Below are positions 1-64,000 of a stretch of DNA of 64,000 bases, piece by piece. A model generated the notes under the pieces. The model did no database searches, was not told where the DNA came from, and saw only the letters and a program-made list of their open reading frames with translations. This stretch comes from a virus, in IMG/VR virus record IMGVR_UViG_3300030103_005932, positions 2,628 to 66,627 of that record; one strand, written 5' to 3'. Numbering within the stretch: position 1 is the first letter of the stretch; every line of letters starts with the position of its first letter. The translations under genes were made by a program, and so were the position numbers.

Positions 1-38
1 CCGAAATTCTCCACCTACATTATTCATTATATTACAGA

Positions 39-320
39 TTACCAAACCGTCAACCTCGCTGAATCTAAGGCGTGTTTTATGGCCGTCTGCCTGCCCTCTT
101 CTGTGTTTGGAGCCGTGTATCTGTAGGTCCAATCAATGCCGTCATCGCCATAATTGCCTCTAGGATACTTCTTGCCGTTAATTCTGACCAACCAACCCCT
201 TACCGCCACACAATCCATCTCGTCTGAATCTGGATGTCTTCTCTCCCAGTAGTCATTCTCCGTGTATTCTGTCTGAATCTTGAGTGGTAGTCCGTTGTTG
301 GCGATTGCTCTACTAATCAT
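39..320 (-). CDS. hypothetical phage protein
   Basis: 93-aa ORF in a run of coupled minus-strand genes. Confidence 0.7.
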   Translation of the reverse strand: MISRAIANNGLPLKIQTEYTENDYWERRHPDSDEMDCVAVRGWLVRINGKKYPRGNYGDDGIDWTYRYTAPNTEEGRQTAIKHALDSARLTVW

Positions 321-570
321 TCAAGTCCTTCAATTTATTGATTAAGTTTTTCTGTTCTTGGTCATAACTCATTGAATACCAGTGATATAACATTCCCAAA
401 GGCACCACTATCGCCACGATAGGTAAGAACCAATCTCTCATATCAAAAGCAATTAATATCTTTATGACAGCAATCATTATCAAAGTTATTGCCACTCCCT
501 TCAATATCCATTTGAAATTCTTTCTACCATCCCTGTATATTTCTTTCATGATCCATTGTACTCTGTTCAT
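313..570 (-). CDS. small membrane protein (2 TM)
   Basis: two hydrophobic stretches; AGGAGA RBS upstream. Confidence 0.75.
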   Translation of the reverse strand: MNRVQWIMKEIYRDGRKNFKWILKGVAITLIMIAVIKILIAFDMRDWFLPIVAIVVPLGMLYHWYSMSYDQEQKNLINKLKDLND

Positions 571-580
571 TTTTTCTCCT

Positions 581-811
581 TTAGTCTAATAAGACCATAT
601 ATTCTTTTGGATAATGTTTTTGAAACCACTCAATTCCTTTTTCTACGATATCAAAGTCCTCAATCATTTCTGCTCCTTTGATGCAATCGTACACCGCCAC
701 CGCTATCGGTTCCAACATAACTTTTTGGCCCGAAAATGGATTGGCAACTTCTACAGGTTTAGTGTCTATCACTTCAACCGGAAATGGTGGGTTAGGTTTT
801 AAAATATCCAT
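581..811 (-). CDS. hypothetical phage protein
   Basis: TAATG stop/start coupling; AGGAG RBS. Confidence 0.75.
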   Translation of the reverse strand: MDILKPNPPFPVEVIDTKPVEVANPFSGQKVMLEPIAVAVYDCIKGAEMIEDFDIVEKGIEWFQKHYPKEYMVLLD

Positions 812-1032
812 TATTGATTCTCCTGTTCTTGAATTGCCTGCGTCAACATATGGTTCAAGAATTCTCTGATGTTATATTCCAACTCTTGTTTTGAATTGTG
901 ATCATTTACCAACGGTATCATCACATTAGGATCTGGAAACACCTTGTCCTGCAACTGCTTCACAGACACCGCAAGGTAGATCAATAAAGCCAATATGGAT
1001 AGATTGATTACCAAGTTTATTTTATTTGTCAT
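811..1032 (-). CDS. hypothetical protein with N-terminal TM anchor
   Basis: hydrophobic N-terminus; TAATG coupling; AGGAG RBS. Confidence 0.75.
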   Translation of the reverse strand: MTNKINLVINLSILALLIYLAVSVKQLQDKVFPDPNVMIPLVNDHNSKQELEYNIREFLNHMLTQAIQEQENQ

Positions 1033-1463
1033 TAGTTCGCTCCTTTGCTTTGATCTTCATAAAATATTTTGACTCTATAACATCCATTTTTCTGTTCCTC
1101 TTTTATAAAGCCACCTAAACTTCTAATCGGATTATAAAGTTGGTCCAATTTTTCTTGTCTAGATTTAAGATTGAAATTATGATTTGACGGTTTCACGGTA
1201 TAGAAAGGTTTGCTTTGATTCTGCCTCGCCGTCACATAGATATCTGATTCGTCAATATCAAAAAAGTTAATCATGGCATCTCTTACCAAATCAACTCTTG
1301 CCAAAAAGTTCTTGTCTAGAAAAACCTTTGGATTGTTTTCAATTGCTTCATCGCTCTTATCAACCGCATCCAAGTACCAACCCAAAGATTGTTTTGGTGT
1401 AGATGCCTCCCTGTATCCGTTTGATGAAGCCAATTCTGGATCTTCTTTTCCTGGTCTATACAT
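1032..1463 (-). CDS. hypothetical phage protein
   Basis: 143-aa ORF, TAATG coupling. Confidence 0.75.
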   Translation of the reverse strand: MYRPGKEDPELASSNGYREASTPKQSLGWYLDAVDKSDEAIENNPKVFLDKNFLARVDLVRDAMINFFDIDESDIYVTARQNQSKPFYTVKPSNHNFNLKSRQEKLDQLYNPIRSLGGFIKEEQKNGCYRVKIFYEDQSKGAN

Positions 1464-1867
1464 TATTTCCCCCTCTTTGATTCTGCTTCAAGATTAAGAA
1501 TTGTATCAACTTCGTCTGGCATATTATTGAACATTTCTTCTTCAGCGAATTCTGACCAAATGCCCTTGTCTATATCATCCGGCATCATGCCTTCCTTACC
1601 AGAGTAGTCTGCATCTGAAAAAACAGGTGCTTCTCTATCTTCTGGAACGAAGTCAAAAGCGAACTCATCGCCTACGGCATACATATTCACGCCACCTTCG
1701 TTGTTGATTTGATCTTTGTAAAATGTTCTAATCACTTTATGGAAATGATCACACTCTTTTTCTTCATGTAATTTTACATAAAGAGTTCCGTGTACTATTT
1801 CACGTCTTTCTGTAAGACCTGTGTCTTTGGCAAATTCTAAAATTTGTTTTTCTATCTTTTTAAACAT
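1463..1867 (-). CDS. hypothetical early protein with acidic C-terminus
   Basis: AAGGAGTTGAAT RBS before ATG 1867; directly downstream of an early promoter. Confidence 0.75.
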   Translation of the reverse strand: MFKKIEKQILEFAKDTGLTERREIVHGTLYVKLHEEKECDHFHKVIRTFYKDQINNEGGVNMYAVGDEFAFDFVPEDREAPVFSDADYSGKEGMMPDDIDKGIWSEFAEEEMFNNMPDEVDTILNLEAESKRGK

Positions 1868-1899
1868 ATTCAACTCCTTTTGTTAATGTTTATAAATTC

Positions 1900-1960
1900 A
1901 GTATAACACGGATGGTAATTCCGTCAACCTGGCAAAAAGTCGCATAATATGGAAGGTTTT
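1900..1960 (-). promoter_or_regulatory. early sigma70-type promoter with conserved upstream motif
   Basis: AGG-TTGACG-16nt-TATACT with extended TG; upstream CTTCCATATTATGCGACTTTTT resembles the sequence upstream of the promoters at 10683 and 47736. Confidence 0.8.
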
Positions 1961-2928
1961 TAACCAATATTGTAAAATTCACTGATATTTTTGGCAAAAA
2001 CCTGGTTAAATTCACTGCCATTATGTACCCCATCCGAGGCCTTTGGGTAATCATCTGATCTCAAAAAAGGCATCATGTATTTTTTCAATGCCGTTTTTTC
2101 AAAAAGTTCGTTTTCACTTCTTTGATATGTTCCGAAATACAATTTGGTTCCGTGGATAGAGTCTATCCATTCCTTGAATTGGTCTGCCAAGACTGCCACC
2201 GAGTGTTCTTCGCCATGTAGGATAAGATCTTTGTTCTCTTGATCAAGTGTCATTACTTGTTTTACCTTTCCTTCTTTCAAAATTTGTCGTCTAAAAGTGT
2301 GAGGAAGATAGATCAATATCATATTGGCTGTGTAATTCTTGTTGAAATGTTCTACCAAAGATTTAATCTCGTTGATGTTGGAACCTATCACTCCGTAATT
2401 ACGGACGACCTTGCCTGTAAGATCCTGCAAGTGGGCAGGCCATGTCTCATTTTTTTCAAGACCCTTGCCATAGGTTTGGCTACAACCAAAACAGGCTATT
2501 TCACAATCCATAAATTCATCTCTCAATTTGATGTTATCTAAATCAACATCACCTTCCAAGTGTCTTTCAGGGAGAGTCAAACTCCAAACGCCATTCAGGT
2601 GCAGGTGATCTGTTTTGATTCTGGCATCCTCCACATATGGGTTTGCTCTTATTTCAAATTCTCCAAACTCCTTTGCCTTTAGATCTATACCATTTAGATT
2701 CACATTTTCTATATTAACTATCTGCTCGTGCCGGTTGTTCACCACTTCCAATGTCTTGCCTGTTTTCTCAATCTCCAAATGAAATTTTGTGAAATGTCCT
2801 AATTGATATTCTAAATCTAAATTCTTCGAAATGACATCATCAAACAACTGCTCTCCGCAACAGGTTATTTTACAATGAGGCGCCACTGAATCAAACACCG
2901 GCGATAATTTTAGCCTTAGGATGTTCAT
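1960..2928 (-). CDS. two-domain protein with C-terminal SGNH/GDSL-like domain
   Basis: FGCSQTYG, NYGVIGS and DGVH motifs. Confidence 0.6.
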   Translation of the reverse strand: MNILRLKLSPVFDSVAPHCKITCCGEQLFDDVISKNLDLEYQLGHFTKFHLEIEKTGKTLEVVNNRHEQIVNIENVNLNGIDLKAKEFGEFEIRANPYVEDARIKTDHLHLNGVWSLTLPERHLEGDVDLDNIKLRDEFMDCEIACFGCSQTYGKGLEKNETWPAHLQDLTGKVVRNYGVIGSNINEIKSLVEHFNKNYTANMILIYLPHTFRRQILKEGKVKQVMTLDQENKDLILHGEEHSVAVLADQFKEWIDSIHGTKLYFGTYQRSENELFEKTALKKYMMPFLRSDDYPKASDGVHNGSEFNQVFAKNISEFYNIG

Positions 2929-2932
2929 TCCT

Positions 2933-3109
2933 TTAACTAATCAATTTCTTGATAGTGTCTTCTATCTCCCAAACTTCTTGTTCCAACTCTATCATTCTGA
3001 CATGATTGCCTGAATATGATAATGTTTCTATCTTGTTATTCAGTTCTATCTTCTGTCGTTCTAGATCGGCGATCCTTAATTTGGTATCTGCTGTCATTGT
3101 TTCTACCAT
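2933..3109 (-). CDS. small coiled-coil protein (58 aa; not in ORF track)
   Basis: MVETMTADTKLRIADLERQKIELNNKIE...; GGAG RBS; fills the gap between genes. Confidence 0.6.
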   Translation of the reverse strand: MVETMTADTKLRIADLERQKIELNNKIETLSYSGNHVRMIELEQEVWEIEDTIKKLIS

Positions 3110-3333
3110 ATTTCCTCCACTTCTGACTCAATGTCTTCGTCTTCCCAACCAGTTAATTCCTCGTCGGCATATTGGCTGTTCTTGGCTCCACATCTCGTAC
3201 ACTTGTCGTCCTTCTCGTCCATAGGACCGTGTTCACAATCCATGCACCACCATTCATCCGCATAATCTCCTTTTGAGTCTTGCTTCTCCTCTTCAAGGTC
3301 TATGTTTGATAAAATGTTATCTAGTTCGTCCAT
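3103..3333 (-). CDS. small acidic zinc-ribbon protein
   Basis: CMDC...CTRC pairs, very D/E rich. Confidence 0.65.
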   Translation of the reverse strand: MDELDNILSNIDLEEEKQDSKGDYADEWWCMDCEHGPMDEKDDKCTRCGAKNSQYADEELTGWEDEDIESEVEEIW

Positions 3334-4622
3334 TATAGTTTCTCCCCTGGTTCAAAGCCTCTGAATCTTAAGAACCTTGGAAACCTGAGGCTCCATTCAT
3401 TTGAGGTGTCCTGGTTCTGTGTTATGGCATCTGCCCTAACTTCTACTATCTGGCCAATCAACTTGTCCTTGGCCTTCCAAAATGTTTCTCGGTCTGCGTC
3501 TGTGAGACCAGAGCCAACATTGGTCTTGATAAACTTATCCATGTCTGTACCCTCAACTATCAGGGCACCCAGTTTGCCTACATTCCGGCCTGTGCCTTCT
3601 TCTGTGTCTACAACTTTCAAAGACACTTCGATGAATGGCTTCACCTTCAACCAAAGGCTAGACCTTTTACATTCATAGATACCTGTTATTGGCTTCACCA
3701 TTATACCTTCAAAGCCTTTGTCTATACATAATTTGTTATAATCTGCGAACTGCTTCTGCCCGTCATCCTCACTCAAATTCATTTTCACAACTTCAACCTT
3801 TGAAATGTTAGGACCATATTCATATCCGTCTAACCATTCCTTTCTTTGACCCAAAGTGTTATTTGATCCACCCTCTTTGAAATGTTCAAGTGGTAGACAA
3901 TCAAATAGGTTAAGAACCGCATCATCTGTCTTTGCTCCGCCTTTTCTGTGTATCTCTCTCATAAGAGTTTGGAAGTCATCACTCATGACCTCTCCATCAA
4001 ACACCATAGACTCTGACATTTGGTCTAGCATTGAATCAAATTGTTCTAGTATCTTTGGAAAGTTATTCAATTCTTTGCCGTTCCTACTGAACATCTTCAC
4101 TTCATCTTTGTCCACATCACAGATGGTTATCACTCTAACTCCATCCAGTTTTGGTTCAACGATTACTTCTCCCGTCATTTTCTTTTCGTGCTTCTTGGAA
4201 TCATCTGCCAACATACACTCAAACACAGGAACCTTCATTGTTGAATGTTTATTGATTGTCTTATGGGTCACTCCACATCTCAAATCCTTTATTAATATCC
4301 TACGATACCAATCATTCCACTCTTCCATTTTAGATAGATCACATAGGTCTTGAATCACATCTCGCATTTCATTTCCTGTTAAAGTTCTATCTTCTAATTT
4401 TCTCAAAATATCATCAAACTCTTCCTGTCTTATCCCTGGCCCATCTTTCTTTGAAGTAGGAACCTTCTGTATTCCAAAAGTCCTAAAGCCATCTAAACAG
4501 GCACCAACACCGTTGAAGAATCTTATGTTCTCCGCATCGGACTCTCGTCTGATGATCGCTTCTTTCTTCAATCGGCTGTTATCCGATTCAAGTTCTTGTA
4601 TGACTTTCCAAGGTTTCATCAT
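3333..4622 (-). CDS. lig: ATP-dependent DNA ligase
   Basis: motif I EPKLDGVR, FDGE, EGIMVK, WLKVK, VGSG, SLRFPRF. Confidence 0.97.
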   Translation of the reverse strand: MMKPWKVIQELESDNSRLKKEAIIRRESDAENIRFFNGVGACLDGFRTFGIQKVPTSKKDGPGIRQEEFDDILRKLEDRTLTGNEMRDVIQDLCDLSKMEEWNDWYRRILIKDLRCGVTHKTINKHSTMKVPVFECMLADDSKKHEKKMTGEVIVEPKLDGVRVITICDVDKDEVKMFSRNGKELNNFPKILEQFDSMLDQMSESMVFDGEVMSDDFQTLMREIHRKGGAKTDDAVLNLFDCLPLEHFKEGGSNNTLGQRKEWLDGYEYGPNISKVEVVKMNLSEDDGQKQFADYNKLCIDKGFEGIMVKPITGIYECKRSSLWLKVKPFIEVSLKVVDTEEGTGRNVGKLGALIVEGTDMDKFIKTNVGSGLTDADRETFWKAKDKLIGQIVEVRADAITQNQDTSNEWSLRFPRFLRFRGFEPGEKL

Positions 4623-4747
4623 ATGATCTTCACCAATATTATAATTTGTAATACGATTATCACAACTGGTAAGATCGTTCTTATCAATTCCATTGTGTGA
4701 TTGTATTCGTCCAACTTTCTTTCTAATCTATTTCTTTTCTTTTTCAT
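4619..4747 (-). CDS. small basic membrane protein (42 aa; not in ORF track)
   Basis: MKKKRNRLERKLDEYNHTMELIRTILPVVIIVLQIIILVKII; ATGA overlap with ligase. Confidence 0.55.
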   Translation of the reverse strand: MKKKRNRLERKLDEYNHTMELIRTILPVVIIVLQIIILVKII

Positions 4748-4776
4748 AATTTAAACTAACATCCTTTCTATATTCG

Positions 4777-5073
4777 TCAACCTCTCCTCATCTTGCTGAT
4801 TTCTTTGGCATCTTGCTCATCCCATACCGGTACAAGGTTGCTCTTGTGGAGCATTCCGATGCCGATCAATTTCCGTTCTCCCGAGTATGTGAAAGCCTGT
4901 TTCTTACCACCTGTGAACACCGGAATCTTGTCTCCCGTGGGTACGCCATTCCTGTTGCCTCCACCATCAAAAACGAAAGTGCCTCTGGACTTTCTTTTCT
5001 TGATCTTGTCTATGCCCAATCGCTTTAGGTATAGGTTGTAGTCTGCCAATGCTTTTTTAAGACTCGCTCTCAT
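4777..5073 (-). CDS. conserved phage protein (YSGERKL-GIG-HKSNLVPV family); paralog of 48902-49264
   Basis: C-terminal ~50 aa nearly identical to the ORF at 48902. Confidence 0.75.
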   Translation of the reverse strand: MRASLKKALADYNLYLKRLGIDKIKKRKSRGTFVFDGGGNRNGVPTGDKIPVFTGGKKQAFTYSGERKLIGIGMLHKSNLVPVWDEQDAKEISKMRRG

Positions 5074-5660
5074 TATTTGTCCTTCATAAATCTGTGATTG
5101 CCTATCATAGCCGTCTCACTATAAACCGCCCCCCAACTTGGGTTCGCGATGTGTGGGTTATAGTAGAAGACAGCGCCGTCTGTTGGATCATTAGTGTAAT
5201 CTCCATTCATAATGAATAAAGCGACATGGATAGAATCCCTCCAAGCCGTCATGTTAGACTCTATCACTTCACCGTTCATATAGGTTGCCCAAATTATGTC
5301 CTTCTGTCCATCGCACCACCAACTGAACTGGCATCTGTTCTTGATTGGATAGTATTTTCTTTCGCTGTCGGGTAGGTCCTTATGCTGTCTAGTCTTCCAA
5401 CTCTCCCTAACAGGTCCTTGATGCACCACTCCACATATAGTATCTGGAAATCTGTCATCTTCAATTCTGTTCATAACCACATGGCCTATCGCAATCTTAC
5501 CTATCATTGGTTCTGCTCTACCTTCAAAGTAGATGTTCTCTGCCATACATTTTAATTCTGCCTCGTTCACACTCACGCCTGTCTCAACTTCATAGGACAT
5601 AGCAAGGGAGGCCATGACCGCCCTCGCTGATTGCAATACGAATTCCAATGTCCCTTGCAT
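5073..5660 (-). CDS. SleB-like cell wall hydrolase (Hydrolase_2)
   Basis: CMAENIYFEGRAE, VVMNR, FPDTICGVV, CQFSW, GAVFYY, IGNHRF. Confidence 0.92.
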   Translation of the reverse strand: MQGTLEFVLQSARAVMASLAMSYEVETGVSVNEAELKCMAENIYFEGRAEPMIGKIAIGHVVMNRIEDDRFPDTICGVVHQGPVRESWKTRQHKDLPDSERKYYPIKNRCQFSWWCDGQKDIIWATYMNGEVIESNMTAWRDSIHVALFIMNGDYTNDPTDGAVFYYNPHIANPSWGAVYSETAMIGNHRFMKDK

Positions 5661-6064
5661 TAGTCGGCTCTGCTTTCTGCATAGACCGTCATGCCATATT
5701 TTCTTAATTCATCTCTGAATGCCTCACAGGCTTCTTCTTTGATGCTCATTGATTGAGTAGATCTGTATTGGTGATCGTTTGGCATAATATCATAATAAGA
5801 TATTCTGTATCCACCACCATATCCTGTAGAACCTATGTCTGCTTTCTTCATGAAAGAAACAAATCTACCCCTAGCAGGATGAATTGAAACATTGGCGAAA
5901 CCACAATACATTGGTTCACCGTGTTTGGCTACAAAATCATCAACAGCCTTGATGGCAACTTTTCTCGCATTCAAGAACATATCTGCTGGATGAACTCCTT
6001 CTGCATTAAACTTCAAAAGGTCTTTGTTTTCGTCTATTGTTTTTTGCATTTTCAACTCCTTCAT
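5660..6064 (-). CDS. conserved hypothetical early phage protein
   Basis: CGFANV and QSMSIKE motifs; SD-led start at 6049, alternative upstream ATG at 6064. Confidence 0.75.
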   Translation of the reverse strand: MKELKMQKTIDENKDLLKFNAEGVHPADMFLNARKVAIKAVDDFVAKHGEPMYCGFANVSIHPARGRFVSFMKKADIGSTGYGGGYRISYYDIMPNDHQYRSTQSMSIKEEACEAFRDELRKYGMTVYAESRAD

Positions 6065-6073
6065 TTATAATAG

Positions 6074-6104
6074 ATAATAACATGGATACCCATACGGTCA
6101 ACCT
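6074..6104 (-). promoter_or_regulatory. early sigma70-type promoter
   Basis: AGG-TTGACC-16nt-TATTAT with extended TG. Confidence 0.8.
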
Positions 6105-6112
6105 CAGAATGG

Positions 6113-6157
6113 CACTATATCTAGTATCGACCTTTTTTCTTGGCACTAGATCTAGTG
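6113..6157. promoter_or_regulatory. tandem NrdR-box-like operator pair
   Basis: CACTATATCTAGTA (6113) and CACTAGATCTAGTG (6144), 31 bp apart, just upstream of the -35. Confidence 0.7.
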
Positions 6158-6525
6158 GTTTTTCGCGGTGCCCTATCGTAGTCTATCCATAATTCTCTTA
6201 ATTTTTGGCGTATTTCCTCTGGCGGTCCACCTTGCTCATCTATCCATGCCCTTAATATCTTAAATCCTCTGTCATAATCTGCTGGTTGGTTCACGACAGC
6301 ACCTTTTGGACCTAGAGGCAATGTCTTTGAAAAGTCATCTTTCTCTTCTGGTAATTGCTTGGCTTTGATAACCACTTTGCCTTCTAATTGATTCTTAATG
6401 TGATCTATGTCAAATGCTACAACTCTGGTAGGCTTCCGCGAACCTTTAATCCACACCTGCCACACGAATGGACCTATAGGTCCTTTAGGCATTCCGCCAT
6501 TCCAAGTATCATTCTTTTTGGGCAT
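6121..6525 (-). CDS. hypothetical phage protein
   Basis: AAGGAGG RBS; 134 aa. Confidence 0.75.
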   Translation of the reverse strand: MPKKNDTWNGGMPKGPIGPFVWQVWIKGSRKPTRVVAFDIDHIKNQLEGKVVIKAKQLPEEKDDFSKTLPLGPKGAVVNQPADYDRGFKILRAWIDEQGGPPEEIRQKLRELWIDYDRAPRKTTRSSAKKKGRY

Positions 6526-6647
6526 CTGCCCCTCCTTATATGTTTAATTCTATGAATCCTATAGCGAATAAGAACACCACAATTGGTCCTACCGTATAAG
6601 AAGCGAATATCATTGCATCACCAATTGATAATGCGACTGCCTTCACT

Positions 6648-6887
6648 CTAGCCACTTAATCTCCTCTCTTCTTCTTCCATTCTGTAATTGGCTTCTCCGG
6701 CAGGTGTTCTCCAAATGTTAAAAATTTGAACTCCTCTGCCTTTGAAGTCCTTGTAGAATTCTTTCAGTACCCTGTGAAACGGAGTAGGTGTATCCACTTC
6801 AACCAAAGTGTATCCACGAGTCATCGCCTCATCTTTGAGGTAGTCACCCTTCTCCTTTAGGAATCTATATTGGATATGTACCGACAC
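6648..6887 (-). CDS. hypothetical phage protein
   Basis: TAGTG coupling to upstream gene. Confidence 0.7.
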   Translation of the reverse strand: MSVHIQYRFLKEKGDYLKDEAMTRGYTLVEVDTPTPFHRVLKEFYKDFKGRGVQIFNIWRTPAGEANYRMEEEERRLSG

Positions 6888-7438
6888 TAGGCAACCTTCT
6901 TTCTTTTTTCGTTTTCATTCATCATTTCCAAATGTCTCTTCAAGATGTCGATGTGTTCAAGTATCGCATATCTCTCCAAAGGTTTGAACTCCTTGTCAAA
7001 AACTTCTTTGCCTTCTGATGTGTATCTGCTTTCAACATAGAACCAACTCATCTTAGGTTTGCCCAAAAAGTTTGTTTCACCTGCATCTTTCATTAGGTAG
7101 ACATATTGTTCTCCAGAGTTGAAACCGTTCTCAATGTAATCGGCTTCATCTTTGTAGACTTTATATCCACAGCCTTTCTCACCTCTGTCTCTTCCGTAAT
7201 AGCAATTCTGCACCTCATACATCGGATTAGACCTGTCATCAAAGTCTATCTGGTCTCCCACGATGTAATGCCATTTGGATGAGTCACCCAATTTGATTGC
7301 TTCAGTGACCTTTTTAGAGTCTTCCCAATGTTCACAAAGGTTGTATCCTAGTCCTCCTGGATAACCGTCCCAATGTTGGTAAGACGCAATTATTCTTCCG
7401 CTCTTCTGTTTTATACCTATCCTCGCTCTAGTGGCCAT
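6887..7438 (-). CDS. conserved phage protein (MATR-IG...YxHWDGYP family)
   Basis: characteristic MATRARIG / YQHWDGYP / YYGRDRGE motifs. Confidence 0.8.
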   Translation of the reverse strand: MATRARIGIKQKSGRIIASYQHWDGYPGGLGYNLCEHWEDSKKVTEAIKLGDSSKWHYIVGDQIDFDDRSNPMYEVQNCYYGRDRGEKGCGYKVYKDEADYIENGFNSGEQYVYLMKDAGETNFLGKPKMSWFYVESRYTSEGKEVFDKEFKPLERYAILEHIDILKRHLEMMNENEKRKKVA

Positions 7439-7803
7439 TATTTTCCTCCCGTTGCCTTGTTTAAGTTCTTGTTGATTAAATGTTGATCCCTAGCATCTGG
7501 AAAAGGCATTGGAATTTCCTCTCTGCCTTGATGCTTATCCTCGCTCAACTCTTCGGCCGTCTTTGGTTCAACCTTGTAAGGCTTCTTGCCCTCTTCTCTT
7601 TCACTCTTGCTAGGTTCTACCCAAATTTCAGGATCACGGATAACTTTCATTCCGTGAATCTCCAAAACTCTTGCCATGTTCTCCACAGCCTCTAATCTGT
7701 TAGTCCTTGTTGGAAAGTCTTTATCAGACAAATCTAACTTGATGTCTTCAAACAATCTAAACAATTCTTCTACTTCTTGTTGATCTAGGTGTGTTTTTGA
7801 CAT
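7438..7803 (-). CDS. hypothetical phage protein
   Basis: AAGGAGG RBS, TAATG coupling. Confidence 0.75.
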   Translation of the reverse strand: MSKTHLDQQEVEELFRLFEDIKLDLSDKDFPTRTNRLEAVENMARVLEIHGMKVIRDPEIWVEPSKSEREEGKKPYKVEPKTAEELSEDKHQGREEIPMPFPDARDQHLINKNLNKATGGK

Positions 7804-8195
7804 TAAGCAACCTCCTTAATCTCTTCTTTAGCAGGCCACCAGTCAATACCATTGTCTGAATATTGCCAAGTACCTTTCATGAATAAGAATAAATGACCAA
7901 CATTTTTTCTCATGAATTCTTTATTCCAAGATAAATTAGATTCAATAACATCACCAAATCCATCAACATACCAATAGTCGTCTTTTCTAAAACTTGGTAC
8001 CAATGCTGGTGAGTCAACTGCCTTAATGGCATCTTCTTTAGTTGGATATTTTTCTAATAAAATCTTAGCCATGTCTTCTGGCTTGATCTTCCAACTTGTT
8101 TCTACGGCAACCACATTGTCCGATCTGTCAATGTATCCTACCATAATCGCGTGTTTATTTTTATAGTCTATTTTTTGCATTTTCAACTCCTTCAT
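7803..8195 (-). CDS. hypothetical early protein
   Basis: SD-led start at 8180; 5' end ATGAAGGAGTTGAAAATGCAAAAA identical to the gene at 6064. Confidence 0.75.
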   Translation of the reverse strand: MKELKMQKIDYKNKHAIMVGYIDRSDNVVAVETSWKIKPEDMAKILLEKYPTKEDAIKAVDSPALVPSFRKDDYWYVDGFGDVIESNLSWNKEFMRKNVGHLFLFMKGTWQYSDNGIDWWPAKEEIKEVA

Positions 8196-8204
8196 TTATT
8201 CTTA

Positions 8205-8235
8205 ATAATAACATAGGTGGTAAAAGCGTCAACCT
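8205..8235 (-). promoter_or_regulatory. early sigma70-type promoter
   Basis: AGG-TTGACG-16nt-TATTAT with extended TG. Confidence 0.8.
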
Positions 8236-8244
8236 ACCAAAAAC

Positions 8245-8289
8245 CACAACATCTAGTGTCACAACTTGTGGTCGACACAAGATATAGTG
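8245..8289. promoter_or_regulatory. tandem NrdR-box-like operator pair
   Basis: CACAACATCTAGTG (8245) and CACAAGATATAGTG (8276), 31 bp apart, intergenic, just upstream of the -35. Confidence 0.72.
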
Positions 8290-8299
8290 CCATTTTAAA

Positions 8300-8554
8300 C
8301 TATCGTTCATATATGGCAAACCTATCTGCGAATTTTCTATGACAAAAAGCGGATGGTCTCCTGTATCCTCCCCAAGACCTTCCACGATACTTCTTCCTTA
8401 TCTTGACGACCTTTGCCAATCTACTCGCCATTTGGTGATTCTCCAAACTATTTGGAATATCTTTGGCAAAGGCCGATTCATTACAAGGAGCCTTATATTG
8501 ATCTAGCCAAACCTGTATGTCTTTGGGTAGGCAGAATTTTAATAGTCTATCCAT
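8300..8554 (-). CDS. hypothetical basic protein
   Basis: 84 aa, GGAG RBS, overlaps upstream gene. Confidence 0.7.
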   Translation of the reverse strand: MDRLLKFCLPKDIQVWLDQYKAPCNESAFAKDIPNSLENHQMASRLAKVVKIRKKYRGRSWGGYRRPSAFCHRKFADRFAIYER

Positions 8555-9236
8555 CTAATTTTTCTCCACAAGCGACATAGAAACTAGAACTCTTACCGGT
8601 GCTGTCTTCTTCTAGATAGTACACTTCACCGTCATATTCTACTTCATTGAAAACCCGGAATCCGTCTGCATTCACATATGATATCTTCAATTTGTCCATC
8701 TCAATACCGTCTGGACCTGTCTTAATGATGTCTGGTGTGTGCCATCCACCTTTGTTGAAATACTGACCGAACACATAATATTCATTCTCACAACTTTTTG
8801 AACTTACATGATGTTCTTCTGAACAGACAACTTCTGCTCCTAGGCTTTCAAAGTCCCCAAAGTCGTGTTGGATGTCTGCTACGAAGCCACCGTCCTCGTT
8901 CTCCAACGGCTTGCCATCCTTGTCTATTTCTTCGATATACATCGTCTGCGAGTCTTCCCATTCAGGTCCACTCATGTGACAGATGTTATTGTATTCGTAG
9001 AATGGTTGATCAAATTGTGCCCTCTTGGGTATCTCCTTGTTGGCATCATCGGGGTTGAAGTCCACCTGACCCATGTACTCTTCAAAACCATCGTTGTCTG
9101 ACCAATAGTCCCATTGGTCTTTGGTTATGGTTCCCATCGCAACTTCGCCACCGTACCTACTGAAGTTCAATCTGAAGTACCTGACGGGATTCTTGATAGT
9201 CTTAATCAATTTCCGTTTCTGTTCTATCGTTGCCAT
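8547..9236 (-). CDS. hypothetical acidic phage protein
   Basis: 229-aa ORF, TAATG coupling. Confidence 0.8.
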   Translation of the reverse strand: MATIEQKRKLIKTIKNPVRYFRLNFSRYGGEVAMGTITKDQWDYWSDNDGFEEYMGQVDFNPDDANKEIPKRAQFDQPFYEYNNICHMSGPEWEDSQTMYIEEIDKDGKPLENEDGGFVADIQHDFGDFESLGAEVVCSEEHHVSSKSCENEYYVFGQYFNKGGWHTPDIIKTGPDGIEMDKLKISYVNADGFRVFNEVEYDGEVYYLEEDSTGKSSSFYVACGEKLDG

Positions 9237-9517
9237 TAGTCGTTATGCTTATTCAAAAAATGTCCAAGGTGATCCGGTTCCCTGTCCTTTGCAGGAGTGT
9301 GACCAAGATAATTGTATCCTTCGTTCACTACCTTTGCCTGTCCATTGCCTGTGTTCAATACCCAACCCATTGGGCCTATCATCACAGCCTTCCCTTTGCA
9401 GGTCTGTCCTTGTTCGTTCTCGTACCAGACTCTGTCGCCTTTCTGTATCTCGTCAAACAACTCGTCCTCCCACGGTGTTGACAAATAATGATCTTCCTCT
9501 TCTTGTGTCCAAACCAT
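9236..9517 (-). CDS. hypothetical protein, possible SH3/KOW-like fold
   Basis: IQKGDRVW motif; GGAGG RBS. Confidence 0.7.
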   Translation of the reverse strand: MVWTQEEEDHYLSTPWEDELFDEIQKGDRVWYENEQGQTCKGKAVMIGPMGWVLNTGNGQAKVVNEGYNYLGHTPAKDREPDHLGHFLNKHND

Positions 9518-9675
9518 TATATTTCCTCCGCCGTTGTTTCAACTTCGTCACCACCCCATAAAGGTTCTCCCCAATCGCCACCGTCTGCTTCAGCGATCGC
9601 ATCTTCCTTCGTTGGTGCTTCTATTATCTGTTCGTAGGTGTCTAACCAAGTCATCTTTACTTTAAATTTAGGCAT
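9517..9675 (-). CDS. small acidic protein (52 aa; not in ORF track)
   Basis: MPKFKVKMTWLDTYEQIIEAPTKEDAIAEA...; GGAGG RBS; TAATG coupling at both ends. Confidence 0.7.
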   Translation of the reverse strand: MPKFKVKMTWLDTYEQIIEAPTKEDAIAEADGGDWGEPLWGGDEVETTAEEI

Positions 9676-10340
9676 TATACATCCTCCCCTATGTTAATCT
9701 TTTGACCTTTGGAATACTTGTAGACATCTTCGTTAAGTCTTTCTTCTTCCTGTTCAGCCTCATACTCCGCCATTGATTCCGTGATATTGAATATGTCATC
9801 CAATGTAGAACCTATGCCGTCCTGCCAAAAGTCATCTGTTGATTTGTAATCGCTTGGAGCATAACAATCATCTGAACCGTTATCCCACTCGCCCATGAAG
9901 TCACAGCCACCTTCGTAGTAGTATGCCTTCAGAGAACAATCATCATTGTCTCTTAAGAATTGTTCATAAGCACCAGTTGGTGGTGACCAGGCCGAACTGA
10001 ATCCAAATGATATTGTTGAATGACCTATCAAGGCGTCTGCCTGTTTATCAACACCATAGAATTCACAAACCTCCCACTTGGTCTGCCAATTGTTCACTCT
10101 CCAATCGTACCAATTTTCTGCTCCGAACTCTAACTTCCTAGCCTTTCTCTCATCCTTCTCTGCCTTTGTCTTTGCTATTGGACCTGCTTCAGTTTCCAAT
10201 AATGCCTTAGGCATCGGATGGAAGAATTGTAATAATCCATTTTCTGCATTATTACTTTCTTCATTTACAATCTTCTCTATCTTGTCTATCACGGAATTAG
10301 GTCCCGTGATAGTGACTTGATTATCGCACCAATTAGGCAT
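9675..10340 (-). CDS. DUF1281/YubB (Api92-like) ferredoxin-fold protein
   Basis: MPNWCDN, WYDWRVNNW, FSSAWSPP, YYEGGCDFMG motifs. Confidence 0.85.
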   Translation of the reverse strand: MPNWCDNQVTITGPNSVIDKIEKIVNEESNNAENGLLQFFHPMPKALLETEAGPIAKTKAEKDERKARKLEFGAENWYDWRVNNWQTKWEVCEFYGVDKQADALIGHSTISFGFSSAWSPPTGAYEQFLRDNDDCSLKAYYYEGGCDFMGEWDNGSDDCYAPSDYKSTDDFWQDGIGSTLDDIFNITESMAEYEAEQEEERLNEDVYKYSKGQKINIGEDV

Positions 10341-10650
10341 CAACCGCCTCCTTGGTATTAATTAAAGTAAGATGAGATCCTGGAACATTCCATCTCTGAC
10401 CTGCATCAGTCTTGACTAAAATGTATTTGATCTTCACTCTCTCAACCGTACCCTTTAGGATCGCACCATGTCTGCCTTGGAACGACACTCTGTCCATAAA
10501 TTTGAATTTATGAGCATCAGCGGTATGTAATTGATTTCTTCTTAACTTCACGGCATCTATCACAGCCGTTAAGTCTGCACCATTCATCTCATAGATGTCT
10601 GATATAACTTTCTGCGTCTTCTTGTTCATATGTTCAACTCCTTTGTTCAT
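10333..10650 (-). CDS. hypothetical early protein, SH3-like C-terminus
   Basis: DRVSF...GTVERVKIKYILV...WNVP; SD-led start at 10629. Confidence 0.75.
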   Translation of the reverse strand: MNKGVEHMNKKTQKVISDIYEMNGADLTAVIDAVKLRRNQLHTADAHKFKFMDRVSFQGRHGAILKGTVERVKIKYILVKTDAGQRWNVPGSHLTLINTKEAVDA

Positions 10651-10655
10651 AATTC

Positions 10656-10716
10656 AGTATAACATGGATGGTAATACCGTCAACCTACCTAAAAAAGTCG
10701 CTAAAAATGGAAATTT
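10656..10716 (-). promoter_or_regulatory. early sigma70-type promoter (leftward)
   Basis: AGG-TTGACG-16nt-TATACT, nearly identical to the promoter at 1900-1927. Confidence 0.82.
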
Positions 10717-10727
10717 TTTGCCCCCAA

Positions 10728-10773
10728 CACAAGATATAGTAGTTGATCTTGTTCCATGGCACTATACAATGTC
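10728..10773. promoter_or_regulatory. NrdR-box-like pair between divergent promoters
   Basis: CACAAGATATAGTA (10728) and degenerate CACTATACAATGTC (10760), 32 bp apart. Confidence 0.55.
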
Positions 10774-10800
10774 GGCATTATATTATATATTAATCATGGT

Positions 10801-10830
10801 GGTTGACGCTATCCTACTCCGTGTTATTAT
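10801..10830 (+). promoter_or_regulatory. early sigma70-type promoter (rightward)
   Basis: GG-TTGACG-16nt-TATTAT with extended TG. Confidence 0.8.
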
Positions 10831-10835
10831 GAAGT

Positions 10836-11144
10836 ATGAAACAAGGAGTTGAAATGTATAAAGAAAGAGTTAGAAAGAGAAAAGATGTGAATCCTTTCGC
10901 AATCAAGAAAGGCTTTTATATAACTGAAATGAACATGGGCATGGTACCAGGAGATGGATACGAACTGATATCTACTTCAGATATAGCAGGACCGTTTAAG
11001 ACTTTGGATAGAGCGAGAGCGGTATTCAAAAAGATAGTATGTGGAAACAAATGGAGAAATCATTGGGATTTTGGAATCTGTGGTCCAGAGCATAGACCAA
11101 ATGGATATCCCACTTCATGGTATCCTTTACAGGAGAGAATATGA
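10836..11144 (+). CDS. hypothetical early protein
   Basis: AAGGAGTTGAA RBS before ATG 10854; in-frame upstream ATG at 10836. Confidence 0.75.
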   Translation: MKQGVEMYKERVRKRKDVNPFAIKKGFYITEMNMGMVPGDGYELISTSDIAGPFKTLDRARAVFKKIVCGNKWRNHWDFGICGPEHRPNGYPTSWYPLQERI

Positions 11145-11401
11145 AAACAGAAAGTGAACAAATTAAAAAGATACTAGAATCAAATGGTATCACAGACATA
11201 GACGAGATAGAATATGGTTCTCAATGTTATGATGAACTGATGGATTATTATGCTGACGAGATGCCATATGGTGTACAGAAGGCCAGAACAGGTATGCCGG
11301 ATGAGTGGATAATAGATAGACTGATTGATCTTGGTATTGACAAAGAACTTGAACAGGCAAAAGACATGGCCCAACACTATAGATGGAAAGGCATGATATG
11401 A
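11141..11401 (+). CDS. hypothetical protein (EMPYGVQKARTG motif)
   Basis: AGGAG RBS, ATGA overlap. Confidence 0.75.
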   Translation: MKTESEQIKKILESNGITDIDEIEYGSQCYDELMDYYADEMPYGVQKARTGMPDEWIIDRLIDLGIDKELEQAKDMAQHYRWKGMI

Positions 11402-11655
11402 TAGGTGGATTGAAAACAAAATCAATAGAAGATATTTTTGAAGAAATGACTGAAACTTATGTTCAAGGAGAATACTTGGAGGGAATGACACAATGGGGAG
11501 ATGACGCCCTAATGTCTCCTGGCACTTTCGGTAAGAGATTCCACGATGTATGTCTTGGTTATGGATATAGAGAAGCAGAAATTATTCCTGCCAAAGAAGA
11601 GTTGGAGGAATGGTGCCGAGAGCATCTCTTACATTTGGAGAGTAAATTTAGATGA
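11398..11655 (+). CDS. hypothetical protein
   Basis: ATGA overlap with upstream gene. Confidence 0.65.
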   Translation: MIGGLKTKSIEDIFEEMTETYVQGEYLEGMTQWGDDALMSPGTFGKRFHDVCLGYGYREAEIIPAKEELEEWCREHLLHLESKFR

Positions 11656-11777
11656 AAAATAAAAAATATAAACTAACCAGAGAGGATTGGATTGAACTAT
11701 TGGAATTTTGGCCATTGTCTATTGTGACGCCGGCCGCGATACTTTTAATATTATTTGGTCCATATATAATGAGATGA
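11652..11777 (+). CDS. small membrane protein (41 aa; not in ORF track)
   Basis: MKNKKYKLTREDWIELLEFWPLSIVTPAAILLILFGPYIMR; ATGA overlaps on both sides. Confidence 0.55.
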   Translation: MKNKKYKLTREDWIELLEFWPLSIVTPAAILLILFGPYIMR

Positions 11778-11983
11778 TAATAGAAACTATATTTGGTATA
11801 TTCCTAACGGTAGTCGGAGGCGGAGATAAGTCGGTTGATCCTGCATCAGTGATTATAAAAGGAGTACAAGGAGCCAACAAGATATTAGAACAAAAAGAGA
11901 AGAAAGAACTTAAGGCTTCAATGCACGAAGAATTCTTTCAAATGACAAAAGATACAATTTATAAAATAGGAGATCTAAAATGA
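11774..11983 (+). CDS. hypothetical protein
   Basis: ATGA-coupled ORF with hydrophobic N-terminus. Confidence 0.6.
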   Translation: MIIETIFGIFLTVVGGGDKSVDPASVIIKGVQGANKILEQKEKKELKASMHEEFFQMTKDTIYKIGDLK

Positions 11984-12210
11984 ACGAAACTCATAAACAT
12001 CATTTTCAGGTTGCCGATGTAGGTGCTTGGGATCTAGACGAGGACAGAAGCATTGTCCCTAGCATTCACAATTCTTTGAAGTATGCCGGTATCACGGCTG
12101 TGGTAGATGGCGACGAAATGAATTCGGCAGGTTTCACGGTCTGGACATATTCACCTAGAGATGTGGTGAGACAGGCTTTGGAAGATGATGGAATCCAACT
12201 AGACGACTAA
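11980..12210 (+). CDS. hypothetical protein
   Basis: AGGAG RBS, ATGA overlap. Confidence 0.7.
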   Translation: MNETHKHHFQVADVGAWDLDEDRSIVPSIHNSLKYAGITAVVDGDEMNSAGFTVWTYSPRDVVRQALEDDGIQLDD

Positions 12211-12230
12211 CCTAAATTACCAAAACAACC

Positions 12231-12749
12231 TTATCTTGGTTTGACAACCTTGGATTTGATAGGCGACTTGCCTCTCATTTTAGGACTGAATGATTTTCCT
12301 TTTTGACCTTTTCTCTTGATCTGAGCACCCTTCAACCTTAACGAACCTGCTCCTGACCTTTTGGTCTGTGCCAGTTTCTTACCCGCCACTCTGGCCTTCT
12401 GCTGTCTCTTCTTCCTGATCTTTGCTGATCTAACTGGATCTGTTTTTTGGAAACAGGTACTTGGCTTGGCCACGATACGACCTTTCCTTGGGCCAGACGA
12501 ACACCTAAATCCTTGCTTTGGCTTGCCGCCTTTTTGACGCCTTAAGATTTGGCTCACGCCTTCTGTGATGGCAGAATGGTCTTCATGCTCTTCCAAGTTG
12601 TCAACCTCTAGTGCCAAATCATTTTGTGGTACTATATCTTGTGGCACTATATCTTGTGCCGACCCGTTTTTGATGACACTAGATGTAGTATCGCAAGATA
12701 TTGTATCTTTTGATTCTTTTGGCGCGATGATCAGTTCCGATATCTTCAT
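12231..12749 (-). CDS. late protein with very basic C-terminus (possible internal head/DNA-binding protein)
   Basis: TAAATA 5 nt upstream of ATG; MKISEL N-terminus; GFRCSSGPRKGRIVAKPSTC core; K/R-rich tail. Confidence 0.7.
   Translation of the reverse strand: MKISELIIAPKESKDTISCDTTSSVIKNGSAQDIVPQDIVPQNDLALEVDNLEEHEDHSAITEGVSQILRRQKGGKPKQGFRCSSGPRKGRIVAKPSTCFQKTDPVRSAKIRKKRQQKARVAGKKLAQTKRSGAGSLRLKGAQIKRKGQKGKSFSPKMRGKSPIKSKVVKPR
12600..12705. repeat. array of NrdR-box-like palindromes with 15/32-bp spacing inside a CDS
   Basis: TACTATATCTTGTG 12630, CACTATATCTTGTG 12645, CACTAGATGTAGTA 12677, CGCAAGATATTGTA 12692; weaker copies at 12600 and 12615. Confidence 0.7.
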
Positions 12750-12763
12750 GCTGATATTTATTG

Positions 12764-12838
12764 CACCTTACACCTAACACCTAAACCTTATAGAACTAAA
12801 CTGAACTAAACCTTATAGAACTAATGCTTAAACTTAAA
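12764..12838. repeat. intergenic strand-biased short direct repeats
   Basis: CACCTWA x3 followed by CTAAACCTTATAGAACTAA x2 (12781, 12806). Confidence 0.8.
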
Positions 12839-12898
12839 GGGTGCGTTGTTCTGCACGAGATCAACCCTAGGTGGATAGATGTGTTAAATACAAGCACA

Positions 12899-13135
12899 AT
12901 GAAGATATACGAGATATACAACACAGATGAAAACATAGGACCTGCCCCAAGAGGCGCATGTTCAAAACCAATGAGTAGCCTACCTGCCAGTTGGGTAAGC
13001 AGTTGCAAGTCGCAAGGCAAGATGAAAAGAACAGGCAACAGGAACGAGAAAGTTGGCGGTAAGACGATGAAAGTTAGTGGTAAACGTATCAAGGGCAAAA
13101 AATATGGTGGCCCTCTTCCAGATTATTCAGCATAA
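12899..13135 (+). CDS. small basic late protein
   Basis: TAAATA 8 nt upstream; MKIYEI N-terminus; K-rich. Confidence 0.65.
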   Translation: MKIYEIYNTDENIGPAPRGACSKPMSSLPASWVSSCKSQGKMKRTGNRNEKVGGKTMKVSGKRIKGKKYGGPLPDYSA

Positions 13136-13155
13136 AACCAAATCACATCAGACCT

Positions 13156-13177
13156 AATAGCGAGCCAATAGCGAGCC
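13156..13177. repeat. tandem 11-bp repeat
   Basis: AATAGCGAGCC x2 just upstream of a TAAATA promoter. Confidence 0.7.
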
Positions 13178-13193
13178 GAGTAAATATCCACAC

Positions 13194-14390
13194 ATGACAG
13201 AAGTAGATGGATCAAAAATACCGGCAACCGCAGATACATTCAACAACGATAAGATAGGTTGGATAGGATTAGGCAAACTCGGAATGCCATGTGCAGAAGT
13301 TATCGCTGAAAAAGGATTTCCAATCACAGGATATGATATCGAACCGAAACATAGCGATATGATCGACATCAAACAATCAATAGCAGAATGCGTCAAGGAT
13401 AGGTTGCATGTTTTTATAGCAGTACCAACTCCTCACGAAGAAGGATACGATGGCAGGGAACCAACCAGCCACAAAGAACCTAGAGATTTTGATTACACCA
13501 TACTGAAAGAAGTAGTCAAAGAATGCAACAAGCACATGGACAAATCACAAAACCTTGTGATAGTTTCTACGTTGCTACCAGGAACCATGAGGAGAGAAAT
13601 AGAACCATTGGTGCCTAACACACATCTGATGTACAATCCTTATCTGATAGCCATGGGCACCGTCAAATGGGATATGAAAAATCCTGAGATGATCATGATA
13701 GGAAGTAGGCTGAACAGGAGATTGCAACCGAGCAAGACCAGTATGCTGGCGGACTTTTATCACAAGATATGCGATAGAACACCCAGGATAGAATTTGGAA
13801 CATGGGAAGAATGTGAGAGCATGAAGATATTCTACAACACTTTCATCAGCACAAAACTTGTTTTGGTCAACATGATACAGGACGTGGCCGAACGCATAGG
13901 TTACATGGATGTGGACAGAGTCACACAGTCTTTGGGTAGTTGTGACAAAAGGATTATGAGTGAACACTACATGAAGGCCGGCATGGGCGACGGAGGAGCG
14001 TGTCATCCGAGAGACAATATTGCCCTTAGATGGTTGGCCAGGGAATATGGACTAGGATACGATCTGTTTGAAAGTGTGATGAGTGCCCGAGAAAAACAAG
14101 CAGAAAACATGGCAGAAGCAATACTGAAACATGGCAATAACATATGGTTCAGTTCAGATAGTTATAAATCCGGCACAGGAATGGTAGACGGATCGTATAG
14201 CCTATTGGTGCAAAACTACGTGATAAAACATGGCGGAAAAATAGTAAATGGCTTCGACAACCCTGTTGAAGTAATTGTTAGGGTACATGAAACGGATAAT
14301 TTCTCGGCAGATAACAAAACTATCATATTTGATCCATGGAGATCGTATCCCAAAGCAGAAAATGTCGTATATTATGGTAAATATAAGTAG
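13194..14390 (+). CDS. ugd: UDP-glucose/GDP-mannose 6-dehydrogenase
   Basis: GLGKLG Rossmann motif, FIAVPTP, YNPYL, KIFYN, GMGDGGACHPRD catalytic Cys. Confidence 0.92.
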   Translation: MTEVDGSKIPATADTFNNDKIGWIGLGKLGMPCAEVIAEKGFPITGYDIEPKHSDMIDIKQSIAECVKDRLHVFIAVPTPHEEGYDGREPTSHKEPRDFDYTILKEVVKECNKHMDKSQNLVIVSTLLPGTMRREIEPLVPNTHLMYNPYLIAMGTVKWDMKNPEMIMIGSRLNRRLQPSKTSMLADFYHKICDRTPRIEFGTWEECESMKIFYNTFISTKLVLVNMIQDVAERIGYMDVDRVTQSLGSCDKRIMSEHYMKAGMGDGGACHPRDNIALRWLAREYGLGYDLFESVMSAREKQAENMAEAILKHGNNIWFSSDSYKSGTGMVDGSYSLLVQNYVIKHGGKIVNGFDNPVEVIVRVHETDNFSADNKTIIFDPWRSYPKAENVVYYGKYK

Positions 14391-14410
14391 TTTACAGGAG
14401 AAACAAAACT

Positions 14411-14824
14411 ATGCCCAATTCAGATAATGCTTTTGGAACTTATAATAAGATAACAATGATCTATGAAAGAGTATGGCCAGATCCTGCTCCGGCAGATACT
14501 ACACAGTTCAGCCAGGCATGGAAAGAAGGCGCAGAAGGTATTGCCGAAGCAAAGGCATGGCATTTCACAGATGAAGGATTGGCAGTCTTTGACGAGTGTT
14601 GCACAGAGTTGCAATGGGGACTTGTTGAGGATGCAGATGGATGGCCAATGAAACTGAAAGCAACCATGACTTTTGGAACAAAGGGCACACCCGGCATAGC
14701 CGCGGCAGATGACTGGGCAGAACAGTTCAAATCAAGAAAGACAGCATTAATTAATGCCAACAATTTCTTTAAGAATGGTACAACTGCAACAAATGTTACC
14801 GAGTCTTCGGAACACTTATTTTAA
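14411..14824 (+). CDS. hypothetical late protein
   Basis: TAAATA upstream, AGGAG RBS. Confidence 0.7.
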   Translation: MPNSDNAFGTYNKITMIYERVWPDPAPADTTQFSQAWKEGAEGIAEAKAWHFTDEGLAVFDECCTELQWGLVEDADGWPMKLKATMTFGTKGTPGIAAADDWAEQFKSRKTALINANNFFKNGTTATNVTESSEHLF

Positions 14825-15711
14825 TCTCGCCATTTAGTACCACAGGTCATAGCACAGACAGGATTACATTTTTTCGTTTTCCATGTGGCAATTAACTTGT
14901 GATGGTCCTCAAGAAGTACCACGGGCCTGCCAGGCATATCATATCCATGATAACAACAGGGTGACACTTCACCTTTGGCATTTATGTAAGTGTCTTTCAG
15001 CATTAGATGTTCACACTTGATGTCATAGATTTTTTCTTCAACATGAAAGTTTTGATGCGTCTCTTTGTATCTTTTGATTCCCGCAGGTACATCATATTTG
15101 CCAGGGGCAAGTGATCCGTCTCTGGGAAGTATCCAGTGTGTGATCTTGCCTTCTCTGTTCAAAGCCGGGCCATGACTACGCCCGTGATCCTCAACACTAA
15201 AATTTTCAAAACCCATGCCAAGGGCAAGTTTCCTGGTTTCTTCTTCCTGGTGAGAGTTATGTGCAAAAGGTATCCACTTCCAGGTAGCATGTCCTCCTGC
15301 CGCAATAAACCATTTGGCTCTCTCCATCACTTTGTTCCATTGCACATCTTGTCGATATAAGTGGTTTGTATCTTCCAGTCCGTCTATGCTGAATCTACAT
15401 TCAACTCCTAGTTCTGCAAGACCCTCCCAGGTTTCTTTTGTCCCTATACTACCGTTCGATGTGACTGATGTTCTGCAATTTGTAAGTTCGGCTAACTGAA
15501 CAATGTTTGGATTCATCATGGGATCGCCTAGATGTCCATTGAAGTAAACATAATTTCTTTCGGGAAATCTTGCCAATGCCTCTTTGAATTTTTCTACAGA
15601 TAGATTTACTTCCGGATATACTCCTTCGACTTTGTAGCCATAAAGGCTTCTGGGACAGAGCGGACATCTAGCATTACAATAAGTGCTGGCCTCTACGTGT
15701 AATCTCTTCAT
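14821..15711 (-). CDS. radical SAM/SPASM-twitch protein
   Basis: CNARCPLC, GHLGDP, SNGS, FSIDGLEDTNHLYR, C-terminal PCC...C..C. Confidence 0.92.
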   Translation of the reverse strand: MKRLHVEASTYCNARCPLCPRSLYGYKVEGVYPEVNLSVEKFKEALARFPERNYVYFNGHLGDPMMNPNIVQLAELTNCRTSVTSNGSIGTKETWEGLAELGVECRFSIDGLEDTNHLYRQDVQWNKVMERAKWFIAAGGHATWKWIPFAHNSHQEEETRKLALGMGFENFSVEDHGRSHGPALNREGKITHWILPRDGSLAPGKYDVPAGIKRYKETHQNFHVEEKIYDIKCEHLMLKDTYINAKGEVSPCCYHGYDMPGRPVVLLEDHHKLIATWKTKKCNPVCAMTCGTKWRD

Positions 15712-15720
15712 ACATGATAT

Positions 15721-16266
15721 TTACTGTTGTCGTAAAATCTCCGCGGCCCGTTTATCGCAGTGATAAAATCCGTCGTAGCGATATACAAATTGCTCTATGA
15801 CTTCTCTGTGTAAAGGCAGTTTGGATAGGTCTTGCTTTTCTTGTACGTCAGTGATATGTAAGTTAGCAGTGTTACCATTACAAAAAAATACTTTGGGCAT
15901 ATCTAATTCATCTATTGTGTTGTGGCAGAACACATGATGAGGATGACCGTACTCTCCGTCATGACCGTGTGTGACTATTAAATCAAATTTTTTAACCTTG
16001 CTCTGAATAATTTGTTTTACTTTGTCTTTGTCAAACGACACTATTTGTTCCTGTGTTAAATCTGCTTCGTTATCCTCAATTCCACAGAAGTCTACACTAA
16101 CATTTTCAGCCTGCCAAAACTTTGCAATTTCATCACCTCGAGGTGTGCCTCGATCATAAGTCATATACAATATGGTCCAGTCTAACTTCTTGTATCGTTT
16201 GATTATGGGCCAACCAAATATTACACAATCGTCTGGATGGGCAACCATCATTACTGCTTTAGTCAT
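15721..16266 (-). CDS. PIG-L/LmbE-family deacetylase
   Basis: AHPDD and THGHDGEYGHPHH metal-binding motifs. Confidence 0.88.
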   Translation of the reverse strand: MTKAVMMVAHPDDCVIFGWPIIKRYKKLDWTILYMTYDRGTPRGDEIAKFWQAENVSVDFCGIEDNEADLTQEQIVSFDKDKVKQIIQSKVKKFDLIVTHGHDGEYGHPHHVFCHNTIDELDMPKVFFCNGNTANLHITDVQEKQDLSKLPLHREVIEQFVYRYDGFYHCDKRAAEILRQQ

Positions 16267-17053
16267 TTAAAAATGTTTCCCATCTGTTTAATTGTTCTTT
16301 GTTTAATTTTTTAATTGCACGTTCATGAATAGATTTGGTATGTGAGTCGCTGACTAACATCTCCTCAAACATATGCTCCTCTCCGTCCGCTATGTTGAAT
16401 GGATGCAATACTTTGGCACCATAAAGTTTGTCATAGCCTATAGTGTTTTTGACATATGCAGAATATAACAAGAATTCTGTAACAAAAGTCCTGTGTGGCG
16501 GATTAGGTTCCAGCACCTTGCTTTGAAACCATGTAGCAAAGTTATCTATACTAGCGATCATTTCCTTGAGAGTTTCCACATGGAAGAAGAAAGGTACACC
16601 GCCCGGACCAATCATTTGTGTCAGGTCTATGTTGTAATAATCTTCTAGATACCTGACCGCATCACTACTGTGTATGTTGCTGTCGGTTGTGCCAACACCA
16701 GGCTTTCCATCTCTGATTATGTCAAACTTCTTTGTGAAATATGTTTTTGCATCCAAAGTGACTGCCCATGTTTTATCGCTCATGGCCGATGCTAAAAGTT
16801 TACACAACTGTTGTGTTCTCCAACCGTCTATGTGTGGTTGCATTTGTACTTTAAGATCCTTGTGTGTTAGTATTTGAACCTTGCTTTGTAAATTGCCATA
16901 CCAATCTAGATTTATATTACAATTTTGAGAACCATTGTCCACGATGTATATGGTACCAATTTCTTGTTGGTCCACAAACTTTTGAAAACTTTTGGCCTGC
17001 CATCGCAACAGAGCAACTTCGTCATCAAAGACAACTGTGACAAAATCTAACAT
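16259..17053 (-). CDS. GT-A-like glycosyltransferase (DUF6492-like)
   Basis: IVDNG, GWRTQQLCKL, LDAK, TEFLLY motifs. Confidence 0.7.
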   Translation of the reverse strand: MLDFVTVVFDDEVALLRWQAKSFQKFVDQQEIGTIYIVDNGSQNCNINLDWYGNLQSKVQILTHKDLKVQMQPHIDGWRTQQLCKLLASAMSDKTWAVTLDAKTYFTKKFDIIRDGKPGVGTTDSNIHSSDAVRYLEDYYNIDLTQMIGPGGVPFFFHVETLKEMIASIDNFATWFQSKVLEPNPPHRTFVTEFLLYSAYVKNTIGYDKLYGAKVLHPFNIADGEEHMFEEMLVSDSHTKSIHERAIKKLNKEQLNRWETFLND

Positions 17054-17056
17054 AAC

Positions 17057-17845
17057 CTATCCTGCTATAATGCCCTTGTATAAATTTGCTATCCAAACTT
17101 GTCCTTCTGGTTCTGAATGATAGCCTGGATCTTTAGTAACATCTTTCAATGGGTGCAAATAAGTGCCTGTGCCGACTAACTCATTGTCTTGTCTAATGTT
17201 CTCCTTTGGAATAAAAGCAGGCACACTGTCTAATATATCTTGCCTATCTTTGTAAAGCATTCCTCTTTCAATGCTGAATCGTATGTCAGCACCATGCAAT
17301 TGACATATGCCATCTGACAGTATCCATTTGTCCATTTGTCTTTTCCATGATGAATCATATATGTGACTGATGTATTGTTTCACTGCTTCTACTTTTTCTT
17401 TGGACAATGCACCTTTTCTATATTCATGCTCAGGTTCATCTGCCAAACTGAATATGGTTTCAAAGATCATGTTGTTGTCTTCTTTGGTATAGTTGATGTT
17501 GTCGATTCCTTTTGCTGGGTCATATGCACTCTTACTGCCGTCTAGTAAAAAGTCTTGCAAAAAGTTTCCATATTTCTTTGCAAAAGTTTCTGGTCCATCA
17601 TAGAAGTTATCCCTCACAGGTATCTCTGTTCTGTCCCAACCTGTTGGCACAATAATGACAAAGTCTGCTTGTTGTCTGATCGCTTCTTGTATTTGTAATC
17701 TTATACCACCATTAGAGCAACCTCTTCTTGCATAGTTCAACAACTGCCACCCAAGTTCGTGTGCCAACACTTCACTATAATGTGTTCCTGGCAGTGTCTT
17801 TGAAACTGCACTAAAACTATCTCCACATATGGCTAATTTCTTCAT
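17057..17845 (-). CDS. SGNH-like protein
   Basis: CGDSFS, NYARRGCSN, PGYHS. Confidence 0.7.
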   Translation of the reverse strand: MKKLAICGDSFSAVSKTLPGTHYSEVLAHELGWQLLNYARRGCSNGGIRLQIQEAIRQQADFVIIVPTGWDRTEIPVRDNFYDGPETFAKKYGNFLQDFLLDGSKSAYDPAKGIDNINYTKEDNNMIFETIFSLADEPEHEYRKGALSKEKVEAVKQYISHIYDSSWKRQMDKWILSDGICQLHGADIRFSIERGMLYKDRQDILDSVPAFIPKENIRQDNELVGTGTYLHPLKDVTKDPGYHSEPEGQVWIANLYKGIIAG

Positions 17846-18564
17846 GTAATATTTCTATAATGCCCTGCCAAATATTGATTTAAAAGTTCATGCTCTCCGG
17901 GTTCACGGTGAACCATCATGTCTGGTGTTTTACCATACTTGCTGATAGGATGATCTTTTATGGGCAAAACTCCTTGTTCGTGTTGCCATTGTATAGAGCA
18001 CCAACCAAAAGAGTTTACAAATTCATCATATTTCTTAAACAGTGATAGTCTGGGTGTTGATAAAAAATGATGATAACTGTCGTCTGCCTGTTGGAATACA
18101 ATTACACGATGTCCTCTCGATTTCAAACTATCTATCATGGCACACATACGTATCATTAGATCTTCTGTGCGATCCATTAGACTGTACATTTCTTCTTTCA
18201 ATTTTAAATTTACAAAATCATCTGTGTCCTTTTGTCGCCAATGATCAACCCATCTATGTTCGAATATTTGATTTTGAGGATTGGTCCATCTTCCTTCGAA
18301 CGATGTATCTTCGTTTTCTTTATTCTGTAACTCCAATATCGGAGCCTCTGATCTACTAATAAAGGTCATACCCAGCACATAGAGGGACGGTTCGTTAAGA
18401 TAACTGTCTTTGAGAGTGGTCCTTAATATTCTACCATTGGCACAACCGCTTTGAGATAAATCTATTGCTGAATTAATATTAAGTTTATTTGCTAGATCTA
18501 TATGTCCATTACCACTTGCATAGGTGTTCATATAACTACACCCATTTACTACTAATCTATTCAT
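17842..18564 (-). CDS. SGNH-like protein (DUF6071-like)
   Basis: NGCSY, SGCANGRILRTT, C-terminal His; start placed 5 nt after TAAATA. Confidence 0.7.
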   Translation of the reverse strand: MNRLVVNGCSYMNTYASGNGHIDLANKLNINSAIDLSQSGCANGRILRTTLKDSYLNEPSLYVLGMTFISRSEAPILELQNKENEDTSFEGRWTNPQNQIFEHRWVDHWRQKDTDDFVNLKLKEEMYSLMDRTEDLMIRMCAMIDSLKSRGHRVIVFQQADDSYHHFLSTPRLSLFKKYDEFVNSFGWCSIQWQHEQGVLPIKDHPISKYGKTPDMMVHREPGEHELLNQYLAGHYRNIT

Positions 18565-18583
18565 GATAGTATTTAACGGCCAC

Positions 18584-18616
18584 AAAAAAAGGGCGATATG
18601 ATTAGTACCGCCCTTT
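18584..18616 (-). terminator. rho-independent terminator
   Basis: AAAGGGCGGTA-loop-TATCGCCCTTTTTTT on the minus strand. Confidence 0.8.
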
Positions 18617-18630
18617 AATTAAATTATTAA

Positions 18631-19002
18631 TTACGCAGAGTAATTAATTACTTTTCTGCCTGATTTTTTTAATAATGAAATGATGTTTGATTTCATTGTT
18701 AATGCAGAAGCCTTAGGTGCTGTACCTAATACTTCAACTGTAAAATCAATACCTTTTGATAACAACTTGTTAGTCGCTGTTTTTCTTGCAGTGTTTTTTA
18801 CTGCTAGGTTTTTGAACTTGATTTTACCACCGTGTACTTCACCATTCACTTTGTATGAAGAAGCCGGCTCCGCAAATACACCAATCTGCTTCGCTCTTGA
18901 TTTGAAGTTTCTTGTGTATACAACGTATTGTGTTGAGTTTGCCATGGTTTGTTTTTCCTTTTTAGTAGAAGGAAAAAGTGTATTGAACATACTTGTTAGC
19001 AT
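18631..19002 (-). CDS. basic hypothetical protein
   Basis: own sigma70 promoter (19081-19109), AAGGA RBS and own terminator; K-rich. Confidence 0.75.
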   Translation of the reverse strand: MLTSMFNTLFPSTKKEKQTMANSTQYVVYTRNFKSRAKQIGVFAEPASSYKVNGEVHGGKIKFKNLAVKNTARKTATNKLLSKGIDFTVEVLGTAPKASALTMKSNIISLLKKSGRKVINYSA

Positions 19003-19138
19003 ATTGTTTCCTTTTCCTTTTTTGTTAATTTACGATGCGCCGGAGTTTCAATCTCTGTTATCCTACGTACCATACACACAATTATATACTAGAAAGTGTA
19101 TTAAGTCAACCTGGCTCAAAAAACCAACAATTATGCGA

Positions 19139-19558
19139 TTAGTTGTCTTTGTAATCTGGCACTGCGAAAAGGTCTATGCCTTCTTGCAGTAATTTATTGG
19201 CCTCTTCTTTGGTAGTGGTTCCATAAAACTTTTGATCACGCTTACCTTTGTGTGCCTTCCTGGCTTCTTTGGCAAAATTTTTACCAACATTCTGAAAGTC
19301 TTTCTTAATCTTCTTATTCAATTTACGTAAAATACTTTCTGCACTTTCTCCCATTACCATGTAATCATCCGGCAATTTCCTTGTACTTGATTTTTTAACA
19401 GCGGGTGCCATGATGTCTTTGCCTACATCGGCGCTATCACACATCGGACACACAAGTTGTCCTTTCTTCACCTGCTTTTCATAATCTTTGTTAGTAGGAA
19501 ACCAGCCTTCGAATTTGGCATTACATGAACTACACTTTAAGGAAAACTTGATAGACAT
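19139..19558 (-). CDS. DUF1178-family protein
   Basis: C...FEGWF, CPMCDS, IMAPAV, VGKNFAKEAR, YG..T.EEA..L.QEGI. Confidence 0.88.
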   Translation of the reverse strand: MSIKFSLKCSSCNAKFEGWFPTNKDYEKQVKKGQLVCPMCDSADVGKDIMAPAVKKSSTRKLPDDYMVMGESAESILRKLNKKIKKDFQNVGKNFAKEARKAHKGKRDQKFYGTTTKEEANKLLQEGIDLFAVPDYKDN

Positions 19559-19607
19559 ATTATTTTTATTTAATATTATAATAGGATAATTACATTTTGT
19601 CTACACT

Positions 19608-20270
19608 ATGAAACAACCAAAAGAATTCATAAAAAGAAAAAAACAAAGCAAATGGCACTGGAACTTCTGGAATAAGCGGATGGATCCAAAGATGTACAAA
19701 ATTGTTGCCAACATACAGGGCAAGTGGCCTGCTTTACCAAAAATTTTAAAAGAAAACACATTTTTGTATTCAAATCCAGTTGCACTAGCACAACAAAATC
19801 ATTTTGGTGTGGCAAACACACAAAACTATGTTGGCCTAAACCTGGACAAACACACAACAAAAAAGTATGACAAATTCATTCAAGCCACAGGGTTGAAAAA
19901 TCCTGTCGCCTATATCCACATACAGAATCCTGGTCAGATGACTATCCTGCATATGGACAATGCTAGGGCGGACAACAGACATAGCGATGAAAATGGCAAA
20001 GTGCTGACAGAAAGTCAAAGACGTGCAAGGATAGGTAGATTGTTTATCATGCTCGACGATTGGCACCCAGGCCAAGTGTTATTGATGGGTAGTGAACATT
20101 TTACTCACTGGAAAAAAGGTGATGTGATGTATTTTAGTTGGCAAGATTTACCGCATGGTACCGCAAACTTTGGGCATGACTCCCGCCCTTTATTGTTTGT
20201 CCAAGGGGAAATCACGGAAGAGTTTAAAAAACTGTTAGCCAACAAGAAAAAGAAAACTATTAAAGTATAG
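19608..20270 (+). CDS. cupin/2OG-Fe(II) oxygenase-like protein
   Basis: PGQMTILHMD...WKKGD...PHGTAN...R facial-triad pattern. Confidence 0.7.
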   Translation: MKQPKEFIKRKKQSKWHWNFWNKRMDPKMYKIVANIQGKWPALPKILKENTFLYSNPVALAQQNHFGVANTQNYVGLNLDKHTTKKYDKFIQATGLKNPVAYIHIQNPGQMTILHMDNARADNRHSDENGKVLTESQRRARIGRLFIMLDDWHPGQVLLMGSEHFTHWKKGDVMYFSWQDLPHGTANFGHDSRPLLFVQGEITEEFKKLLANKKKKTIKV

Positions 20271-20308
20271 TAGGTTGACTTTAAATTAGTCTAATATATA
20301 CTAGTGAT

Positions 20309-20449
20309 ATGAGAATAGGAACAAGTGGATATACACCAGGCAAACCCAAAAAGACTTCACAGGGTAAAAACAAGAGTCGTATCAAAATGAGCTCTATGAA
20401 CAAGCACAAGAAACGATCATACAAGTCTTATGTTGGGCAAGGAAAATAA
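20309..20449 (+). CDS. very basic micro-protein (46 aa; not in ORF track)
   Basis: MRIGTSGYTPGKPKKTSQGKNKSRIKMSSMNKHKKRSYKSYVGQGK, ATG 6 nt after the -10 of TTGACT-16-TATACT. Confidence 0.7.
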   Translation: MRIGTSGYTPGKPKKTSQGKNKSRIKMSSMNKHKKRSYKSYVGQGK

Positions 20450-20663
20450 ATCTTACGAAACAGGTTACGTTGAAGCAAAAACGTCCGGTGGTGCAGTCTT
20501 TGAAGCAGGTGTAAAGGAATCAAAAAGAAACAAAGCAATCAGGCGTATTGCACAACCTTTGACAGATAGGCATTGGTTAAACAAAGGCCAGAGCGTGACA
20601 GAACTGCACAGGATCTATAGGATTGCCGAATACCTGTACAAAAGATCGAAAAGGGCAAAATGA
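20430..20663 (+). CDS. hypothetical basic protein
   Basis: 77-aa ORF. Confidence 0.6.
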   Translation: MLGKENKSYETGYVEAKTSGGAVFEAGVKESKRNKAIRRIAQPLTDRHWLNKGQSVTELHRIYRIAEYLYKRSKRAK

Positions 20664-20830
20664 CAACACAACAAGAAATAAAATTACTAAAGGCACAGAT
20701 AGGTAATCTTGAAGTACAAAATTCTGAATACCAACAGATTGTCAAAGAACTTTCTGACAAACTGTCATTGTACGAATCAAAATATGGAACTGTCTTTAAG
20801 CCGTCTAGAAATAACGAAGTCCAAAAATAA
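20660..20830 (+). CDS. small coiled-coil protein (56 aa; not in ORF track)
   Basis: MTTQQEIKLLKAQIGNLEVQNSEYQQIVKELSDKL...; ATGA overlap. Confidence 0.6.
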   Translation: MTTQQEIKLLKAQIGNLEVQNSEYQQIVKELSDKLSLYESKYGTVFKPSRNNEVQK

Positions 20831-21242
20831 CAGCATCTTTTTTCCTGCGGAATTTAATGTGCTCGTAATCAACAATATGAACATTAAGCCTACCACCATG
20901 CTGATCGAGGATCCTTTGCACGTCAAGTGGCCTTATCGTTATCCTGTCCTCATCTGGTAGTTTTGCTTCATAACCCCAAAACATGGGCCACCAGTGACAA
21001 GGGTTCAGCGAATCATATAACTCTTTCATTATGATCATGAATATGATAGGAGTGATTGTAAAAGGCTCTAGCCACCATGGAATGATATCGAAAGTGAGAT
21101 AGTCTACAAGATGAATAAAGCCTGTCCATAAAACCAATATGCCTATTAGAATGCCCAGCATGGGCCAAAATTCGTCCTCGAAATCTACATCATGATCATG
21201 GTGAGAATAAAGTCTAATCTTCTGTTGATTACTCATTTTCAT
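20805..21242 (-). CDS. membrane protein
   Basis: two TM segments; exact start uncertain. Confidence 0.6.
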   Translation of the reverse strand: MKMSNQQKIRLYSHHDHDVDFEDEFWPMLGILIGILVLWTGFIHLVDYLTFDIIPWWLEPFTITPIIFMIIMKELYDSLNPCHWWPMFWGYEAKLPDEDRITIRPLDVQRILDQHGGRLNVHIVDYEHIKFRRKKDAVIFGLRYF

Positions 21243-21340
21243 AAAAGTATATATGTTTGCAACAGCAAACACTTCATTTACCATAAAACGAAGTAGACTT
21301 TTGCTTTTATTATGCTACAATAGATAGTAAATACCACAGT

Positions 21341-21640
21341 ATGCAAAAACACACAAAAAGCCTATTAGAAGAATTAAGTTCTATGCCTCTCAAAAGGGAC
21401 AAAGAAGAGGTGGTAGAAAGTCGTGCATCTCATATATTGGAATCTGCGATAAGGTTAATGCATTATATTAGAGAAAACTTCGATCAAGGCACAGCATTCA
21501 AACTTGAAAAGAAATTTAATTCTGCACTGAAAAATATGGATGCATCAAAGTTTTCAAAGGGCGTTGCACGTATCAAAGAAAACAAGGATCTTAAACAAAA
21601 CGTTCTCAAGATAAAAGACGGCGAATACCAAGAGGATTAG
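21341..21640 (+). CDS. conserved hypothetical phage protein
   Basis: TAAATA 7 nt upstream of ATG. Confidence 0.75.
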   Translation: MQKHTKSLLEELSSMPLKRDKEEVVESRASHILESAIRLMHYIRENFDQGTAFKLEKKFNSALKNMDASKFSKGVARIKENKDLKQNVLKIKDGEYQED

Positions 21641-21642
21641 TC

Positions 21643-22857
21643 ATGTTGATCGAAGACGTCCTAAATGAATTCAAAAGGACACATCTAGAACATATTGAAG
21701 ATATAGTACTCACAGATGGCTACGAAGGAGGTAAGGCAGTAGTAGAATATTTCCGTGGACTGTTGTTAACTCTCAAAGGCACGAGCTCTGAAGCAGTTAA
21801 AGTCTCGGTTAAATGGGATGGCGCACCTGCTGTGGTGTGTGGCGTTAATCCAGACAACGGCAGATTTTTTGTTGGAACAAAATCAGTGTTTGCCCAGAAC
21901 GCCAAGATTAACTACACCAAAAAAGATATTGCAAACAATCACGGAACCGACGATCTAGGACAAAAACTCTTAAAGTGTCTTGTGCATCTTAAGAAACTAA
22001 ACATGCAAGGTGTTTATCAAGGCGACTTACTTTTCACTGACGAGGACATCACAAGGAAAAACATAGACGGCAAACCACATTTGACTTTTACACCAAATAC
22101 TATTACCTATGCTGTACCTGAGCAACAGACATTAGGAAAGAGAATAGACAGAGCAAAAGTTGGAATAATATTTCATACAAGTTACGTTGGCGATTCATTG
22201 GCTGACATGAACGCACAGGCCGGAGCCGATGTAGAATCATTCACACAAAGTCCTGACGTGTTTTTTGACAATGCCACATACAAAGATGTATCAGGATCTG
22301 CAAAGTTTACAGACGACGAAACTGTTAACTTTGTTGCGGAGATTGAAAGACTAGAATCATTACTATCAAAAATACCTGCCAACCTATCAAACCTCTTTGG
22401 TGCCAATCAAGACTTTGTGCCTTTCTTTCAGATGTATATTAACGCAATGGTCAAACAAGGACAGTTGCCATCTAATAGCACACAGTTTATAAAAGGATTT
22501 CAACAATTTTACATAGATAGAATGAAACAACAAGCCGCAGGACTTAAAGCACAAAAGGCTCTGGCCTTACGTCAAGATAAAATAAAACAGATGCCACAGT
22601 TCCTTAACAAACTAAAAACTCCATTGACAGCAATGTTGATGTTCTATAAACAGGTGCAAAAAATGAAATCTATCATTTTACAGAAAATGAATCAAGCACA
22701 GGCTATAGGATCTTTCCAGCAGACTGACGGCGGACTACAAGTAACAGAGCCTGAAGGATTTGTAGCAGTAGATAAAACAGGCAATGCAGTAAAACTTGTT
22801 GATAGATTAGGATTTAGTAGACGTAACTTAACGGCTGTCAGCAAATTTAAGAAATAG
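21643..22857 (+). CDS. DUF6267-like phage protein
   Basis: THLEHIED, VKWDGAPA, FVGTKSVF, QGDLLF, PNTITY, PEGFV, KLVDRLGFSRRN. Confidence 0.8.
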   Translation: MLIEDVLNEFKRTHLEHIEDIVLTDGYEGGKAVVEYFRGLLLTLKGTSSEAVKVSVKWDGAPAVVCGVNPDNGRFFVGTKSVFAQNAKINYTKKDIANNHGTDDLGQKLLKCLVHLKKLNMQGVYQGDLLFTDEDITRKNIDGKPHLTFTPNTITYAVPEQQTLGKRIDRAKVGIIFHTSYVGDSLADMNAQAGADVESFTQSPDVFFDNATYKDVSGSAKFTDDETVNFVAEIERLESLLSKIPANLSNLFGANQDFVPFFQMYINAMVKQGQLPSNSTQFIKGFQQFYIDRMKQQAAGLKAQKALALRQDKIKQMPQFLNKLKTPLTAMLMFYKQVQKMKSIILQKMNQAQAIGSFQQTDGGLQVTEPEGFVAVDKTGNAVKLVDRLGFSRRNLTAVSKFKK

Positions 22858-23853
22858 ATTTAACGTATCATTAATGGCCAAACTTAATTTATCCTTATTG
22901 AAGAAATTGTCATAGTTGTGCTGTCTTAAAGCCTTGCTATGCAGATACATATCTTGCCATGGGGCATCTCGTAATCTATCGCAGACATCCACTATGGTGT
23001 CTATCCGCAGTGAAGGGTCTTTGTCAAGATCATATACTTCCTCAAAATAACTGTTGAATGTTTTGAATCCAAGTTCTCTCAATTTTTGTAGATACAAATA
23101 GTTTCCGTGCACCACAAACATCTGTTTGGCAATGATTGGCTTCCATATCTTCTCTGTCATAAAAACATCTGTGTCATTGTCATTACTCTCTGAAACGATA
23201 CTGAAAGCAGTGTCGTTGTATGGTTTTTCAAATATATCCTGATCCATTCCACGAAAGGGATAATCTTGTGCCCATGGCAGTTCATATTCGGGAGGTAATT
23301 TCCTTTCAGGCCACTTGGTATATAAACTATTATCCAGTATTCCTTTGGCCAATAATTTATTGAACAATTTGACTCTATGAGGCCTATGCATCTTGTTTAG
23401 ATACAGGAAGTCATATTTCTTGTTAGTGTGATCAAAATTGTAAGATTTGCCTTGATGTTTTCTATACATGTAATACCAGAACCAACTAACACCTCCTGTC
23501 CATTGCACATGTTCTATTTCTATCTCAGGATGCTGTGGCGTGTTCTTAATATTTTCAAATGATTCCCATGGGTTTGATTTGATGAAAACAAATCCTTGGC
23601 TGTGTAATAATTCACAACGTTTCTTTAATTCTGTATGAAACATTTTGTTGTCCTTTAACCTGTCGTTTGGCTGTCGTACATCAATTATTGCAAACCTACG
23701 GTCATACGAGTCTAGGTCGTAATTGTGTAAAGTGTAGTACTCGCCCGTCATGTCGAACTGTTGTTCTTTTAGAGTATTCATTTTAATAAAGTCTTCTAGT
23801 TCAACATGAAAACCAGTTTTCATAATATCTGTGAGAATAAAATTTCTTTGCAT
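22828..23853 (-). CDS. glycosyltransferase-like protein (GT10-like C-terminus)
   Basis: LNKMHRPHR, IVSES, FMTEKIWKP, LRELGFKTF motifs. Confidence 0.65.
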   Translation of the reverse strand: MQRNFILTDIMKTGFHVELEDFIKMNTLKEQQFDMTGEYYTLHNYDLDSYDRRFAIIDVRQPNDRLKDNKMFHTELKKRCELLHSQGFVFIKSNPWESFENIKNTPQHPEIEIEHVQWTGGVSWFWYYMYRKHQGKSYNFDHTNKKYDFLYLNKMHRPHRVKLFNKLLAKGILDNSLYTKWPERKLPPEYELPWAQDYPFRGMDQDIFEKPYNDTAFSIVSESNDNDTDVFMTEKIWKPIIAKQMFVVHGNYLYLQKLRELGFKTFNSYFEEVYDLDKDPSLRIDTIVDVCDRLRDAPWQDMYLHSKALRQHNYDNFFNKDKLSLAINDTLNLFLKFADSR

Positions 23854-23873
23854 ACGCTCTATAAATACCTATA

Positions 23874-24439
23874 TGTTAGCACCTTTTTTAAAGTATGTAT
23901 GCGAAGGCAAGGTCATTAGACGTTTTAGTGATTTACAAAGATTCAGTTTTCCCGAAGTCACTGAAAGGATATATCTCAGTTTTCTTGCACTGGCCATAAT
24001 GAGCCAGTTAAAAGATTATAAAGCATTTACCAAATTGTATGCTGACCAAACGATGCACTATGGAACGTTTGATCGTGTGAGAATGACTTACAACGATCTG
24101 GCTAATATGCTGGCAATTGTCAGTGGTGATCCAGAGATAACAAAGAAACTTAAAAATAAAAATGAAGCACAGGCCATGAGACAAAGACAACCGTTGCCTG
24201 TAATGGCTGTGCGTAGATACCTTAGAAGTTTTGAGGATCATTATGCCAACTTGTCAATGTTAGAGAGATCATTGAACATCCGAGATGCGAATTACAGAAA
24301 TCTTAGAAGATCTGTGGCCAACTTTAGAAATCTAGATTCAAAAACTAAAAGCCATGTATTAACAAAAATTAATCAACATCTAAAAGCAAAACTACCCAAC
24401 ACCGACATACAAAGAAAGTTTAAAGAAATCAATGCCTAA
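23874..24439 (+). CDS. hypothetical late protein
   Basis: TAAATA 5 nt upstream of ATG 23874. Confidence 0.7.
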
Positions 24440-24563
24440 ATCAGAAGATCGTTGCCATAGGTGCTCCTGTAAGAAACACTGTGATAATACGTGCAAGAAC
24501 TGTGAAAACTGTGAAACTTGCGATTGTGATAGTTGTCTGCAGAGATTCAACCCTGTAGGCTAA
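24432..24563 (+). CDS. cysteine-rich metallothionein-like micro-protein (43 aa; not in ORF track)
   Basis: MPKSEDRCHRCSCKKHCDNTCKNCENCETCDCDSCLQRFNPVG; 10 Cys, 2 His. Confidence 0.65.
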   Translation: MPKSEDRCHRCSCKKHCDNTCKNCENCETCDCDSCLQRFNPVG

Positions 24564-24681
24564 AATAAGCAAAAAACCTTATATTAGCGGTTAATTTACC
24601 AAAATAGATACTAAATACTTGCAACTTGATTCCGGAGCGGAGTCATAGTGTTGTAAATCAGAACAAATAGGAGGATATACA

Positions 24682-25080
24682 ATGCCAATAGCAAAAGCAA
24701 ACTTCTCTAGAAACGAAAACTACGAAGTAGGTTCAGTAGATATGAGCTTCTTCACAGTTGACTTCATCAGTGATGTATCAGCAGAGACTTCAGATTTATC
24801 TGCGTCTAACTCAACTGCAGGTTTAGAGTTAACTAGAGCAACAATCGAAAACAACGGTGTGCCAGTATTAATGGAAGGTCCATTAGTAGATTCAGACACA
24901 CAAAAAACATACGGTACTAGAACAGATTGTTTAGATTCAATCTCTGGTACTACAACTTTAGCGGCTTTACAAGCGGCTATCAGAGCAACTCACGGTGGTG
25001 GAAGAATTTCTGCAACTGTAAGTTCAGCAACAGTTACAGCGACAAAACTTGGTATCTTAACTGCGGCGGCAGTAAGTTAA
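24682..25080 (+). CDS. probable virion structural protein
   Basis: TAAATA promoter at ~24612, hairpin leader, AGGAGG RBS, S/T/A-rich, own terminator. Confidence 0.7.
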   Translation: MPIAKANFSRNENYEVGSVDMSFFTVDFISDVSAETSDLSASNSTAGLELTRATIENNGVPVLMEGPLVDSDTQKTYGTRTDCLDSISGTTTLAALQAAIRATHGGGRISATVSSATVTATKLGILTAAAVS

Positions 25081-25105
25081 TAGTTTTTAACTTAACTTTT
25101 ACCAT

Positions 25106-25141
25106 AAGGGTGGGTCTTATTTTAAGGCCCACTCTTTTTTT
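25106..25141 (+). terminator. rho-independent terminator
   Basis: AGGGTGGGTCTTA-TTT-TAAGGCCCACTCT then T-run. Confidence 0.85.
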
Positions 25142-25159
25142 ACGGCTAAATTATACTAT

Positions 25160-25792
25160 ATGAGTTTACAAACAGTATTAAACATTATGAGGTCTCCGCA
25201 GAATGCCATGAGACTCAAAGATCCTGTCATCTTTGACATTGACAAGAAGGTTGGATGGCTACATCTTACAGGCGGAGCAATGAACAGCGTGTTGGCATGG
25301 CTAAACGAATTCCATTTACATCAATTCAAAGAGATACCCAAGGACGATGTCAAAAAATACGACAGAGATATCTTTGCCATACTAAAGGAACCTGAGAAGA
25401 GATATTGGGACGGCATCACAGAATGGAGCACCTGTTGGGGCACACACGAGTGGTGGCAACACGATGACATAATGGAATGGTTCCCACACTTTGACAGATA
25501 TACACTACGTTATTCAGACATGATAGAGCAGGTACCTGATGTAAAACATTTTTTAAAAGTAGACAATGGTTTGAGTGATAAAATTGAAACACTCGCAAAG
25601 GAATATGATTTGAACTGTCCTTACGGCATAGACAAGATTCGTCCACGGTACAAGCGTGATAAAACAACAAAAAACATTCATGAGACAGTAACTCCTAAAT
25701 TCAAACAATTGGTTAACGATAGTCCCGAACTTAAAAAGAAGTTGGAAGATTATCTTGCACCTGATGTTTGGTACTATGCAAAGGCGAAATAA
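25160..25792 (+). CDS. sulfotransferase-like protein (degenerate)
   Basis: FAILKEPEKRYWDG resembles the RxPxxR motif; C-terminal Y.PD. Confidence 0.45.
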   Translation: MSLQTVLNIMRSPQNAMRLKDPVIFDIDKKVGWLHLTGGAMNSVLAWLNEFHLHQFKEIPKDDVKKYDRDIFAILKEPEKRYWDGITEWSTCWGTHEWWQHDDIMEWFPHFDRYTLRYSDMIEQVPDVKHFLKVDNGLSDKIETLAKEYDLNCPYGIDKIRPRYKRDKTTKNIHETVTPKFKQLVNDSPELKKKLEDYLAPDVWYYAKAK

Positions 25793-26265
25793 TGTACGAG
25801 TACAGAGTACATACACTCGTTGACATCACAGATAACGGTATCCTAAAAAAAGCGTTCCCCTTTAAAAGTTTGAGTGGTGATGTTATACACGACAAGCATT
25901 CGCTGGCAATGGCCCGCAACCAGAACAGCAACTTCACCACAATGTTGCAACTGCTACAAATGAGGGCAAACGTCACATGGGAACACCCTCCTAAAAGGAT
26001 GGAACTGCAAACACTAGGCAATCATGCTTTTGGGTCATTCTACGAGGGTAAGCACACAACATGGCATTTTCAGTTCTTCTCTGAACAGCCAGGTCTATAC
26101 GGCGACGATCTAGACCCTATAGCCAATATCGTTGGAGACTTCCACCAGGTGCCAATTATAAGTTTTTGTAAGGAGACTGCAACATTTCCTTTAAACACAT
26201 TTGACACACTAAATGCCGAAACTATAAACACGTACTTTTCGTATAGTGGACCAACAAATAAATAG
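25792..26265 (+). CDS. conserved hypothetical phage protein
   Basis: TLVDIT, RNQNSNF motifs; TAATG coupling. Confidence 0.7.
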   Translation: MYEYRVHTLVDITDNGILKKAFPFKSLSGDVIHDKHSLAMARNQNSNFTTMLQLLQMRANVTWEHPPKRMELQTLGNHAFGSFYEGKHTTWHFQFFSEQPGLYGDDLDPIANIVGDFHQVPIISFCKETATFPLNTFDTLNAETINTYFSYSGPTNK

Positions 26266-26308
26266 TATTTGATTAAGGCACTTTTAAAAGCAAAGGCACA
26301 ACTAGGCA

Positions 26309-26614
26309 ATGACACAGGCTCATCTACAGGCTCTAATGTTCGAGGTAAAAGGCCTCAAAAATGAGATTGAAAAATATATGAGTACAACTGAATTAGAAAA
26401 ACAAAACCTAGAAGCACACGTAGATCTCTGTGCGGAGAGATACAAAGGCCTACACGACAGGCTGTCCGCAATCGAGCACTCATTGAAAAGAATGAACGAA
26501 GATATGATTGCAGGACAAAAAAGTTCATCCAAGACAATCATAGCCACTGCAGGCACAGTGGTTGCAGGTTTACTATCAACCGTGGTAGTAATCCTTATGA
26601 AGATGCCAGGTTAA
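26309..26614 (+). CDS. coiled-coil protein with C-terminal TM
   Basis: LEAHVDLCAERY motif; hydrophobic C-terminus. Confidence 0.7.
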   Translation: MTQAHLQALMFEVKGLKNEIEKYMSTTELEKQNLEAHVDLCAERYKGLHDRLSAIEHSLKRMNEDMIAGQKSSSKTIIATAGTVVAGLLSTVVVILMKMPG

Positions 26615-26639
26615 TCATAACTAATTTTACCAATCCAAT

Positions 26640-26870
26640 ATGTACATACAGATAGCACCAAGAGTGAAAGTATATGTGTCTGCCACGGACATGGAGTTCA
26701 TTCAACGTTACTGGAAACACAGTTTCAAGGCCAGCGAACTCGAACCTGACATGCAGGATCTTGCCAAACGTCTCGCCGACAAGGCAATATTTGTAAGAAA
26801 GAAACTTGACACCGACACTCAATATGCTTTAAATAGACGCATAAGGATCGTGCGTGATGTCAAAAAGTAA
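26640..26870 (+). CDS. hypothetical protein
   Basis: 76-aa ORF in a plus-strand run. Confidence 0.65.
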   Translation: MYIQIAPRVKVYVSATDMEFIQRYWKHSFKASELEPDMQDLAKRLADKAIFVRKKLDTDTQYALNRRIRIVRDVKK

Positions 26871-27360
26871 TACAGAATTAGTTAAACAAATTGAGGCCTA
26901 TGGACTTAAGAATAAGTTACAGGACCTTGCCCGTAAGGAAGAAGCCAGAAGACCATTTAGACATCTTCCAAAGCAATTCTCAAAAGGAATATTGATTGGC
27001 AACATAGCCATTGTACCAAAGAAATGGACAGGCACACGATACGTATATGTTATAGCAGACATGATGGAGGCACGAGTATTACATGAAGCAATTAACCTAA
27101 AGCAGACAGCGATACTGGTTGCTCACTATCTCGCAGATGGCAAGACTGTTCCATCAAATTTACTTGATCTAGATGTCAAGTTCGCAAGTCAACTTTTTGA
27201 TATCCAGAGTGCTAAAAGAATGATTAAAGAGGCACAGAAATCAAAGGATGCTTTGACAGAAGACGTGTATTGGGATAGGCTTGATGCCGCTAATCATCTT
27301 GCTGATCAATGTAAGTCTAGGATACAGAGTATTTTTAACGACACATTTGGTAATCCGTAG
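26857..27360 (+). CDS. hypothetical protein
   Basis: 167-aa ORF. Confidence 0.7.
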   Translation: MSKSNTELVKQIEAYGLKNKLQDLARKEEARRPFRHLPKQFSKGILIGNIAIVPKKWTGTRYVYVIADMMEARVLHEAINLKQTAILVAHYLADGKTVPSNLLDLDVKFASQLFDIQSAKRMIKEAQKSKDALTEDVYWDRLDAANHLADQCKSRIQSIFNDTFGNP

Positions 27361-27391
27361 ACAACGAGTGCAAATTAGTGTAAAGTAATTC

Positions 27392-28243
27392 ATGCATGAT
27401 TTAATTCACAAATGGCAAGAACATATGTCTCTAGACAAAGGTATCGCGGCAAGAGATAAAGATTTCTATCTGTCCAGTGACGAAGTAGATGTCAAGACTC
27501 GGCAACATATAACGCCTAATGTGAAACACTTCAAAGATAAGACAGTCGTTGATGTAGGGTGTAATACAGGTTATTGGCTCCTACAATTTTATATCAATGG
27601 TGCGGCCAAAGTGATAGGAATAGAACCACGCAAACAAATAGTAGAACACTTCAATAAATTTGCTGATGTGAATTCAATTCCATGCAGGATGTTGCAAGGC
27701 TATCATCCAGAACTGCTTAACATAAAGGAGAATGTGGATTGTATAAGCATGATGAGTGTTGATGAAGAAATCTATGATTTTGACGAATATATCTACAAGG
27801 TAGGATGTAAACATCCTAACAGTGTGTTACTTTTACAAACCATGCTGATTGATGAGCGAGTCAACAATCCTTTCCCAACAGAGGATGTACATCATTCTGC
27901 TCCTGTCAAAAGATTTAAAGGTTTGATCTACAAATTTGAGGAAAACAACAATAATCATAGGGACGGGTTTGACCCTCACATGCCAGTCACTGACAGCCTT
28001 GGCCTGCAACACAATAATGGAGAAGAGGCTAGTTATATTCACACTGTGTATAGCAAGGACTATATGTCCTATATTATTGCTAGAAACGGCTTTGATATAT
28101 TGGATATTAAGAAAATTGATAAAGAGATTACAAGACCAATGACGCAGTCTGGAAAGAGTGGGAAATTATGGTGGATTAGTGCCAAAAACCGTAACATGAC
28201 ATCTAAAGAACCGTTGGACCTTTTTGAATACAAGACTAAATAA
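27392..28243 (+). CDS. class I SAM-dependent methyltransferase (CmoB-like)
   Basis: KTVVDVGCNTGY, GAAKVIGIEP. Confidence 0.85.
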   Translation: MHDLIHKWQEHMSLDKGIAARDKDFYLSSDEVDVKTRQHITPNVKHFKDKTVVDVGCNTGYWLLQFYINGAAKVIGIEPRKQIVEHFNKFADVNSIPCRMLQGYHPELLNIKENVDCISMMSVDEEIYDFDEYIYKVGCKHPNSVLLLQTMLIDERVNNPFPTEDVHHSAPVKRFKGLIYKFEENNNNHRDGFDPHMPVTDSLGLQHNNGEEASYIHTVYSKDYMSYIIARNGFDILDIKKIDKEITRPMTQSGKSGKLWWISAKNRNMTSKEPLDLFEYKTK

Positions 28244-28249
28244 TAGCGT

Positions 28250-29248
28250 ATGAAGAGTTTAGAACTTACAAAACCATTAACAACAGAGAGTTTACTTGCA
28301 GAATTTGAATCAAGATTCAATCAAACTCTAGATGTAAGCAAATACACAAAAGAAGAATTAGAAGACACGGCCAACCATATCAGAACAAAAATACACAACA
28401 TCACACAAAACACACATTTTGGACAAGAACTGAAAAATGAAAATTATCAGAAGAGCCAAATGATGTTGGATATTGTTAACCAAGCGATTGCAGAAAGAAA
28501 ACTTGCAGAGTATGGTGGCAACACAAACCCAGTTTTAGACAAAGCATCAGCACCTATCAAAGACAAACTTGCAAAAGGACAAGCATTAAGTCCAGATGAA
28601 AGAGAAGCGGCGGCAAAACTGATGTCAAGCAAAGACATGAAAACAGAAAATCCATTAGCGGCAATGGGCATGAGATTTGCGGGGGCGGCAGGTGCCGCGG
28701 CAGGTACCACAGCGGTCAATAGAATTGCAGACAAACTTGGAGCATCGAAAGACCACAAACAAAAGATGATCAAAAAAGAAGGTGTAGAAGAACAATCAGA
28801 ATTAATATTAGCGGCCAAGGACATGATGGACAAAGTCACAGGGTACTTGGAAGATCTAGCATCTATGAAAACAGAAGGCATGTTAGAACTCGCAGACAGA
28901 ATCAGAGATGAGATGGGTGCAGACAAGGCAGATGCATTCATGCAAAAAATCCAGCCAGCGATTGAACAGGCGGAGGCCACTTTAACGACAACTAGACAAG
29001 AACTAGACAACGGTGTAAGAATATTGACCGGAGAAGAAGTTGCTTCAGAACCTATGGGCGCCGATGACACGATGGACATGGACACAGATCTAGACTCACT
29101 GGACTCAGACACGGATGCAGAGACAGATGAGTTTGGAGCCTCTGACGCAGAAGCAGGCGGCACGGAACCCGAAGGCAGAGAACAAAGAGAATCCAAAGAA
29201 GTTTTTGAAACTTCTAACAGACTATACAGCAAACTAGCAGGGAAGTAA
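28250..29248 (+). CDS. probable head core/scaffold-like protein
   Basis: TAAATA 7 nt upstream; helical, acidic low-complexity C-terminus; ILAAKDMMD motif. Confidence 0.55.
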   Translation: MKSLELTKPLTTESLLAEFESRFNQTLDVSKYTKEELEDTANHIRTKIHNITQNTHFGQELKNENYQKSQMMLDIVNQAIAERKLAEYGGNTNPVLDKASAPIKDKLAKGQALSPDEREAAAKLMSSKDMKTENPLAAMGMRFAGAAGAAAGTTAVNRIADKLGASKDHKQKMIKKEGVEEQSELILAAKDMMDKVTGYLEDLASMKTEGMLELADRIRDEMGADKADAFMQKIQPAIEQAEATLTTTRQELDNGVRILTGEEVASEPMGADDTMDMDTDLDSLDSDTDAETDEFGASDAEAGGTEPEGREQRESKEVFETSNRLYSKLAGK

Positions 29249-29252
29249 TCCT

Positions 29253-29609
29253 GTGAGATTTTTCGAATTTAACAAAAGCGATACAGACCTTGAGTCGGCT
29301 CTGATCAATGTGCTGATGAACATGAAAGGCGATGCTGACGAAAAAGATCAAGCAAGTGATGTTAGCATGGATGCTGTTCAACAGATAATGAGCAATACAG
29401 GATATCCTGCATTCAACTATGATGTCTTTAAAAGAATCTATGACCAGGATGGTGATCTAAAAAATGTTGTTGCGGACTTTGATAACGAAAAAATTGTTAT
29501 CAAAACAGACAAGGAAGCAGAAAAAGATCCTGCTATGGACTACGACAATCAAGGTTCTACAGATGTTGTCAAAAAGATGGCAAGGTCTGCAATGAAAAGA
29601 AGATCTTAA
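29253..29609 (+). CDS. conserved late protein (MRFFEF N-terminus)
   Basis: GTG start; C-terminal VKKMARSAM motif. Confidence 0.65.
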   Translation: MRFFEFNKSDTDLESALINVLMNMKGDADEKDQASDVSMDAVQQIMSNTGYPAFNYDVFKRIYDQDGDLKNVVADFDNEKIVIKTDKEAEKDPAMDYDNQGSTDVVKKMARSAMKRRS

Positions 29610-30904
29610 AGATCCTTCAACCAATCACTTATTTCAGGAAACACTTTAGTATAATCTGTACCTCTACGTTTATCTAATAATGTAAGGTAGGTCTTTAATT
29701 GTTTTTGCTTACGTAGGTCAGGTTTTGCATCGGCAAATTCCTTTACATGGCCTTCCATGTATTTCTTTTGTGCTATCTTTACACTGTCCGGAAATCCATC
29801 GGTGTTAGTATCAAATGTATCGATCGCTTTTGTTAGGCCCAACGCATTTATCTTATCTCCGAATATTCCTGGATATAGGTATCCGTTACCACTTTCCATG
29901 TCTCTGTCAGCCGCCTTCAAGAAACTCCAATAAATTGGTTTTGTTTTGCTCCACTGGTTTATCTTCTCAACCATTTGGACCATGCCTGGCACAGATGTCA
30001 CTGTCAGTGCTGAATTTATCTGTTGTTGCACAGAAGTGTTGTGTAAAATATATTCAAAGTTTTTTTCAAATAGTTTTAGATCAAGTCCCGATCTTACATA
30101 CTCTCCTGGTTCTCCCCATGCGTCTAGGCTCCCTACAATGACCAATTTGTCTAGTCGTTGCTGTTCAATTAATTTTTCTAAACGATCAACCCAACGCTTG
30201 ACTCTCTCATGCTCAACATTTAAATTGCTAAAGAAAATTAGTGTCAGATCAGGTAATGTTCTCTTTTCTAAGAATTGTATCATCCTTTCTGTTTCTACTT
30301 GTAAAAATGGTTCACCACCAAACACATAGATCTTATGGAGGTGTTGGATATTTTTTTCAAACCATTCAAACAATCGATCGGTGTCGCGTTTTATGTTTGG
30401 ATTTAATGTAAAATCATCTGGGTCTAAAACAACTCCATCTTGATCGAATCTTCCAAACCTTTTTTGCTCTGCATGTATTTTGTTACTGTAATGAGGTCCA
30501 CAATAGATGCATTTCATGTTACAAGTGTTCCCCCAGTATATTTCAAGTTGTCTTGGGGTCACTGTTGTGGCGTCAAGATCTTTATCCAACTCGGGCGGTG
30601 CAGTATTACCTTCGAGATATAACTGAATCACTCTATCACTATGTCCTCCTGCTTCTTCGATGTGCTTACAACTTTCGCAACCTGATGGCCATTTACCGTC
30701 TAGCATCTGTTGTCTTTCATTAATCTTTCCTGGTTGATTGTGAAAGTTAAACTCCCCATTTACATTGTAATCATGCAACTTCGCTTTATGACAACTTGCA
30801 CTCTTTCCATCTGTAAGATAGACTGTGCTGAAAGTCCACTTTAATTGACAGGGAAGTCCTTTAGTGATTGGAAATTTTTTTGGCGGTTGTTTTGATATAC
30901 CCAT
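29606..30904 (-). CDS. radical SAM protein with N-terminal twitch domain
   Basis: CQLKW...SCH...CESC; CNMKCIYC; FGGEPF; SLDAWG..GEYVR. Confidence 0.9.
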   Translation of the reverse strand: MGISKQPPKKFPITKGLPCQLKWTFSTVYLTDGKSASCHKAKLHDYNVNGEFNFHNQPGKINERQQMLDGKWPSGCESCKHIEEAGGHSDRVIQLYLEGNTAPPELDKDLDATTVTPRQLEIYWGNTCNMKCIYCGPHYSNKIHAEQKRFGRFDQDGVVLDPDDFTLNPNIKRDTDRLFEWFEKNIQHLHKIYVFGGEPFLQVETERMIQFLEKRTLPDLTLIFFSNLNVEHERVKRWVDRLEKLIEQQRLDKLVIVGSLDAWGEPGEYVRSGLDLKLFEKNFEYILHNTSVQQQINSALTVTSVPGMVQMVEKINQWSKTKPIYWSFLKAADRDMESGNGYLYPGIFGDKINALGLTKAIDTFDTNTDGFPDSVKIAQKKYMEGHVKEFADAKPDLRKQKQLKTYLTLLDKRRGTDYTKVFPEISDWLKDL

Positions 30905-32085
30905 TATGCAAATAATTTAGAATACTCCGGAAATGTATCACTAAATTTTTCCTTCCTTACTGTATCTATTTTCTTGTTGAATTCCTTGAAAGAGTTTTGA
31001 TGTTTGTCATAATCAGGTGGTGTGGTATTCAACCATTTTTGCAAATCCTGAAATTTGTTTACCCATACGCGATCTGTATTTTTATATTTCGAAAGTTTTT
31101 CTATCACGGCCTCTTTGATTTTCTTGGGAAGATATCTGACATCGTTCCACGGTTTGTCATCACACCACATTCCTATTGCATGTATACCCAATTTTTTAAA
31201 GTAGTCATAATTTTCTTCATAATAGTAGATGTTCCATGGTGTAATCGTTGCTCTAATTGTTATTGACACGTTGTCGTGCCTTTCACAATCTTGCATGTAT
31301 CTTGAAAGATTGGCCAATATGTTTTTCCATTTACTACCATACCTAATGTATTCGTTCTTTTCTCCAATTGCGTCAATGCTGAATCCTATGTGGGCACTTT
31401 TGAAATTGCTTAACTTCTCAACAAGGTCTTCTTTGTATACCATTCCGTTGGTATGGAGGTTAAACATTTTTTCTTTCACTGTCGGACTGGCAAGTGCCTG
31501 TTCCAACGTCTTCCAAAACAAAGGTATGATCATAGGTTCGCCACCATACATGTCCCAAAAAATAATATTGTCTTCCCATTCTGCCCATCTCTTTTCTAGT
31601 TTTTCATTATTGGTGTAAGCAGTCTTGTGCCGGTCATAGAATGTAAGATAGTCTTTGAATGACTTTCCTTGATTATCTAATGCATAGTCTGTTTTGTACC
31701 ACATGCTACTCGTATGTGAATTACAACTTCTACAGGCATTGTTACATAAGTTGCCAGGCTTCACAATCATTATTCTTGGTTGCTCTTCAAGTACTTCAAC
31801 ACCTTGTAGGTCTCTATTGAATCTCTGTCTAGTAGATTCAACACCCGCGTCCTCACGTTGCCAACAGGCTTGGCAGGCAGGATGCTTGATGTCATTTTTG
31901 TGTGCATCAAGTAGTTCTTTGCGATGGGCACTCTTCCATATATCTTTGGCATCATCTGTCAGCACGTTATAATGTCTTTGATTTTTATCTTTTAGGTAGT
32001 GCCCAATAAGTTGATTGCAAGGTTGCACCATGCCGCTCATGTCGAAGTTCAAAGACAACTGTAAAACTTTACACTCTATGGCCAT
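30904..32085 (-). CDS. radical SAM protein with N-terminal SPASM/twitch domain
   Basis: QPCN...CQACW; CNNACRSC; YGGEP; TNG; SIDAIG..NEYIR; start moved to MAIEC to avoid overlap with the exonuclease. Confidence 0.9.
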   Translation of the reverse strand: MAIECKVLQLSLNFDMSGMVQPCNQLIGHYLKDKNQRHYNVLTDDAKDIWKSAHRKELLDAHKNDIKHPACQACWQREDAGVESTRQRFNRDLQGVEVLEEQPRIMIVKPGNLCNNACRSCNSHTSSMWYKTDYALDNQGKSFKDYLTFYDRHKTAYTNNEKLEKRWAEWEDNIIFWDMYGGEPMIIPLFWKTLEQALASPTVKEKMFNLHTNGMVYKEDLVEKLSNFKSAHIGFSIDAIGEKNEYIRYGSKWKNILANLSRYMQDCERHDNVSITIRATITPWNIYYYEENYDYFKKLGIHAIGMWCDDKPWNDVRYLPKKIKEAVIEKLSKYKNTDRVWVNKFQDLQKWLNTTPPDYDKHQNSFKEFNKKIDTVRKEKFSDTFPEYSKLFA

Positions 32086-32161
32086 TAGTTTACTCCACAG
32101 GCCATTATGCTTGTTAGATTGATGGTTGTGATATATGACATTATAATGTATAATTATCTTT

Positions 32162-32866
32162 ATGAAAATACCTAAAGAGGCTCTCGAAAGCAAAGGTATC
32201 GCATATGTTGAGAAATATCCATATGGCGAACTAAACAGGCAGAGCAAAAACGGTAAAAGGCACTATCAGACCCCAGATGGCAGACTGGTGCCAAGTGTTA
32301 CCACAGTGTTGAGTGCAACCAAAGATATGACGCACCTACATGCATGGCGTAAGAGAGTGGGAGCCGAAAAGGCTCAACAGATCACCACAGAGAGTGCTAA
32401 CATAGGAACCGTGATGCACCGTAGCCTAGAAAAGCACGTGAAGGGTGAAGACCGCACACCGGGATCAAATTTAATACAACAAAAAGCACACACAATGGCC
32501 AATGTAATCATAGACAACGGATTAAAAGATATTTCTGAGGTATGGGGATCAGAGGTTTCGCTACATTATCCTGAACTTTACGCCGGCACCACAGACTTGG
32601 TTGGAGTGTACAAGGGCGAACCTGCTATTATGGATTTCAAGCAGGCACGTAGATTGAAGAAAAAAGAGTGGGTGGAGGATTACTATCTCCAATTGGTGGC
32701 ATACTCCGAAGCACATAACAAACAATACGACACACAGATTAAGACTGGTCGTATCTTTATCTGCACACAGGCCAACGAATATCAAACATTCGAAATAGAC
32801 AACTACGATCAGTGGGTGGGTAAATGGTACGCCAAATTGGAACAATACTACAAGTCTATACTGTAA
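32162..32866 (+). CDS. PD-(D/E)XK exonuclease (Cas4/MGME1-like phage exonuclease)
   Basis: PSVTTVL, GTVMH..LE, YAGTTDL, IMDFK, QLVAY. Confidence 0.9.
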   Translation: MKIPKEALESKGIAYVEKYPYGELNRQSKNGKRHYQTPDGRLVPSVTTVLSATKDMTHLHAWRKRVGAEKAQQITTESANIGTVMHRSLEKHVKGEDRTPGSNLIQQKAHTMANVIIDNGLKDISEVWGSEVSLHYPELYAGTTDLVGVYKGEPAIMDFKQARRLKKKEWVEDYYLQLVAYSEAHNKQYDTQIKTGRIFICTQANEYQTFEIDNYDQWVGKWYAKLEQYYKSIL

Positions 32867-32879
32867 TAAATAACAACAT

Positions 32880-34499
32880 ATGCCGATAGTACAGATATCT
32901 AGAATACAGCACAGACGCGGAAAAAGAACCGATCTACCACAACTTGCGGCGGGTGAGTTAGGATGGGTGATTGACGAACAGAGATTGTTTATAGGAAACG
33001 GCACAGTGGCTGACGGCGCACCTGCTGTTGGCAATACAGAGATCATGGTATCGGGCAGTTCAGGATTTACCACTGCGGCGACTTATACCTACAAAGGATA
33101 CTTAGGAGATTCGACTCCAATCACTACAGGTGCCTCAGGTGCAGTCACAAGAACTGTGCAACAAAGATTAGATGACTATGCAAATGTAAAACAGTTTGAC
33201 GCCAAGGGTGACAACAGCACAGACGACTCCGCGGCAATCCAAAGAGCAATAGACGAATTATATTCAGACACAGACCAAGATGACACAAGAGCAAGGAGAA
33301 CATTATTCTTTCCAGCAGGAATTTACAAGATTGATACGACATTAACCATTCCGCCATACGCACACTTGATTGGCGAAGGACACGACAAAACAATAATTGA
33401 AATGTCCGGTGCAAGTGCTATAATGGTGACAGAAGATGACGACGGTAATGGGTACCTAAATATAGGTGCTTCAAGTGCCACAACACCTACGCAAATCCAA
33501 TTCAGCAACATGACATTCAAGAATACAAATGCAAGTGGTTCGGGTATGTCGATTGACAGTGCAACTAATTTATATTTTGAAAACTGTAAGTTTCAAGGTG
33601 CGTACTCATCAGGTGGTGCTGATGTGTCTGCAAACAAAGGTATCACGGTAAGGTCCACAAATGCATTGCAATGTTCTAATGTATATTTTCACAACTGCCA
33701 ATTTACAAAATTTGCTAGGTTAGTTGACATGAGTTTTGACGTTACGACTGTTAGATTTCATAACTGTGATTTCAGCATAGGATACTATGGTGCAATCATT
33801 GGTGACGAATGGGATAGTTCAACCACAAATGGTATGAGTGTTGGACCTAGAGATGTGCAGTTCACAGGAAGTAGTTGGAGCAGTATATCGCAACAAGCGA
33901 TCTATGTGAAGGCAAAACAATCTGTTGAAGCACCATCGAGAAATATTATTTCGCATGGTAATTTTTATGCGAAGACTGTTGCAAATAATTTCGAAGGTGT
34001 GGATAGCATACACGAAGTGCCTGTCATTCAATATGACCAAGATGAGTGTAGTTCTATTATGGACTTTTTCGAAAGGACTGATCTTCGGGACACAGACTTT
34101 GGAGACAGCACAAAACCTTCTAATACTCCACCTGAGGTGCAGGGTATAGCAATACACACAAAAGCAGTAAGACAGATTACTTTAGCAGACAACACATCGA
34201 CGGCCACCGATACAGGAATATATCTTCCTGGCTTTCTTGACAAAGGTGTTAGGATCACTTACAAAATGAACCGCGGAGCAAAGTACAGAACAGGAGTGTT
34301 CACTATAAGTGCGGCAGGTGAGATCTGCACGTTCAACGACGACTACGAGGAAACGTCGGATGTCGGTACAACTTTGACAGCAAAAAGTTCGGACGGTGAC
34401 TCAACCGCAGGCAACGACACTCTTCGTGTGCAATTCACAACAACGTCTGATTCAAGCACAGACGTTACCATGGAATATCAAGTACAGATATTAGTGTAA
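32880..34499 (+). CDS. tail fiber/spike protein with Mtd-N-like anchor and pectate-lyase-like beta-helix
   Basis: RIQHRRG...LAAGELGW...LFIGNG; NVKQFDAKGD...DDSAAIQRAI; FFPAGIY. Confidence 0.8.
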   Translation: MPIVQISRIQHRRGKRTDLPQLAAGELGWVIDEQRLFIGNGTVADGAPAVGNTEIMVSGSSGFTTAATYTYKGYLGDSTPITTGASGAVTRTVQQRLDDYANVKQFDAKGDNSTDDSAAIQRAIDELYSDTDQDDTRARRTLFFPAGIYKIDTTLTIPPYAHLIGEGHDKTIIEMSGASAIMVTEDDDGNGYLNIGASSATTPTQIQFSNMTFKNTNASGSGMSIDSATNLYFENCKFQGAYSSGGADVSANKGITVRSTNALQCSNVYFHNCQFTKFARLVDMSFDVTTVRFHNCDFSIGYYGAIIGDEWDSSTTNGMSVGPRDVQFTGSSWSSISQQAIYVKAKQSVEAPSRNIISHGNFYAKTVANNFEGVDSIHEVPVIQYDQDECSSIMDFFERTDLRDTDFGDSTKPSNTPPEVQGIAIHTKAVRQITLADNTSTATDTGIYLPGFLDKGVRITYKMNRGAKYRTGVFTISAAGEICTFNDDYEETSDVGTTLTAKSSDGDSTAGNDTLRVQFTTTSDSSTDVTMEYQVQILV

Positions 34500-34503
34500 T
34501 AAA

Positions 34504-35205
34504 ATGACATTGTTAATAAATGGTTGCAGTTTTGCACGTATTTGGAATGTCAGCGAAGAATTCAAAAATCATTTAGGTTGTTCAAAAATTGTCAACATTG
34601 GTAAAGTCGGCACCGGATTTGCTCGAACATTAAGATCTACTATCGAATGGGTAGCACAAAATGGCAAACCTAGGTTTGCTATTATTCCGATAACTTATGC
34701 CCACAGATGGGATATGGCAATAGCCAAAGAGGACGACACCCTGGATGGCACATGGCATCCTCTTCTAGAAGAACCCCATCTTGATTTAGACCGTATCGAT
34801 CTAGAAAACGTGTCTGAAGATAAATTAAAAAAGTTAGTACCATACTATCATGGTTGCATTCCAAACGTCAGAACATATTGGGACAAGATTTTTACTGAAA
34901 TAATATCATTGGCATCGTTCTTCGAAGCAAACGGAATAGAGTATTTGATGTGCGACATGGTAAACAACTTTGAAGAGAAACATTTGGCAGGTTACCAAGG
35001 ATTTACTAAACTGGACCTTATTAAAAATAATAAAAACATTATTGATTTATTTTCTTTTTGTGGTAATCACTTTATGTATAACAAATTACCTGAAAATAAG
35101 CGTGTGGGAGTCCATCCATATGCAAACCATCATGGAGCAACTGAATATAAACATTTTGAGCAGTACTTAATCGACTACTTAAATTCAAAGTTGTGTATAG
35201 AATAA
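34504..35205 (+). CDS. SGNH-like protein (DUF6071-like)
   Basis: NGCSF, GTGFARTLRST, C-terminal HH. Confidence 0.65.
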   Translation: MTLLINGCSFARIWNVSEEFKNHLGCSKIVNIGKVGTGFARTLRSTIEWVAQNGKPRFAIIPITYAHRWDMAIAKEDDTLDGTWHPLLEEPHLDLDRIDLENVSEDKLKKLVPYYHGCIPNVRTYWDKIFTEIISLASFFEANGIEYLMCDMVNNFEEKHLAGYQGFTKLDLIKNNKNIIDLFSFCGNHFMYNKLPENKRVGVHPYANHHGATEYKHFEQYLIDYLNSKLCIE

Positions 35206-35344
35206 TCTATTATCCACTAGACAAAAAAGTTTTTTTATCTTAATATTAGTACATAATAAAAACACAAAACGACGTGGTGATTTTTATCGTATGAAGGTGA
35301 CAGGAAAGACAACAAAAAAGTAGATAAGCAGGATTTAGATAAAT

Positions 35345-37747
35345 ATGGACACAACAAAAACAAAAATCAAAACAAAAAATTATAAAACAATTATGCCAAA
35401 CACAAACTCATCTACGATTCAAGTTCAGAAACGAGATGGGAGGCTAGAAAATCTTGACATTAACAAAATTCATTTTGTAGTCGAAGAGGCCTGCGAAGGT
35501 CTTTCCGGAGTTTCTAGTTCTCTTATCGAAATGAACGCCAACATACAATTCTATGACGGAATGACAACCAAAGATATACAAAACGTTTTAGTAAGATCAG
35601 CAAATGATCTTATCAGTCTCGAAGCACCAAACTATCAATATGCCGCGGCAAGACTTTTATCTTATGATGTGAGGAAAGAGGCACACGGTCAGTATGAATA
35701 TATTCCATTATTGAAATTAATCTTAAGGAATATTAGACTTGGCGTCTATGACAAAGGCATACTAGACAAGTACACAAAAACAGAATTAAAGAAGTTCAAT
35801 ACATGGATCAGAAGAGACAGAGATTTAAAATTCACTTATGCAGGCCTAAGACAAATATGTGACAAGTATCTTGTACAAGACAGAAGCACAGGTCAACTTT
35901 ATGAGACACCACAAGACATGTACATGATGATCGCGGCAACACTATTCGCAGACTATCCTACAAAGACCAGGATGTCATATGTAAAAAAATATTACGATGC
36001 AATATCATTGCACAAAATTAACATACCCACTCCTGTTATGGCAGGTGTGAGAACTCCTATCAGGCAATTTGCTTCTTGCGTTCTAGTGGACAGTGATGAC
36101 ACATTGCCAAGTATTTTTTCAAGCGACATGGCCATAGGTTTATATGTTGCCAGAAGAGCAGGCATAGGAATAAACGCAGGACGTATCAGAGGAATCAATT
36201 CTAAAATAAGAGGAGGGGAGGTTCAACACACTGGAGTCATTCCGTTCCTAAAAAAATTCGAATCAACTGTGAGATGTTGTACACAAAATGGTGTGCGTGG
36301 CGGAAACGCAACAGTTCACTTTCCTATATGGCACCCAGAGATTGAAGACATCCTTGTATTGAAAAACAATAAAGGTACAGAAGACAACAGAGTGAGACGT
36401 ATGGACTACTCAATACAAATTTCTAAACTGTTCTATGAGAGATTTATGAACGAAGAAGAGATCACATTGATCTCTCCACACATGGCTCCTGGATTGTATG
36501 AAGCGTTTGGAACAGACGAATTCGATGACTTGTATCTAAAATACGAAGCAGATAAAACTATTCCAAAGAAAAAAGTTGCGGCACAGGATTTGTTTTTTGA
36601 TTTATTAAAAGAACGAGCAGAGACAGGCCGTATCTATATTATGAACTTAGACCATTGTAATTCGCACAGCAGTTTCAAAGATAAAGTGTCAATGAGTAAT
36701 CTATGTCAAGAAATTACACTGCCCACAACACCAATACAAGATATACACGATGACCAAGGTGAGATAGCACTTTGTATTCTTTCTGCTGTAAACGTTGGTG
36801 CATTGAATGATTTAAATGAATTAGAAAACATCTGTGATTTAAGTGTTAGGGCTCTGGAGCAAATAATAGACTACCAAGACTATCCAGTGAAGGCGGCCGA
36901 AGTATCCACAAAAGCAAGAAGAAGTCTTGGTATTGGTTACATTGGTCTTGCACACTACCTTGCAAAGAATAATGTAAAGTATTATGAAAAAGGAGCATGG
37001 GAACTTGTAGACAGACTTTCTGAAGCATTTCAATATTACCTGTTGAGAGCAAGTTGCGATATTGCAAAAGAAAAAGGCAAATGTGAAGGTTTCGCTAGAA
37101 CAAAATATGCAGATGGTCAACTGCCAATAGACCATTACAAAAAAGAAGTAGACGAAATTGTGCCACACAAACAACGTATGGCATGGGAGTCATTAAGAAA
37201 AGACATAGCGAAGTATGGTCTGAGACACAGCACATTGTCTGCACAAATGCCATCTGAAAGTTCTTCCGTTGTCAGTAACGAAACAAACGGCATAGAACCA
37301 CCAAGAGCGATGTTGCAGATTAAGAAAAGTAAAAAAGGTCCATTGAAACAGATAGCACCTGGTTTTCCAAAACTTAAAAATGACTATACATTACTCTGGG
37401 ATATGCCTAGCAACGAAGGATATATTAATGTCGTGGCAATGATGCAAAAGTATTTTGATCAAGCGATATCAGGCAACTGGAGTTATAATCCATTACACTA
37501 TGAAAATAATGAAGTACCATTGTCTGCAATGGCACAAGACATGTTGGTTGCTTACAAATATGGTTGGAAAACAAGTTATTATCAAAACACTTATGACTTC
37601 AAAGGTGAAGAAGAAGATGTGCAACCTGCAGGCATAGGAACAGCAGAAGATGATGAAGGAGAGGACGTCATCTTAGAACCTGAAAATGTTGAACAACAGA
37701 TAAGTAGTACCGCAGACGACGGTGAGTGCGAAGCCTGTACAATCTAA
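35345..37747 (+). CDS. nrdA: class Ia ribonucleotide reductase alpha subunit
   Basis: ATP cone (VQKRDG), PTPVMAG, QFASC, TQNGVRGG, SNLCQEI, C-terminal CEAC. Confidence 0.98.
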   Translation: MDTTKTKIKTKNYKTIMPNTNSSTIQVQKRDGRLENLDINKIHFVVEEACEGLSGVSSSLIEMNANIQFYDGMTTKDIQNVLVRSANDLISLEAPNYQYAAARLLSYDVRKEAHGQYEYIPLLKLILRNIRLGVYDKGILDKYTKTELKKFNTWIRRDRDLKFTYAGLRQICDKYLVQDRSTGQLYETPQDMYMMIAATLFADYPTKTRMSYVKKYYDAISLHKINIPTPVMAGVRTPIRQFASCVLVDSDDTLPSIFSSDMAIGLYVARRAGIGINAGRIRGINSKIRGGEVQHTGVIPFLKKFESTVRCCTQNGVRGGNATVHFPIWHPEIEDILVLKNNKGTEDNRVRRMDYSIQISKLFYERFMNEEEITLISPHMAPGLYEAFGTDEFDDLYLKYEADKTIPKKKVAAQDLFFDLLKERAETGRIYIMNLDHCNSHSSFKDKVSMSNLCQEITLPTTPIQDIHDDQGEIALCILSAVNVGALNDLNELENICDLSVRALEQIIDYQDYPVKAAEVSTKARRSLGIGYIGLAHYLAKNNVKYYEKGAWELVDRLSEAFQYYLLRASCDIAKEKGKCEGFARTKYADGQLPIDHYKKEVDEIVPHKQRMAWESLRKDIAKYGLRHSTLSAQMPSESSSVVSNETNGIEPPRAMLQIKKSKKGPLKQIAPGFPKLKNDYTLLWDMPSNEGYINVVAMMQKYFDQAISGNWSYNPLHYENNEVPLSAMAQDMLVAYKYGWKTSYYQNTYDFKGEEEDVQPAGIGTAEDDEGEDVILEPENVEQQISSTADDGECEACTI

Positions 37748-37762
37748 CATTAAAGAATTATT

Positions 37763-38863
37763 ATGACAAAAACAGTTTTTAACCAGGGCAAAGTTGACTT
37801 TACTAAACAGCCTATGTTCTTTGGCGAGGACGGTGGGGTACAAAGATATGATCAATTCAAGTATCCACAGTTCGATAAACTGAACCAGACAATGATTGGT
37901 TATTTCTGGAGACCAGAAGAAGTAAGTTTGCAAAAAGATAGAGCAGACTTTCAAACTTTTAGGCCTGAACAGAAACACATATTCACAAGTAATCTAAAAT
38001 ATCAAACACTATTGGACAGTGTGCAGGGCAGAGGACCCAGCCTTATGTTCCTGCCTTATGTTTCAAATCCTGAACTGGAAGGATGTATTGTTACTTGGGA
38101 CTTCTTCGAAACAATACACTCAAGATCATACACGCACATAATGAAGAATGTGTATCCAGACCCAACGGAAGTATTTGACACTATTGTAAACGACAAAGAA
38201 ATTTTAAAGAGAGCAAAATCAGTCACTGGCGAGTATGATAAGTTCGGAGCCATGGCACTAGACTACGCGGTTGGCAAAAAAGTTGATATGCTTGAATTGA
38301 AAAAACAATTATACCTAGCAATGAACACAGTGAACTTGTTAGAAGGTTTGAGATTTTACATATCATTTGCTTGTACTTTTGCATTTGGTGAACTTAAACT
38401 GATGGAAGGTTCGGCAAAGATACTTTCGCTTATCGCAAGAGATGAAGCAACACACTTGAACTTGTCCACACACGTAATAAAAGCATGGCACAAGGGCGAT
38501 GATCCAGAAATGACCAAAGCAATCAAAGGCACAGAAAAAACTGTGATACAGATGTTCAAAGACTGTGTTGAAGAAGAGAAGGCATGGGCAAAACACTTGT
38601 TCAAGGATGGTTCTATTATCGGACTAAATGAAAAACTTCTAGGCAACTACGTGGAATGGACAGCAAACAAGAGATTAAAAGCATTGGGATATGATCCGAT
38701 ATTTGATCAACCGGCAGGCACTAACCCACTGCCATGGACACAGCACTGGCTATCATCAAAAGGTATGCAGGTGGCACCACAAGAGACTGAAGTAGAATCC
38801 TACATTGTTGGTGGCATCAAGCAAGATGTTAAAAAAGGCCAGTTTAGCAAATTTAAACTTTAA
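37763..38863 (+). CDS. nrdB: class Ia ribonucleotide reductase beta subunit
   Basis: FWRPEE, ETIHSRSY, EGLRFY, RDEATH, VAPQETE. Confidence 0.98.
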   Translation: MTKTVFNQGKVDFTKQPMFFGEDGGVQRYDQFKYPQFDKLNQTMIGYFWRPEEVSLQKDRADFQTFRPEQKHIFTSNLKYQTLLDSVQGRGPSLMFLPYVSNPELEGCIVTWDFFETIHSRSYTHIMKNVYPDPTEVFDTIVNDKEILKRAKSVTGEYDKFGAMALDYAVGKKVDMLELKKQLYLAMNTVNLLEGLRFYISFACTFAFGELKLMEGSAKILSLIARDEATHLNLSTHVIKAWHKGDDPEMTKAIKGTEKTVIQMFKDCVEEEKAWAKHLFKDGSIIGLNEKLLGNYVEWTANKRLKALGYDPIFDQPAGTNPLPWTQHWLSSKGMQVAPQETEVESYIVGGIKQDVKKGQFSKFKL

Positions 38864-38875
38864 TAAGATCTACAT

Positions 38876-40129
38876 ATGGATAATAAGGATTACAAACCTG
38901 TTCATACCAATAAGGTAAAAGATAATACATCGCCTTTCACCGGACCGCTTGGATGGTTGGACAACAGGCTACCGATATTTAGAATGTTCAAGCATGAATA
39001 TCTTGACTTCCAAGTGCCAAAGAACCTAAACTATTTTTGGAGTTTTGGTGCTATTCTAACATTTACATTACTAGGATTAATTGCCACTGGCCTGGTGTTA
39101 GGTATGCACTACAAGCCAAGTGTGGCAGAAGCATTTTCTAGTGTCGAACACATCATGAGAGATGTAAACGGTGGCTGGCTGATACGGTACGCACACATGA
39201 ACTTGGCATCGTTCTTTTTCATTGCTGTCTATATACATATGTTCCGCGGATTATATTTTGGCTCTTACAAAGAACCGCGACAACTGATGTGGATATTTGG
39301 AATTATTATATACTTTTTAATGATGGCAACTGCTTTCCTTGGATATGTTTTACCGTGGGGACAAATGAGTTATTGGGGAGCCACAGTAATTACAAGTTTA
39401 TTTGGTGCTATTCCACTTGTTGGTGATTCCATTGTAACATTGCTATGGGGAGATTATGCAGTGGGAGATGCATTTCTAAACAGAGCATTCGTTTTACACT
39501 GGCTGATTGCATTTATAATTGTTTTGGTTGTAGTGTTTCATGTCATTGCTTTACATATGACAGGTTCAAACAATCCTACAGGCGTAGAACCCAAGGACAC
39601 ACGAGATACAGTTTCATTTCATCCATACGTGACTATGAAGGACATGTACGCTTTCTTGGTCTTCCTATTAATTTTTATGCTATTCTTGATGTACGTGCCA
39701 AACATATTAGGGCACCCTGACAACTACATAGAAGCAAATCCTTTGGTGACACCTGCCCACATTGTTCCTGAATGGTACTTCTTGCCTTGGTATGCTGTAT
39801 TGAGGGCGATACCAGATAAGTTGGGTGGTGTCATTGCAATGGTTTCCGCTATTGGGGTGATGGCCTTACTGCCATGGTTGGACACATCTAAAATACGATC
39901 TTCCATATATAGGCCAATATGGAAACAGTTCACTTGGTTTCTAGTTGGTGACTTCTTCCTATTGATGTATTGTGGAGCCATGCCAGCAGAAGGTGGCTGG
40001 ATATTATTAAGCAGGATTGGCACTGCGTACTGGTTTGCCTACTTCCTGATACTGGCTCCGGTAGTTGGTTGGACAGAAAAACCACGGCTGATACCCGACG
40101 CAATACATCTCCGCAACAAGAAAACATAG
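38876..40129 (+). CDS. petB: cytochrome b of the bc1 complex
   Basis: RYAHMN, YIHMFRG, LPWGQMSYWGATVI, FVLHW, FHVIALH, HPDNYIEANPLVTPAHIVPEWYFL, IPDKLGGV. Confidence 0.97.
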   Translation: MDNKDYKPVHTNKVKDNTSPFTGPLGWLDNRLPIFRMFKHEYLDFQVPKNLNYFWSFGAILTFTLLGLIATGLVLGMHYKPSVAEAFSSVEHIMRDVNGGWLIRYAHMNLASFFFIAVYIHMFRGLYFGSYKEPRQLMWIFGIIIYFLMMATAFLGYVLPWGQMSYWGATVITSLFGAIPLVGDSIVTLLWGDYAVGDAFLNRAFVLHWLIAFIIVLVVVFHVIALHMTGSNNPTGVEPKDTRDTVSFHPYVTMKDMYAFLVFLLIFMLFLMYVPNILGHPDNYIEANPLVTPAHIVPEWYFLPWYAVLRAIPDKLGGVIAMVSAIGVMALLPWLDTSKIRSSIYRPIWKQFTWFLVGDFFLLMYCGAMPAEGGWILLSRIGTAYWFAYFLILAPVVGWTEKPRLIPDAIHLRNKKT

Positions 40130-40156
40130 CACTTTTTGTCGGCAATAAATATCCAT

Positions 40157-40471
40157 ATGCCACGAATGTCAAGAAACAGAGTAGACAGAGCAAGGACAGG
40201 ACACCTTTGTACTCCTTCGATAGGGTGCATTGCCTCACAGAATTCTGTGTTCGGAAATGGAATATCATTCCTAAGGCTAGGTGACTCATTAATTAGGCAC
40301 ACTATCTTAGTGCCATGTGGTAAGACCACGTGTTGTAAAATGCATGGTGCATCAATAAGAAGAGGATCACCAAACGTGTTTGTGCAAGGCGTTCCGGTCG
40401 CACGGGTAGGTGATAGTGCTGACCTAGGAAGTATGATACAGGGTTCACCAAACGTGTTCGCAAACGGATAA
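40157..40471 (+). CDS. PAAR spike-tip protein
   Basis: D...TGH.C, RLGD, GSPNVFVQGVPVARVGD, GSPNVFANG; TAAATA 5 nt upstream. Confidence 0.9.
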   Translation: MPRMSRNRVDRARTGHLCTPSIGCIASQNSVFGNGISFLRLGDSLIRHTILVPCGKTTCCKMHGASIRRGSPNVFVQGVPVARVGDSADLGSMIQGSPNVFANG

Positions 40472-40473
40472 AA

Positions 40474-41757
40474 ATGACAGTAAACAAAGGCTTATCATCT
40501 CTCGTAAATTCAGATCCTGATTTCAGTAACCAGGCCGTAGAGAATGCAATCAATGACATCAAGGCAGTTGACAAAGACGATGGACATCAATTTATTCTTT
40601 CTCAATTTGCCGTTGATGAAGCAATACACGACAATGCTGTCTTAACGCAGACACAAAAAAATGACGCACTAGAAACTATATACAACGCCCAACCTCACCT
40701 ACAAATTGGACGGTACCTAAACGACGTTGTGAGGCACACAAACAGTATTTTAGATGGATCGATCATACCTGGAGATCCTGCAATAACAGGTACGTTGGAT
40801 AACGGACAAGGAGATTTTTTGGAAATATTGAGCTCTGTACAATCTTTACAGACCTTGATACCAAGTTTATACGGAGTACCTGCCAAGGACAAAGCAAGAT
40901 CAGTAAATGATCACTTGGGCACCTTAAACAATATATTTTCAGAAACCGAAGACAGTTCGGCGCCTGTGTTTACAAGATTAAAAAGGATTATGGAATTGAT
41001 TGATACTAATTCAAGGAGAACAAGTGCTTTGAATTTGGCCATCACAAACGCATCCGTGGCGAATTATAACTTAAGAACTTTCCTTACAACCATAACAGAT
41101 GACTCCACAGACTTCCAGCAAAGTTTGGACAACAGAGTAAACTCTATTGTTACAATGTTCTCCACCCTAAATACTCGTATCACAGAAATTACAGGAGATC
41201 CTACAACCGATCTGATTGCAATCAGAGAAGAAATAAATGTGCAGGTGCAACTTGAAAAAAGCAATATTTCTGGAATACGAACTTATCTAAAAAATGTATC
41301 GGAATATCAATCCTATGTTGGTTTGGCAGATGATGACGATCTACGAGAATTAATGGCAAAGGTGGCGCAGAACACTAATTGGCAAACTTACTTTACCGAA
41401 TACCAGGGAAACCAAGCATCTCTGAATCCACTCTACAACGCTACCACAGACTCAGACAAGAGTGCGATCATAGACCAAGTGTTGGCAAGTAGTGGACTGC
41501 CCGACGTTGTGGATCACTTGGATTTGGACGCGGTTGCCAACAAGGCCAAACGTGATGACAGAATAAGCACCAAAGGATTTGATCTACTGACCTCCGCACA
41601 GCAGATAACAAAATGCTGTGAACAATTGGCACTAGACACAGCCAACAGAGACATATTCGATCAAAGTAATAGGCTACTCAATAACTTGAATCAGCATGAT
41701 AGGGATAAGGTTCAACAGGCACTTGATCTTAACGAGGCCAGCAGTACCTTAAGTTAG
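40474..41757 (+). CDS. hypothetical protein, possibly baseplate/tail associated
   Basis: 427-aa helical ORF right after PAAR. Confidence 0.6.
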   Translation: MTVNKGLSSLVNSDPDFSNQAVENAINDIKAVDKDDGHQFILSQFAVDEAIHDNAVLTQTQKNDALETIYNAQPHLQIGRYLNDVVRHTNSILDGSIIPGDPAITGTLDNGQGDFLEILSSVQSLQTLIPSLYGVPAKDKARSVNDHLGTLNNIFSETEDSSAPVFTRLKRIMELIDTNSRRTSALNLAITNASVANYNLRTFLTTITDDSTDFQQSLDNRVNSIVTMFSTLNTRITEITGDPTTDLIAIREEINVQVQLEKSNISGIRTYLKNVSEYQSYVGLADDDDLRELMAKVAQNTNWQTYFTEYQGNQASLNPLYNATTDSDKSAIIDQVLASSGLPDVVDHLDLDAVANKAKRDDRISTKGFDLLTSAQQITKCCEQLALDTANRDIFDQSNRLLNNLNQHDRDKVQQALDLNEASSTLS

Positions 41758-41764
41758 GCTTAAC

Positions 41765-41993
41765 TTAACTATCAATCTTGCTACAACCTACTTGTATAGA
41801 TTTGAAATCCACACGCATCTCATAAAATCCGTCTATAGTTTCTTCAAGTTTTTTATATGAGGCTAGATTGCATTCGTCTACAGTTTTGTATATTTTTGGT
41901 GGATCTTCGTAATAGGTTGTGCAGTCAACAACACTGGTCATTATATCATCAGGCCACGATGTTAAACACATAATTGCAAACATTTCGAACATA
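41765..41993 (-). CDS. hypothetical Cys-containing protein
   Basis: ORF downstream of the tmRNA; start trimmed to avoid the RNA. Confidence 0.55.
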
Positions 41994-42004
41994 AAACTAT
42001 TTAC

Positions 42005-42307
42005 AAAAAGTGGCCCGTTCTGTTGCAAGGTGGGCCAAACCCCTGAAATTATTGGTTATTACGCCGCTAATCTCAATGCAGGCATACTGACTGTTAGGTC
42101 AGCAAACCCTAATGCTCTTTTGTTTGCATTTAAAAACGGCCTGTTTAGGTCAGTGCCATCACCGCAAACTCCCAAGATCTTTACACACCCGTCGAATCTA
42201 GTTCACCCCCGGAAGGGATTACATAGGCCACCAAGTAATAAATTGGTGGAGGTGGTCGGTACTGCCCCGACGTCCGAAATGTTTATTTCATCTTGATCAA
42301 CATTTAC
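42005..42307 (-). ncRNA. ssrA: two-piece (circularly permuted) tmRNA
   Basis: acceptor piece ending GUCGG-GGCAGUA-CCGAC-CACCUCC-A-CCA (3' end 42244) precedes coding piece GGGGGUGAACUAGAUUCGAC (5' end 42210); G3-U70 pair; tag ANKRALGFADLTVSMPALRLAA at 42127-42059. Confidence 0.95.
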
Positions 42308-42365
42308 AAATAATATTTAAGCACAGAGTTGACCTTTTGTCAACAATGTGTATAATTAGAAGTAT

Positions 42366-42569
42366 ATGCCAAAAAATAGAATTTTCAAATTTGATGATGG
42401 GACAGAGACAAAAGATGTTGAAGCTCTTTCTTTCAAGAAGGCCGTGAAGTCATTTCAGGGCAATTCTAAAGCCAAGATGGTAACTATTGAGTGGACGACG
42501 AAGAACGGGGAGGTTTTCGTCAAGGAACAACAATTACCAATTGGTAGAAAGAAAAAGTTAGGCAGGTAA
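42366..42569 (+). CDS. hypothetical basic protein
   Basis: downstream of TTGACC-16-TATAAT promoter (42329-42356). Confidence 0.7.
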   Translation: MPKNRIFKFDDGTETKDVEALSFKKAVKSFQGNSKAKMVTIEWTTKNGEVFVKEQQLPIGRKKKLGR

Positions 42570-42736
42570 TGAGAGTAAATCACAACCCGTTAGTAAAATT
42601 ATTAGTTAAATTAAGAATGTGGATTGCAGATGTGCGTGGACATCACGGCAAGCCATGGGACTATGAACCAGGTGACTACTACATGGGCAGTCACAAAGGC
42701 CATAGGAAACACGAAGAGAAACACGGAATCAAATGA
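42569..42736 (+). CDS. small His-rich protein (55 aa; not in ORF track)
   Basis: MRVNHNPLVKLLVKLRMWIADVRGHHGKPWDYEPGDYYMGSHKGHRKHEEKHGIK; TAATG coupling. Confidence 0.55.
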   Translation: MRVNHNPLVKLLVKLRMWIADVRGHHGKPWDYEPGDYYMGSHKGHRKHEEKHGIK

Positions 42737-42806
42737 GCAGATTGATGTGGACAATACTTTTAGTCTACACATCAGCATTCATTTTTGGTTGTGTCACACT
42801 TTTATA

Positions 42807-43007
42807 ATGGGCAAAGTCACAAACAGATATTGGGTAGTTGAAGGGACACACAAGGATCCCAACGACATAGACACATTAGATCATAAAACAGAGACAAAGT
42901 ATGGACCTTACAGCAACGAGGAACAAGCCTCGGAACTGGCAAAGTCATTGATCCAACGCAACATAGATGATTATTATCACCGTGCTTGGGTAATCACAAA
43001 ACACTAA
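42807..43007 (+). CDS. DUF4170-like small protein
   Basis: YWVVEG...YGPY..EEQA....Q.NIDDYYHRAW pattern. Confidence 0.55.
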   Translation: MGKVTNRYWVVEGTHKDPNDIDTLDHKTETKYGPYSNEEQASELAKSLIQRNIDDYYHRAWVITKH

Positions 43008-43056
43008 TAGAACTCCATAGCCTAAGGATTTAAATAATATTGTCAAGGGGGTGGTC

Positions 43057-43344
43057 ATGTTATTCAAATCAGCACAAAAGCGGACTAACTATTGGTCCAA
43101 GATACGTAAGAAAGCACCAAAGGTGCCGGATATCACTTGTCCGGACATAGACAAAATTCTTGATATATTGGATAGGGCACAAAAAAACGACAAGCCACTT
43201 TCAGAAGCAAAGCATAAGCAAATAGAACGTATAATGGAAAAATTGCGAACTGCTAACGACTCATTGAGAGAATCTGGAAAATTCTGGCACGACGCCTGCA
43301 AGGATACCGTAAGAGATCTATTAGGTAAAAAACGCCTACGTTGA
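43057..43344 (+). CDS. hypothetical protein
   Basis: PDITCPDID...MEKLR.AN..LR motif; TAAATA upstream. Confidence 0.65.
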   Translation: MLFKSAQKRTNYWSKIRKKAPKVPDITCPDIDKILDILDRAQKNDKPLSEAKHKQIERIMEKLRTANDSLRESGKFWHDACKDTVRDLLGKKRLR

Positions 43345-43444
43345 CAAAAATCTATTTCTGTGTTATAATACTTTTGTATTTTTAGATACAGCCTATTGTT
43401 GGCATTTTCTAGAGATACATCATATTAAACAATTGGAGAAAAAT

Positions 43445-44524
43445 ATGGAAAACGTAAGAACGCTTCTTGACGTCGTTGATGAAGTCAAAAGAGAAGCACC
43501 AGAAGACGTGCCAAACTGGACAAAAAGGTACGAAGAAGCAAAAATTAATCTCAACAACAAATTGGAAGAAGGATTCAGTCTGCCACTGGGCACTGAAGCA
43601 CACCCCTTAGAAGATTTCGCATTTAATTACTCTGTGCAGAGAGATGTACGTGCAGGACACGTTATGAATATTATGCGGAAGTTTGATCCAAGAGTGTGCT
43701 GTCCTGTGTCGGCAGTGAGAAGATCCGATAGCAAAACACTTTACATTTTTGACGGACAACACAGAGCAGTAAGCCTGGCATTGTTAGGTTTCAAGAGCAT
43801 TCCGGTTACGATAGTTGAAACCGATGAACCGGCATTTGATGCCATTGCTTTCGAAATAGTAAATGACACAGGTATATTAAGGGCAGGTACAGAGGAGATC
43901 CATAGAGTCCTATTACACAGATATAAAATGGGCGAAGAAGAAGTTGATAGCAGGCCTTGGATCGCAAGGCAAGTGCAAGACGCTTTTGATCAAGTTGGCA
44001 TTGATCTCGAACCAAAAAGGGTAAGAAGCAGTGCAAACAAGAAAGGACCAAATGATCATTATTTTTCACATTTTGATTATGCCTACAAGGGAATGAAGAT
44101 GTCCGGAAAGGATGGACTAACCAATGCTTTGAAGGCAATCAAGGAAGTGTTTCCGGACGAGCCAGGTGGAGAGATCAATCAAGGTTTGTTTATTGGTCTT
44201 ATGAAACAGTATGAATTGTCGGCGGGCAGGTTGCACAGGTTGCCGGACGATTGGATGAAACAATTATTGTTGGCAACTAAATCTGTGTGTGCAAGTGCAA
44301 CACTAATACACACTGCCAGTAAGAGGCAATGGCAACACGCAAACGGTACTGGATGGGACGCACCTGTGGCAATGGCTCATGTTCTGAAAGAGATCTATGA
44401 GGCAGAAGTGCCAGAAGGGTTCGAACCAAGTTTCATTCAACAAGTAAATGTTGGACTGAAAGACAGCAATATCTCACCAGAGTCAGAAGCACAAACAGCC
44501 TTCAAGAAATATGTTAATGCTTGA
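43445..44524 (+). CDS. ParB/Srx-superfamily DGQHR-motif protein (DUF6551-like)
   Basis: SVQRD...YIFDGQHRA; sigma70 promoter at 43341-43369. Confidence 0.75.
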   Translation: MENVRTLLDVVDEVKREAPEDVPNWTKRYEEAKINLNNKLEEGFSLPLGTEAHPLEDFAFNYSVQRDVRAGHVMNIMRKFDPRVCCPVSAVRRSDSKTLYIFDGQHRAVSLALLGFKSIPVTIVETDEPAFDAIAFEIVNDTGILRAGTEEIHRVLLHRYKMGEEEVDSRPWIARQVQDAFDQVGIDLEPKRVRSSANKKGPNDHYFSHFDYAYKGMKMSGKDGLTNALKAIKEVFPDEPGGEINQGLFIGLMKQYELSAGRLHRLPDDWMKQLLLATKSVCASATLIHTASKRQWQHANGTGWDAPVAMAHVLKEIYEAEVPEGFEPSFIQQVNVGLKDSNISPESEAQTAFKKYVNA

Positions 44525-44711
44525 AGAATATGTATATAAGATGAGAGTCACCAAAAACAATAAAACTGAGACTTGGTGGCTCTGTCTTCCGTTGAACATG
44601 ATTGATGCAACTGTGCAAGACCATTATGATTGGGGAGCAGATGCAGTTGAATTAGAATTAATGCCAAATATCACTAGGGAGCAGTTTCATGATAAACTAC
44701 CAAAATCTTAA
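44511..44711 (+). CDS. hypothetical protein
   Basis: 66-aa ORF overlapping both neighbours. Confidence 0.55.
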   Translation: MLMLEEYVYKMRVTKNNKTETWWLCLPLNMIDATVQDHYDWGADAVELELMPNITREQFHDKLPKS

Positions 44712-45213
44712 AAATATTCCAGAGATAACGTTCAAGTCTAAAACAAAGCCAGCAGTGGCCGAACTATCGAAATACATAGACAGCATGAAATCGGATCTGT
44801 TTAATGATGCGTGGAGTCAGGCTACAAAAAAACATATCAAGACATCCTTGACTTTGTACATCAGATCCATGCAGAAACAATTGGCCCCGATGGGATACCA
44901 TTATCGTGCAGATGACATAGAAGGCAAACAGCACCTAGAACACGTGATCCCCCAGAACAAAATTATTAACGCATATTTGCACGGCTTTATTACTGCCGAG
45001 CAGGCCTTACAAATGCCTTTGTGTATTATCAGCGACTCCGATAAACATCTACTAGAAGGTGACTGGCAACAGTCTGGCAACTGGCAATATCCTTTCCGAA
45101 GATATCAATCTGCAGGTTATACTAAAACTATTAGAAGTGTTGATGGACGTGTTATTGACATGCAGAAGCACACACTGGATGGCCATTTCGCTATGCTAGG
45201 GATCAAAGCATAA
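44689..45213 (+). CDS. HNH-like/His-Me finger protein
   Basis: HLEHVIPQN...PLCIIS...YPFRRY. Confidence 0.55.
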   Translation: MINYQNLKNIPEITFKSKTKPAVAELSKYIDSMKSDLFNDAWSQATKKHIKTSLTLYIRSMQKQLAPMGYHYRADDIEGKQHLEHVIPQNKIINAYLHGFITAEQALQMPLCIISDSDKHLLEGDWQQSGNWQYPFRRYQSAGYTKTIRSVDGRVIDMQKHTLDGHFAMLGIKA

Positions 45214-45227
45214 TATAAGTATTCTCG

Positions 45228-46289
45228 ATGATACGTCAAAAACGTCCGACCCAGCAGTACAAATTACTCCAAAAAGAATATGACGATGTCTATAAGGACA
45301 TCATGCTGAATGGCTATGATTTCAGTGGACCTTACACAGAAAAGTGCCAAGAAAAACTTAAAGAAATTACAGGAAGAAAGCATATGTACATGACTATCAG
45401 CGGCACCGGTGCCATTACGGCGGCCATATATGCCCTCGACTTATTTGATAAGAAAGTTGCAGTAAGCAGTTGGAATTATTCGGCCTGCGTTAACCAGTAC
45501 CAAGCATTTAGCAAACCAGTTTTTGTTGACTGTGATGATAATTTTTTTATAGACATAGAAAAAATACCTTCAGACTGTGATGCAGTGATGTTGGTAAATT
45601 ACTTCGGCAACGTGGTTGACTATGATAAGTTGGCATCTGTGTACAAAGGCAAAGTAGTGGCAGATTGTAGCCAGGCACTAGGAGCAACCTACAAAGGAAG
45701 AACCGACGGATATTTTGGTGATGTCAGCACTTTTGCATTTGGTGGGCAAAAGCCACTAGGAACAAGAGGCTTTGCAGGTGCAATAGGAACCGACGACGAT
45801 GACATCGCATATCGAATTGATTGTGTCATCAATCAAGGCAAGGCAGGTGAAAACAGGAACAACAAAACAGAAATGTTAGGATTCAGAGGCACACCGCAGG
45901 AACTACAATGCGGAATGCTTTATGTTGGTATGAAACACTACAAAGAATGGCAAGAAAAAAGGAAAAAAATTGCCACACGGATACAAGATGAATTGTCGGA
46001 TTGCCCATTGCGTTTTATTAAAACAAATTACTGCGACAGCGGATACTTCAAATTGCCGTTTGAATTAGACAACAGAGATAAATTTATTGCTTTTATGCAT
46101 GAGCAAGGAGTTGACGCACAGGTGACATTTCTTGACGACTGGAATGTTGTATTTGGCGATGGTACACCGATGCCAAACACTCAGAAAATGATATCAAACA
46201 CAGCAACTTTACCACTTTCACCGTTCTTTTCTGATGAGGAAGTCACTACAATAATTGAAGCAGTGAAAAAATTTTACAAACAAGGTTGA
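45228..46289 (+). CDS. DegT/DnrJ/EryC1/StrS sugar aminotransferase
   Basis: SGTGAI, PVFVD, DCSQALGA, FAFGGQKPLG, LPLSP. Confidence 0.9.
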   Translation: MIRQKRPTQQYKLLQKEYDDVYKDIMLNGYDFSGPYTEKCQEKLKEITGRKHMYMTISGTGAITAAIYALDLFDKKVAVSSWNYSACVNQYQAFSKPVFVDCDDNFFIDIEKIPSDCDAVMLVNYFGNVVDYDKLASVYKGKVVADCSQALGATYKGRTDGYFGDVSTFAFGGQKPLGTRGFAGAIGTDDDDIAYRIDCVINQGKAGENRNNKTEMLGFRGTPQELQCGMLYVGMKHYKEWQEKRKKIATRIQDELSDCPLRFIKTNYCDSGYFKLPFELDNRDKFIAFMHEQGVDAQVTFLDDWNVVFGDGTPMPNTQKMISNTATLPLSPFFSDEEVTTIIEAVKKFYKQG

Positions 46290-46313
46290 CTAATAACCAA
46301 ATTGTAGTATAAT
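46284..46313 (+). promoter_or_regulatory. early sigma70-type promoter
   Basis: GG-TTGACT-16nt-TATAAT. Confidence 0.8.
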
Positions 46314-46317
46314 TAGG

Positions 46318-46445
46318 ACAGCGGACCACCAGAGCCGGTAAGGTGCCAGTGCTCATTTGTAAATCTTATTGGAGACGCTCTACGTCGATGATGGATTATA
46401 GCCAAAAGCGGCGAGGCTGGAGTCGATAACGGACTGGTGGTATGC
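46318..46445 (+). ncRNA. candidate structured ncRNA or long structured leader
   Basis: GC-rich non-coding tract after the promoter; closing stem ACCACCAG/CTGGTGGT and nested stems CCG/CGG, CCAGT/GCTGG, CTC/GAG, AATC/GATT, GACG/CGTC. Confidence 0.55.
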
Positions 46446-46453
46446 TAAACAAT

Positions 46454-46984
46454 ATGCCAAGCGATAAAACAAAAAAATTACTAGAAGGACTAGGCAAAAT
46501 CACAGATAGCAGTGGTGTTGGCCCTACCAAAGAAGAACCAAAAGTACATTCATTTACAAACAGATTTTACACATCCATTTCACCAAGTATCCACGAACTG
46601 CCGGCAAAATACAAAAGGGCAAAAAAGAGAAAGGACGAGGATGGAGAAGAATATGTAATGATTGATAGGGTATATGGCAGTATATTTGTTGGGGGTGCAA
46701 GGTTATTACAAGCAGACGGTTCAACTTACAAAGGAAAGTTATACACTAAACGGAGATTGATTTCTAACAAAGATCCAATGACGAGGGAGAACAAGAGTTT
46801 TTACAGTCGATGCACGGTCACTGCAGATGGTAGATGGTTCGACAACGCAGGATTGCCAATAGAGGCTCCAAAAAATTTAGAGCCAGAAAAGGTTAAGTCC
46901 AAGGAAGAAGTAGAAGAAGAACAAAGGATCAAAGCAGAAAAACTAAAAAGGAAAGAAGCCGAGATACTGGCTAATTTGAAATGA
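46454..46984 (+). CDS. hypothetical protein
   Basis: TADGRWFDNAGLPI motif; charged C-terminus. Confidence 0.7.
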   Translation: MPSDKTKKLLEGLGKITDSSGVGPTKEEPKVHSFTNRFYTSISPSIHELPAKYKRAKKRKDEDGEEYVMIDRVYGSIFVGGARLLQADGSTYKGKLYTKRRLISNKDPMTRENKSFYSRCTVTADGRWFDNAGLPIEAPKNLEPEKVKSKEEVEEEQRIKAEKLKRKEAEILANLK

Positions 46985-47132
46985 CGCCTTTGGCCAAAAA
47001 GTTCTTGCCGAGTAAGGATAGATTGGTAAACAATGCTTACCAAATGATGATTACTGCAAAGGACCCATGGTTCCAGAAATATTGGGAAAAGGTTTACATA
47101 CACCTTTGCAAACAATATAATAAAATTAACTA

Positions 47133-47705
47133 ATGAAAAGAATACTATTAATAGGCGCAACCAGTTTGATCGGACAATGTTTGCTCAAAGCAAAAGAACA
47201 CGACTTTGTTTGCCCGTCTAGGCAGGAACTAGATTTAACTTCGCCTGCAAGTATTGATAACTTCAACTTCAAAAATTTTGACTGTTTGATATTTGTAGCC
47301 GGCGCCGGTATGAGGCATGGACGAAATTTTACATTTGAAGAAGACTGTGTAGATGCCGACTACATAAAAAATACCATAGATGTTAATTGCACAGGCGCAA
47401 CATTGTTGTTGAAACAATATCTAAAACAAAATAAAAAAGGACACGTGGTTGTAATAGGTTCGGTTGTAGTTAATGACCTTAAAAATACAAATGTCGTATA
47501 TGCATCAAGCAAAACTTATTTGGATAGACTGGTAGATCTTTTAGATAACCTTTACAAGGACACCACATTTATCAAAATAAATCCTGGTGTTTTGGAAAGC
47601 AGGACCGAAAATGATTTGCAGAAGTCGATAAAACCAGACACTGTTGCTGATGTAATATGGTCGGCATTAGCAAAAAATATCAAAAGAATAGACATCCATG
47701 AGTAA
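47133..47705 (+). CDS. short-chain dehydrogenase/reductase
   Basis: IGATSLIG, AG, IGS, YASSK. Confidence 0.85.
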   Translation: MKRILLIGATSLIGQCLLKAKEHDFVCPSRQELDLTSPASIDNFNFKNFDCLIFVAGAGMRHGRNFTFEEDCVDADYIKNTIDVNCTGATLLLKQYLKQNKKGHVVVIGSVVVNDLKNTNVVYASSKTYLDRLVDLLDNLYKDTTFIKINPGVLESRTENDLQKSIKPDTVADVIWSALAKNIKRIDIHE

Positions 47706-47763
47706 ATCTTTCCAATTTATGGAGTTTTTACCAGGTTGACTGTTTACCATTACCTGTTATAAT
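47704..47763 (+). promoter_or_regulatory. early sigma70-type promoter with upstream motif
   Basis: AAATCTTTCCAATTTATGGAGTTTTTA-CCAGG-TTGACT-16nt-TATAAT. Confidence 0.82.
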
Positions 47764-47788
47764 AGTGGTAACAAATAGGAGAAAGAAT

Positions 47789-48145
47789 ATGTACAAATGT
47801 TCAGTAAAAGCACAATTGGTTATGGATCAGTTTAGATCTAGATGCCAAGAGGACACGCAGACAAATAACAAATGGAGAGGCAGATCAGGCAACTATATGT
47901 ACATCATGGGCAGAGAAAATGCCGATGGCAAAGCAACAGGTGTTGTACACAAAATTGCAGAAGATGGATCTCATAAGTTATGTGGATCTTTCAAGATCAT
48001 GTCTGATGGTATTATCACGAGATTTACAGGTCTATCAAAGGCTGATTGGAATAATGCGATGAGAAATGCCGAAGCAGAATATAAGAAGAAATATTCTGAT
48101 GCAGAAACAGAAACGACAGCAACAGAGCAAAAGGTTGCAGTATAA
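47789..48145 (+). CDS. hypothetical early protein
   Basis: AGGAGA RBS; GRENADG..TG...GSFKI..DG.I.RF.GL motif. Confidence 0.75.
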   Translation: MYKCSVKAQLVMDQFRSRCQEDTQTNNKWRGRSGNYMYIMGRENADGKATGVVHKIAEDGSHKLCGSFKIMSDGIITRFTGLSKADWNNAMRNAEAEYKKKYSDAETETTATEQKVAV

Positions 48146-48238
48146 ATTAGGGGGACCACAAGTAAGTGGACTCGAGTATCAAAAGCGCCAAATAGGCCAA
48201 TGCAATAAAATCTCGGTCCACCTCCCTTCTTAAAAATT

Positions 48239-48886
48239 ATGAGTAAGAACACATATATAAAATGGATATTTGGAACACTGGTCGTCAGTGCCATTATAAT
48301 CGGTGGTGCATTCGTTGGCGGAACATTTTATCCTAATCCATGGACAGTTGAGAAACTAGAAGACCAATTTCACAAAAAAGAATTGAGTGAGGTGCATCTT
48401 TTGGGTTTGGAAGAACCAGAATTTGAATATGTTGATAAAGAAACATTTTTAGAATCTACGAGGAAGTGTGTACAATATTTGAATTACACAACAGATAGAT
48501 TGAGTAGAGTTCCTACAAGTATCATTATTGCAATGGCAGGTGTTGAATCTGGATGGGGTACAAGTAGGTTCGCCAAGGAAGGTAATGCACTATTCGGTGT
48601 AAGGACCTGGGACCTAAAAAATGTTCCACACATGAAAGCAAAAGGTAATATGGACGCACCGTGGGGTGTTAAGAAATATATTACAAAATGTAAGTCAGTG
48701 AAGGACATGATTGATATTTTAAACAGGCACCCGGCATACAAAGAGTTCAGAAAAGAAAGAGAAAAACAAATAGATACCGGTAAATGGGATTATAGAGCAT
48801 TAATGGTAAGAATGAGTGCATGGAGCACTAATCCTGAATATGCTGAAATAATACTTCAAGCGATAGTTGACAATAGACTGCCTTAA
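48239..48886 (+). CDS. membrane-anchored glucosaminidase (GH73/Bax-like)
   Basis: N-terminal TM; AMAGVESGWGTSRFAKEGNALFG; LNRHPAY..FR. Confidence 0.88.
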   Translation: MSKNTYIKWIFGTLVVSAIIIGGAFVGGTFYPNPWTVEKLEDQFHKKELSEVHLLGLEEPEFEYVDKETFLESTRKCVQYLNYTTDRLSRVPTSIIIAMAGVESGWGTSRFAKEGNALFGVRTWDLKNVPHMKAKGNMDAPWGVKKYITKCKSVKDMIDILNRHPAYKEFRKEREKQIDTGKWDYRALMVRMSAWSTNPEYAEIILQAIVDNRLP

Positions 48887-48901
48887 ATATATACTTTAAG
48901 A

Positions 48902-49264
48902 ATGGGATTTATTCAATTGAAACTACCTAAAAGAATAAAACACAAGATAGAAAATTCAAAAAGAAATCGTGAGGCACAAGCCAACCACGAAGAATGGTTG
49001 CAGTCGCAAGGTCTCGACAACTACACACTTAAACAAAGAACAAAGAACTTCAAGGGATATGACATACCCGAGTACAAACCAGATCCCAACCATCCTAAGA
49101 CCGGTGACAAGATTCCGGTCGCTGGCGGCAAAAAACCACAGCCACAGGCTTATTCAGGTGAGAGAAAATTACTTGGCATAGGTCTTATGCACAAGAGTAA
49201 TCTTGTTCCTGTTTGGGACGAAGAAGGTGCCAAAGAAATTACTTTGATGAAGGGTAACAAATAG
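48902..49264 (+). CDS. conserved phage protein; paralog of 4777-5073
   Basis: TGDKIPV.GGKK...YSGERKL.GIG..HKSNLVPVWDE..AKEI. Confidence 0.75.
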   Translation: MGFIQLKLPKRIKHKIENSKRNREAQANHEEWLQSQGLDNYTLKQRTKNFKGYDIPEYKPDPNHPKTGDKIPVAGGKKPQPQAYSGERKLLGIGLMHKSNLVPVWDEEGAKEITLMKGNK

Positions 49265-49278
49265 CATTAAGTATTGTC

Positions 49279-50190
49279 ATGCTAGACAATGTCAAAGAAA
49301 TACATATAGAACCAACCAGCCTCTGTAATGCAGAATGTCCCATGTGTGCAAGGAATGTTTATGGGAAAATGGTTAATCCATACATTCGACTAAAGAGTCT
49401 GCCTTTGCAATGGTTCGAAAAGAATATTACACCCAAACAGATTAAAGCACTTGATAAGGTATTTTTTTGCGGCAATGTAGGAGATCCTGCTTCGGCACCC
49501 GAACTACTCGACATCATCGCCTATTTCAAATCGCACAATTCAAAGTTGGTTGTCGGACTGAATAGTAATGGAGGATTAAAAACAACGGAGTGGTGGAGTA
49601 AATTGGGACGCCTACTAAACGGTGCTTTAGATTATTGTGTGTTCAGTATTGATGGATTGGATGATACCAATCATCTATATCGTAGGAATGTTCAATGGCA
49701 AAAGGTTATTGAAAATACAAGTGCATTTATTTCAACAGGAGCAAGTGCTCATTGGGATATGTTAGTTTTTGAACACAACAAACATCAAGTGAAAGAAGCA
49801 AAAGAGCAGGCAGACAAAATGGGATTCACGTGGTTCAGATCAAAGGAAACTGATAGATGGGATACCTACACAAAGAACTTGGGACTAATGCCAGCAGAAG
49901 ACTATCAACCTCCATCTTATGGCAGAAATGTTATTTGTGAGAAAGATAGAGATTCTAGTGTGTTCCTTGATTACACCGGTAAGTATTGGCCTTGCTGTCA
50001 CATGGCAGAAGCATATTTGAATAAGGTTGGATTAGAATTACATAGCGATATACGAGATTATGACAACAAAGAACTTTTTCGAGAATACAAAGCACGACTG
50101 GTCACAGAAACTCCTTTCTACATCTGTCGTCGAGCATGTGGTTCTAAAGGTAAAAAGTCACAATGGAAGAGTGAGACACAATTAAGATAA
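49279..50190 (+). CDS. radical SAM/SPASM-twitch protein
   Basis: CNAECPMC, GNVGDP, NSNG, FSIDGLDDTNHLYR, WPCC; paralog of 14821-15711. Confidence 0.92.
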   Translation: MLDNVKEIHIEPTSLCNAECPMCARNVYGKMVNPYIRLKSLPLQWFEKNITPKQIKALDKVFFCGNVGDPASAPELLDIIAYFKSHNSKLVVGLNSNGGLKTTEWWSKLGRLLNGALDYCVFSIDGLDDTNHLYRRNVQWQKVIENTSAFISTGASAHWDMLVFEHNKHQVKEAKEQADKMGFTWFRSKETDRWDTYTKNLGLMPAEDYQPPSYGRNVICEKDRDSSVFLDYTGKYWPCCHMAEAYLNKVGLELHSDIRDYDNKELFREYKARLVTETPFYICRRACGSKGKKSQWKSETQLR

Positions 50191-50480
50191 TGGCCAGAAT
50201 AGGTAGAAAATCAACTTTGGAATGGATTAAACAGGATTATAGATCAAATCCTAAAAGATTCTTTGCAGAAGTTATAGGAATGGCATCAAATGTAATGGCC
50301 GCTTTGATCCTGATGTGGTATTCACCAAATCCACCAATGTTTATTGCCTATATTTTTTTCTTGGTTGCAACCTGTTTTCTAATGTATGGTGCTTTCAGCC
50401 GTAAAAGTTTTGGCTTCACCGTGATGTATTTGGTATATTTGGCCATAGACGGCATAGGATTTATCAAAACACTGCTATAA
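50190..50480 (+). CDS. small membrane protein (3 TM)
   Basis: three hydrophobic segments. Confidence 0.7.
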   Translation: MARIGRKSTLEWIKQDYRSNPKRFFAEVIGMASNVMAALILMWYSPNPPMFIAYIFFLVATCFLMYGAFSRKSFGFTVMYLVYLAIDGIGFIKTLL

Positions 50481-50554
50481 AAGTCAATAAAATCAACCAT
50501 TCTAGCAAGATCAACTACGGTTGACGTATTTGGAAATTCTGCTATAATTGTATT

Positions 50555-50698
50555 ATGATTAGACTAATAATACTATTTGCAATCTTCCTTGCGGTATATC
50601 CGATGATAGGTGACGGTTGGGCACAGTTCAGCAATGACTTTAATGTTGCTGGAGTATCTAACTTCATATCAGAGCAGTTTGCAAAACTTAACAAATAA
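50555..50698 (+). CDS. small membrane protein (47 aa; not in ORF track)
   Basis: ATG 6 nt after TTGACG-16-TATAAT; MIRLIILFAIFLAVYPMIG... Confidence 0.55.
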   Translation: MIRLIILFAIFLAVYPMIGDGWAQFSNDFNVAGVSNFISEQFAKLNK

Positions 50699-50705
50699 GG
50701 ACAAC

Positions 50706-51263
50706 ATGAAAAACATAAGCAAATTATTTCTTATACTTTTCGCAGGTTTACTTGTTGCACAATGTTCTACGTATTCGATGAAGTCGGATATGACAAAAAA
50801 CGGTGTGATCAACAAAGTACCTAAATGGTATGTGAAATATCCACACACAACTAAAAAATATTATCAAGAGGCGGCATCGGCTGTATCTCCTGATCTTGAG
50901 TTGGCTGTGAAGAAGGCTACACTATTGGCTAAAGGTAAATTGGCTGATAGGATTAATGGTGAGATGAACAACAGGACCACTATTAATAAAAACGAAGCAG
51001 GTACTAACGAGTCAATGACGGTGACTGCACAATCGCAGGACGTTGTTGTCAATGTGATCAATGACACACTTGTGACACACTACGAAGTGGACAGACAAGT
51101 TATCTACACTACCAAGAATAAATCCTACAGGGTTTATGTAATGGTTAGAATAGGTAAGGACCATGTGGCCACTATTGTATCAGAGATCAAACAATTGAAG
51201 ATGGCGGCAACAATGAGTACCGAGACTATCGACAAAGCGGCAGACAAAGTATTGAACCAATAG
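50706..51263 (+). CDS. lipoprotein (LPP20-like)
   Basis: AAGGA RBS; signal peptide ending VAQ-C; VPKWY, SPDLELA, YRVYVMV. Confidence 0.75.
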   Translation: MKNISKLFLILFAGLLVAQCSTYSMKSDMTKNGVINKVPKWYVKYPHTTKKYYQEAASAVSPDLELAVKKATLLAKGKLADRINGEMNNRTTINKNEAGTNESMTVTAQSQDVVVNVINDTLVTHYEVDRQVIYTTKNKSYRVYVMVRIGKDHVATIVSEIKQLKMAATMSTETIDKAADKVLNQ

Positions 51264-51266
51264 GCT

Positions 51267-51623
51267 ATGAAAACACTTTATTATATCATAGCCTTGGTCT
51301 TACTAACGGTAGGTATGATCATCTTTTCAGTAAGCACCGCACAGGCGGGTGGCCCATGGATGGATCAATATTGTGATGTTGAAACAACACAAATAAGAGT
51401 TGTAGACCAACAGGGCAATATTATTGAAAGCAAAATAGAAGAAAAAGTAGTTTGCAATGATGGTGCCAAGGATTTCTTGCATGGAATGGGCATTGCAGAC
51501 AGTTGCCAGATGTTCACTTGGGATATGCCTTTAGGAGAAGTATTAGTGACACAAAGGCAGATTGCATGTCATAAAATGGATGGGGGATATGAGATTGTTC
51601 AAGGTTATCATAGTATTGAGTAG
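51267..51623 (+). CDS. secreted hypothetical protein
   Basis: signal peptide ending AQA; four Cys. Confidence 0.7.
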   Translation: MKTLYYIIALVLLTVGMIIFSVSTAQAGGPWMDQYCDVETTQIRVVDQQGNIIESKIEEKVVCNDGAKDFLHGMGIADSCQMFTWDMPLGEVLVTQRQIACHKMDGGYEIVQGYHSIE

Positions 51624-52035
51624 CCTACTGTTCTCGGCTACTGCGTATGCAGGAAATATGCCCACTGAACACAAAGGCACAATAGGCGATATGCCAGAGC
51701 CTAGGTTATTGGGCGATAATTTAAAATATAGTATGCCAGCATATTTGTTCAGGAAAACGCAGTTTATGAGATTCAAACTAAACAAGACAGAACAAAAACT
51801 GCACGAATCCGCGGTATTCTTCATGCTTAACGAGGTACCAAATGGTAAGATAGTGAGTTGGTACAGCAAAAAGAGGCTTGCCAACGGTAAGGTGCGTGTG
51901 ATACACTCATACCAAATATCGGGCGGTTATTGCCGTACATATCAGGCATATATTAAGTTGAACGGTAAACAACGGCATATTACAAACAATGCCTGCAAAT
52001 ATATTGGTTCCCCAAGTTGGTCATTTTATAAATAA
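51586..52035 (+). CDS. 17-kDa surface antigen-like (RT0821/Lpp0805) secreted protein
   Basis: signal peptide AYA; NG..VSWY...G.V......GGYCRTY...AC...W. Confidence 0.7.
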   Translation, partial: DMRLFKVIIVLSSLLFSATAYAGNMPTEHKGTIGDMPEPRLLGDNLKYSMPAYLFRKTQFMRFKLNKTEQKLHESAVFFMLNEVPNGKIVSWYSKKRLANGKVRVIHSYQISGGYCRTYQAYIKLNGKQRHITNNACKYIGSPSWSFYK

Positions 52036-52073
52036 TCGTTATAAATAAGTACATTAACAAAGGAATTTAAAAT

Positions 52074-52712
52074 ATGGCTTCAACTGAATATCCATTTAAT
52101 ACACACGGAGTTGGTTCCGATACAGGTGAGAACCACCACTTATACAATATATCAATCGCACAAAGCGGCTTTCTTTCTACAGACGGTAATGCAGTAGCAG
52201 GTGGAGTTAACCCATATTCATACAAAGATTTCGCATCACTTCCAACTAACAAGAATGATGGTTTAAACCTAGCAAGAGGTGGTGTAAGATTTCAAAAAGT
52301 TTTGCAGATTTTAGCAACTTACTCAAACTTTAGAGTATTAAAAATAGCGACAGATTCAAGTGCTGACCAAGACACAGCACCAACAAGTTTAACCTTTAAC
52401 ATACTTTTCGAGAATGATTCGGCAATTCCAACTTCAGGAACTTCAATGGACGGATCAACTTCGTTAGGAAGTAAAGAAGCAGTATTAAAAGATTTGATTG
52501 CTAATGCAATTAAAGGTCCATACACTGAAAACGTGTTGTACTATGATCCAACTCATGTAGCAGGCACAGTTGACAGAGGTCCTGTTGTTGAATCTCTAAC
52601 AGTTTCGGCACCACAGGCAGATGGTGAAATTTTCGAAGCAGTCACAGTAACAAGAATTGGTGAAGCAGATTCTGTTGGTGACGCAGAGAAACCAACTGAC
52701 AACGCGGCATAA
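52074..52712 (+). CDS. probable virion structural protein
   Basis: AAGGA RBS; S/T/G-rich; ARGGVRF motif. Confidence 0.6.
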   Translation: MASTEYPFNTHGVGSDTGENHHLYNISIAQSGFLSTDGNAVAGGVNPYSYKDFASLPTNKNDGLNLARGGVRFQKVLQILATYSNFRVLKIATDSSADQDTAPTSLTFNILFENDSAIPTSGTSMDGSTSLGSKEAVLKDLIANAIKGPYTENVLYYDPTHVAGTVDRGPVVESLTVSAPQADGEIFEAVTVTRIGEADSVGDAEKPTDNAA

Positions 52713-52772
52713 TTACCAAACAATTCACTAGCATAAATCGGCAACCTCTGTTATAGTAAATACATCTATAAA

Positions 52773-54788
52773 ATGTTTATCGCGATTCTTACATTACTAT
52801 CGGCATTGTCCATATCAGGTGTAGCAATTTTCTATTCTGTAATTGGACTTGCGACCATCTTTCCGGGTGCATTTGTACCTGTTGTAATAATGGGCGGAGT
52901 GTTGGAGATAGGTAAACTGATCACAGCATCCTGGCTGTATAGGAACTGGAAGTTTACACCTTTCATGCTCAAGACCTATCTTACGACGGCGGTCATTATT
53001 TTAAGTTTGATTACAAGTATGGGTATCTTTGGATTCCTATCCAAAGCACACCTGGAACAGAACCTTGCATCAGACACACTAATACAACGTATCACCATAC
53101 TTGAGGACAAGATAGAGAGCGAGAAGATGTCCATTGAGAGGCAGACACTGATCATCAATAGGGCAGAAAAGTCAATCAGCAGGGACACAGGAACAGCATC
53201 AGGAGACATAGAGGTTCAACAGTCTATTATTGCAGATGCAAATGAAAAATTAAAAACACTACTTGCAGTCGAGACCAACACTGTGAGAGACCTCAATGAT
53301 AGGTTGAAAGTGCTAGACAAAAATGTCAGTGATGTTTTAACTTCAAACAAATCTTTCTTCAATGAAGAAAAAGCGGCCGCTGAATTGAAGGCATCACAAA
53401 AAGAAGAACGTGCCCAGATTGCCATCAAGGTGAAAGAAGCACAGGAGAGAATAGCAGAACTAAAAGAGGATCATAAAATTGAGATAGCAAAAGCACAAGA
53501 AATTATTGCCAATATGAGGGCAGGATCCCAGGACAATAAAGGACAGTTCACAAAAGAAATCGAGATAGCAGAACAAAAGATATTTGAATCCCAAGGCAGA
53601 ATAGACTTGTTTATAGTTGAAAAGCAACCACTAGAAAAAGAGATGCTGACACTAGAAGCAGAAATAGGTCCTGTGAAGTACATAGCCGCTCTTGCCGTGG
53701 ACTGGGGCATAACTGACAATGTCGAAACAAGCAAGGCTGTAAGATGGGTGATATTATTATTGATAGTGGTGTTTGATCCACTTGCGGTGTTGCTATTGAT
53801 CGCGGCCAACCAAAGTTTAATGAGAAGATTTCCACCGGAACCTCCAAAACCACAAGAGATAGTCGACCTTGAAAAACCAGACGAAGAGGGCGTCGATCTT
53901 AAATGGAATGAGATGATGCAAAATAACAACAAGGCAAAACAAGAAGCAGAACAACAACTTGCCGAGTGGCAATCCAAGTTAGACTCGTTCAATTTAAAAA
54001 GACCAAAACCCGAAGAAAAACCAGTTGAGATTATCCAGGAAGACAACACTATTCCGCACATAGATCTAAAAGGTCAAAAAAAAACTGAAGACGAAGTAAT
54101 AGTAGTAGATAATTTAACAGACGGATTTGATCCAGCAGAAGTAGAGGGTTTTGAAGAATTCAATAAGAAATACGAAGAACCAGCAGAAGACCAAATCGAG
54201 AAATTTAAACAGAGAGAAAAAGAAGAACAAGAAGCACTTGAAGAATATGCTCGTAAGGCAAGGGAGGAAGACACACAAGAAACAACAACTGTTGAAGAGG
54301 CATTGAAAATGCCAGAATCTCAAAGTGTAGAAACTCCAATAGCAGAGCCTACAATCTCAGAACAGATAGAAGAAGTAATGGAGCCTGAAAGATTAAGGCC
54401 GGACTTCACAGAAGTAATTGAACCAGAAAAAAATATAAGCGGGACTGGGTCGTTAGGACAAGTCAAAGTAGACAACAAAAATAAGGTGGTGAAGCCCCCA
54501 AAGTCAAGCCTGAGTAATTGGCAAAGAGCCGAATTACTCGACAACTTCCACAAAGAACACGGTAACTTCGAAGACGTCCAAGAGTACGTACAGAACGAAG
54601 AGCAGAATGACAAAACCTTATGGCGAAAAAATAAGAATCAGACAAGCGAAGTGGACTATCACCAAATGATGGAAGCACGTATAGATGATCTAATTACTAA
54701 GATTGAAAACAACGAAATAGAACTTTCGGACTTGTCCAAAGAAGATCAAAAAGTTATACTAGACATACAAAATCAAAAAAATGGATAA
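52773..54788 (+). CDS. membrane-anchored coiled-coil protein
   Basis: N-terminal 3 TM (LEIGKL, TSMGIFGFLSKAH), coiled coil, EIGPVKYIA...FDPLAVLLLIAAN, acidic tail. Confidence 0.8.
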   Translation: MFIAILTLLSALSISGVAIFYSVIGLATIFPGAFVPVVIMGGVLEIGKLITASWLYRNWKFTPFMLKTYLTTAVIILSLITSMGIFGFLSKAHLEQNLASDTLIQRITILEDKIESEKMSIERQTLIINRAEKSISRDTGTASGDIEVQQSIIADANEKLKTLLAVETNTVRDLNDRLKVLDKNVSDVLTSNKSFFNEEKAAAELKASQKEERAQIAIKVKEAQERIAELKEDHKIEIAKAQEIIANMRAGSQDNKGQFTKEIEIAEQKIFESQGRIDLFIVEKQPLEKEMLTLEAEIGPVKYIAALAVDWGITDNVETSKAVRWVILLLIVVFDPLAVLLLIAANQSLMRRFPPEPPKPQEIVDLEKPDEEGVDLKWNEMMQNNNKAKQEAEQQLAEWQSKLDSFNLKRPKPEEKPVEIIQEDNTIPHIDLKGQKKTEDEVIVVDNLTDGFDPAEVEGFEEFNKKYEEPAEDQIEKFKQREKEEQEALEEYARKAREEDTQETTTVEEALKMPESQSVETPIAEPTISEQIEEVMEPERLRPDFTEVIEPEKNISGTGSLGQVKVDNKNKVVKPPKSSLSNWQRAELLDNFHKEHGNFEDVQEYVQNEEQNDKTLWRKNKNQTSEVDYHQMMEARIDDLITKIENNEIELSDLSKEDQKVILDIQNQKNG

Positions 54789-55095
54789 TAAAGAAAATAA
54801 AGCACTTGGCAAGTTAACACTTGTGACACCTCCTTCTATGATCAAACCCGACGACATAAGTTTTACCATAATTAATTTCAATGACGACCAAAAGAAAACA
54901 TTTAGCGAAACACTAAATGAAGTGCTTCCATACAACCATGTGACTGTGTTTATTTGGGACAAAGTTACAACCGAAGATAAGTGGTACAAAATGGCACATG
55001 AGATGAGCGACTACCAAATAGACAATCAACAAAACATTGTAGATGTAATTAAAAGCAGTAAGATTGATTATGACAGAAGAAAATCTAGTTTGTAG
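54781..55095 (+). CDS. hypothetical protein
   Basis: LVTPP motif; overlaps both neighbours. Confidence 0.65.
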   Translation: MDNKENKALGKLTLVTPPSMIKPDDISFTIINFNDDQKKTFSETLNEVLPYNHVTVFIWDKVTTEDKWYKMAHEMSDYQIDNQQNIVDVIKSSKIDYDRRKSSL

Positions 55096-56317
55096 TTTTT
55101 GTAATAAAAGCCGTAAAGATGTAACCAAAATGATTGTTGGTGCAAGGAAGACATCTATCTGTAATGAGTGTGTGAAACTTTGTGTGGAGATACTCGATGA
55201 AGATATAGTAAAGGCAAGGAAAGAAAAACTGTATGCAGGTGACAAGAATATTTTAAATCCTGTGGCTATTAAGGAACATCTTGACCAATATGTCATAGGA
55301 CAAGACAATGCTAAAACTGTTCTATCTGTTGCAGTGGCCAACCACTATAAAAGAATTGTGCAACCACCTATTGATTTTGAATTGGACAAGTCAAATGTGA
55401 TAGTATTAGGCGCCACTGGTGCAGGAAAAACTTTAATGGCGAGAACGATTGCCAAATATCTAGAAGTTCCTTTTGCTATTGCTGATGCCACAACGCTGAC
55501 CGAATCAGGTTACGTTGGCGAGGATGTTGAAAATGTTGTTCAGAAACTCTATGCAAATGCAGACGGTGACATAGAAAAAACACAAAAGGGCATAATCTTT
55601 ATAGACGAAATTGATAAGATATGTCGTAAAGGAGAAAACACATCACTTACAAGAGATGTTTCAGGCGAAGGTGTGCAACAAGGCTTACTTAAGATAGTTG
55701 AAGGCACAGAATGTAGAGTGCCTCCCCATGGCGGAAGAAAACATCCAGATCAACAAACTGTAAAGATAGATACCACCAATATACTTTTTATAGTAGGAGG
55801 AGCATTTACAGAACTTGAAAAACAGATCAGAAGTAAGAAGTCCGGAGGTATGGGATTTGGAACAAAACTGAAAGAACAGGACGACAGAAACTACCTTTCG
55901 GAAGTTAAACCAGAAGATCTTATAAAGTATGGATTGATACCTGAGTTTGTAGGAAGATTCTCTATGATAACCAACATTGATTCTTTAAGTGAAGATCAAC
56001 TGATGAGAATCCTGACAGAACCAAAAAATGCCGTTCTAAAACAAATCAAGTATCTTTTTGGATTGGATGATATTGATATTGAGTTTACCAAAGATTCAAA
56101 AATAGCAATAGCCAAAAAAGCAAAAGCACTAGGCACAAACGCAAGGGGTCTTAAAAACATAGTAGATTCAGTAGTCATGCCATATCAGTTTGATGCTAAT
56201 GAAATGAGAAACAGAGGTGTACACAAGATACAGATCACAGGTGCTGTGGTTGACAAAGGTGCTGACCCTGTGTTACTATTTAAAAAGACGGATGCGAAAA
56301 AACAACAGAACAAATAA
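55070..56317 (+). CDS. clpX: ATP-dependent Clp protease ATP-binding subunit ClpX
   Basis: CSFC/CNEC Zn domain, [41 protein letters not shown] loop. Confidence 0.97.
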
Positions 56318-56564
56318 TAGACCACTAGGATTTCACGGATACTACGTAGAAGTACCGCCGGGAGGAGATGCCGTTAGAGCATACAGAAAGATCAAAAGGT
56401 GGATCAAAGAAGATAAATTTGTAGACCAAATACGAGCCAACAGCACTTACCAAAAACCATCAGAAATCAAACGTGAGAAACAAAAGGAACGCAGAAAGAC
56501 ATTACGTAGACTTAGGAGAGAACGTGACGACAATCTTTCTGTGAGGGTACAACGTGGCAGATAA
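56292..56564 (+). CDS. rpsU: ribosomal protein bS21-like
   Basis: VEV...DAVRAYRKIKR.......YQKPSEIKR..K pattern, very basic. Confidence 0.75.
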   Translation: MRKNNRTNNRPLGFHGYYVEVPPGGDAVRAYRKIKRWIKEDKFVDQIRANSTYQKPSEIKREKQKERRKTLRRLRRERDDNLSVRVQRGR

Positions 56565-56575
56565 CTATTTCTACC

Positions 56576-57853
56576 ATGTGCGGAATATACTACTCCAATA
56601 AAATTAACAAATATAATTCAACCGGTCTTAAAAGACGTGGTCCTGAAAAATGGACGGAAGAACAAAATGAACTAGGACATTTTGGACATGGTCTTTTGTC
56701 TACCATTGGCGAGAAGACAGAACAACCTCTTCATAACTCTCATGGAATCCTATTATACAACGGGAGCACCTATAATCAAAAATCAAATGACACAAAATTT
56801 ATATCAGATAATTTAAATGACAAAGTAGAAGACTGTGTGGAATTTATTAAAACACTCAAAGGAGAATATGCCCTAATATACAATACGGAAAAATTTGTGG
56901 TATTTGGTTGCGATGTGTTCGCGGTTAGGCCATTATATTTCTACTTTGATGAGCAAACTATTAGTGTGGCAAGTTATCCTCAGGCACTTGAGCATCACAT
57001 CGCTCAATACAGATGCGAGGGCAACAAGATCTATGTCTATGATAAAACTACAAAGCATCTTAGAAATGTAACAAATAAAGAATGGAATCTAATACAAAAC
57101 ATCAACAACTACGACAAGGTCTTTGAAAATTTTGAGGACGCAGTGCAGTTAAGACATACAGACAACAACATGTACACAGTCAGCGGCGGGCATGACACTG
57201 GAGTAATTGCATCTTGCCTGGAGAAAAAATTTAAGTCATTTCACGGATCATTTGTGTTTCCCCATGGAGAGGACGAAAGCATCATGAAGGAACGTGCAAT
57301 AAGGCACAGATTAAAGCCTGCAAATTTCAAGGAGACAGAAGACCTGCATACAGCCGAACAGGTAAGGCAGATGTTGTTAAGGAGAAACGATGAGTCGAGA
57401 AACTCCTATGCATCAAACGGATTGACAACTATAATTTTAAAATATATGAAACCAAACAATATGAAAATATTAGTAATGGGATCTGGAGGAGATGAAATTT
57501 ATGCGGACTATGGATTCGCGGGAGAAAGTATAGACTGGCACGGAGCAGGCGGAAAAAAGGAGCAGGCAACAGATTCAAAATTTGGAGGGCATTTTCCTCC
57601 TAACCTAGAACTAGTATGGCCTTGGCATAACCATGTTCAATATCAAAGTAAATTCATAGAAAAGCACGAAGCCGTAGGAGGCTATTGGGGGATAGAAGTA
57701 AGATGTCCTTTGCTTGATGCGGACCTTGTACAGTCTTGGTTAAACACTACGCATACCTTGAAAAACAAAGAATACAAAGGATGGATGGCAGAATACATGC
57801 GACAAAACAATTATCCTTTTTCTGATAAGAAAAAAACCATATTTGCTTGGTAA
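56576..57853 (+). CDS. asparagine synthetase-like glutamine amidotransferase
   Basis: MCGI, RGPE, YNG, SGGHDT, GSGGDEI, EVRCPLLD. Confidence 0.88.
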   Translation: MCGIYYSNKINKYNSTGLKRRGPEKWTEEQNELGHFGHGLLSTIGEKTEQPLHNSHGILLYNGSTYNQKSNDTKFISDNLNDKVEDCVEFIKTLKGEYALIYNTEKFVVFGCDVFAVRPLYFYFDEQTISVASYPQALEHHIAQYRCEGNKIYVYDKTTKHLRNVTNKEWNLIQNINNYDKVFENFEDAVQLRHTDNNMYTVSGGHDTGVIASCLEKKFKSFHGSFVFPHGEDESIMKERAIRHRLKPANFKETEDLHTAEQVRQMLLRRNDESRNSYASNGLTTIILKYMKPNNMKILVMGSGGDEIYADYGFAGESIDWHGAGGKKEQATDSKFGGHFPPNLELVWPWHNHVQYQSKFIEKHEAVGGYWGIEVRCPLLDADLVQSWLNTTHTLKNKEYKGWMAEYMRQNNYPFSDKKKTIFAW

Positions 57854-57963
57854 AAGGTCGCAATTTGACAAATCATACATATATGTTATAATAAATACAG
57901 TTGAAGATTGCTATAGATAGGATCTTCACAACATTAACTCGCTTAACAATAGGAGGAAAGCAC

Positions 57964-58404
57964 ATGACAAAAAATCTATCTATCTTTAATAACTTAAGAC
58001 CACTAACCGTAGGGTTCGATGATATGTTCGATCACTTTGAACATATGATGGACGATAGTTTCTTCAGAGGAACTCTCGGAAATTTCCCACCATATAATAT
58101 AGTAAAAACTGGTGAGAACACCTATGATGTTGAACTTGCACTAGCAGGTTTCAGCAAAAAAGACATCGAAGTAGAATACAAAGAGAATCTGCTTACAGTC
58201 AAATCTAAAAAACAAGAAGAGACAAAAGATGAGGATGGTAATATCATTCACAGAGGCATATCCAAAAGGATGTTCTCTAAAAGTTTTACCATTGCAAACG
58301 ATGTAGAGGTCAAAGGTGCCGAACTGAAAGACGGCTTACTGAAAGTGTCCATGGAAAGAATCGTTCCTGAGCACAAGAAAGCAAAACTAATCGACATCAA
58401 ATAA
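57964..58404 (+). CDS. small heat shock protein Hsp20 (IbpA-like)
   Basis: VGFD, FPPYNI, ELALAGF, HRGISKR.F, GAELKDGLL, IDI; AGGAGG RBS. Confidence 0.95.
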   Translation: MTKNLSIFNNLRPLTVGFDDMFDHFEHMMDDSFFRGTLGNFPPYNIVKTGENTYDVELALAGFSKKDIEVEYKENLLTVKSKKQEETKDEDGNIIHRGISKRMFSKSFTIANDVEVKGAELKDGLLKVSMERIVPEHKKAKLIDIK

Positions 58405-58417
58405 TCATTGAGATGGA

Positions 58418-58440
58418 TGGGGTGGTAAAACACCCCACCA
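58418..58440 (+). terminator. hairpin after hsp20
   Basis: TGGGGTG-GTAAAA-CACCCCA; no clear U-tract. Confidence 0.55.
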
Positions 58441-58473
58441 TTGACATATTACGAATATATGCTACAATAAGGA

Positions 58474-58779
58474 ATGACTATGGCTACAGATATACACACA
58501 CTTACAAAAGAAAAAGTTAAACTAGACGAACCTGGATTATATGATGTCATCTTTTTGAACGACAATATAACGACAATGGAATTTGTGGTTAGAGTTCTTA
58601 AACAGATATTTGGCAAGACACCGGAACAGGCTCTCAACATAACAAATAAGATACATCAAGACGGACAAGGAGTTGTCGGCTCGTACGTACACGAAGTGGC
58701 AGAGCAGAAAGGTATAGAGACAACACTGTTGGCAAGACAAGAAAACTTTCCGCTACAAATTAAAGTAAAAAAACAATGA
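58474..58779 (+). CDS. clpS: ClpS N-degron adaptor
   Basis: YDVIFLNDNITTMEFVV, IH.DG.GVVG.Y..EVAE.K, FPL. Confidence 0.93.
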   Translation: MTMATDIHTLTKEKVKLDEPGLYDVIFLNDNITTMEFVVRVLKQIFGKTPEQALNITNKIHQDGQGVVGSYVHEVAEQKGIETTLLARQENFPLQIKVKKQ

Positions 58780-59129
58780 TCGAAATAGTGGATCATAGGA
58801 AATATGTGATGGACAATCAACCCATCCAACAGTTCTTGCTTGATCGACTTCCAGGACAAAATGATAAGTTTTTTGGTACCTTGGACAAAGCATTAGAGAG
58901 ATTCAACAGCATACTGCTTAAATTGAGCCAAGATCCGATATTGGCGCAAGAACATAACCACAAAGTAATACAATGCCAAAATGCTATACACGATTTTTAC
59001 CAATACACTTGTAAACTTACCAATACGGAAAACTGGTTTAAAAAAACTTATTACAGGATCCGTTTACACAGGATAGGAATAAAAAGTATTCCAAAGATAA
59101 AAAAACTTTTCAATCAACTAGATAATTAA
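58776..59129 (+). CDS. hypothetical protein
   Basis: ATGA overlap with clpS. Confidence 0.6.
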   Translation: MIEIVDHRKYVMDNQPIQQFLLDRLPGQNDKFFGTLDKALERFNSILLKLSQDPILAQEHNHKVIQCQNAIHDFYQYTCKLTNTENWFKKTYYRIRLHRIGIKSIPKIKKLFNQLDN

Positions 59130-59133
59130 CGGT

Positions 59134-59340
59134 ATGCTTAACTGGATATTTTGGGCAATACCTAGAGAATATGTAAAGAGATATTTCATTACCCTTTGGT
59201 TGGTTATGTTCATCATACCAAATTACATTTTTGGCTTGTATTTCACTAAAATTGGATTTATAATAAACTTGCTTTGGTACGACATGATCTTTTATGGATG
59301 GGTACGTGTCAAACAAACATTGGAAGGAGATAAAAAATGA
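59134..59340 (+). CDS. small membrane protein
   Basis: two hydrophobic segments. Confidence 0.65.
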   Translation: MLNWIFWAIPREYVKRYFITLWLVMFIIPNYIFGLYFTKIGFIINLLWYDMIFYGWVRVKQTLEGDKK

Positions 59341-59561
59341 AGGCAATTGTATGGAGCAAACCTGCCTGTGCTTATTGCGAAAAGGCAAAAAATCTTTTGA
59401 AAACCAAAGGTATAGAGTACGAGGAAAAAAATATTGCTGACGGATACAAAATACAGGATTTGTTGGAATTGGTTCCAAATGCGAGAACAATGCCGCAGAT
59501 CTGGTTAGATGAGGAATATGTAGGCGGGTACTTCGAACTTGAAAAGAAATTAACAGAGTAG
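59337..59561 (+). CDS. glutaredoxin
   Basis: CAYC, TMPQI, VGG. Confidence 0.93.
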   Translation: MKAIVWSKPACAYCEKAKNLLKTKGIEYEEKNIADGYKIQDLLELVPNARTMPQIWLDEEYVGGYFELEKKLTE

Positions 59562-59568
59562 GAGAGAC

Positions 59569-59754
59569 ATGATCAAAGACGCACTTATAAAAAAATTGCA
59601 AGGTGACATAGAAGTCGCGAAAGCGGACTTGAAAACTTTTATGGCGCAACCAATGGGTGTAGCAGAACATATCGACTACGTGGTCACAGCAGAAAAAAAA
59701 CTTGAAGCATTGGCCCACGCAGAAGATAAACTCGAGTCGCTGATGAATTTATAA
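59569..59754 (+). CDS. conserved T4-like phage hypothetical protein
   Basis: [10 protein letters not shown] motif; AGGAG RBS. Confidence 0.7.
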
Positions 59755-59755
59755 C

Positions 59756-60079
59756 GTGACCTACACAGTCAACGACAAGTGTATAATGTGTAAACACACC
59801 GACTGTGTCACGGTATGCCCTGTTGACTGCTTTTACGAAGGAGAGAATATGCTTGTCATTAACCCAGACGAGTGTATTGATTGCGGAGTTTGTGAACCAG
59901 AGTGTCCAGAGGACGCAATATTGCCAGACACAGATCCTGAAGGTGCCAAGTGGGTGGAGTTCAATGGCAAGTGGTCGCAGGAATGGGCAGTGCTTACAGA
60001 AAAGAAAGACCCTATGCCCGACTACGAAAAGCACTCGGGAGAAGAAGGAAGGTTAGAGAAATATTTTAAGGACAAATAA
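59756..60079 (+). CDS. fdxA: dicluster ferredoxin (FdxA type)
   Basis: [18 protein letters not shown] and [12 protein letters not shown]. Confidence 0.95.
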
Positions 60080-60270
60080 TGAAAAACAAAAAGAAATCAA
60101 AATGGCAAATCAAACGAGAGAAACAAGCCAGCCAAAATTCACAGTTCGATCCCAAGATCCATCAACTAGGTAGAGAAGGATTTGGATTTCAAATGAAGAA
60201 AGACATAAAGGCAACACCCGAAGAACTGTCAGGCAAGAACTTGCCTTTCACAAACAACAATGATAATTGA
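60079..60270 (+). CDS. hypothetical basic protein
   Basis: TAATG coupling. Confidence 0.55.
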   Translation: MKNKKKSKWQIKREKQASQNSQFDPKIHQLGREGFGFQMKKDIKATPEELSGKNLPFTNNNDN

Positions 60271-60661
60271 TCGTATCAAAGAAATGGGAGATAATTTGGC
60301 CTTGTTGGAGGGACATGACAGGTTACAGTATCTGGTTGATAAGGCAAAAGAAGTGGAACCTTTGCCAGATGCGGCAAAGACTGAAATAAACAGGATACAC
60401 GGTTGTGCCAGTAAACTGTGGATCATAGGTGGAGCCGATATCGAAAACAAAATGAGATACCAAGTGGACGGTGATGCATTCATAACAAAAGGCACTGCCA
60501 AAGTGGTCACTGATATTGTTAACGGAGCAGACAAAAAGGAAGTAGCAGGATTGACTGTTGAAAGTTTTACTGCATTAGGCATTAAAGAACTGCTGACACT
60601 CCAGAGACAGAACGGCCTAGGTGAGTTAATTAACAGGATTATAAGGATAGCAAATGATTGA
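60260..60661 (+). CDS. sufE: SufE-family sulfur acceptor
   Basis: NRIHGCASKLW, DGDAFITKG, LGI..LLT.QRQNG. Confidence 0.92.
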   Translation: MIIDRIKEMGDNLALLEGHDRLQYLVDKAKEVEPLPDAAKTEINRIHGCASKLWIIGGADIENKMRYQVDGDAFITKGTAKVVTDIVNGADKKEVAGLTVESFTALGIKELLTLQRQNGLGELINRIIRIAND

Positions 60662-61052
60662 AACCCCTCCTGGATGGACACCACAACCTAACGCATCGAT
60701 AGATCCGCAACTAAAAACAGATCTAAATGATATCAAAGAGCATCCGCCAACACAACTAGAATACATGCCAAAGATTGTAGAAAAATTAAAAGAGTGTTAT
60801 GATCCGGAGATTAGTGTAGACATATATAACCTCGGATTGATTTATGATGTTAAGGTTACTGAAGAAGGATACGTACACGTATTGATGAGCCTAACAAGTG
60901 CGTTCTGTCCGGCGGCTGACATGATACCAAGAGATGTACAACAGAAAATTGAAAGCATTCCAAATCTAAAATGCAAAGTAAAGATCACAATGCAACCTCA
61001 GTGGGGAAGAGACATGATCAATCCTGAGATAAGGGAGTTAATGGGATTATGA
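60654..61052 (+). CDS. DUF59/SufT Fe-S assembly protein
   Basis: YDPEISVDIYNLGLIY, MSLTSAFCPAA, PQW. Confidence 0.92.
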   Translation: MIETPPGWTPQPNASIDPQLKTDLNDIKEHPPTQLEYMPKIVEKLKECYDPEISVDIYNLGLIYDVKVTEEGYVHVLMSLTSAFCPAADMIPRDVQQKIESIPNLKCKVKITMQPQWGRDMINPEIRELMGL

Positions 61053-61669
61053 TAAAAGTAGAACTGATCGACAGAATGGGCACAGACTTATCCGTAGTCA
61101 ATGCGGCTAGGGTAAGTTATGCCAAAACAAAAGAAGTATTCGATGTAAAAGACGAGAAACTAATCAAGTATCTAGCAGAGCATGAACATTGGTCACCTTT
61201 CGCACACGCATCAATACAGTTTAGGATAAAGGCGCCTATATTTGTTGCAAGGCAACTTGTCAAACATCAAGTGGGTCTTGTGTGGAACGAGGTGTCGAGA
61301 AGGTACGTTGATGATGAACCAGAATTCTACACACCAACATCATGGCGTGGTAGGCCCAAGAATAGTAAACAGGGTTCGGATGGTGAGGTTCACACAGACG
61401 AAGAATACTATCAAAGATATTTGAACGGATGCAGAGTCTACTACGGCTTGTTATTGAACGAGGGTGTAGCACCAGAACAGGCACGTATGGTGTTGCCTCA
61501 ATCAACCATGACTGAATGGTATTGGTCCGGCACCGTGTACGCCTTTGCAAGGGTGTGCAACCTGAGATGCAAACCAGACACTCAGAAGGAAACACAGGAC
61601 GTGGCCAACGAGATAGATAAATTGGCAGGCGAGGCGTTCCCTCACTGCTGGAAATATTTGAGAAAATGA
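61049..61669 (+). CDS. thyX: FAD-dependent thymidylate synthase
   Basis: VNAARVS, HWSPF, ARQLVKH, NEVSRRY, EQARMVLP. Confidence 0.96.
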   Translation: MIKVELIDRMGTDLSVVNAARVSYAKTKEVFDVKDEKLIKYLAEHEHWSPFAHASIQFRIKAPIFVARQLVKHQVGLVWNEVSRRYVDDEPEFYTPTSWRGRPKNSKQGSDGEVHTDEEYYQRYLNGCRVYYGLLLNEGVAPEQARMVLPQSTMTEWYWSGTVYAFARVCNLRCKPDTQKETQDVANEIDKLAGEAFPHCWKYLRK

Positions 61670-61775
61670 AACAAAAGAATATGTTTAGTTGGCCTGAAAG
61701 AATAATAGGTTACCTGTTGTTAGGCTATCTAGTTTATGTATTAGGTTGTATGATATTAGGAACGTTTGATATATT

Positions 61776-62582
61776 ATGAAACTAGGAATTGTAGGACATG
61801 GATTTGTAGGCACAGCAGTGGATCACGGATTCACCAAGGACGTGCAGAAGTTCATAGTGGATCCCAAACACAACAGCACCAACACCATAGAGGATCTGAT
61901 AGCATTCAGACCTGACGCAACCTTTGTGGCTGTGCCAACACCACAGTTGGAATCAGGTGAGTGCAACACATCGATACTAGAAGACGTTCTACACCAGTTG
62001 AACAAATCTAAAGGATTGCTTGTGATTGTTAAATCCACAGTGCCGGCATATAAACTGCAGAGCATACAAGAACAATGCGTTGATCTAAAGATAGTTTACA
62101 ATCCTGAGTTCCTCACAGAGAAAAATTACATAAATGATTTCGTCAATCCATTTATGCACGTTTTTGGTGGAGTAAACGCAGACACAGACGCTGTTGAAAA
62201 ACTTTACAAAGAACATTCAGGTTGTGCTGAATGTCCTGTGTACAAAACAGACATGGTCACCGCCAGCATGGTCAAGTATTGCATCAACAGTTTCCTTGCA
62301 ACCAAAGTTACGTTCATGAATGAGATGTATGATGTGCTTAAGGCCGCAAAAGGCACAGACTGGCAGACATTCATCAATATCATACAGACAGATCCACGAA
62401 TGGGCAAAACACACATGAAAGTGCCCGGACATGACGGACAGCGAGGGTACGCTGGATCCTGCTTTCCAAAAGACACAAATGCATTGGCGTGGTTCGCCAA
62501 GGAGATACTGAACACACCGTTTACACAACTGGAAACCAGCATAGATATCAACGAAAAACTACGTAAAACCAATCAGTCATAA
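61776..62582 (+). CDS. UDP-glucose dehydrogenase-like protein lacking the C-terminal domain
   Basis: GHGFVG, VAVPTP, KSTVP, NPEFL, KYCINSFLA, GYAGSCFPKD. Confidence 0.9.
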   Translation: MKLGIVGHGFVGTAVDHGFTKDVQKFIVDPKHNSTNTIEDLIAFRPDATFVAVPTPQLESGECNTSILEDVLHQLNKSKGLLVIVKSTVPAYKLQSIQEQCVDLKIVYNPEFLTEKNYINDFVNPFMHVFGGVNADTDAVEKLYKEHSGCAECPVYKTDMVTASMVKYCINSFLATKVTFMNEMYDVLKAAKGTDWQTFINIIQTDPRMGKTHMKVPGHDGQRGYAGSCFPKDTNALAWFAKEILNTPFTQLETSIDINEKLRKTNQS

Positions 62583-62597
62583 CGGTTAAATAGCAAT

Positions 62598-63851
62598 ATG
62601 AAACCATGGTTTGAAAAAGAATCCAACGTGATTAAATTTCCTGAGCCCAAGGCTAAGGTTGTACAGATGCCAAACGTGCAGAGTTATCCGGACTTCCTGA
62701 CAGGTGTCAAGGACTTACACAACCGTAAAGCCAAGGGTGAGATATCACAGGATTCACATGACAAACTATACCAAGACCTAATACACAGATTCATGAAGAA
62801 GGAAGACGCCGAAACTCCATGGTTTATGGAATCCCCAGAAGGAATAATGTCATTAACAAAACAAATACAAAATTTACCACCAGACACAGATCCGGCAATA
62901 CTTGACAAAATTAACGACTACATAAAAATGGCCACAGATAAAACACAAACACAAGATCCTGAAGCAAACATATACACAAGGATTTCACGTAAGGTCAAAG
63001 GTATTGAAGATGCAGATATGCAAAAGTATTATAAAATTGTTTCTAAGTTTATGTTAGGGAACGGTTTAAGTGGAAAGCAGATTGATGCTATCGTAAATGC
63101 AATCAATAATAACACCTGTGTGCAACTAGACGAATTGAAAAAATCACAAAACTCACTTGAAAACATTTTGTTTATGTACAAGGACAGTATCGAGACACAA
63201 AAGTACTACAACGATTTACTAATGTATCAACCCGCTTCGAGGATTGGCCCAGGTGAAATATTGTTTGCAACACACAGTAAAGAACTAGTCAAAGGACAAA
63301 AAGGTGATTTGACCGTGATGGCAACCAATCAAGAGATTGAAGTAAAAGGTGGTATGTTCGCTGGTAGGTTCAAAGATGATGATGTACTTCCCGCACCTGC
63401 ATATTATGATAAAGCAAAACAATTCGAAGTGAAGTATAAAGGAATCGTGAGAGGCGTCAGCAGTGGAATAAATTATGGTGAAATAATAAAAGGTATGCAG
63501 AATAACAAGAAACAAGCAAATAATATATACAAAGATTTTCAACTTATACTAAAAGATTTATTTCCAAACAATGCATATCAAAAACAAATTGTACAAGCAG
63601 TCAAAAGCGGTGATGCCAAGAAGGCACAGAACCTACATGGACTGGCAAATCTATCAGCATACTTTAGTGCCAAAGCAGGAGGCATGGGCATCTTGTTTAT
63701 CAACGTCAAAGGTGGTACAGCAACCACTTCATACGCAGAAAGTTTAGAACAACTATTACAGGCATTTGATGTCAAAGTTGACACTGCTTATCCGATCAGC
63801 ACAGTGCCACTAAATCCATTTCCAAAGATTGGTGTGACAGCAAAGAAATAA
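62598..63851 (+). CDS. late protein with possible PD-(D/E)XK nuclease domain
   Basis: TAAATA 5 nt upstream; GPGE...GDL.V...EIEVKG. Confidence 0.55.
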   Translation: MKPWFEKESNVIKFPEPKAKVVQMPNVQSYPDFLTGVKDLHNRKAKGEISQDSHDKLYQDLIHRFMKKEDAETPWFMESPEGIMSLTKQIQNLPPDTDPAILDKINDYIKMATDKTQTQDPEANIYTRISRKVKGIEDADMQKYYKIVSKFMLGNGLSGKQIDAIVNAINNNTCVQLDELKKSQNSLENILFMYKDSIETQKYYNDLLMYQPASRIGPGEILFATHSKELVKGQKGDLTVMATNQEIEVKGGMFAGRFKDDDVLPAPAYYDKAKQFEVKYKGIVRGVSSGINYGEIIKGMQNNKKQANNIYKDFQLILKDLFPNNAYQKQIVQAVKSGDAKKAQNLHGLANLSAYFSAKAGGMGILFINVKGGTATTSYAESLEQLLQAFDVKVDTAYPISTVPLNPFPKIGVTAKK

Positions 63852-63894
63852 TCAATACGCACAATTTACATCACACACACAAATAAGTATTTGT

Positions 63895-64000
63895 ATGATA
63901 GACACACAGGGCAAGTTGCTCGTAGCACCTCCCAACATGCCTGATTGGAGATTTCAGAAATCTGTTATCTACATGTGGAAACACGATGTATCTGGCGCCG
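63895..64000 (+). CDS. YqgE/AlgH-family protein (5' partial)
   Basis: MIDTQGKLLVAPPNMPDWRFQKSVIYMWKHDVSGA matches the G.LL.A.P...D..F..SVI....H...GA pattern. Confidence 0.8.
   Translation, partial: MIDTQGKLLVAPPNMPDWRFQKSVIYMWKHDVSGA

Follow-up and report, generated by a model that had tools for sequence, protein, structure and literature searches.

Paired NrdR-type boxes at early promoters of a marine giant phage: candidate operators for a host nucleotide sensor

Results

The window analysed here is a stretch of 64,000 nucleotides taken from an IMG/VR virus record of 66,627 bp, which is itself a fragment of a phage genome with an estimated completeness of 19%. A consensus scan confirmed four TG-extended sigma-70-like promoters (Table 1). 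P6k drives ORF 5660-6064, a cell-wall hydrolase gene (5073-5660) and small ORFs, and would also drive an ATP-dependent DNA ligase gene (3333-4622) if transcription reads through, while P8k drives ORFs 7803-8195, 7438-7803, 6887-7438, 6648-6887 and 6121-6525, none with an assigned function, and the small ORFs served by the rightward promoter of the divergent pair begin with the ATG at 10854 and extend to about 12210. Pfam and/or PHROGs scans of 20 ORFs between 3.3 and 13.1 kb gave no named function for 17 of them, those named being the DNA ligase, the cell-wall hydrolase and a UDP-glucose dehydrogenase that lies further right. Near-identical modules of early promoter and ribosome-binding site flank cassettes of small ORFs, and copies of the promoter are joined in metagenome contigs (1886->10649 and 6049->10633). 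Of the 11 promoters of this type that the record contains, four have pairs of palindromic boxes beside them and seven are unboxed; in the related loci L004 and L008 the boxed promoter module precedes different genes. The genes downstream of the boxes have no known link to dNTP synthesis, an observation that counts against a role of the boxes as operators for host NrdR.

Table 1. Promoters, boxes and box-bearing ORF (centres are given relative to the estimated promoter start).
Feature	Position	Strand	Sequence	Remarks
P6k early promoter	6101->6074	-	TTGACC, 16 nt, TG-n-TATTAT	
P8k early promoter	8232->8205	-	TTGACG, 16 nt, TG-n-TATTAT	
Leftward promoter of divergent pair	10683->10656	-	TTGACG, 16 nt, TATACT with TG	
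Rightward promoter of divergent pair	10803->10830	+	TTGACG, 16 nt, TATTAT with TG	
Pair 1, proximal box	6113..6126		CACTATATCTAGTA	centre about -52.5 (leftward start); overlaps stop codon of ORF 6121-6525 (-)
Pair 1, distal box	6144..6157		CACTAGATCTAGTG	perfect palindrome; centre about -83.5; within 3' coding end of ORF 6121-6525 (-)
Pair 2, proximal box	8245..8258		CACAACATCTAGTG	centre about -53.5
Pair 2, distal box	8276..8289		CACAAGATATAGTG	intergenic; centre about -84.5
Pair 3, good box	10728..10741		CACAAGATATAGTA	top match of independent bacterial matrix; centre about -86 (leftward promoter) and -103 (rightward promoter)
Pair 3, degenerate partner	10760..10773		CACTATACAATGTC	4/6 key positions kept; 3/14 pattern positions off
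Five-box cluster	12615..12705			starts 12615 (weak, 2 mismatches), 12630, 12645, 12677, 12692
ORF 12231-12749	12231-12749	-		172 aa; very basic C-terminal half

The preliminary description had reported an imperfect palindrome in three pairs, 31 bp (6113/6144 and 8245/8276) and 32 bp (10728/10760) apart from start to start, and on re-reading all these coordinates proved exact, as did the gaps of 11 bp (pair 1) and 12 bp (pair 2) that separate the proximal box from the -35 hexamer and the position of the third pair between two divergent promoters; its list was incomplete, the cluster at 12615-12705 having been missed. The palindrome, CACWAnATnTWGTG, was searched with the pattern of that description, which gave, with at most one mismatch, 18 strand matches at 10 places, and none of 100 shuffles reached this number (mean 1.94, sd 1.59, largest 7). 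Likewise, the 66,627-bp record has four pairs spaced by 31 or 32 bp, where 200 dinucleotide shuffles gave 0.015 on average and never more than 1. The window and seven relatives together supplied 50 unique sites, in which C4, A6, A8, T9, T11 and G13 are almost invariant (96-100%), positions 5 and 12 are A or T and positions 7 and 10 are free, conservation figures that are partly circular because the sites were picked by the pattern itself. In the boxes of the window, 6 or 7 of the 8 positions between C4 and G13 are A or T. A reading of the boxes as hairpins was rejected, positions 5/12 being complementary in 14 of 34 unique sites and positions 7/10 in 6 of 34.

Measured from the promoter starts, the pair centres lie at -52.5/-83.5 or -53.5/-84.5, and at -62.5/-93.5 in L004 and L008, owing to a 10-bp insertion between box and -35. 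The boxes are placed upstream of the core promoter and overlap neither -35 nor -10, which is atypical for NrdR, whose boxes are frequently located on these elements according to the available part of PMC9110341.

The cluster at 12.6 kb occupies codons 15-45, in the 5' coding part, of ORF 12231-12749, and its boxes encode short peptide repeats of the product. No match to this ORF was obtained in Pfam and PHROG scans; its ATG is preceded by an ATAAATA motif that also precedes a tail-fibre-like gene. Successive boxes are spaced by 15, 15, 32 and 15 bp, so that 12645/12677 form a canonical 32-bp pair and 12630/12692 lie 62 bp apart. Across the clade, start-to-start spacings of 31 bp occur 13 times and of 32 bp seven times, to which the cluster adds 15, 47 and 62 bp. 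The 15-bp spacing corresponds to no described NrdR arrangement and in this respect argues against binding by host NrdR.

In the portion available of a J Bacteriol 2026 paper (PMC13584703), the conserved positions of the 16-bp NrdR box are the same six named above, and operators have a linker of 15-16 bp and an AT-rich centre; the phage boxes agree with this published definition in key positions and linker length. The 14-nt core of box 8245 is identical to positions 2-15 of the synthetic consensus box of the same source, where the paired consensus is bound by E. coli and S. coelicolor NrdR with a KD of 46-91 nM. An independent matrix was derived from 45 unique boxes that precede RNR genes of two alphaproteobacterial orders, a comparison that the preliminary description had proposed, and its two best matches in the 66.6-kb record are boxes 10728 and 8245. 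It recovered three pairs (6113/6144, 8245/8276 and 12645/12677), compared with 0.007 on average in 300 shuffles, and of the distances tested, 20-49 bp, only 31, 32 and 47 bp yielded qualifying pairs. Just outside the 16-bp box, G occupies the flanking position in 83% of 18 clade-locus boxes; among 307 other viral boxes A stands there in 65% (G in 20% elsewhere), and most bacterial operators have A or T. This flank hints that the sequence recognized in the clade may involve an added or different specificity.

Conservation in related phages, another proposed check, was also borne out. Among the seven closest loci (IMG/VR contigs, 67-87% protein identity) the cluster is kept in all seven, a pair before the homologous gene in five (L002, L003, L005, L006 and L008) and the second pair also in four (L002, L003, L005 and L006), the box letters differing at free positions only. 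Five whole records of relatives each have their boxes within a single region of 7-10 kb. In G005, a complete distant relative of 328 kb, boxes are 45 and 55 bp apart, a spacing that does not fit the tetramer expected of NrdR and therefore speaks against host NrdR. In IMG/VR at large, 81 perfect pairs have a spacing of 31 bp and at least 119 one of 32 bp, as against 8 with 36 bp; at least 200 other viral loci carry such perfect pairs, mostly away from RNR genes. Seven loci (L133, L142, L161, L167, L171, L202 and L212), which serve as a positive control, have perfect pairs directly before phage nrdD. These share the perfect 31-bp pairs with the phage studied here, and there 13 bp separate the end of the pair from the reductase start codon, which fits the expected role of an RNR operator, whereas in our phage the pairs precede genes without assigned function. 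No paper on NrdR boxes at non-RNR phage genes was found in the titles and abstract beginnings of the literature searched.

The phage encodes its own class Ia reductase, and the sole ATP-cone in the record is that of NrdA. As had been claimed, no nrdR gene was detected, since TIGR00244 and PF22811 gave no match in the record at E<=10, a result that at 19% completeness covers only a fifth of the phage; nor was one found in the 11 records of the group (this record and 10 relatives, including the complete G005). The claim that nrdA lacks a box also held, the best candidate in 35000-35400 having 3 mismatches, and since nrdAB would be the expected target this counts against host NrdR as the ligand. 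On the host side, five genomes of the candidate lineages were checked and all contain NrdR, and operators with at least 11 of 12 key positions lie upstream of RNR genes at 26 of 29 and 21 of 30 loci (shuffles 0.2-0.6%), counts that are not independent because genomes within an order are related. The phage tmRNA is alpha-type (RF01849, 108.8 bits) and its cytochrome b is 57-71% identical to those of SAR11-like and HIMB59-like alphaproteobacteria, and the host of the clade is probably alphaproteobacterial. The GC content of the phage, 39%, is well above the ~30% of SAR11-like genomes, which counts against the reading of the boxes as operators for host NrdR.

Discussion

We hypothesize, with a probability of roughly 0.6, that the boxes are operators for host NrdR which a clade of marine giant phages has co-opted. 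The motif, its spacing and conservation, the phase-locked placement and the occurrence of NrdR in the candidate host lineages are observed, and from them we infer binding by NrdR, the sign of its effect and the physiological logic outlined below. The preliminary description had proposed that host NrdR either gates these early operons or is titrated by the boxes; this interpretation is partly supported, in that every computational check it suggested favours NrdR-type boxes.

NrdR combines a zinc ribbon with an ATP-cone and senses the dATP/ATP state. Loaded with dATP and ATP it would assemble as a tetramer on two boxes three helical turns apart and sharply kink the DNA. In accessible sections of PMC12051234, NrdR loaded with both nucleotides binds DNA, and with ATP alone it binds poorly. 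At the 6.1-kb and 8.2-kb promoters such a complex is predicted to cover approximately -44 to -92, next to the -35 hexamer on its upstream side, which is the usual contact zone of the RNA polymerase alpha subunits with upstream DNA; it may also block read-through from the upstream operon, and at 12.6 kb it would be located within the transcribed 5' region of a gene. Most likely, expression of the three early operons and of the 12.6-kb gene would go down when dATP is plentiful and up when it is scarce, and early gene expression would in this way be tied to dNTP supply. Because the boxes leave -35 and -10 free, repression from -52/-83 is something we infer, and regulation from that placement could be either repression or activation. 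The location of the boxes at early promoters, and not at nucleotide-synthesis genes, suggests that the phage reads or drains the DNA-precursor sensor of its host.

Sites for host transcription factors are known at phage promoters, namely LexA in temperate phages, PhoB and NtcA in cyanophages and CtrA in alphaproteobacterial phages. As in those cases, a host sensor at phage promoters would read a physiological signal of the host, with the difference that here the sensor would be NrdR and the signal the dATP/ATP state. According to the part available of PMC5343134, the NrdR regulon of Proteobacteria has few members (3.2 genes per genome) and is a dedicated dNTP-synthesis regulon, which counts against the involvement of host NrdR.

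The phage boxes resemble the operators of E. coli nrdAB, nrdHIEF and nrdDG, S. coelicolor nrdRJ and nrdAB, and Listeria nrdAB and nrdDG in the six key positions, the two boxes, the linker of 15-16 bp and the AT-rich centre. Unlike these, they are not at RNR genes, the phage nrdAB itself being without boxes, they lie wholly upstream of -35 and clear of the polymerase site, they include a five-box array in a coding region, and their flank is G, not A. Precedents for the placement are described in the available part of PMC12051234, where the boxes of S. pneumoniae nrdHEF are entirely upstream of -35 and a distal pair of L. monocytogenes nrdAB is separated from the proximal operator by more than 100 bp; a promoter may have multiple boxes as well. 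Nevertheless, in that source these upstream sites serve RNR operons, unlike those of the phage, and the pneumococcal spacers are 24-26 bp, compared with the 15-16 bp of the phage linker.

An alternative that we regard as unlikely is that the ligand of the boxes is a phage-encoded protein and not host NrdR. Such a binder could be an NrdR paralogue, or a derivative reduced to the zinc ribbon, from the 80% of the genome outside the fragment, which covers only 19%; gut phages with nrdR genes are listed in the accessible portion of PMC10294663, and a 78-aa NrdR-like zinc ribbon without ATP-cone occurs in two unrelated IMG/VR contigs. However, besides the negative result in the 11 group records, two IMG/VR scans with alphaproteobacterial NrdR returned 0 and 3 weak matches, none with clade boxes. 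The binder could equally be an unrelated early regulator or replication initiator recognising an 18-bp palindrome (G-n-CAC...GTG-n-C), for which the 12.6-kb cluster would serve as iterons. The 15-bp and 45/55-bp arrays do resemble iterons or an operator array more than NrdR pairs, the boxes are upstream of promoters as activator sites are, and the flank, G at position 0 and C at position 17, is clade-specific and recurs as GGGAC in G005. Yet the HIMB59-like order also has genuine nrdA operators with a clade-like GGCAC flank, the Pfam and/or PHROGs scans of the 20 ORFs between 3.3 and 13.1 kb showed no DNA-binding domain, and an unrelated protein would have to match by chance not only the six key positions of NrdR operators and their free ones but also the 31-32 bp pairing.

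Titration alone, in which the pairs would act as a sponge that derepresses the host ribonucleotide reductase, any effect on phage promoters being incidental, seems to us improbable. With four consensus-grade pairs per replicating genome, NrdR would also be drawn from host nrd promoters under the operator hypothesis, there as a side effect. A sponge would agree with the 12/12 key positions of three of the four phage pairs, compared with 10-11/12 in operators of the candidate host lineages, with a cluster inside a coding region where no promoter needs boxes, with the escape of the phage nrdAB from NrdR, and with the strong up-regulation of the host NrdR regulon in pneumococcal phage infection (PMC6755750, available part). 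It requires, however, no set distance to a promoter, and the centres keep to -52/-83, or exactly 10 bp further, across relatives, a phase-locking that favours promoter-tied control over a pure decoy; moreover, pairs occur at only a minority of the promoters of this type, and for a phage with its own class Ia reductase the gain from derepressing the host enzyme is not obvious.

Sites upstream of -35 that keep their helical face are typical of class I activators and architectural proteins. Activation by NrdR, whose phase-locked upstream bends would help RNA polymerase and turn the operons on at high dATP, would suit the helical face kept after the 10-bp insertion but is highly improbable, given that the core promoters are near consensus and exist as identical unboxed copies, so that an activator should be needless, and that NrdR appears only as a repressor in the available parts of PMC12051234, PMC13584703 and PMC9110341.

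The arrangement of the early region has a counterpart elsewhere. T4-type phages possess promoter-bounded early gene cassettes (PeSL), and the promoter modules that flank small ORF cassettes in the phage studied here are similar to these. In contrast to PeSL, a stem-loop partner was not identified, and the NrdR-type pairs constitute an extra element on a subset of the cassettes.

Results

The phage record and its likely host

The record is a linear IMG/VR sequence of 66,627 bp, of which the window comprises bases 2628-66627, and since its completeness according to CheckV is 19% it is considered to represent about one fifth of a giant phage, related contigs being up to 243-328 kb in size. Its DNA was detected in marine metagenomes of 10 studies, and a megablast search with positions 6000-11000 against 50,697 phage records retrieved no cultured near-identical relative. 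Besides a ribonucleotide reductase (RNR), the record encodes a cytochrome b, sugar-modifying enzymes and radical-SAM proteins. The best bacterial relatives of the cytochrome b, 57-71% identical, are found in SAR11-like, Fonsibacter-binned and HIMB59-like genomes; the 9.9-kb Fonsibacter-binned contig that carries the best match was considered as phage DNA and rejected as such, being treated as bacterial because neither NrdB nor a phage gene adjoins its cytochrome b. Of the Pelagibacterales genomes sampled, 36 of 61 gave a BLAST match to the phage tmRNA, as did 3 of 61 from a HIMB59-like order. Together, the tmRNA, the cytochrome b and the occurrence in metagenomes point to a marine phage of an alphaproteobacterial host, the GC content of the phage (about 39%) being well above that of these bacteria. 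The cytochrome b gene directly adjoins nrdB on its 3' side and is, as a part of the respiratory chain, an unusual auxiliary gene in a phage. The set of genes for sugar and radical chemistry, with two UDP-glucose dehydrogenase-like genes, a DegT-type aminotransferase and four radical-SAM-like genes, is large for one fifth of a phage genome.

Features discussed in the text and their coordinates
Feature	Position	Strand	Details
Boxed promoters	6101, 8232, 10683; 10803	leftward; rightward	regular expression; all four confirmed by consensus scan
Promoter-module joints in metagenome contigs	1886/10649, 6049/10633, 10693/2943
ORF with box cluster in codons 15-45	12231-12749	-	172 aa, C-terminal half very basic, no family match
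Sugar/radical chemistry genes (jointly)	13194-14390, 61776-62582, 45228-46289, 14821-15711, 29606-32247, 49279-50190
Tail-fibre-like gene	32880-34499
NrdA	35345-37747		class Ia RNR, with ATP-cone
NrdB	37763-38863		class Ia RNR
Cytochrome b, bc1-type, full-length	38876-40129	+	Pfam Cytochrome_B 1.5e-66, N and C domains both present
Alphaproteobacterial permuted tmRNA	42009-42365	-	Rfam RF01849, 108.8 bits; ARAGORN tag ANKRALGFADLTVSMPALRLAA
Repeats of G005, a complete distant relative	L399 1311-1475 (G005:C1:127310-127475)		three of form CCGGGACTAnATnTAGTn, upstream of TTGACT-N17-TGCTATATT promoter, complete 328-kb genome
Loci with pairs before portal/terminase genes	L156 and 13 other IMG/VR loci; L211; L323 and 2 others

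NrdR-type boxes in the early region

The preliminary description had reported three pairs of palindromic boxes resembling the sites of NrdR, a bacterial repressor that senses dATP/ATP, and each of these boxes was recovered at its position (pair 1, 6113/6144; pair 2, 8245/8276; pair 3, 10728/10760). Allowing at most one mismatch, the pattern used there gives 18 strand matches at 10 places against an expected 1.94, a number reached in none of 100 shuffles; over the entire record, the same tolerance gives 11 sites, of which 8 fall within 6.1-12.7 kb. Four pairs, spaced by 31, 31, 32 and 32 bp, are present in the record, compared with 0.015 in 200 dinucleotide shuffles. A cluster missing from that description is composed of boxes at 12615 (weak), 12630, 12645, 12677 and 12692, among which only 12645/12677 display the canonical spacing of 32 bp, the distance 12630-12692 being 62 bp. 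The cluster lies inside an ORF, where the 15-bp period of the boxes corresponds to five codons and the boxes code for short repeats in the peptide. Beside it, the AT-rich stretch 12750-12830 holds the direct repeats CACCTAA and AACCTTATAGAACTAA, each twice, and was considered as an origin-like element. The linker of pair 2 (8259-8275) has a 13-bp palindrome of its own, CCACAAGTTGTGG, which resembles a box devoid of its centre and is kept as CCACAGGTTGTGG in three related loci (L002, L003, L005).

According to the available portions of Shahid et al. (J Bacteriol 2026, PMC13584703), an NrdR operator consists of two partly palindromic 16-bp boxes separated by a linker of 15-16 bp, a single box not being bound. 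Within the box, C4, A6, A8, T9, T11 and G13 are highly conserved, C4 and G13 being critical and 8 bp apart with at least 63% A/T between them, and positions 3, 5, 7, 10 and 14 tolerate change (PMC13584703). In the phage, the six key positions are complete in boxes 6113, 6144, 8245, 8276, 10728, 12630, 12645 and 12677, the degenerate box 10760 retaining 4 of 6, and the A/T content between C4 and G13 is 6 or 7 out of 8 in every good box. The same positions reach frequencies of 96-100% in 50 unique sites of the clade (the window and its seven closest related IMG/VR loci, L002-L008), in which spacings of 31 bp occur 13 times and of 32 bp seven times. Moreover, the core of box 8245 equals, letter for letter, positions 2-15 of the synthetic consensus of PMC13584703. 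Judged on these sequences, the phage sites appear to match the published definition of an NrdR operator on all its points.

As a guard against circularity, an independent matrix was derived exclusively from bacterial RNR operators, using 60 RNR loci of the HIMB59-like order and the Pelagibacterales. Pairs were sought in the 400 bp before the reductase gene, and the best one per locus was chosen by its score on the six key positions alone, because real operators deviate from the strict core; the exact tandem core pattern has no match in five candidate-host genomes. Pairs with at least 11 of 12 key positions were found in 26 of 29 and 21 of 30 RNR loci versus 0.2-0.6% of shuffled upstream regions, counts that are not independent owing to kinship within an order. 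When the record was scanned with the resulting alphaproteobacterial matrix (45 unique boxes), a check proposed in the preliminary description, the phage boxes 10728 and 8245 ranked first and second in the 66.6 kb, and three pairs were obtained, the mean over 300 shuffles being 0.007. Of the spacings tested (20-49 bp), only 31, 32 and 47 bp yielded qualifying pairs.

Promoters and placement of the boxes

The leftmost 10.6 kb of the window form a leftward array of small genes, interrupted by near-identical modules of a promoter and a ribosome-binding site with the layout AGGTTGAC, 16 nt, TG-n-TAnnnT, about 20 nt, AAGGAGTTGAA-n-ATG. A regular expression finds 11 promoter copies in the record, four of which have boxes within 140 bp upstream. 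With the transcription start set at 7 nt past the -10 hexamer, the estimated positions of the box centres are -52.5/-83.5 for the 6.1-kb promoter and -53.5/-84.5 for the 8.2-kb promoter; pair 3, between divergent promoters, is centred at about -86/-118 from the leftward and -103/-71 from the rightward one. Centres at -52/-83 imply that the boxes abut the core promoters without overlapping them, those at 6.1 kb extending over the stop codon and final codons of the upstream gene. Overlap with the RNA polymerase site or the transcription start, which is usual but not universal for NrdR, is thus not observed in the clade, where centres fall at -52/-83 or -62/-93; earlier cases of NrdR boxes placed upstream, such as those of S. 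pneumoniae nrdHEF, are given in PMC12051234. The boxes are likewise not located at promoters of RNR operons, the downstream genes being mostly of no known function, plus a hydrolase and a ligase; the statement that no box precedes the phage nrdA also stands, the best candidate there having three mismatches. Among 20 ORFs scanned at 3.3-13.1 kb, the named functions are DNA ligase and cell-wall hydrolase, with UDP-glucose dehydrogenase further right; most ORFs have no match at all and no DNA-binding domain was detected among them. No convincing minus-strand terminator was found between the operons. Two marine metatranscriptome runs include parts of the early region as contigs only, possibly of DNA, which give no starts, ends or strand and in which stretches without coverage carry no meaning.

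In one marine metagenome, DNA contigs fuse one copy of the promoter module to another, omitting 4.6-8.8 kb, and in L004 and L008 the boxed module stands before different genes; these joints and gene differences resemble the outcome of a shuffling of cassettes at the promoter repeats. The T4-type late promoter TATAAATA was considered and discarded, as its 3 matches against 4.07 expected show no enrichment. Immediately before four ORFs stands a less strict motif, in which 5-7 nt separate ATAAATA from the ATG (motif at 12761, 23861, 32866 and 40145); the tail-fibre-like gene and the 172-aa basic protein with the box cluster are among these ORFs. Unlike other genes, these have no AAGGAG-type ribosome-binding site in the interval up to the ATG, and the motif may represent a late promoter whose leader is very short.

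Conservation in related phages

When the product of the first gene in the 6.1-kb operon was used as a protein query, 38 IMG/VR loci were retrieved. The seven closest, 67-87% identical, have 5-9 boxes each; of the rest, 26 have none and five more distant ones have 1-3. Box conservation had been put forward as a check, and the cluster was found inside the homologous ORF in all seven close loci. A pair precedes the homologous gene in five of the seven and the second pair is also kept in four, L004 having its pair at a different promoter of the family and L007 no promoter boxes. The boxes of the relatives vary at positions 5, 7, 10 and 12 and the linkers drift, as sites that bind a protein and are under selection would be expected to do. 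The pair lies at -62.5/-93.5 in L004 and L008, where 10 bp are inserted between box and -35, and the helical face is therefore retained. Across the whole records of five relatives, the boxes are restricted to one region of 7-10 kb in each. The cultured pelagimyophages HTVC008M and Mosig, which hold the best relatives of NrdA, were discarded as models, since their box counts against a reversed-pattern control are 2 vs 3 and 5 vs 5.

Box pairs in other viruses

When IMG/VR was scanned for exact matches to a pair of perfect boxes, 81 stretches were obtained at a spacing of 31 bp and at least 119 at 32 bp, versus 8 at 36 bp, the spacing used as control, and this excess indicates that viral DNA follows the same spacing rule. 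Among the matches listed, an ORF related to NrdA, NrdB or NrdD was found in 12 of 199 loci by phmmer, whose queries may have missed class II and distant class I reductases; in seven of the listed loci a pair immediately precedes a phage nrdD, and these loci act as a positive control. Also among the matches listed, an ORF of at least 70 aa starts within 300 bp downstream, on either side, of 160 of 202 pairs. The largest groups of such ORFs in this set are a portal protein (14 loci), an unnamed 119-aa protein (13), an unnamed 95-aa protein (8; in four of these loci an antirepressor gene lies opposite) and NrdD (7); MazG, terminase and other portal proteins are also represented. With perfect pairs at no fewer than 200 further viral loci, NrdR wiring may be widespread in viruses, and the counts suggest that NrdR-type operators at viral non-RNR genes are common and reach well past this clade, although proviruses are among the contigs and other proteins may use some of the pairs. 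By portal type, perfect pairs within 300 bp upstream were seen, among the matches listed, at PF04860 genes in 14 loci, lambda-type in one and SPP1-type in three, and at the large terminase gene in three. In L133, L161 and L171, contigs of about 0.31-0.32 GC, an nrdD with a perfect pair upstream is split into several frames under table 11, which suggests either a reassigned stop codon or broken genes.

Discussion

NrdR operators are already known, and so is the use of host regulators by phages. NrdR itself has been described, in the portions available of two recent papers, as a repressor that is specific to RNR and controls very few genes (PMC9110341, PMC5343134). A search of titles and abstract openings found no description of NrdR boxes at phage non-RNR genes, and the words 'phage' and 'virus' are absent from the accessible text of PMC12051234 and PMC9110341. 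As to the protein that binds the boxes, the preliminary description saw no nrdR in the phage, and searches with TIGR00244, PF22811 and PF03477 agree in finding no NrdR, NrdR zinc ribbon or extra ATP-cone in the record. The same three models detected none of these in the ten related records, one of which is a complete genome of 328 kb bounded by terminal repeats, and two IMG/VR scans with an alphaproteobacterial NrdR retrieved nothing from the clade. In the candidate host lineages, where that description had advised looking for the gene, NrdR is encoded in five of five genomes, the host being known by inference only. NrdR proteins are reported to bind foreign boxes, and those of E. coli and S. 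coelicolor bind a synthetic consensus pair with a 15-bp linker with a KD of 46-91 nM (PMC13584703, from the excerpts available). We think that host NrdR binds the phage box pairs.

Everything beyond an NrdR-type operator we infer. As far as the accessible text of PMC12051234 goes, DNA binding by NrdR needs both dATP and ATP, ATP alone leading to non-binding oligomers. At the phage sites, the most likely consequence of NrdR binding would be dATP-dependent repression. The kinked NrdR tetramer would cover about -44 to -92, the zone of the polymerase alpha subunits and upstream DNA. Because no convincing minus-strand terminator parts the operons, we propose that bound NrdR might halt read-through from the upstream operon, and at 12.6 kb it could act as a roadblock within the transcribed region. 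The early operons would be active while dNTPs are scarce and would be switched off once the box-free phage reductase and the breakdown of host DNA raise dATP. An activating or architectural role of NrdR would suit the upstream, phase-locked placement equally well. The titration of NrdR, raised in the preliminary description as an alternative, may operate in parallel: three of the four phage pairs have 12 of 12 key positions compared with 10-11 in candidate-host operators, and multiplying phage DNA should therefore also titrate the repressor, stripping it from host nrd promoters. Up-regulation of the host NrdR regulon on infection by a pneumococcal phage is reported in the accessible part of PMC6755750. 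A broader proposal is that NrdR offers phages in general an entry for reading host dATP/ATP, and that in this clade of giant marine phages it times the early operons, from phase-locked upstream sites and an intragenic array, while the operators strip host nrd promoters; we put this forward tentatively and regard it as rather doubtful.

A protein encoded by the phage itself could instead bind the boxes, which we consider improbable, and yet it stays a rival on several grounds. The controlled genes have no visible tie to dNTP synthesis, to which Proteobacterial NrdR regulons, averaging 3.2 genes, are devoted according to the available text of PMC5343134. Directly outside the 16-bp box, G is found in 83% of clade boxes versus A in 65% of 307 other viral boxes, but GGCAC flanks are also present in genuine nrdA operators of the HIMB59-like order. 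Furthermore, the 15-bp spacing of the cluster is not among the described NrdR arrangements, four fifths of the phage genome lie outside the record, and the three GAC-type boxes that G005 has upstream of a TTGACT promoter are spaced by 45 and 55 bp, distances that an NrdR tetramer should not bridge. The half-sites of these G005 repeats are the same as in the boxes of the window and their arrangement is different. Hairpins or terminators are an unlikely explanation because the box arms do not covary, positions 5/12 being complementary in 14 of 34 unique sites and 7/10 in 6 of 34; the one terminator-like match, overlapping box 12645 on the plus strand, was treated as a by-product of the palindrome. 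A sigma-54 reading of TGGCAC-N5-TTGT was rejected by eye, with the -12 GC absent and TTG in some boxes only.

If the sites work as host NrdR operators, phages would sense or manipulate the dNTP supply via a host sensor, which would constitute a new tie between nucleotide economy and infection timing in abundant ocean bacteria. NrdR would then act from positions and arrays undescribed in cellular operators, offering a test of structural models of the tetramer on DNA. For a repressor regarded as RNR-specific such a claim is unexpected, and it is testable with short DNA fragments and existing proteins; the phage promoters, sigma-70-like in appearance, may for that reason work in E. coli. Binding of foreign boxes by heterologous NrdR, as described in the accessible portions of PMC13584703, makes this a directly testable question, for which fragments of less than 100 bp are needed. 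A further observation concerns L401 and L402 (about 5001-5240), contigs unrelated to the window, which encode an NrdR-like zinc ribbon of about 78 aa, with 40% identity over 43 residues and no ATP-cone, and this protein could be a phage-encoded, nucleotide-blind mimic or competitor of NrdR.

What the first reader, a model, noticed from the sequence alone, without database searches (positions are those of the whole stretch)
38876..40129. Phage-encoded intact respiratory cytochrome b (bc1 complex)
Seen: a full 417-aa cytochrome b with all four heme-ligand His residues, the WGATVI segment and the PEWY Qo motif. It starts 12 bp after nrdB and is followed by PAAR, so it is embedded among phage genes. 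No Rieske or cytochrome c1 gene is in this window. Established: cytochrome b is the quinol-oxidising core of complex III. Inference: an auxiliary metabolic gene that replaces or supplements the host subunit to sustain proton-motive force during infection, a respiratory analogue of cyanophage psbA. I am not aware of this being a common phage gene.
Basis: partly seen in the sequence, partly recalled or inferred. Interest (0 to 1): 0.82.

Follow-up and report, generated by a model that had tools for sequence, protein, structure and literature searches.

The report
Ocean phage carries lone cytochrome b
A large uncultured ocean phage carries an intact, strongly conserved copy of cytochrome b, the core of respiratory complex III, without its two partner subunits, probably to keep its host's respiration running during infection.

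Summary
Window 38876..40129 (+) encodes a full-length, 417-aa, bc1-type cytochrome b. It has all four haem-ligand His, the Qi His/Lys/Asp and the PEWY motif. It starts 12 nt after nrdB and is followed by a PAAR gene.

- **Phage context.** The 66.6-kb contig looks like phage DNA, and CheckV rates it 19% complete, which implies a genome of about 350 kb.
- **Not a chimera.** Twelve IMG/VR contigs share the nrdB-cytb junction, nine of them through PAAR-orf427. DNA contigs from two other studies bridge both junctions with 0-1 differences.
- **Selection.** Purifying selection is strong: dN/dS is about 0.07, with synonymous sites mostly saturated.
- **No partner genes.** No Rieske or cytochrome c1 gene was found in five viral records or in 86 flanking ORFs. 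All 11 cellular loci checked are petA-petB-petC.
- **Several captures.** Viral copies fall in several places on the tree, and an AU test rejects a single viral clade. Near-identical phage replication backbones carry cytochrome b genes only 63% alike.

Best reading: a lone-subunit auxiliary metabolic gene that enters the host's bc1 complex, a respiratory counterpart of cyanophage psbA. Expression and assembly are not shown. I found no paper describing it. This scan has already reported the same thing on three other genomes.

The parts
38876..40129 (+). Cytochrome b (bc1 / PetB type), 417 aa, full length, with the N- and C-terminal domains fused.
   Evidence: The ORF is. Pfam gives PF00033 at 224 bits and PF00032 at 133.5 bits. 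PDB chain 1zrt_C matches at E 1.4e-139 over residues 16-410. The haem His, Qi and Qo residues are kept.
37763..38863 (+). nrdB, the class Ia ribonucleotide reductase small subunit. It ends 12 nt before cytochrome b.
   Evidence: Pfam Ribonuc_red_sm at 3.4e-51 and phrog_86 at 7.3e-152. It is syntenic in 12 IMG/VR loci at 90-96% identity.
35345..37747 (+). nrdA, the ribonucleotide reductase large subunit with an ATP-cone domain.
   Evidence: Pfam Ribonuc_red_lgC at 3.2e-133, plus ATP-cone. phrog_84 scores 1102 bits.
40136..40471 (+). PAAR-motif protein (phage spike tip type). It lies directly downstream of cytochrome b, and its true start may lie a few codons inside the ORF.
   Evidence: Pfam PAAR_motif at 3.9e-10 and phrog_281 at 1.1e-18. 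It is syntenic at 37-59% identity in 9 loci.
40474..41757 (+). Conserved 427-aa protein of unknown function that follows PAAR in the shared layout.
   Evidence: It matches no Pfam, PHROG or NCBIfam family above threshold. It is present at 31-66% identity after PAAR in 9 syntenic loci.

Best explanation
This is an auxiliary metabolic gene of a large (about 350 kb by estimate), uncultured marine tailed phage that infects a streamlined alphaproteobacterium related to SAR11 or HIMB59.

The phage encodes only the membrane core subunit of respiratory complex III. By inference, the protein is made during infection, probably co-transcribed with nrdA-nrdB. It would be inserted in the inner membrane, loaded with two haems, and assembled with the host's own Rieske and cytochrome c1 subunits. 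That would replace or add to host cytochrome b, so that quinol oxidation, and with it proton-motive force and quinone recycling, continues while host gene expression fails.

- **Shown:** the gene is intact, phage-borne, recurrent, under strong purifying selection, has no partner genes nearby, and was captured from or exchanged with hosts more than once.
- **Inferred:** expression, membrane assembly with host subunits, and a fitness benefit.
For: **Intact enzyme core.** The four haem His, the Qi His/Lys/Asp and P-W-Y of PEWY are kept in 33 of 33 viral rows; the Glu is kept in 32 of 33. Of 177 columns that are at least 85% conserved in 59 cellular rows, 160 are kept in the 19-row clade that holds the window.

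**Phage context.**
- The window has an ATP-dependent DNA ligase, two cell-wall hydrolases, a tail-spike-like protein, PAAR and thyX.
- A DUF6267 gene has its best cultured match in Pelagibacter phage HTVC008M (41% identity, E 1e-85), with matches in 465 phage records in all, 451 of them named Synechococcus, Prochlorococcus or cyanophage.
- A terminase gene lies on another cytochrome-b-bearing record, G106.
- CheckV completeness is 19% for 66.6 kb, 47% for 172 kb and 44% for 155 kb.

**Not a chimera.**
- 12 of 34 IMG/VR loci have nrdB directly before cytb. 11 also show nrdA, and 9 reach PAAR-orf427.
- DNA contigs from two other studies bridge nrdB/cytb (38812-39223 and 38805-39223) and cytb/PAAR (39772-40569 and 40064-40552) with 0-1 differences.

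**Selection.** Of 136 pairs, 124 have saturated synonymous sites. The 12 usable pairs give a median dN/dS of 0.068 and a maximum of 0.10.

**Lone subunit.**
- 0 of 5 viral records hold a Rieske or c1 gene.
- 0 of 86 flanking ORFs are Rieske or c1.
- 11 of 11 cellular loci are Rieske-cytb-c1.

**Repeated capture and host matching.**
- Holding all viral rows in one clade is rejected (log-likelihood 571.8 lower, p-AU 1.2e-5).
- Some viral copies are 86-90% identical to particular cellular lineages.
- Phage backbones with DnaB 91-92% and DnaE 84-87% identical carry cytochrome b genes only 63% identical.

**Host signal.** The window carries an alphaproteobacterial two-piece tmRNA.
Against: - **Expression is not shown.** The RNA evidence is one exact 151-nt contig inside the gene from a metatranscriptome library, in which DNA can be present.
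- **No evidence of haem loading or of assembly with host Rieske and c1.**
- **The contig is a fragment.** It is about 19% of the estimated genome, so petA or petC could lie in the unseen part. The two largest related records (172 and 155 kb) also lack them.
- **No cellular donor was found.** The best cellular identity is only 74.8%. It was at most 75% in 101 Pelagibacterales genomes and at most 67% in 151 genomes of the HIMB59-type order. The host is therefore unidentified, and the gene may have evolved inside phages for a long time.
- **No turnover argument.** Cytochrome b is not known to turn over fast in the way D1 does (recalled), so the psbA analogy lacks its usual rationale.
- **Context claims are limited.** The promoter and terminator scans are uninformative. 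ClpX gave no host signal, at about 50% identity to all Pelagibacterales tested.
Confidence: 0.65

Rival explanations
1. The phage cytochrome b acts without the host's Rieske and c1 subunits. It could be a two-haem transmembrane electron wire or a quinol-binding protein that works alone or with an unidentified phage partner, such as the conserved unknown 427-aa protein further downstream.
For: No partner subunit genes were found in five viral records. Cytochrome b-like modules are reused with other partners elsewhere, according to earlier unchecked scan notes listed. A few clade-typical changes lie next to functional sites: I122M beside a haem His, and F305W just after PEWY.
Against: 160 of 177 columns that are highly conserved in cellular bc1 cytochrome b are kept, including the Qo PEWY loop that only makes sense with a docking Rieske head. 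The copies stay 86-90% identical to particular host lineages in three viral groups. That fits a need to match host partners. The 427-aa neighbour follows PAAR and has no redox family match.
Confidence: 0.1
2. The gene serves takeover rather than support. The phage subunit would displace host cytochrome b to alter or throttle complex III, for example to change its ROS output, its inhibitor sensitivity or its regulation. It could also exclude competing phages.
For: The clade shows fixed substitutions near the Qo and haem sites (F305W, I122M, N174S, T200F, F204A). These are compatible with altered properties. Repeated exchange of the gene between phages is compatible with an arms-race function.
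Against: All catalytic and ligand residues are intact. dN/dS of about 0.07 shows conservation, not diversifying selection. In L019 and L020 the neighbouring genes are supportive ones: NuoB, a quinone-dependent dihydroorotate dehydrogenase and, in L019 only, SufB.
Confidence: 0.08
3. The gene is cellular DNA. That would mean a misassembled or misclassified contig, or the host flank of a provirus, with no role in phage biology.
For: IMG/VR classes one syntenic record (G104) as a provirus. The window holds many host-like genes, including ClpX, ClpS, Hsp20, a tmRNA and a SufT-like protein. The only hit among deposited phage genomes lies at a record end and is probably host flank.
Against: The same nrdB-cytb junction occurs in 12 viral contigs from different metagenomes, 9 of them running on through PAAR-orf427. 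Both junctions are bridged at 0-1 differences in other studies' contigs. All 11 cellular loci checked have petA-petB-petC, and the viral ones never do. No cellular genome among 252 sampled holds a copy above 75% identity. Phage hallmark genes lie on the same contigs.
Confidence: 0.03

Closest known systems
Cyanophage psbA/psbD (photosystem II D1/D2) and cyanophage electron-transport genes such as petE, petF and PTOX (recalled, not from a call)
   Same: A phage carries a host-derived, intact core membrane subunit of an energy-converting complex, kept under purifying selection. The rest of the complex is left to the host.
   Different: This is respiratory complex III in heterotrophic alphaproteobacteria, not photosynthesis. 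Cytochrome b has no known damage-driven fast turnover like D1. Expression and function are untested here, whereas psbA has been shown to be expressed.
Lone-subunit phage genes amoC and pmoC. The pmoC case in large freshwater phages is Chen et al. 2020 Nat Microbiol, which I saw only as reference 13 in PMC11480375. Its content is recalled.
   Same: One membrane subunit of a three-subunit host complex is carried alone by large phages, and it recurs across many metagenomic contigs.
   Different: The complex and pathway differ: quinol:cytochrome c oxidoreductase rather than ammonia or methane monooxygenase. Here the gene also appears as an exchangeable cassette on otherwise near-identical phage backbones.
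Cellular PetB/FbcB of the alphaproteobacterial petABC (fbcFBC) operon. The closest are Fonsibacter-like Pelagibacterales at 71-75% identity.
   Same: The domain architecture, length, haem ligands and Qo and Qi residues match. The window's clade branches among the Fonsibacter-like and HIMB59-type sequences.
   Different: It has no flanking Rieske or c1 gene, against 11 of 11 cellular loci that do. It forms an all-viral 19-row clade with SH-aLRT support of 99. F305W is fixed in that clade.
petB (K00412) reads in clean viromes, Roux et al. 2013, Open Biol, PMC3877843. I read passages of Table 1.
   Same: [quoted passage not shown]
   Different: That was a read-level listing, with no gene, genome context, phylogeny or selection analysis.

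Membership tests
Cytochrome b of the bc1 complex (PetB/FbcB; Pfam PF00033 + PF00032) | N-terminal four-helix two-haem domain and C-terminal domain in one chain of about 400-440 aa | tested here: met
   PF00033 scores 224.3 bits against a cut-off of 27.2, and PF00032 scores 133.5 bits against 20.7. The protein aligns over residues 16-410 with 1zrt_C.
Cytochrome b of the bc1 complex (PetB/FbcB; Pfam PF00033 + PF00032) | Four conserved His ligands of haems bL and bH | tested here: met
   His107, 121, 208 and 222 are conserved in 33 of 33 viral and 59 of 59 cellular rows. Their assignment as haem ligands is recalled.
Cytochrome b of the bc1 complex (PetB/FbcB; Pfam PF00033 + PF00032) | Qo-site PEWY loop and Qi-site His/Lys-Asp | tested here: met
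   PEWY lies at residues 298-301, with His227, Lys255 and Asp256. P, W, Y, His, Lys and Asp are kept in 33 of 33 viral rows, and Glu in 32 of 33.
Cytochrome b of the bc1 complex (PetB/FbcB; Pfam PF00033 + PF00032) | Encoded with Rieske and cytochrome c1 genes (petABC operon) | tested here: not met
   0 of 5 viral records hold either gene, and 0 of 86 flanking ORFs do. 11 of 11 cellular loci do. This concerns gene context, not the protein family.
Cytochrome b of the bc1 complex (PetB/FbcB; Pfam PF00033 + PF00032) | Binds two haems, assembles with Rieske and c1, and oxidises quinol | not testable with these tools
   This needs expression and biochemistry.
Phage auxiliary metabolic gene of the lone-core-subunit type (psbA-like) | Lies inside a genuine phage genome and is not an assembly artefact | tested here: met
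   Phage genes lie on the contig. 12 loci share the nrdB-cytb junction. Both junctions are bridged in other studies' contigs.
Phage auxiliary metabolic gene of the lone-core-subunit type (psbA-like) | Derived from host homologues | tested here: met
   The viral rows nest among alphaproteobacterial sequences in several places. The AU test rejects one viral clade. Three viral groups are 86-90% identical to a cellular lineage.
Phage auxiliary metabolic gene of the lone-core-subunit type (psbA-like) | Maintained by purifying selection in the phage | tested here: met
   Median dN/dS is 0.068 in the 12 usable pairs of 136. The other 124 are saturated at synonymous sites, with dN of 0.03-0.15 for pairs involving the window.
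Phage auxiliary metabolic gene of the lone-core-subunit type (psbA-like) | Expressed during infection | tested here: inconclusive
   There is one exact 151-nt contig (39883-40030) in RNA library X20 and one exact 153-nt contig in nrdB in X21. These are contigs only, and DNA carry-over is possible.

The most novel reading that the evidence does not exclude
Cytochrome b may be the fixed core of an exchangeable quinone-pool cassette in jumbo phages of streamlined marine alphaproteobacteria. Its main pay-off would then be nucleotide supply rather than ATP.

**Why bc1 could be a bottleneck.**
- The candidate hosts tested have a quinone-dependent dihydroorotate dehydrogenase (5 of 5).
- No cytochrome bd oxidase was found in them (0 of 5).
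- bc1 may therefore be the only exit for electrons that pyrimidine synthesis puts into the quinone pool.

**Gene context that fits.**
- In this window cytochrome b follows nrdA-nrdB by 12 nt.
- In a related phage backbone it sits in a variable island between DnaB and DnaE. That island holds NuoB, a quinone-dependent dihydroorotate dehydrogenase and, in L019, SufB.
- The cytochrome b allele in that island changes with the apparent host, while DnaB and DnaE stay 84-92% identical.

Phages would then swap in a host-matched cytochrome b to keep ubiquinone regenerated for dNTP synthesis.
Probability: 0.2. Interest if true: 0.85.

Novelty: new member of a known kind. Interest (0 to 1): 0.66.

Why it matters
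Phage genes that prop up host energy metabolism are well known for photosynthesis, but not for the respiratory chain of the heterotrophs that dominate the ocean.

A recurrent, selected, phage-borne complex III core subunit would mean that viruses of SAR11-like and HIMB59-like bacteria manipulate respiration directly. The apparent exchange of alleles on a conserved phage backbone gives a testable handle on host range.

The work also points to a poorly described group of roughly 350-kb phages of very small-genomed bacteria. Complementation of a petB mutant and raw-read metatranscriptomes could settle the function quickly.

Tried and rejected
**Searches that found nothing useful.**
- Megablast of window 30000-50000 against 50,697 phage records gave no match.
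- tblastn of the protein against the same records gave one hit, a 37%-identical stretch at the end of a Helicobacter phage record. I take this to be host flank and did not follow it.
- PHROGs has no family for the protein.

**Host assignment.** ClpX is about 50% identical to all 61 Pelagibacterales genomes searched, so it gives no signal. The tail-spike-like protein gave only weak partial hits to unrelated phages.

**Transcription units.** The promoter and terminator scan is at background levels, with 6 terminator-like sites against 6.0 expected. Co-transcription with nrdAB is inferred from the 12- and 15-nt gaps only.

**Coverage in read laying.** RNA-library contigs cover only parts of the gene. 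Most are 90-95% alike and come from other organisms' conserved cytochrome b. Gaps in cover were not interpreted.

**Other family searches.** The Phage_sheath_1 family search gave 0 of 5 records. Cluster look-ups of four near relatives gave no organism names, and the longest contig was 143 kb.

**Literature.** Searches found no description of a phage bc1 cytochrome b. Term look-ups in PMC7029224, PMC9123017 and PMC12619734 returned zero hits for cytochrome, SAR11 and tmRNA. PMC6109700 and PMC13469137 mention cytochrome b only in cellular contexts. The one exception is the read-level listing in PMC3877843. Subscription papers and supplements were not searched.

**Not run.** I ran no complex prediction. 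I ran no structure prediction either, because the sequence alignment to solved chains is already end to end.

Full report
**1. Observation**

Window 38876..40129 (+) is a 417-codon ORF with an ATG start. Pfam finds Cytochrome_B (1.5e-66, residues 44-230) and Cytochrom_B_C (3.8e-39, residues 286-387). NCBIfam gives only below-cut-off matches to b6, ExtP and QcrB models.

The protein aligns over residues 16-410 with solved bc1 cytochrome b chains; the best is 1zrt_C at E 1.4e-139. In that alignment His107, His121, His208 and His222 fall on chain positions 97, 111, 198 and 212. That these are the bL and bH ligands is recalled. WGATVI and PEWY (298-301) are present.

- nrdB (37763..38863) ends 12 nt upstream.
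- nrdA lies before nrdB.
- A PAAR-motif ORF (40136..40471) and a conserved unknown ORF (40474..41757) follow.
- No Rieske or cytochrome c1 family match exists on the whole 66,627-base contig.

**2. What the contig is**

The window is 64 kb of a single 66.6-kb virus record. It encodes:
- an ATP-dependent DNA ligase, two cell-wall hydrolases, a pectate-lyase-like tail spike with an Mtd_N domain, a virion structural protein, PAAR, nrdAB and thyX
- ClpX, ClpS and Hsp20
- several radical-SAM and sugar-modifying enzymes, plus many short ORFs with no family.

A DUF6267/phrog_455 gene (21643..22857) has its best cultured match in Pelagibacter phage HTVC008M (41.3% identity, full length, E 1e-85). It matches 465 phage records in all, 451 of them named Synechococcus, Prochlorococcus or cyanophage.

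Rfam finds an alphaproteobacterial two-piece tmRNA at 42009..42365 (-) (ARAGORN agrees).

CheckV completeness as given by the tool is 19% for this record. It is 20%, 47%, 44% and 12% for four other cytochrome-b-bearing records of 67, 172, 155 and 43.5 kb. That points to genomes of about 350 kb. One of these records, G106, carries a terminase large subunit. Megablast finds no close relative among 50,697 deposited phage genomes.

**3. Chimera and contamination tests**

A scan of IMG/VR with peptide patterns from the protein returned 34 loci. One of them, L034, is a mitochondrial fragment holding NAD5, a LAGLIDADG ORF and COX2.

Twelve loci from different metagenomes have nrdB directly before cytb. 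In 11 of them nrdA is also present, and 9 reach PAAR-orf427. nrdB is 90-96% identical and cytochrome b 85-97%.

The stretch is held by marine metagenome runs of at least eight studies. In Logan contigs of two runs from studies other than the possible source:
- records of 412 and 432 nt cover 38812-39223 and 38805-39223, across the nrdB/cytb junction
- records of 798 and 489 nt cover 39772-40569 and 40064-40552, across cytb/PAAR
- each has 0-1 differences.

An assembly chimera is excluded.

**4. Selection and residues**

I took 17 coding sequences of the window's clade and compared all 136 pairs with the Nei-Gojobori method in my own script. In 124 pairs synonymous sites are saturated. The 12 usable pairs give a median dN/dS of 0.068 and a maximum of 0.10. 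Pairs with the window have dN of 0.028-0.150.

In a MAFFT alignment of 33 viral and 59 cellular rows:
- the four haem His, the Qi His/Lys/Asp and P, W and Y of PEWY are kept in 33 of 33 viral rows
- the PEWY Glu is kept in 32 of 33, with one Asn; three cellular rows also have Asn
- of 177 columns at least 85% conserved in the cellular rows, 160 are kept in at least 90% of the 19 clade rows, and the window itself matches 164
- F305W, four residues after PEWY, is the one clade-fixed change at a site where cells almost never have that residue.

**5. The subunit stands alone**

Five viral records (the window's own and four others) hold no Rieske or c1 gene.

I computed 115 flanking ORFs for 21 non-syntenic loci and submitted 86 of them, from 18 loci, to Pfam. 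Near-duplicate loci L003, L026 and L030 and some repeated neighbours were left out. None of the 86 is Rieske or c1. As a control, 11 of 11 cellular loci are Rieske-cytb-c1.

**6. Origin**

Sampled cellular genomes gave these identities:
- Among 101 Pelagibacterales genomes, 98 have cytochrome b. Five Fonsibacter-like genomes match at 71-75% and the rest at 56-63%.
- Among 151 genomes of the HIMB59-type order, the best match is 67%.
Its best hit was a Fonsibacter MAG at 71%.

I built a quick IQ-TREE (LG+C20+F+G4, SH-aLRT support only) of 92 rows. The rows are translations of tblastn match regions.
- Left out: L018 and L034 (short, mitochondrial), L115-117 (duplicates), four partial cellular rows, and about 50 further alphaproteobacterial loci, to keep the tree small. 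I picked 25 of those loci by hand.
- The window falls in a 19-row, all-viral clade with support 99.
- L019 and L020 fall inside the HIMB59-type clade (100).
- L032 falls beside three uncultured alphaproteobacteria (100).
- L014, L015 and L030 fall beside the Fonsibacter-like group (99).
- L023-L029 form a clade of their own.

The best tree with all 33 viral rows held together has a log-likelihood 571.8 lower (p-AU 1.2e-5). I saw the tree before running the test, although the group was defined by provenance.

The best viral-to-cellular identities are 89.7% (L019), 86.0% (L014), 86.5% (L032) and 74.8% (window).

On the phage backbone, L002/L003 against L019/L020 have DnaB 91-92% identical and DnaE 84-87% identical. 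Their cytochrome b genes are only 63% identical and lie in different parts of the tree. Cytochrome b has therefore been captured or replaced several times, independently of the replication module.

**7. Mechanism**

The best-supported reading is a lone-subunit auxiliary metabolic gene whose product joins the host's Rieske and c1 subunits. The conservation of essentially all bc1-specific sites supports it. So does the closeness of three viral groups to particular host lineages. Expression and assembly remain inferred.

The only RNA hint is one exact 151-nt contig inside the gene (39883-40030) and one exact 153-nt contig in nrdB, both from metatranscriptome libraries. Tight spacing (15- and 12-nt gaps) suggests co-transcription with nrdAB. 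The promoter and terminator scan does not help.

**8. A bolder link**

In L019 the gene order is NuoB, SufB, cytochrome b, then a quinone-dependent dihydroorotate dehydrogenase. That enzyme scores 318 bits against a cut-off of 267 for NF003652. In L020 the order is NuoB, cytochrome b and the same dehydrogenase. Both islands lie between DnaB and DnaE.

Five of five candidate-host genomes have the quinone-dependent enzyme, and none shows cytochrome bd. bo3-type oxidases were not tested. Together with the nrdAB linkage in this window, this suggests that the benefit may be quinone regeneration for pyrimidine and dNTP synthesis. This is a hypothesis only.

**9. What is known**

- Nine literature searches found no description of a phage bc1 cytochrome b.
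- Term look-ups in the pelagimyophage paper PMC7029224 and two marine jumbo-phage papers, PMC9123017 and PMC12619734, returned zero hits for cytochrome.
- Roux et al. [quoted passage not shown]
- Supplements and subscription journals were not searched.
- Earlier notes of this scan (e1-5653100, e1-5835006, e1-5949037) report the same kind of gene on three other genomes and reach the same reading. They are AI notes, not independent evidence.

**10. Verdict**

This is a real, recurrent, selected phage gene. It is a new member of the known class of lone-subunit auxiliary metabolic genes, here for respiratory complex III, and its function is not yet shown.

Noticed in passing
window 42009-42365 (-): An alphaproteobacterial two-piece (permuted) tmRNA gene lies on the phage contig. 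Rfam scores alpha_tmRNA at 108.8 bits and tmRNA_permuted at 112.5 bits. ARAGORN reads the tag peptide as ANKRALGFADLTVSMPALRLAA. The overlapping + strand ORF 41919-42296 is probably spurious.
   Followed up: partly
window 55064-56317, 57901-58404, 58474-58779 (+): The phage encodes a proteostasis set: ClpX with a zinc finger, Hsp20 and the ClpS adaptor. ClpX is only about 50% identical to any of the 61 Pelagibacterales genomes searched.
   Followed up: partly
window 60654-61052 (+); L028 11371-11739; L019 8038-10001: Iron-sulfur assembly genes travel with the viral cytochrome b. A SufT-like protein (PF01883) lies next to thyX in the window, and the same family sits directly after cytochrome b in L028. 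L019 has SufB and NuoB directly before cytochrome b.
   Followed up: partly
L019 4796-14384; L020 7374-13566; L002/L003: A variable island between DnaB and a reverse-strand DnaE-like gene always holds cytochrome b. Its other contents differ between otherwise 84-92% identical backbones: NuoB, SufB, HhH-GPD, a 2OG oxygenase, a quinone-dependent dihydroorotate dehydrogenase, or an unknown 240-aa ORF.
   Followed up: partly
window 13194-18585, 29606-32247, 45228-50190, 61776-62582: There are many sugar-modification and radical-SAM genes. They include two UDP-glucose/GDP-mannose dehydrogenase-like genes, a DegT aminotransferase, a PIG-L deacetylase, a short-chain dehydrogenase, a methyltransferase and four radical-SAM proteins. 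This may be a glycan or nucleotide-sugar pathway.
   Followed up: no
L034 (IMG/VR GVMAG bin), 4273-9902: This 'viral' record is a mitochondrial fragment. It holds NAD5, a cytochrome b split by a LAGLIDADG ORF, and COX2.
   Followed up: no
PQ159902.1 35702-36760 (hit H1): The only cytochrome-b-like stretch among deposited phage genomes lies at the very end of a Helicobacter phage record (37% identity). It is probably host flank of a prophage.
   Followed up: no
window 19139-19558 (-), 42624-43007 (+): Two small host-like proteins of unknown function, DUF1178 and DUF4170, lie on the phage contig.
   Followed up: no
G104 (record of L021): IMG/VR classes this 67-kb syntenic record as a provirus, while the window's own record and three others are 'linear'. 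I did not examine why.
   Followed up: no
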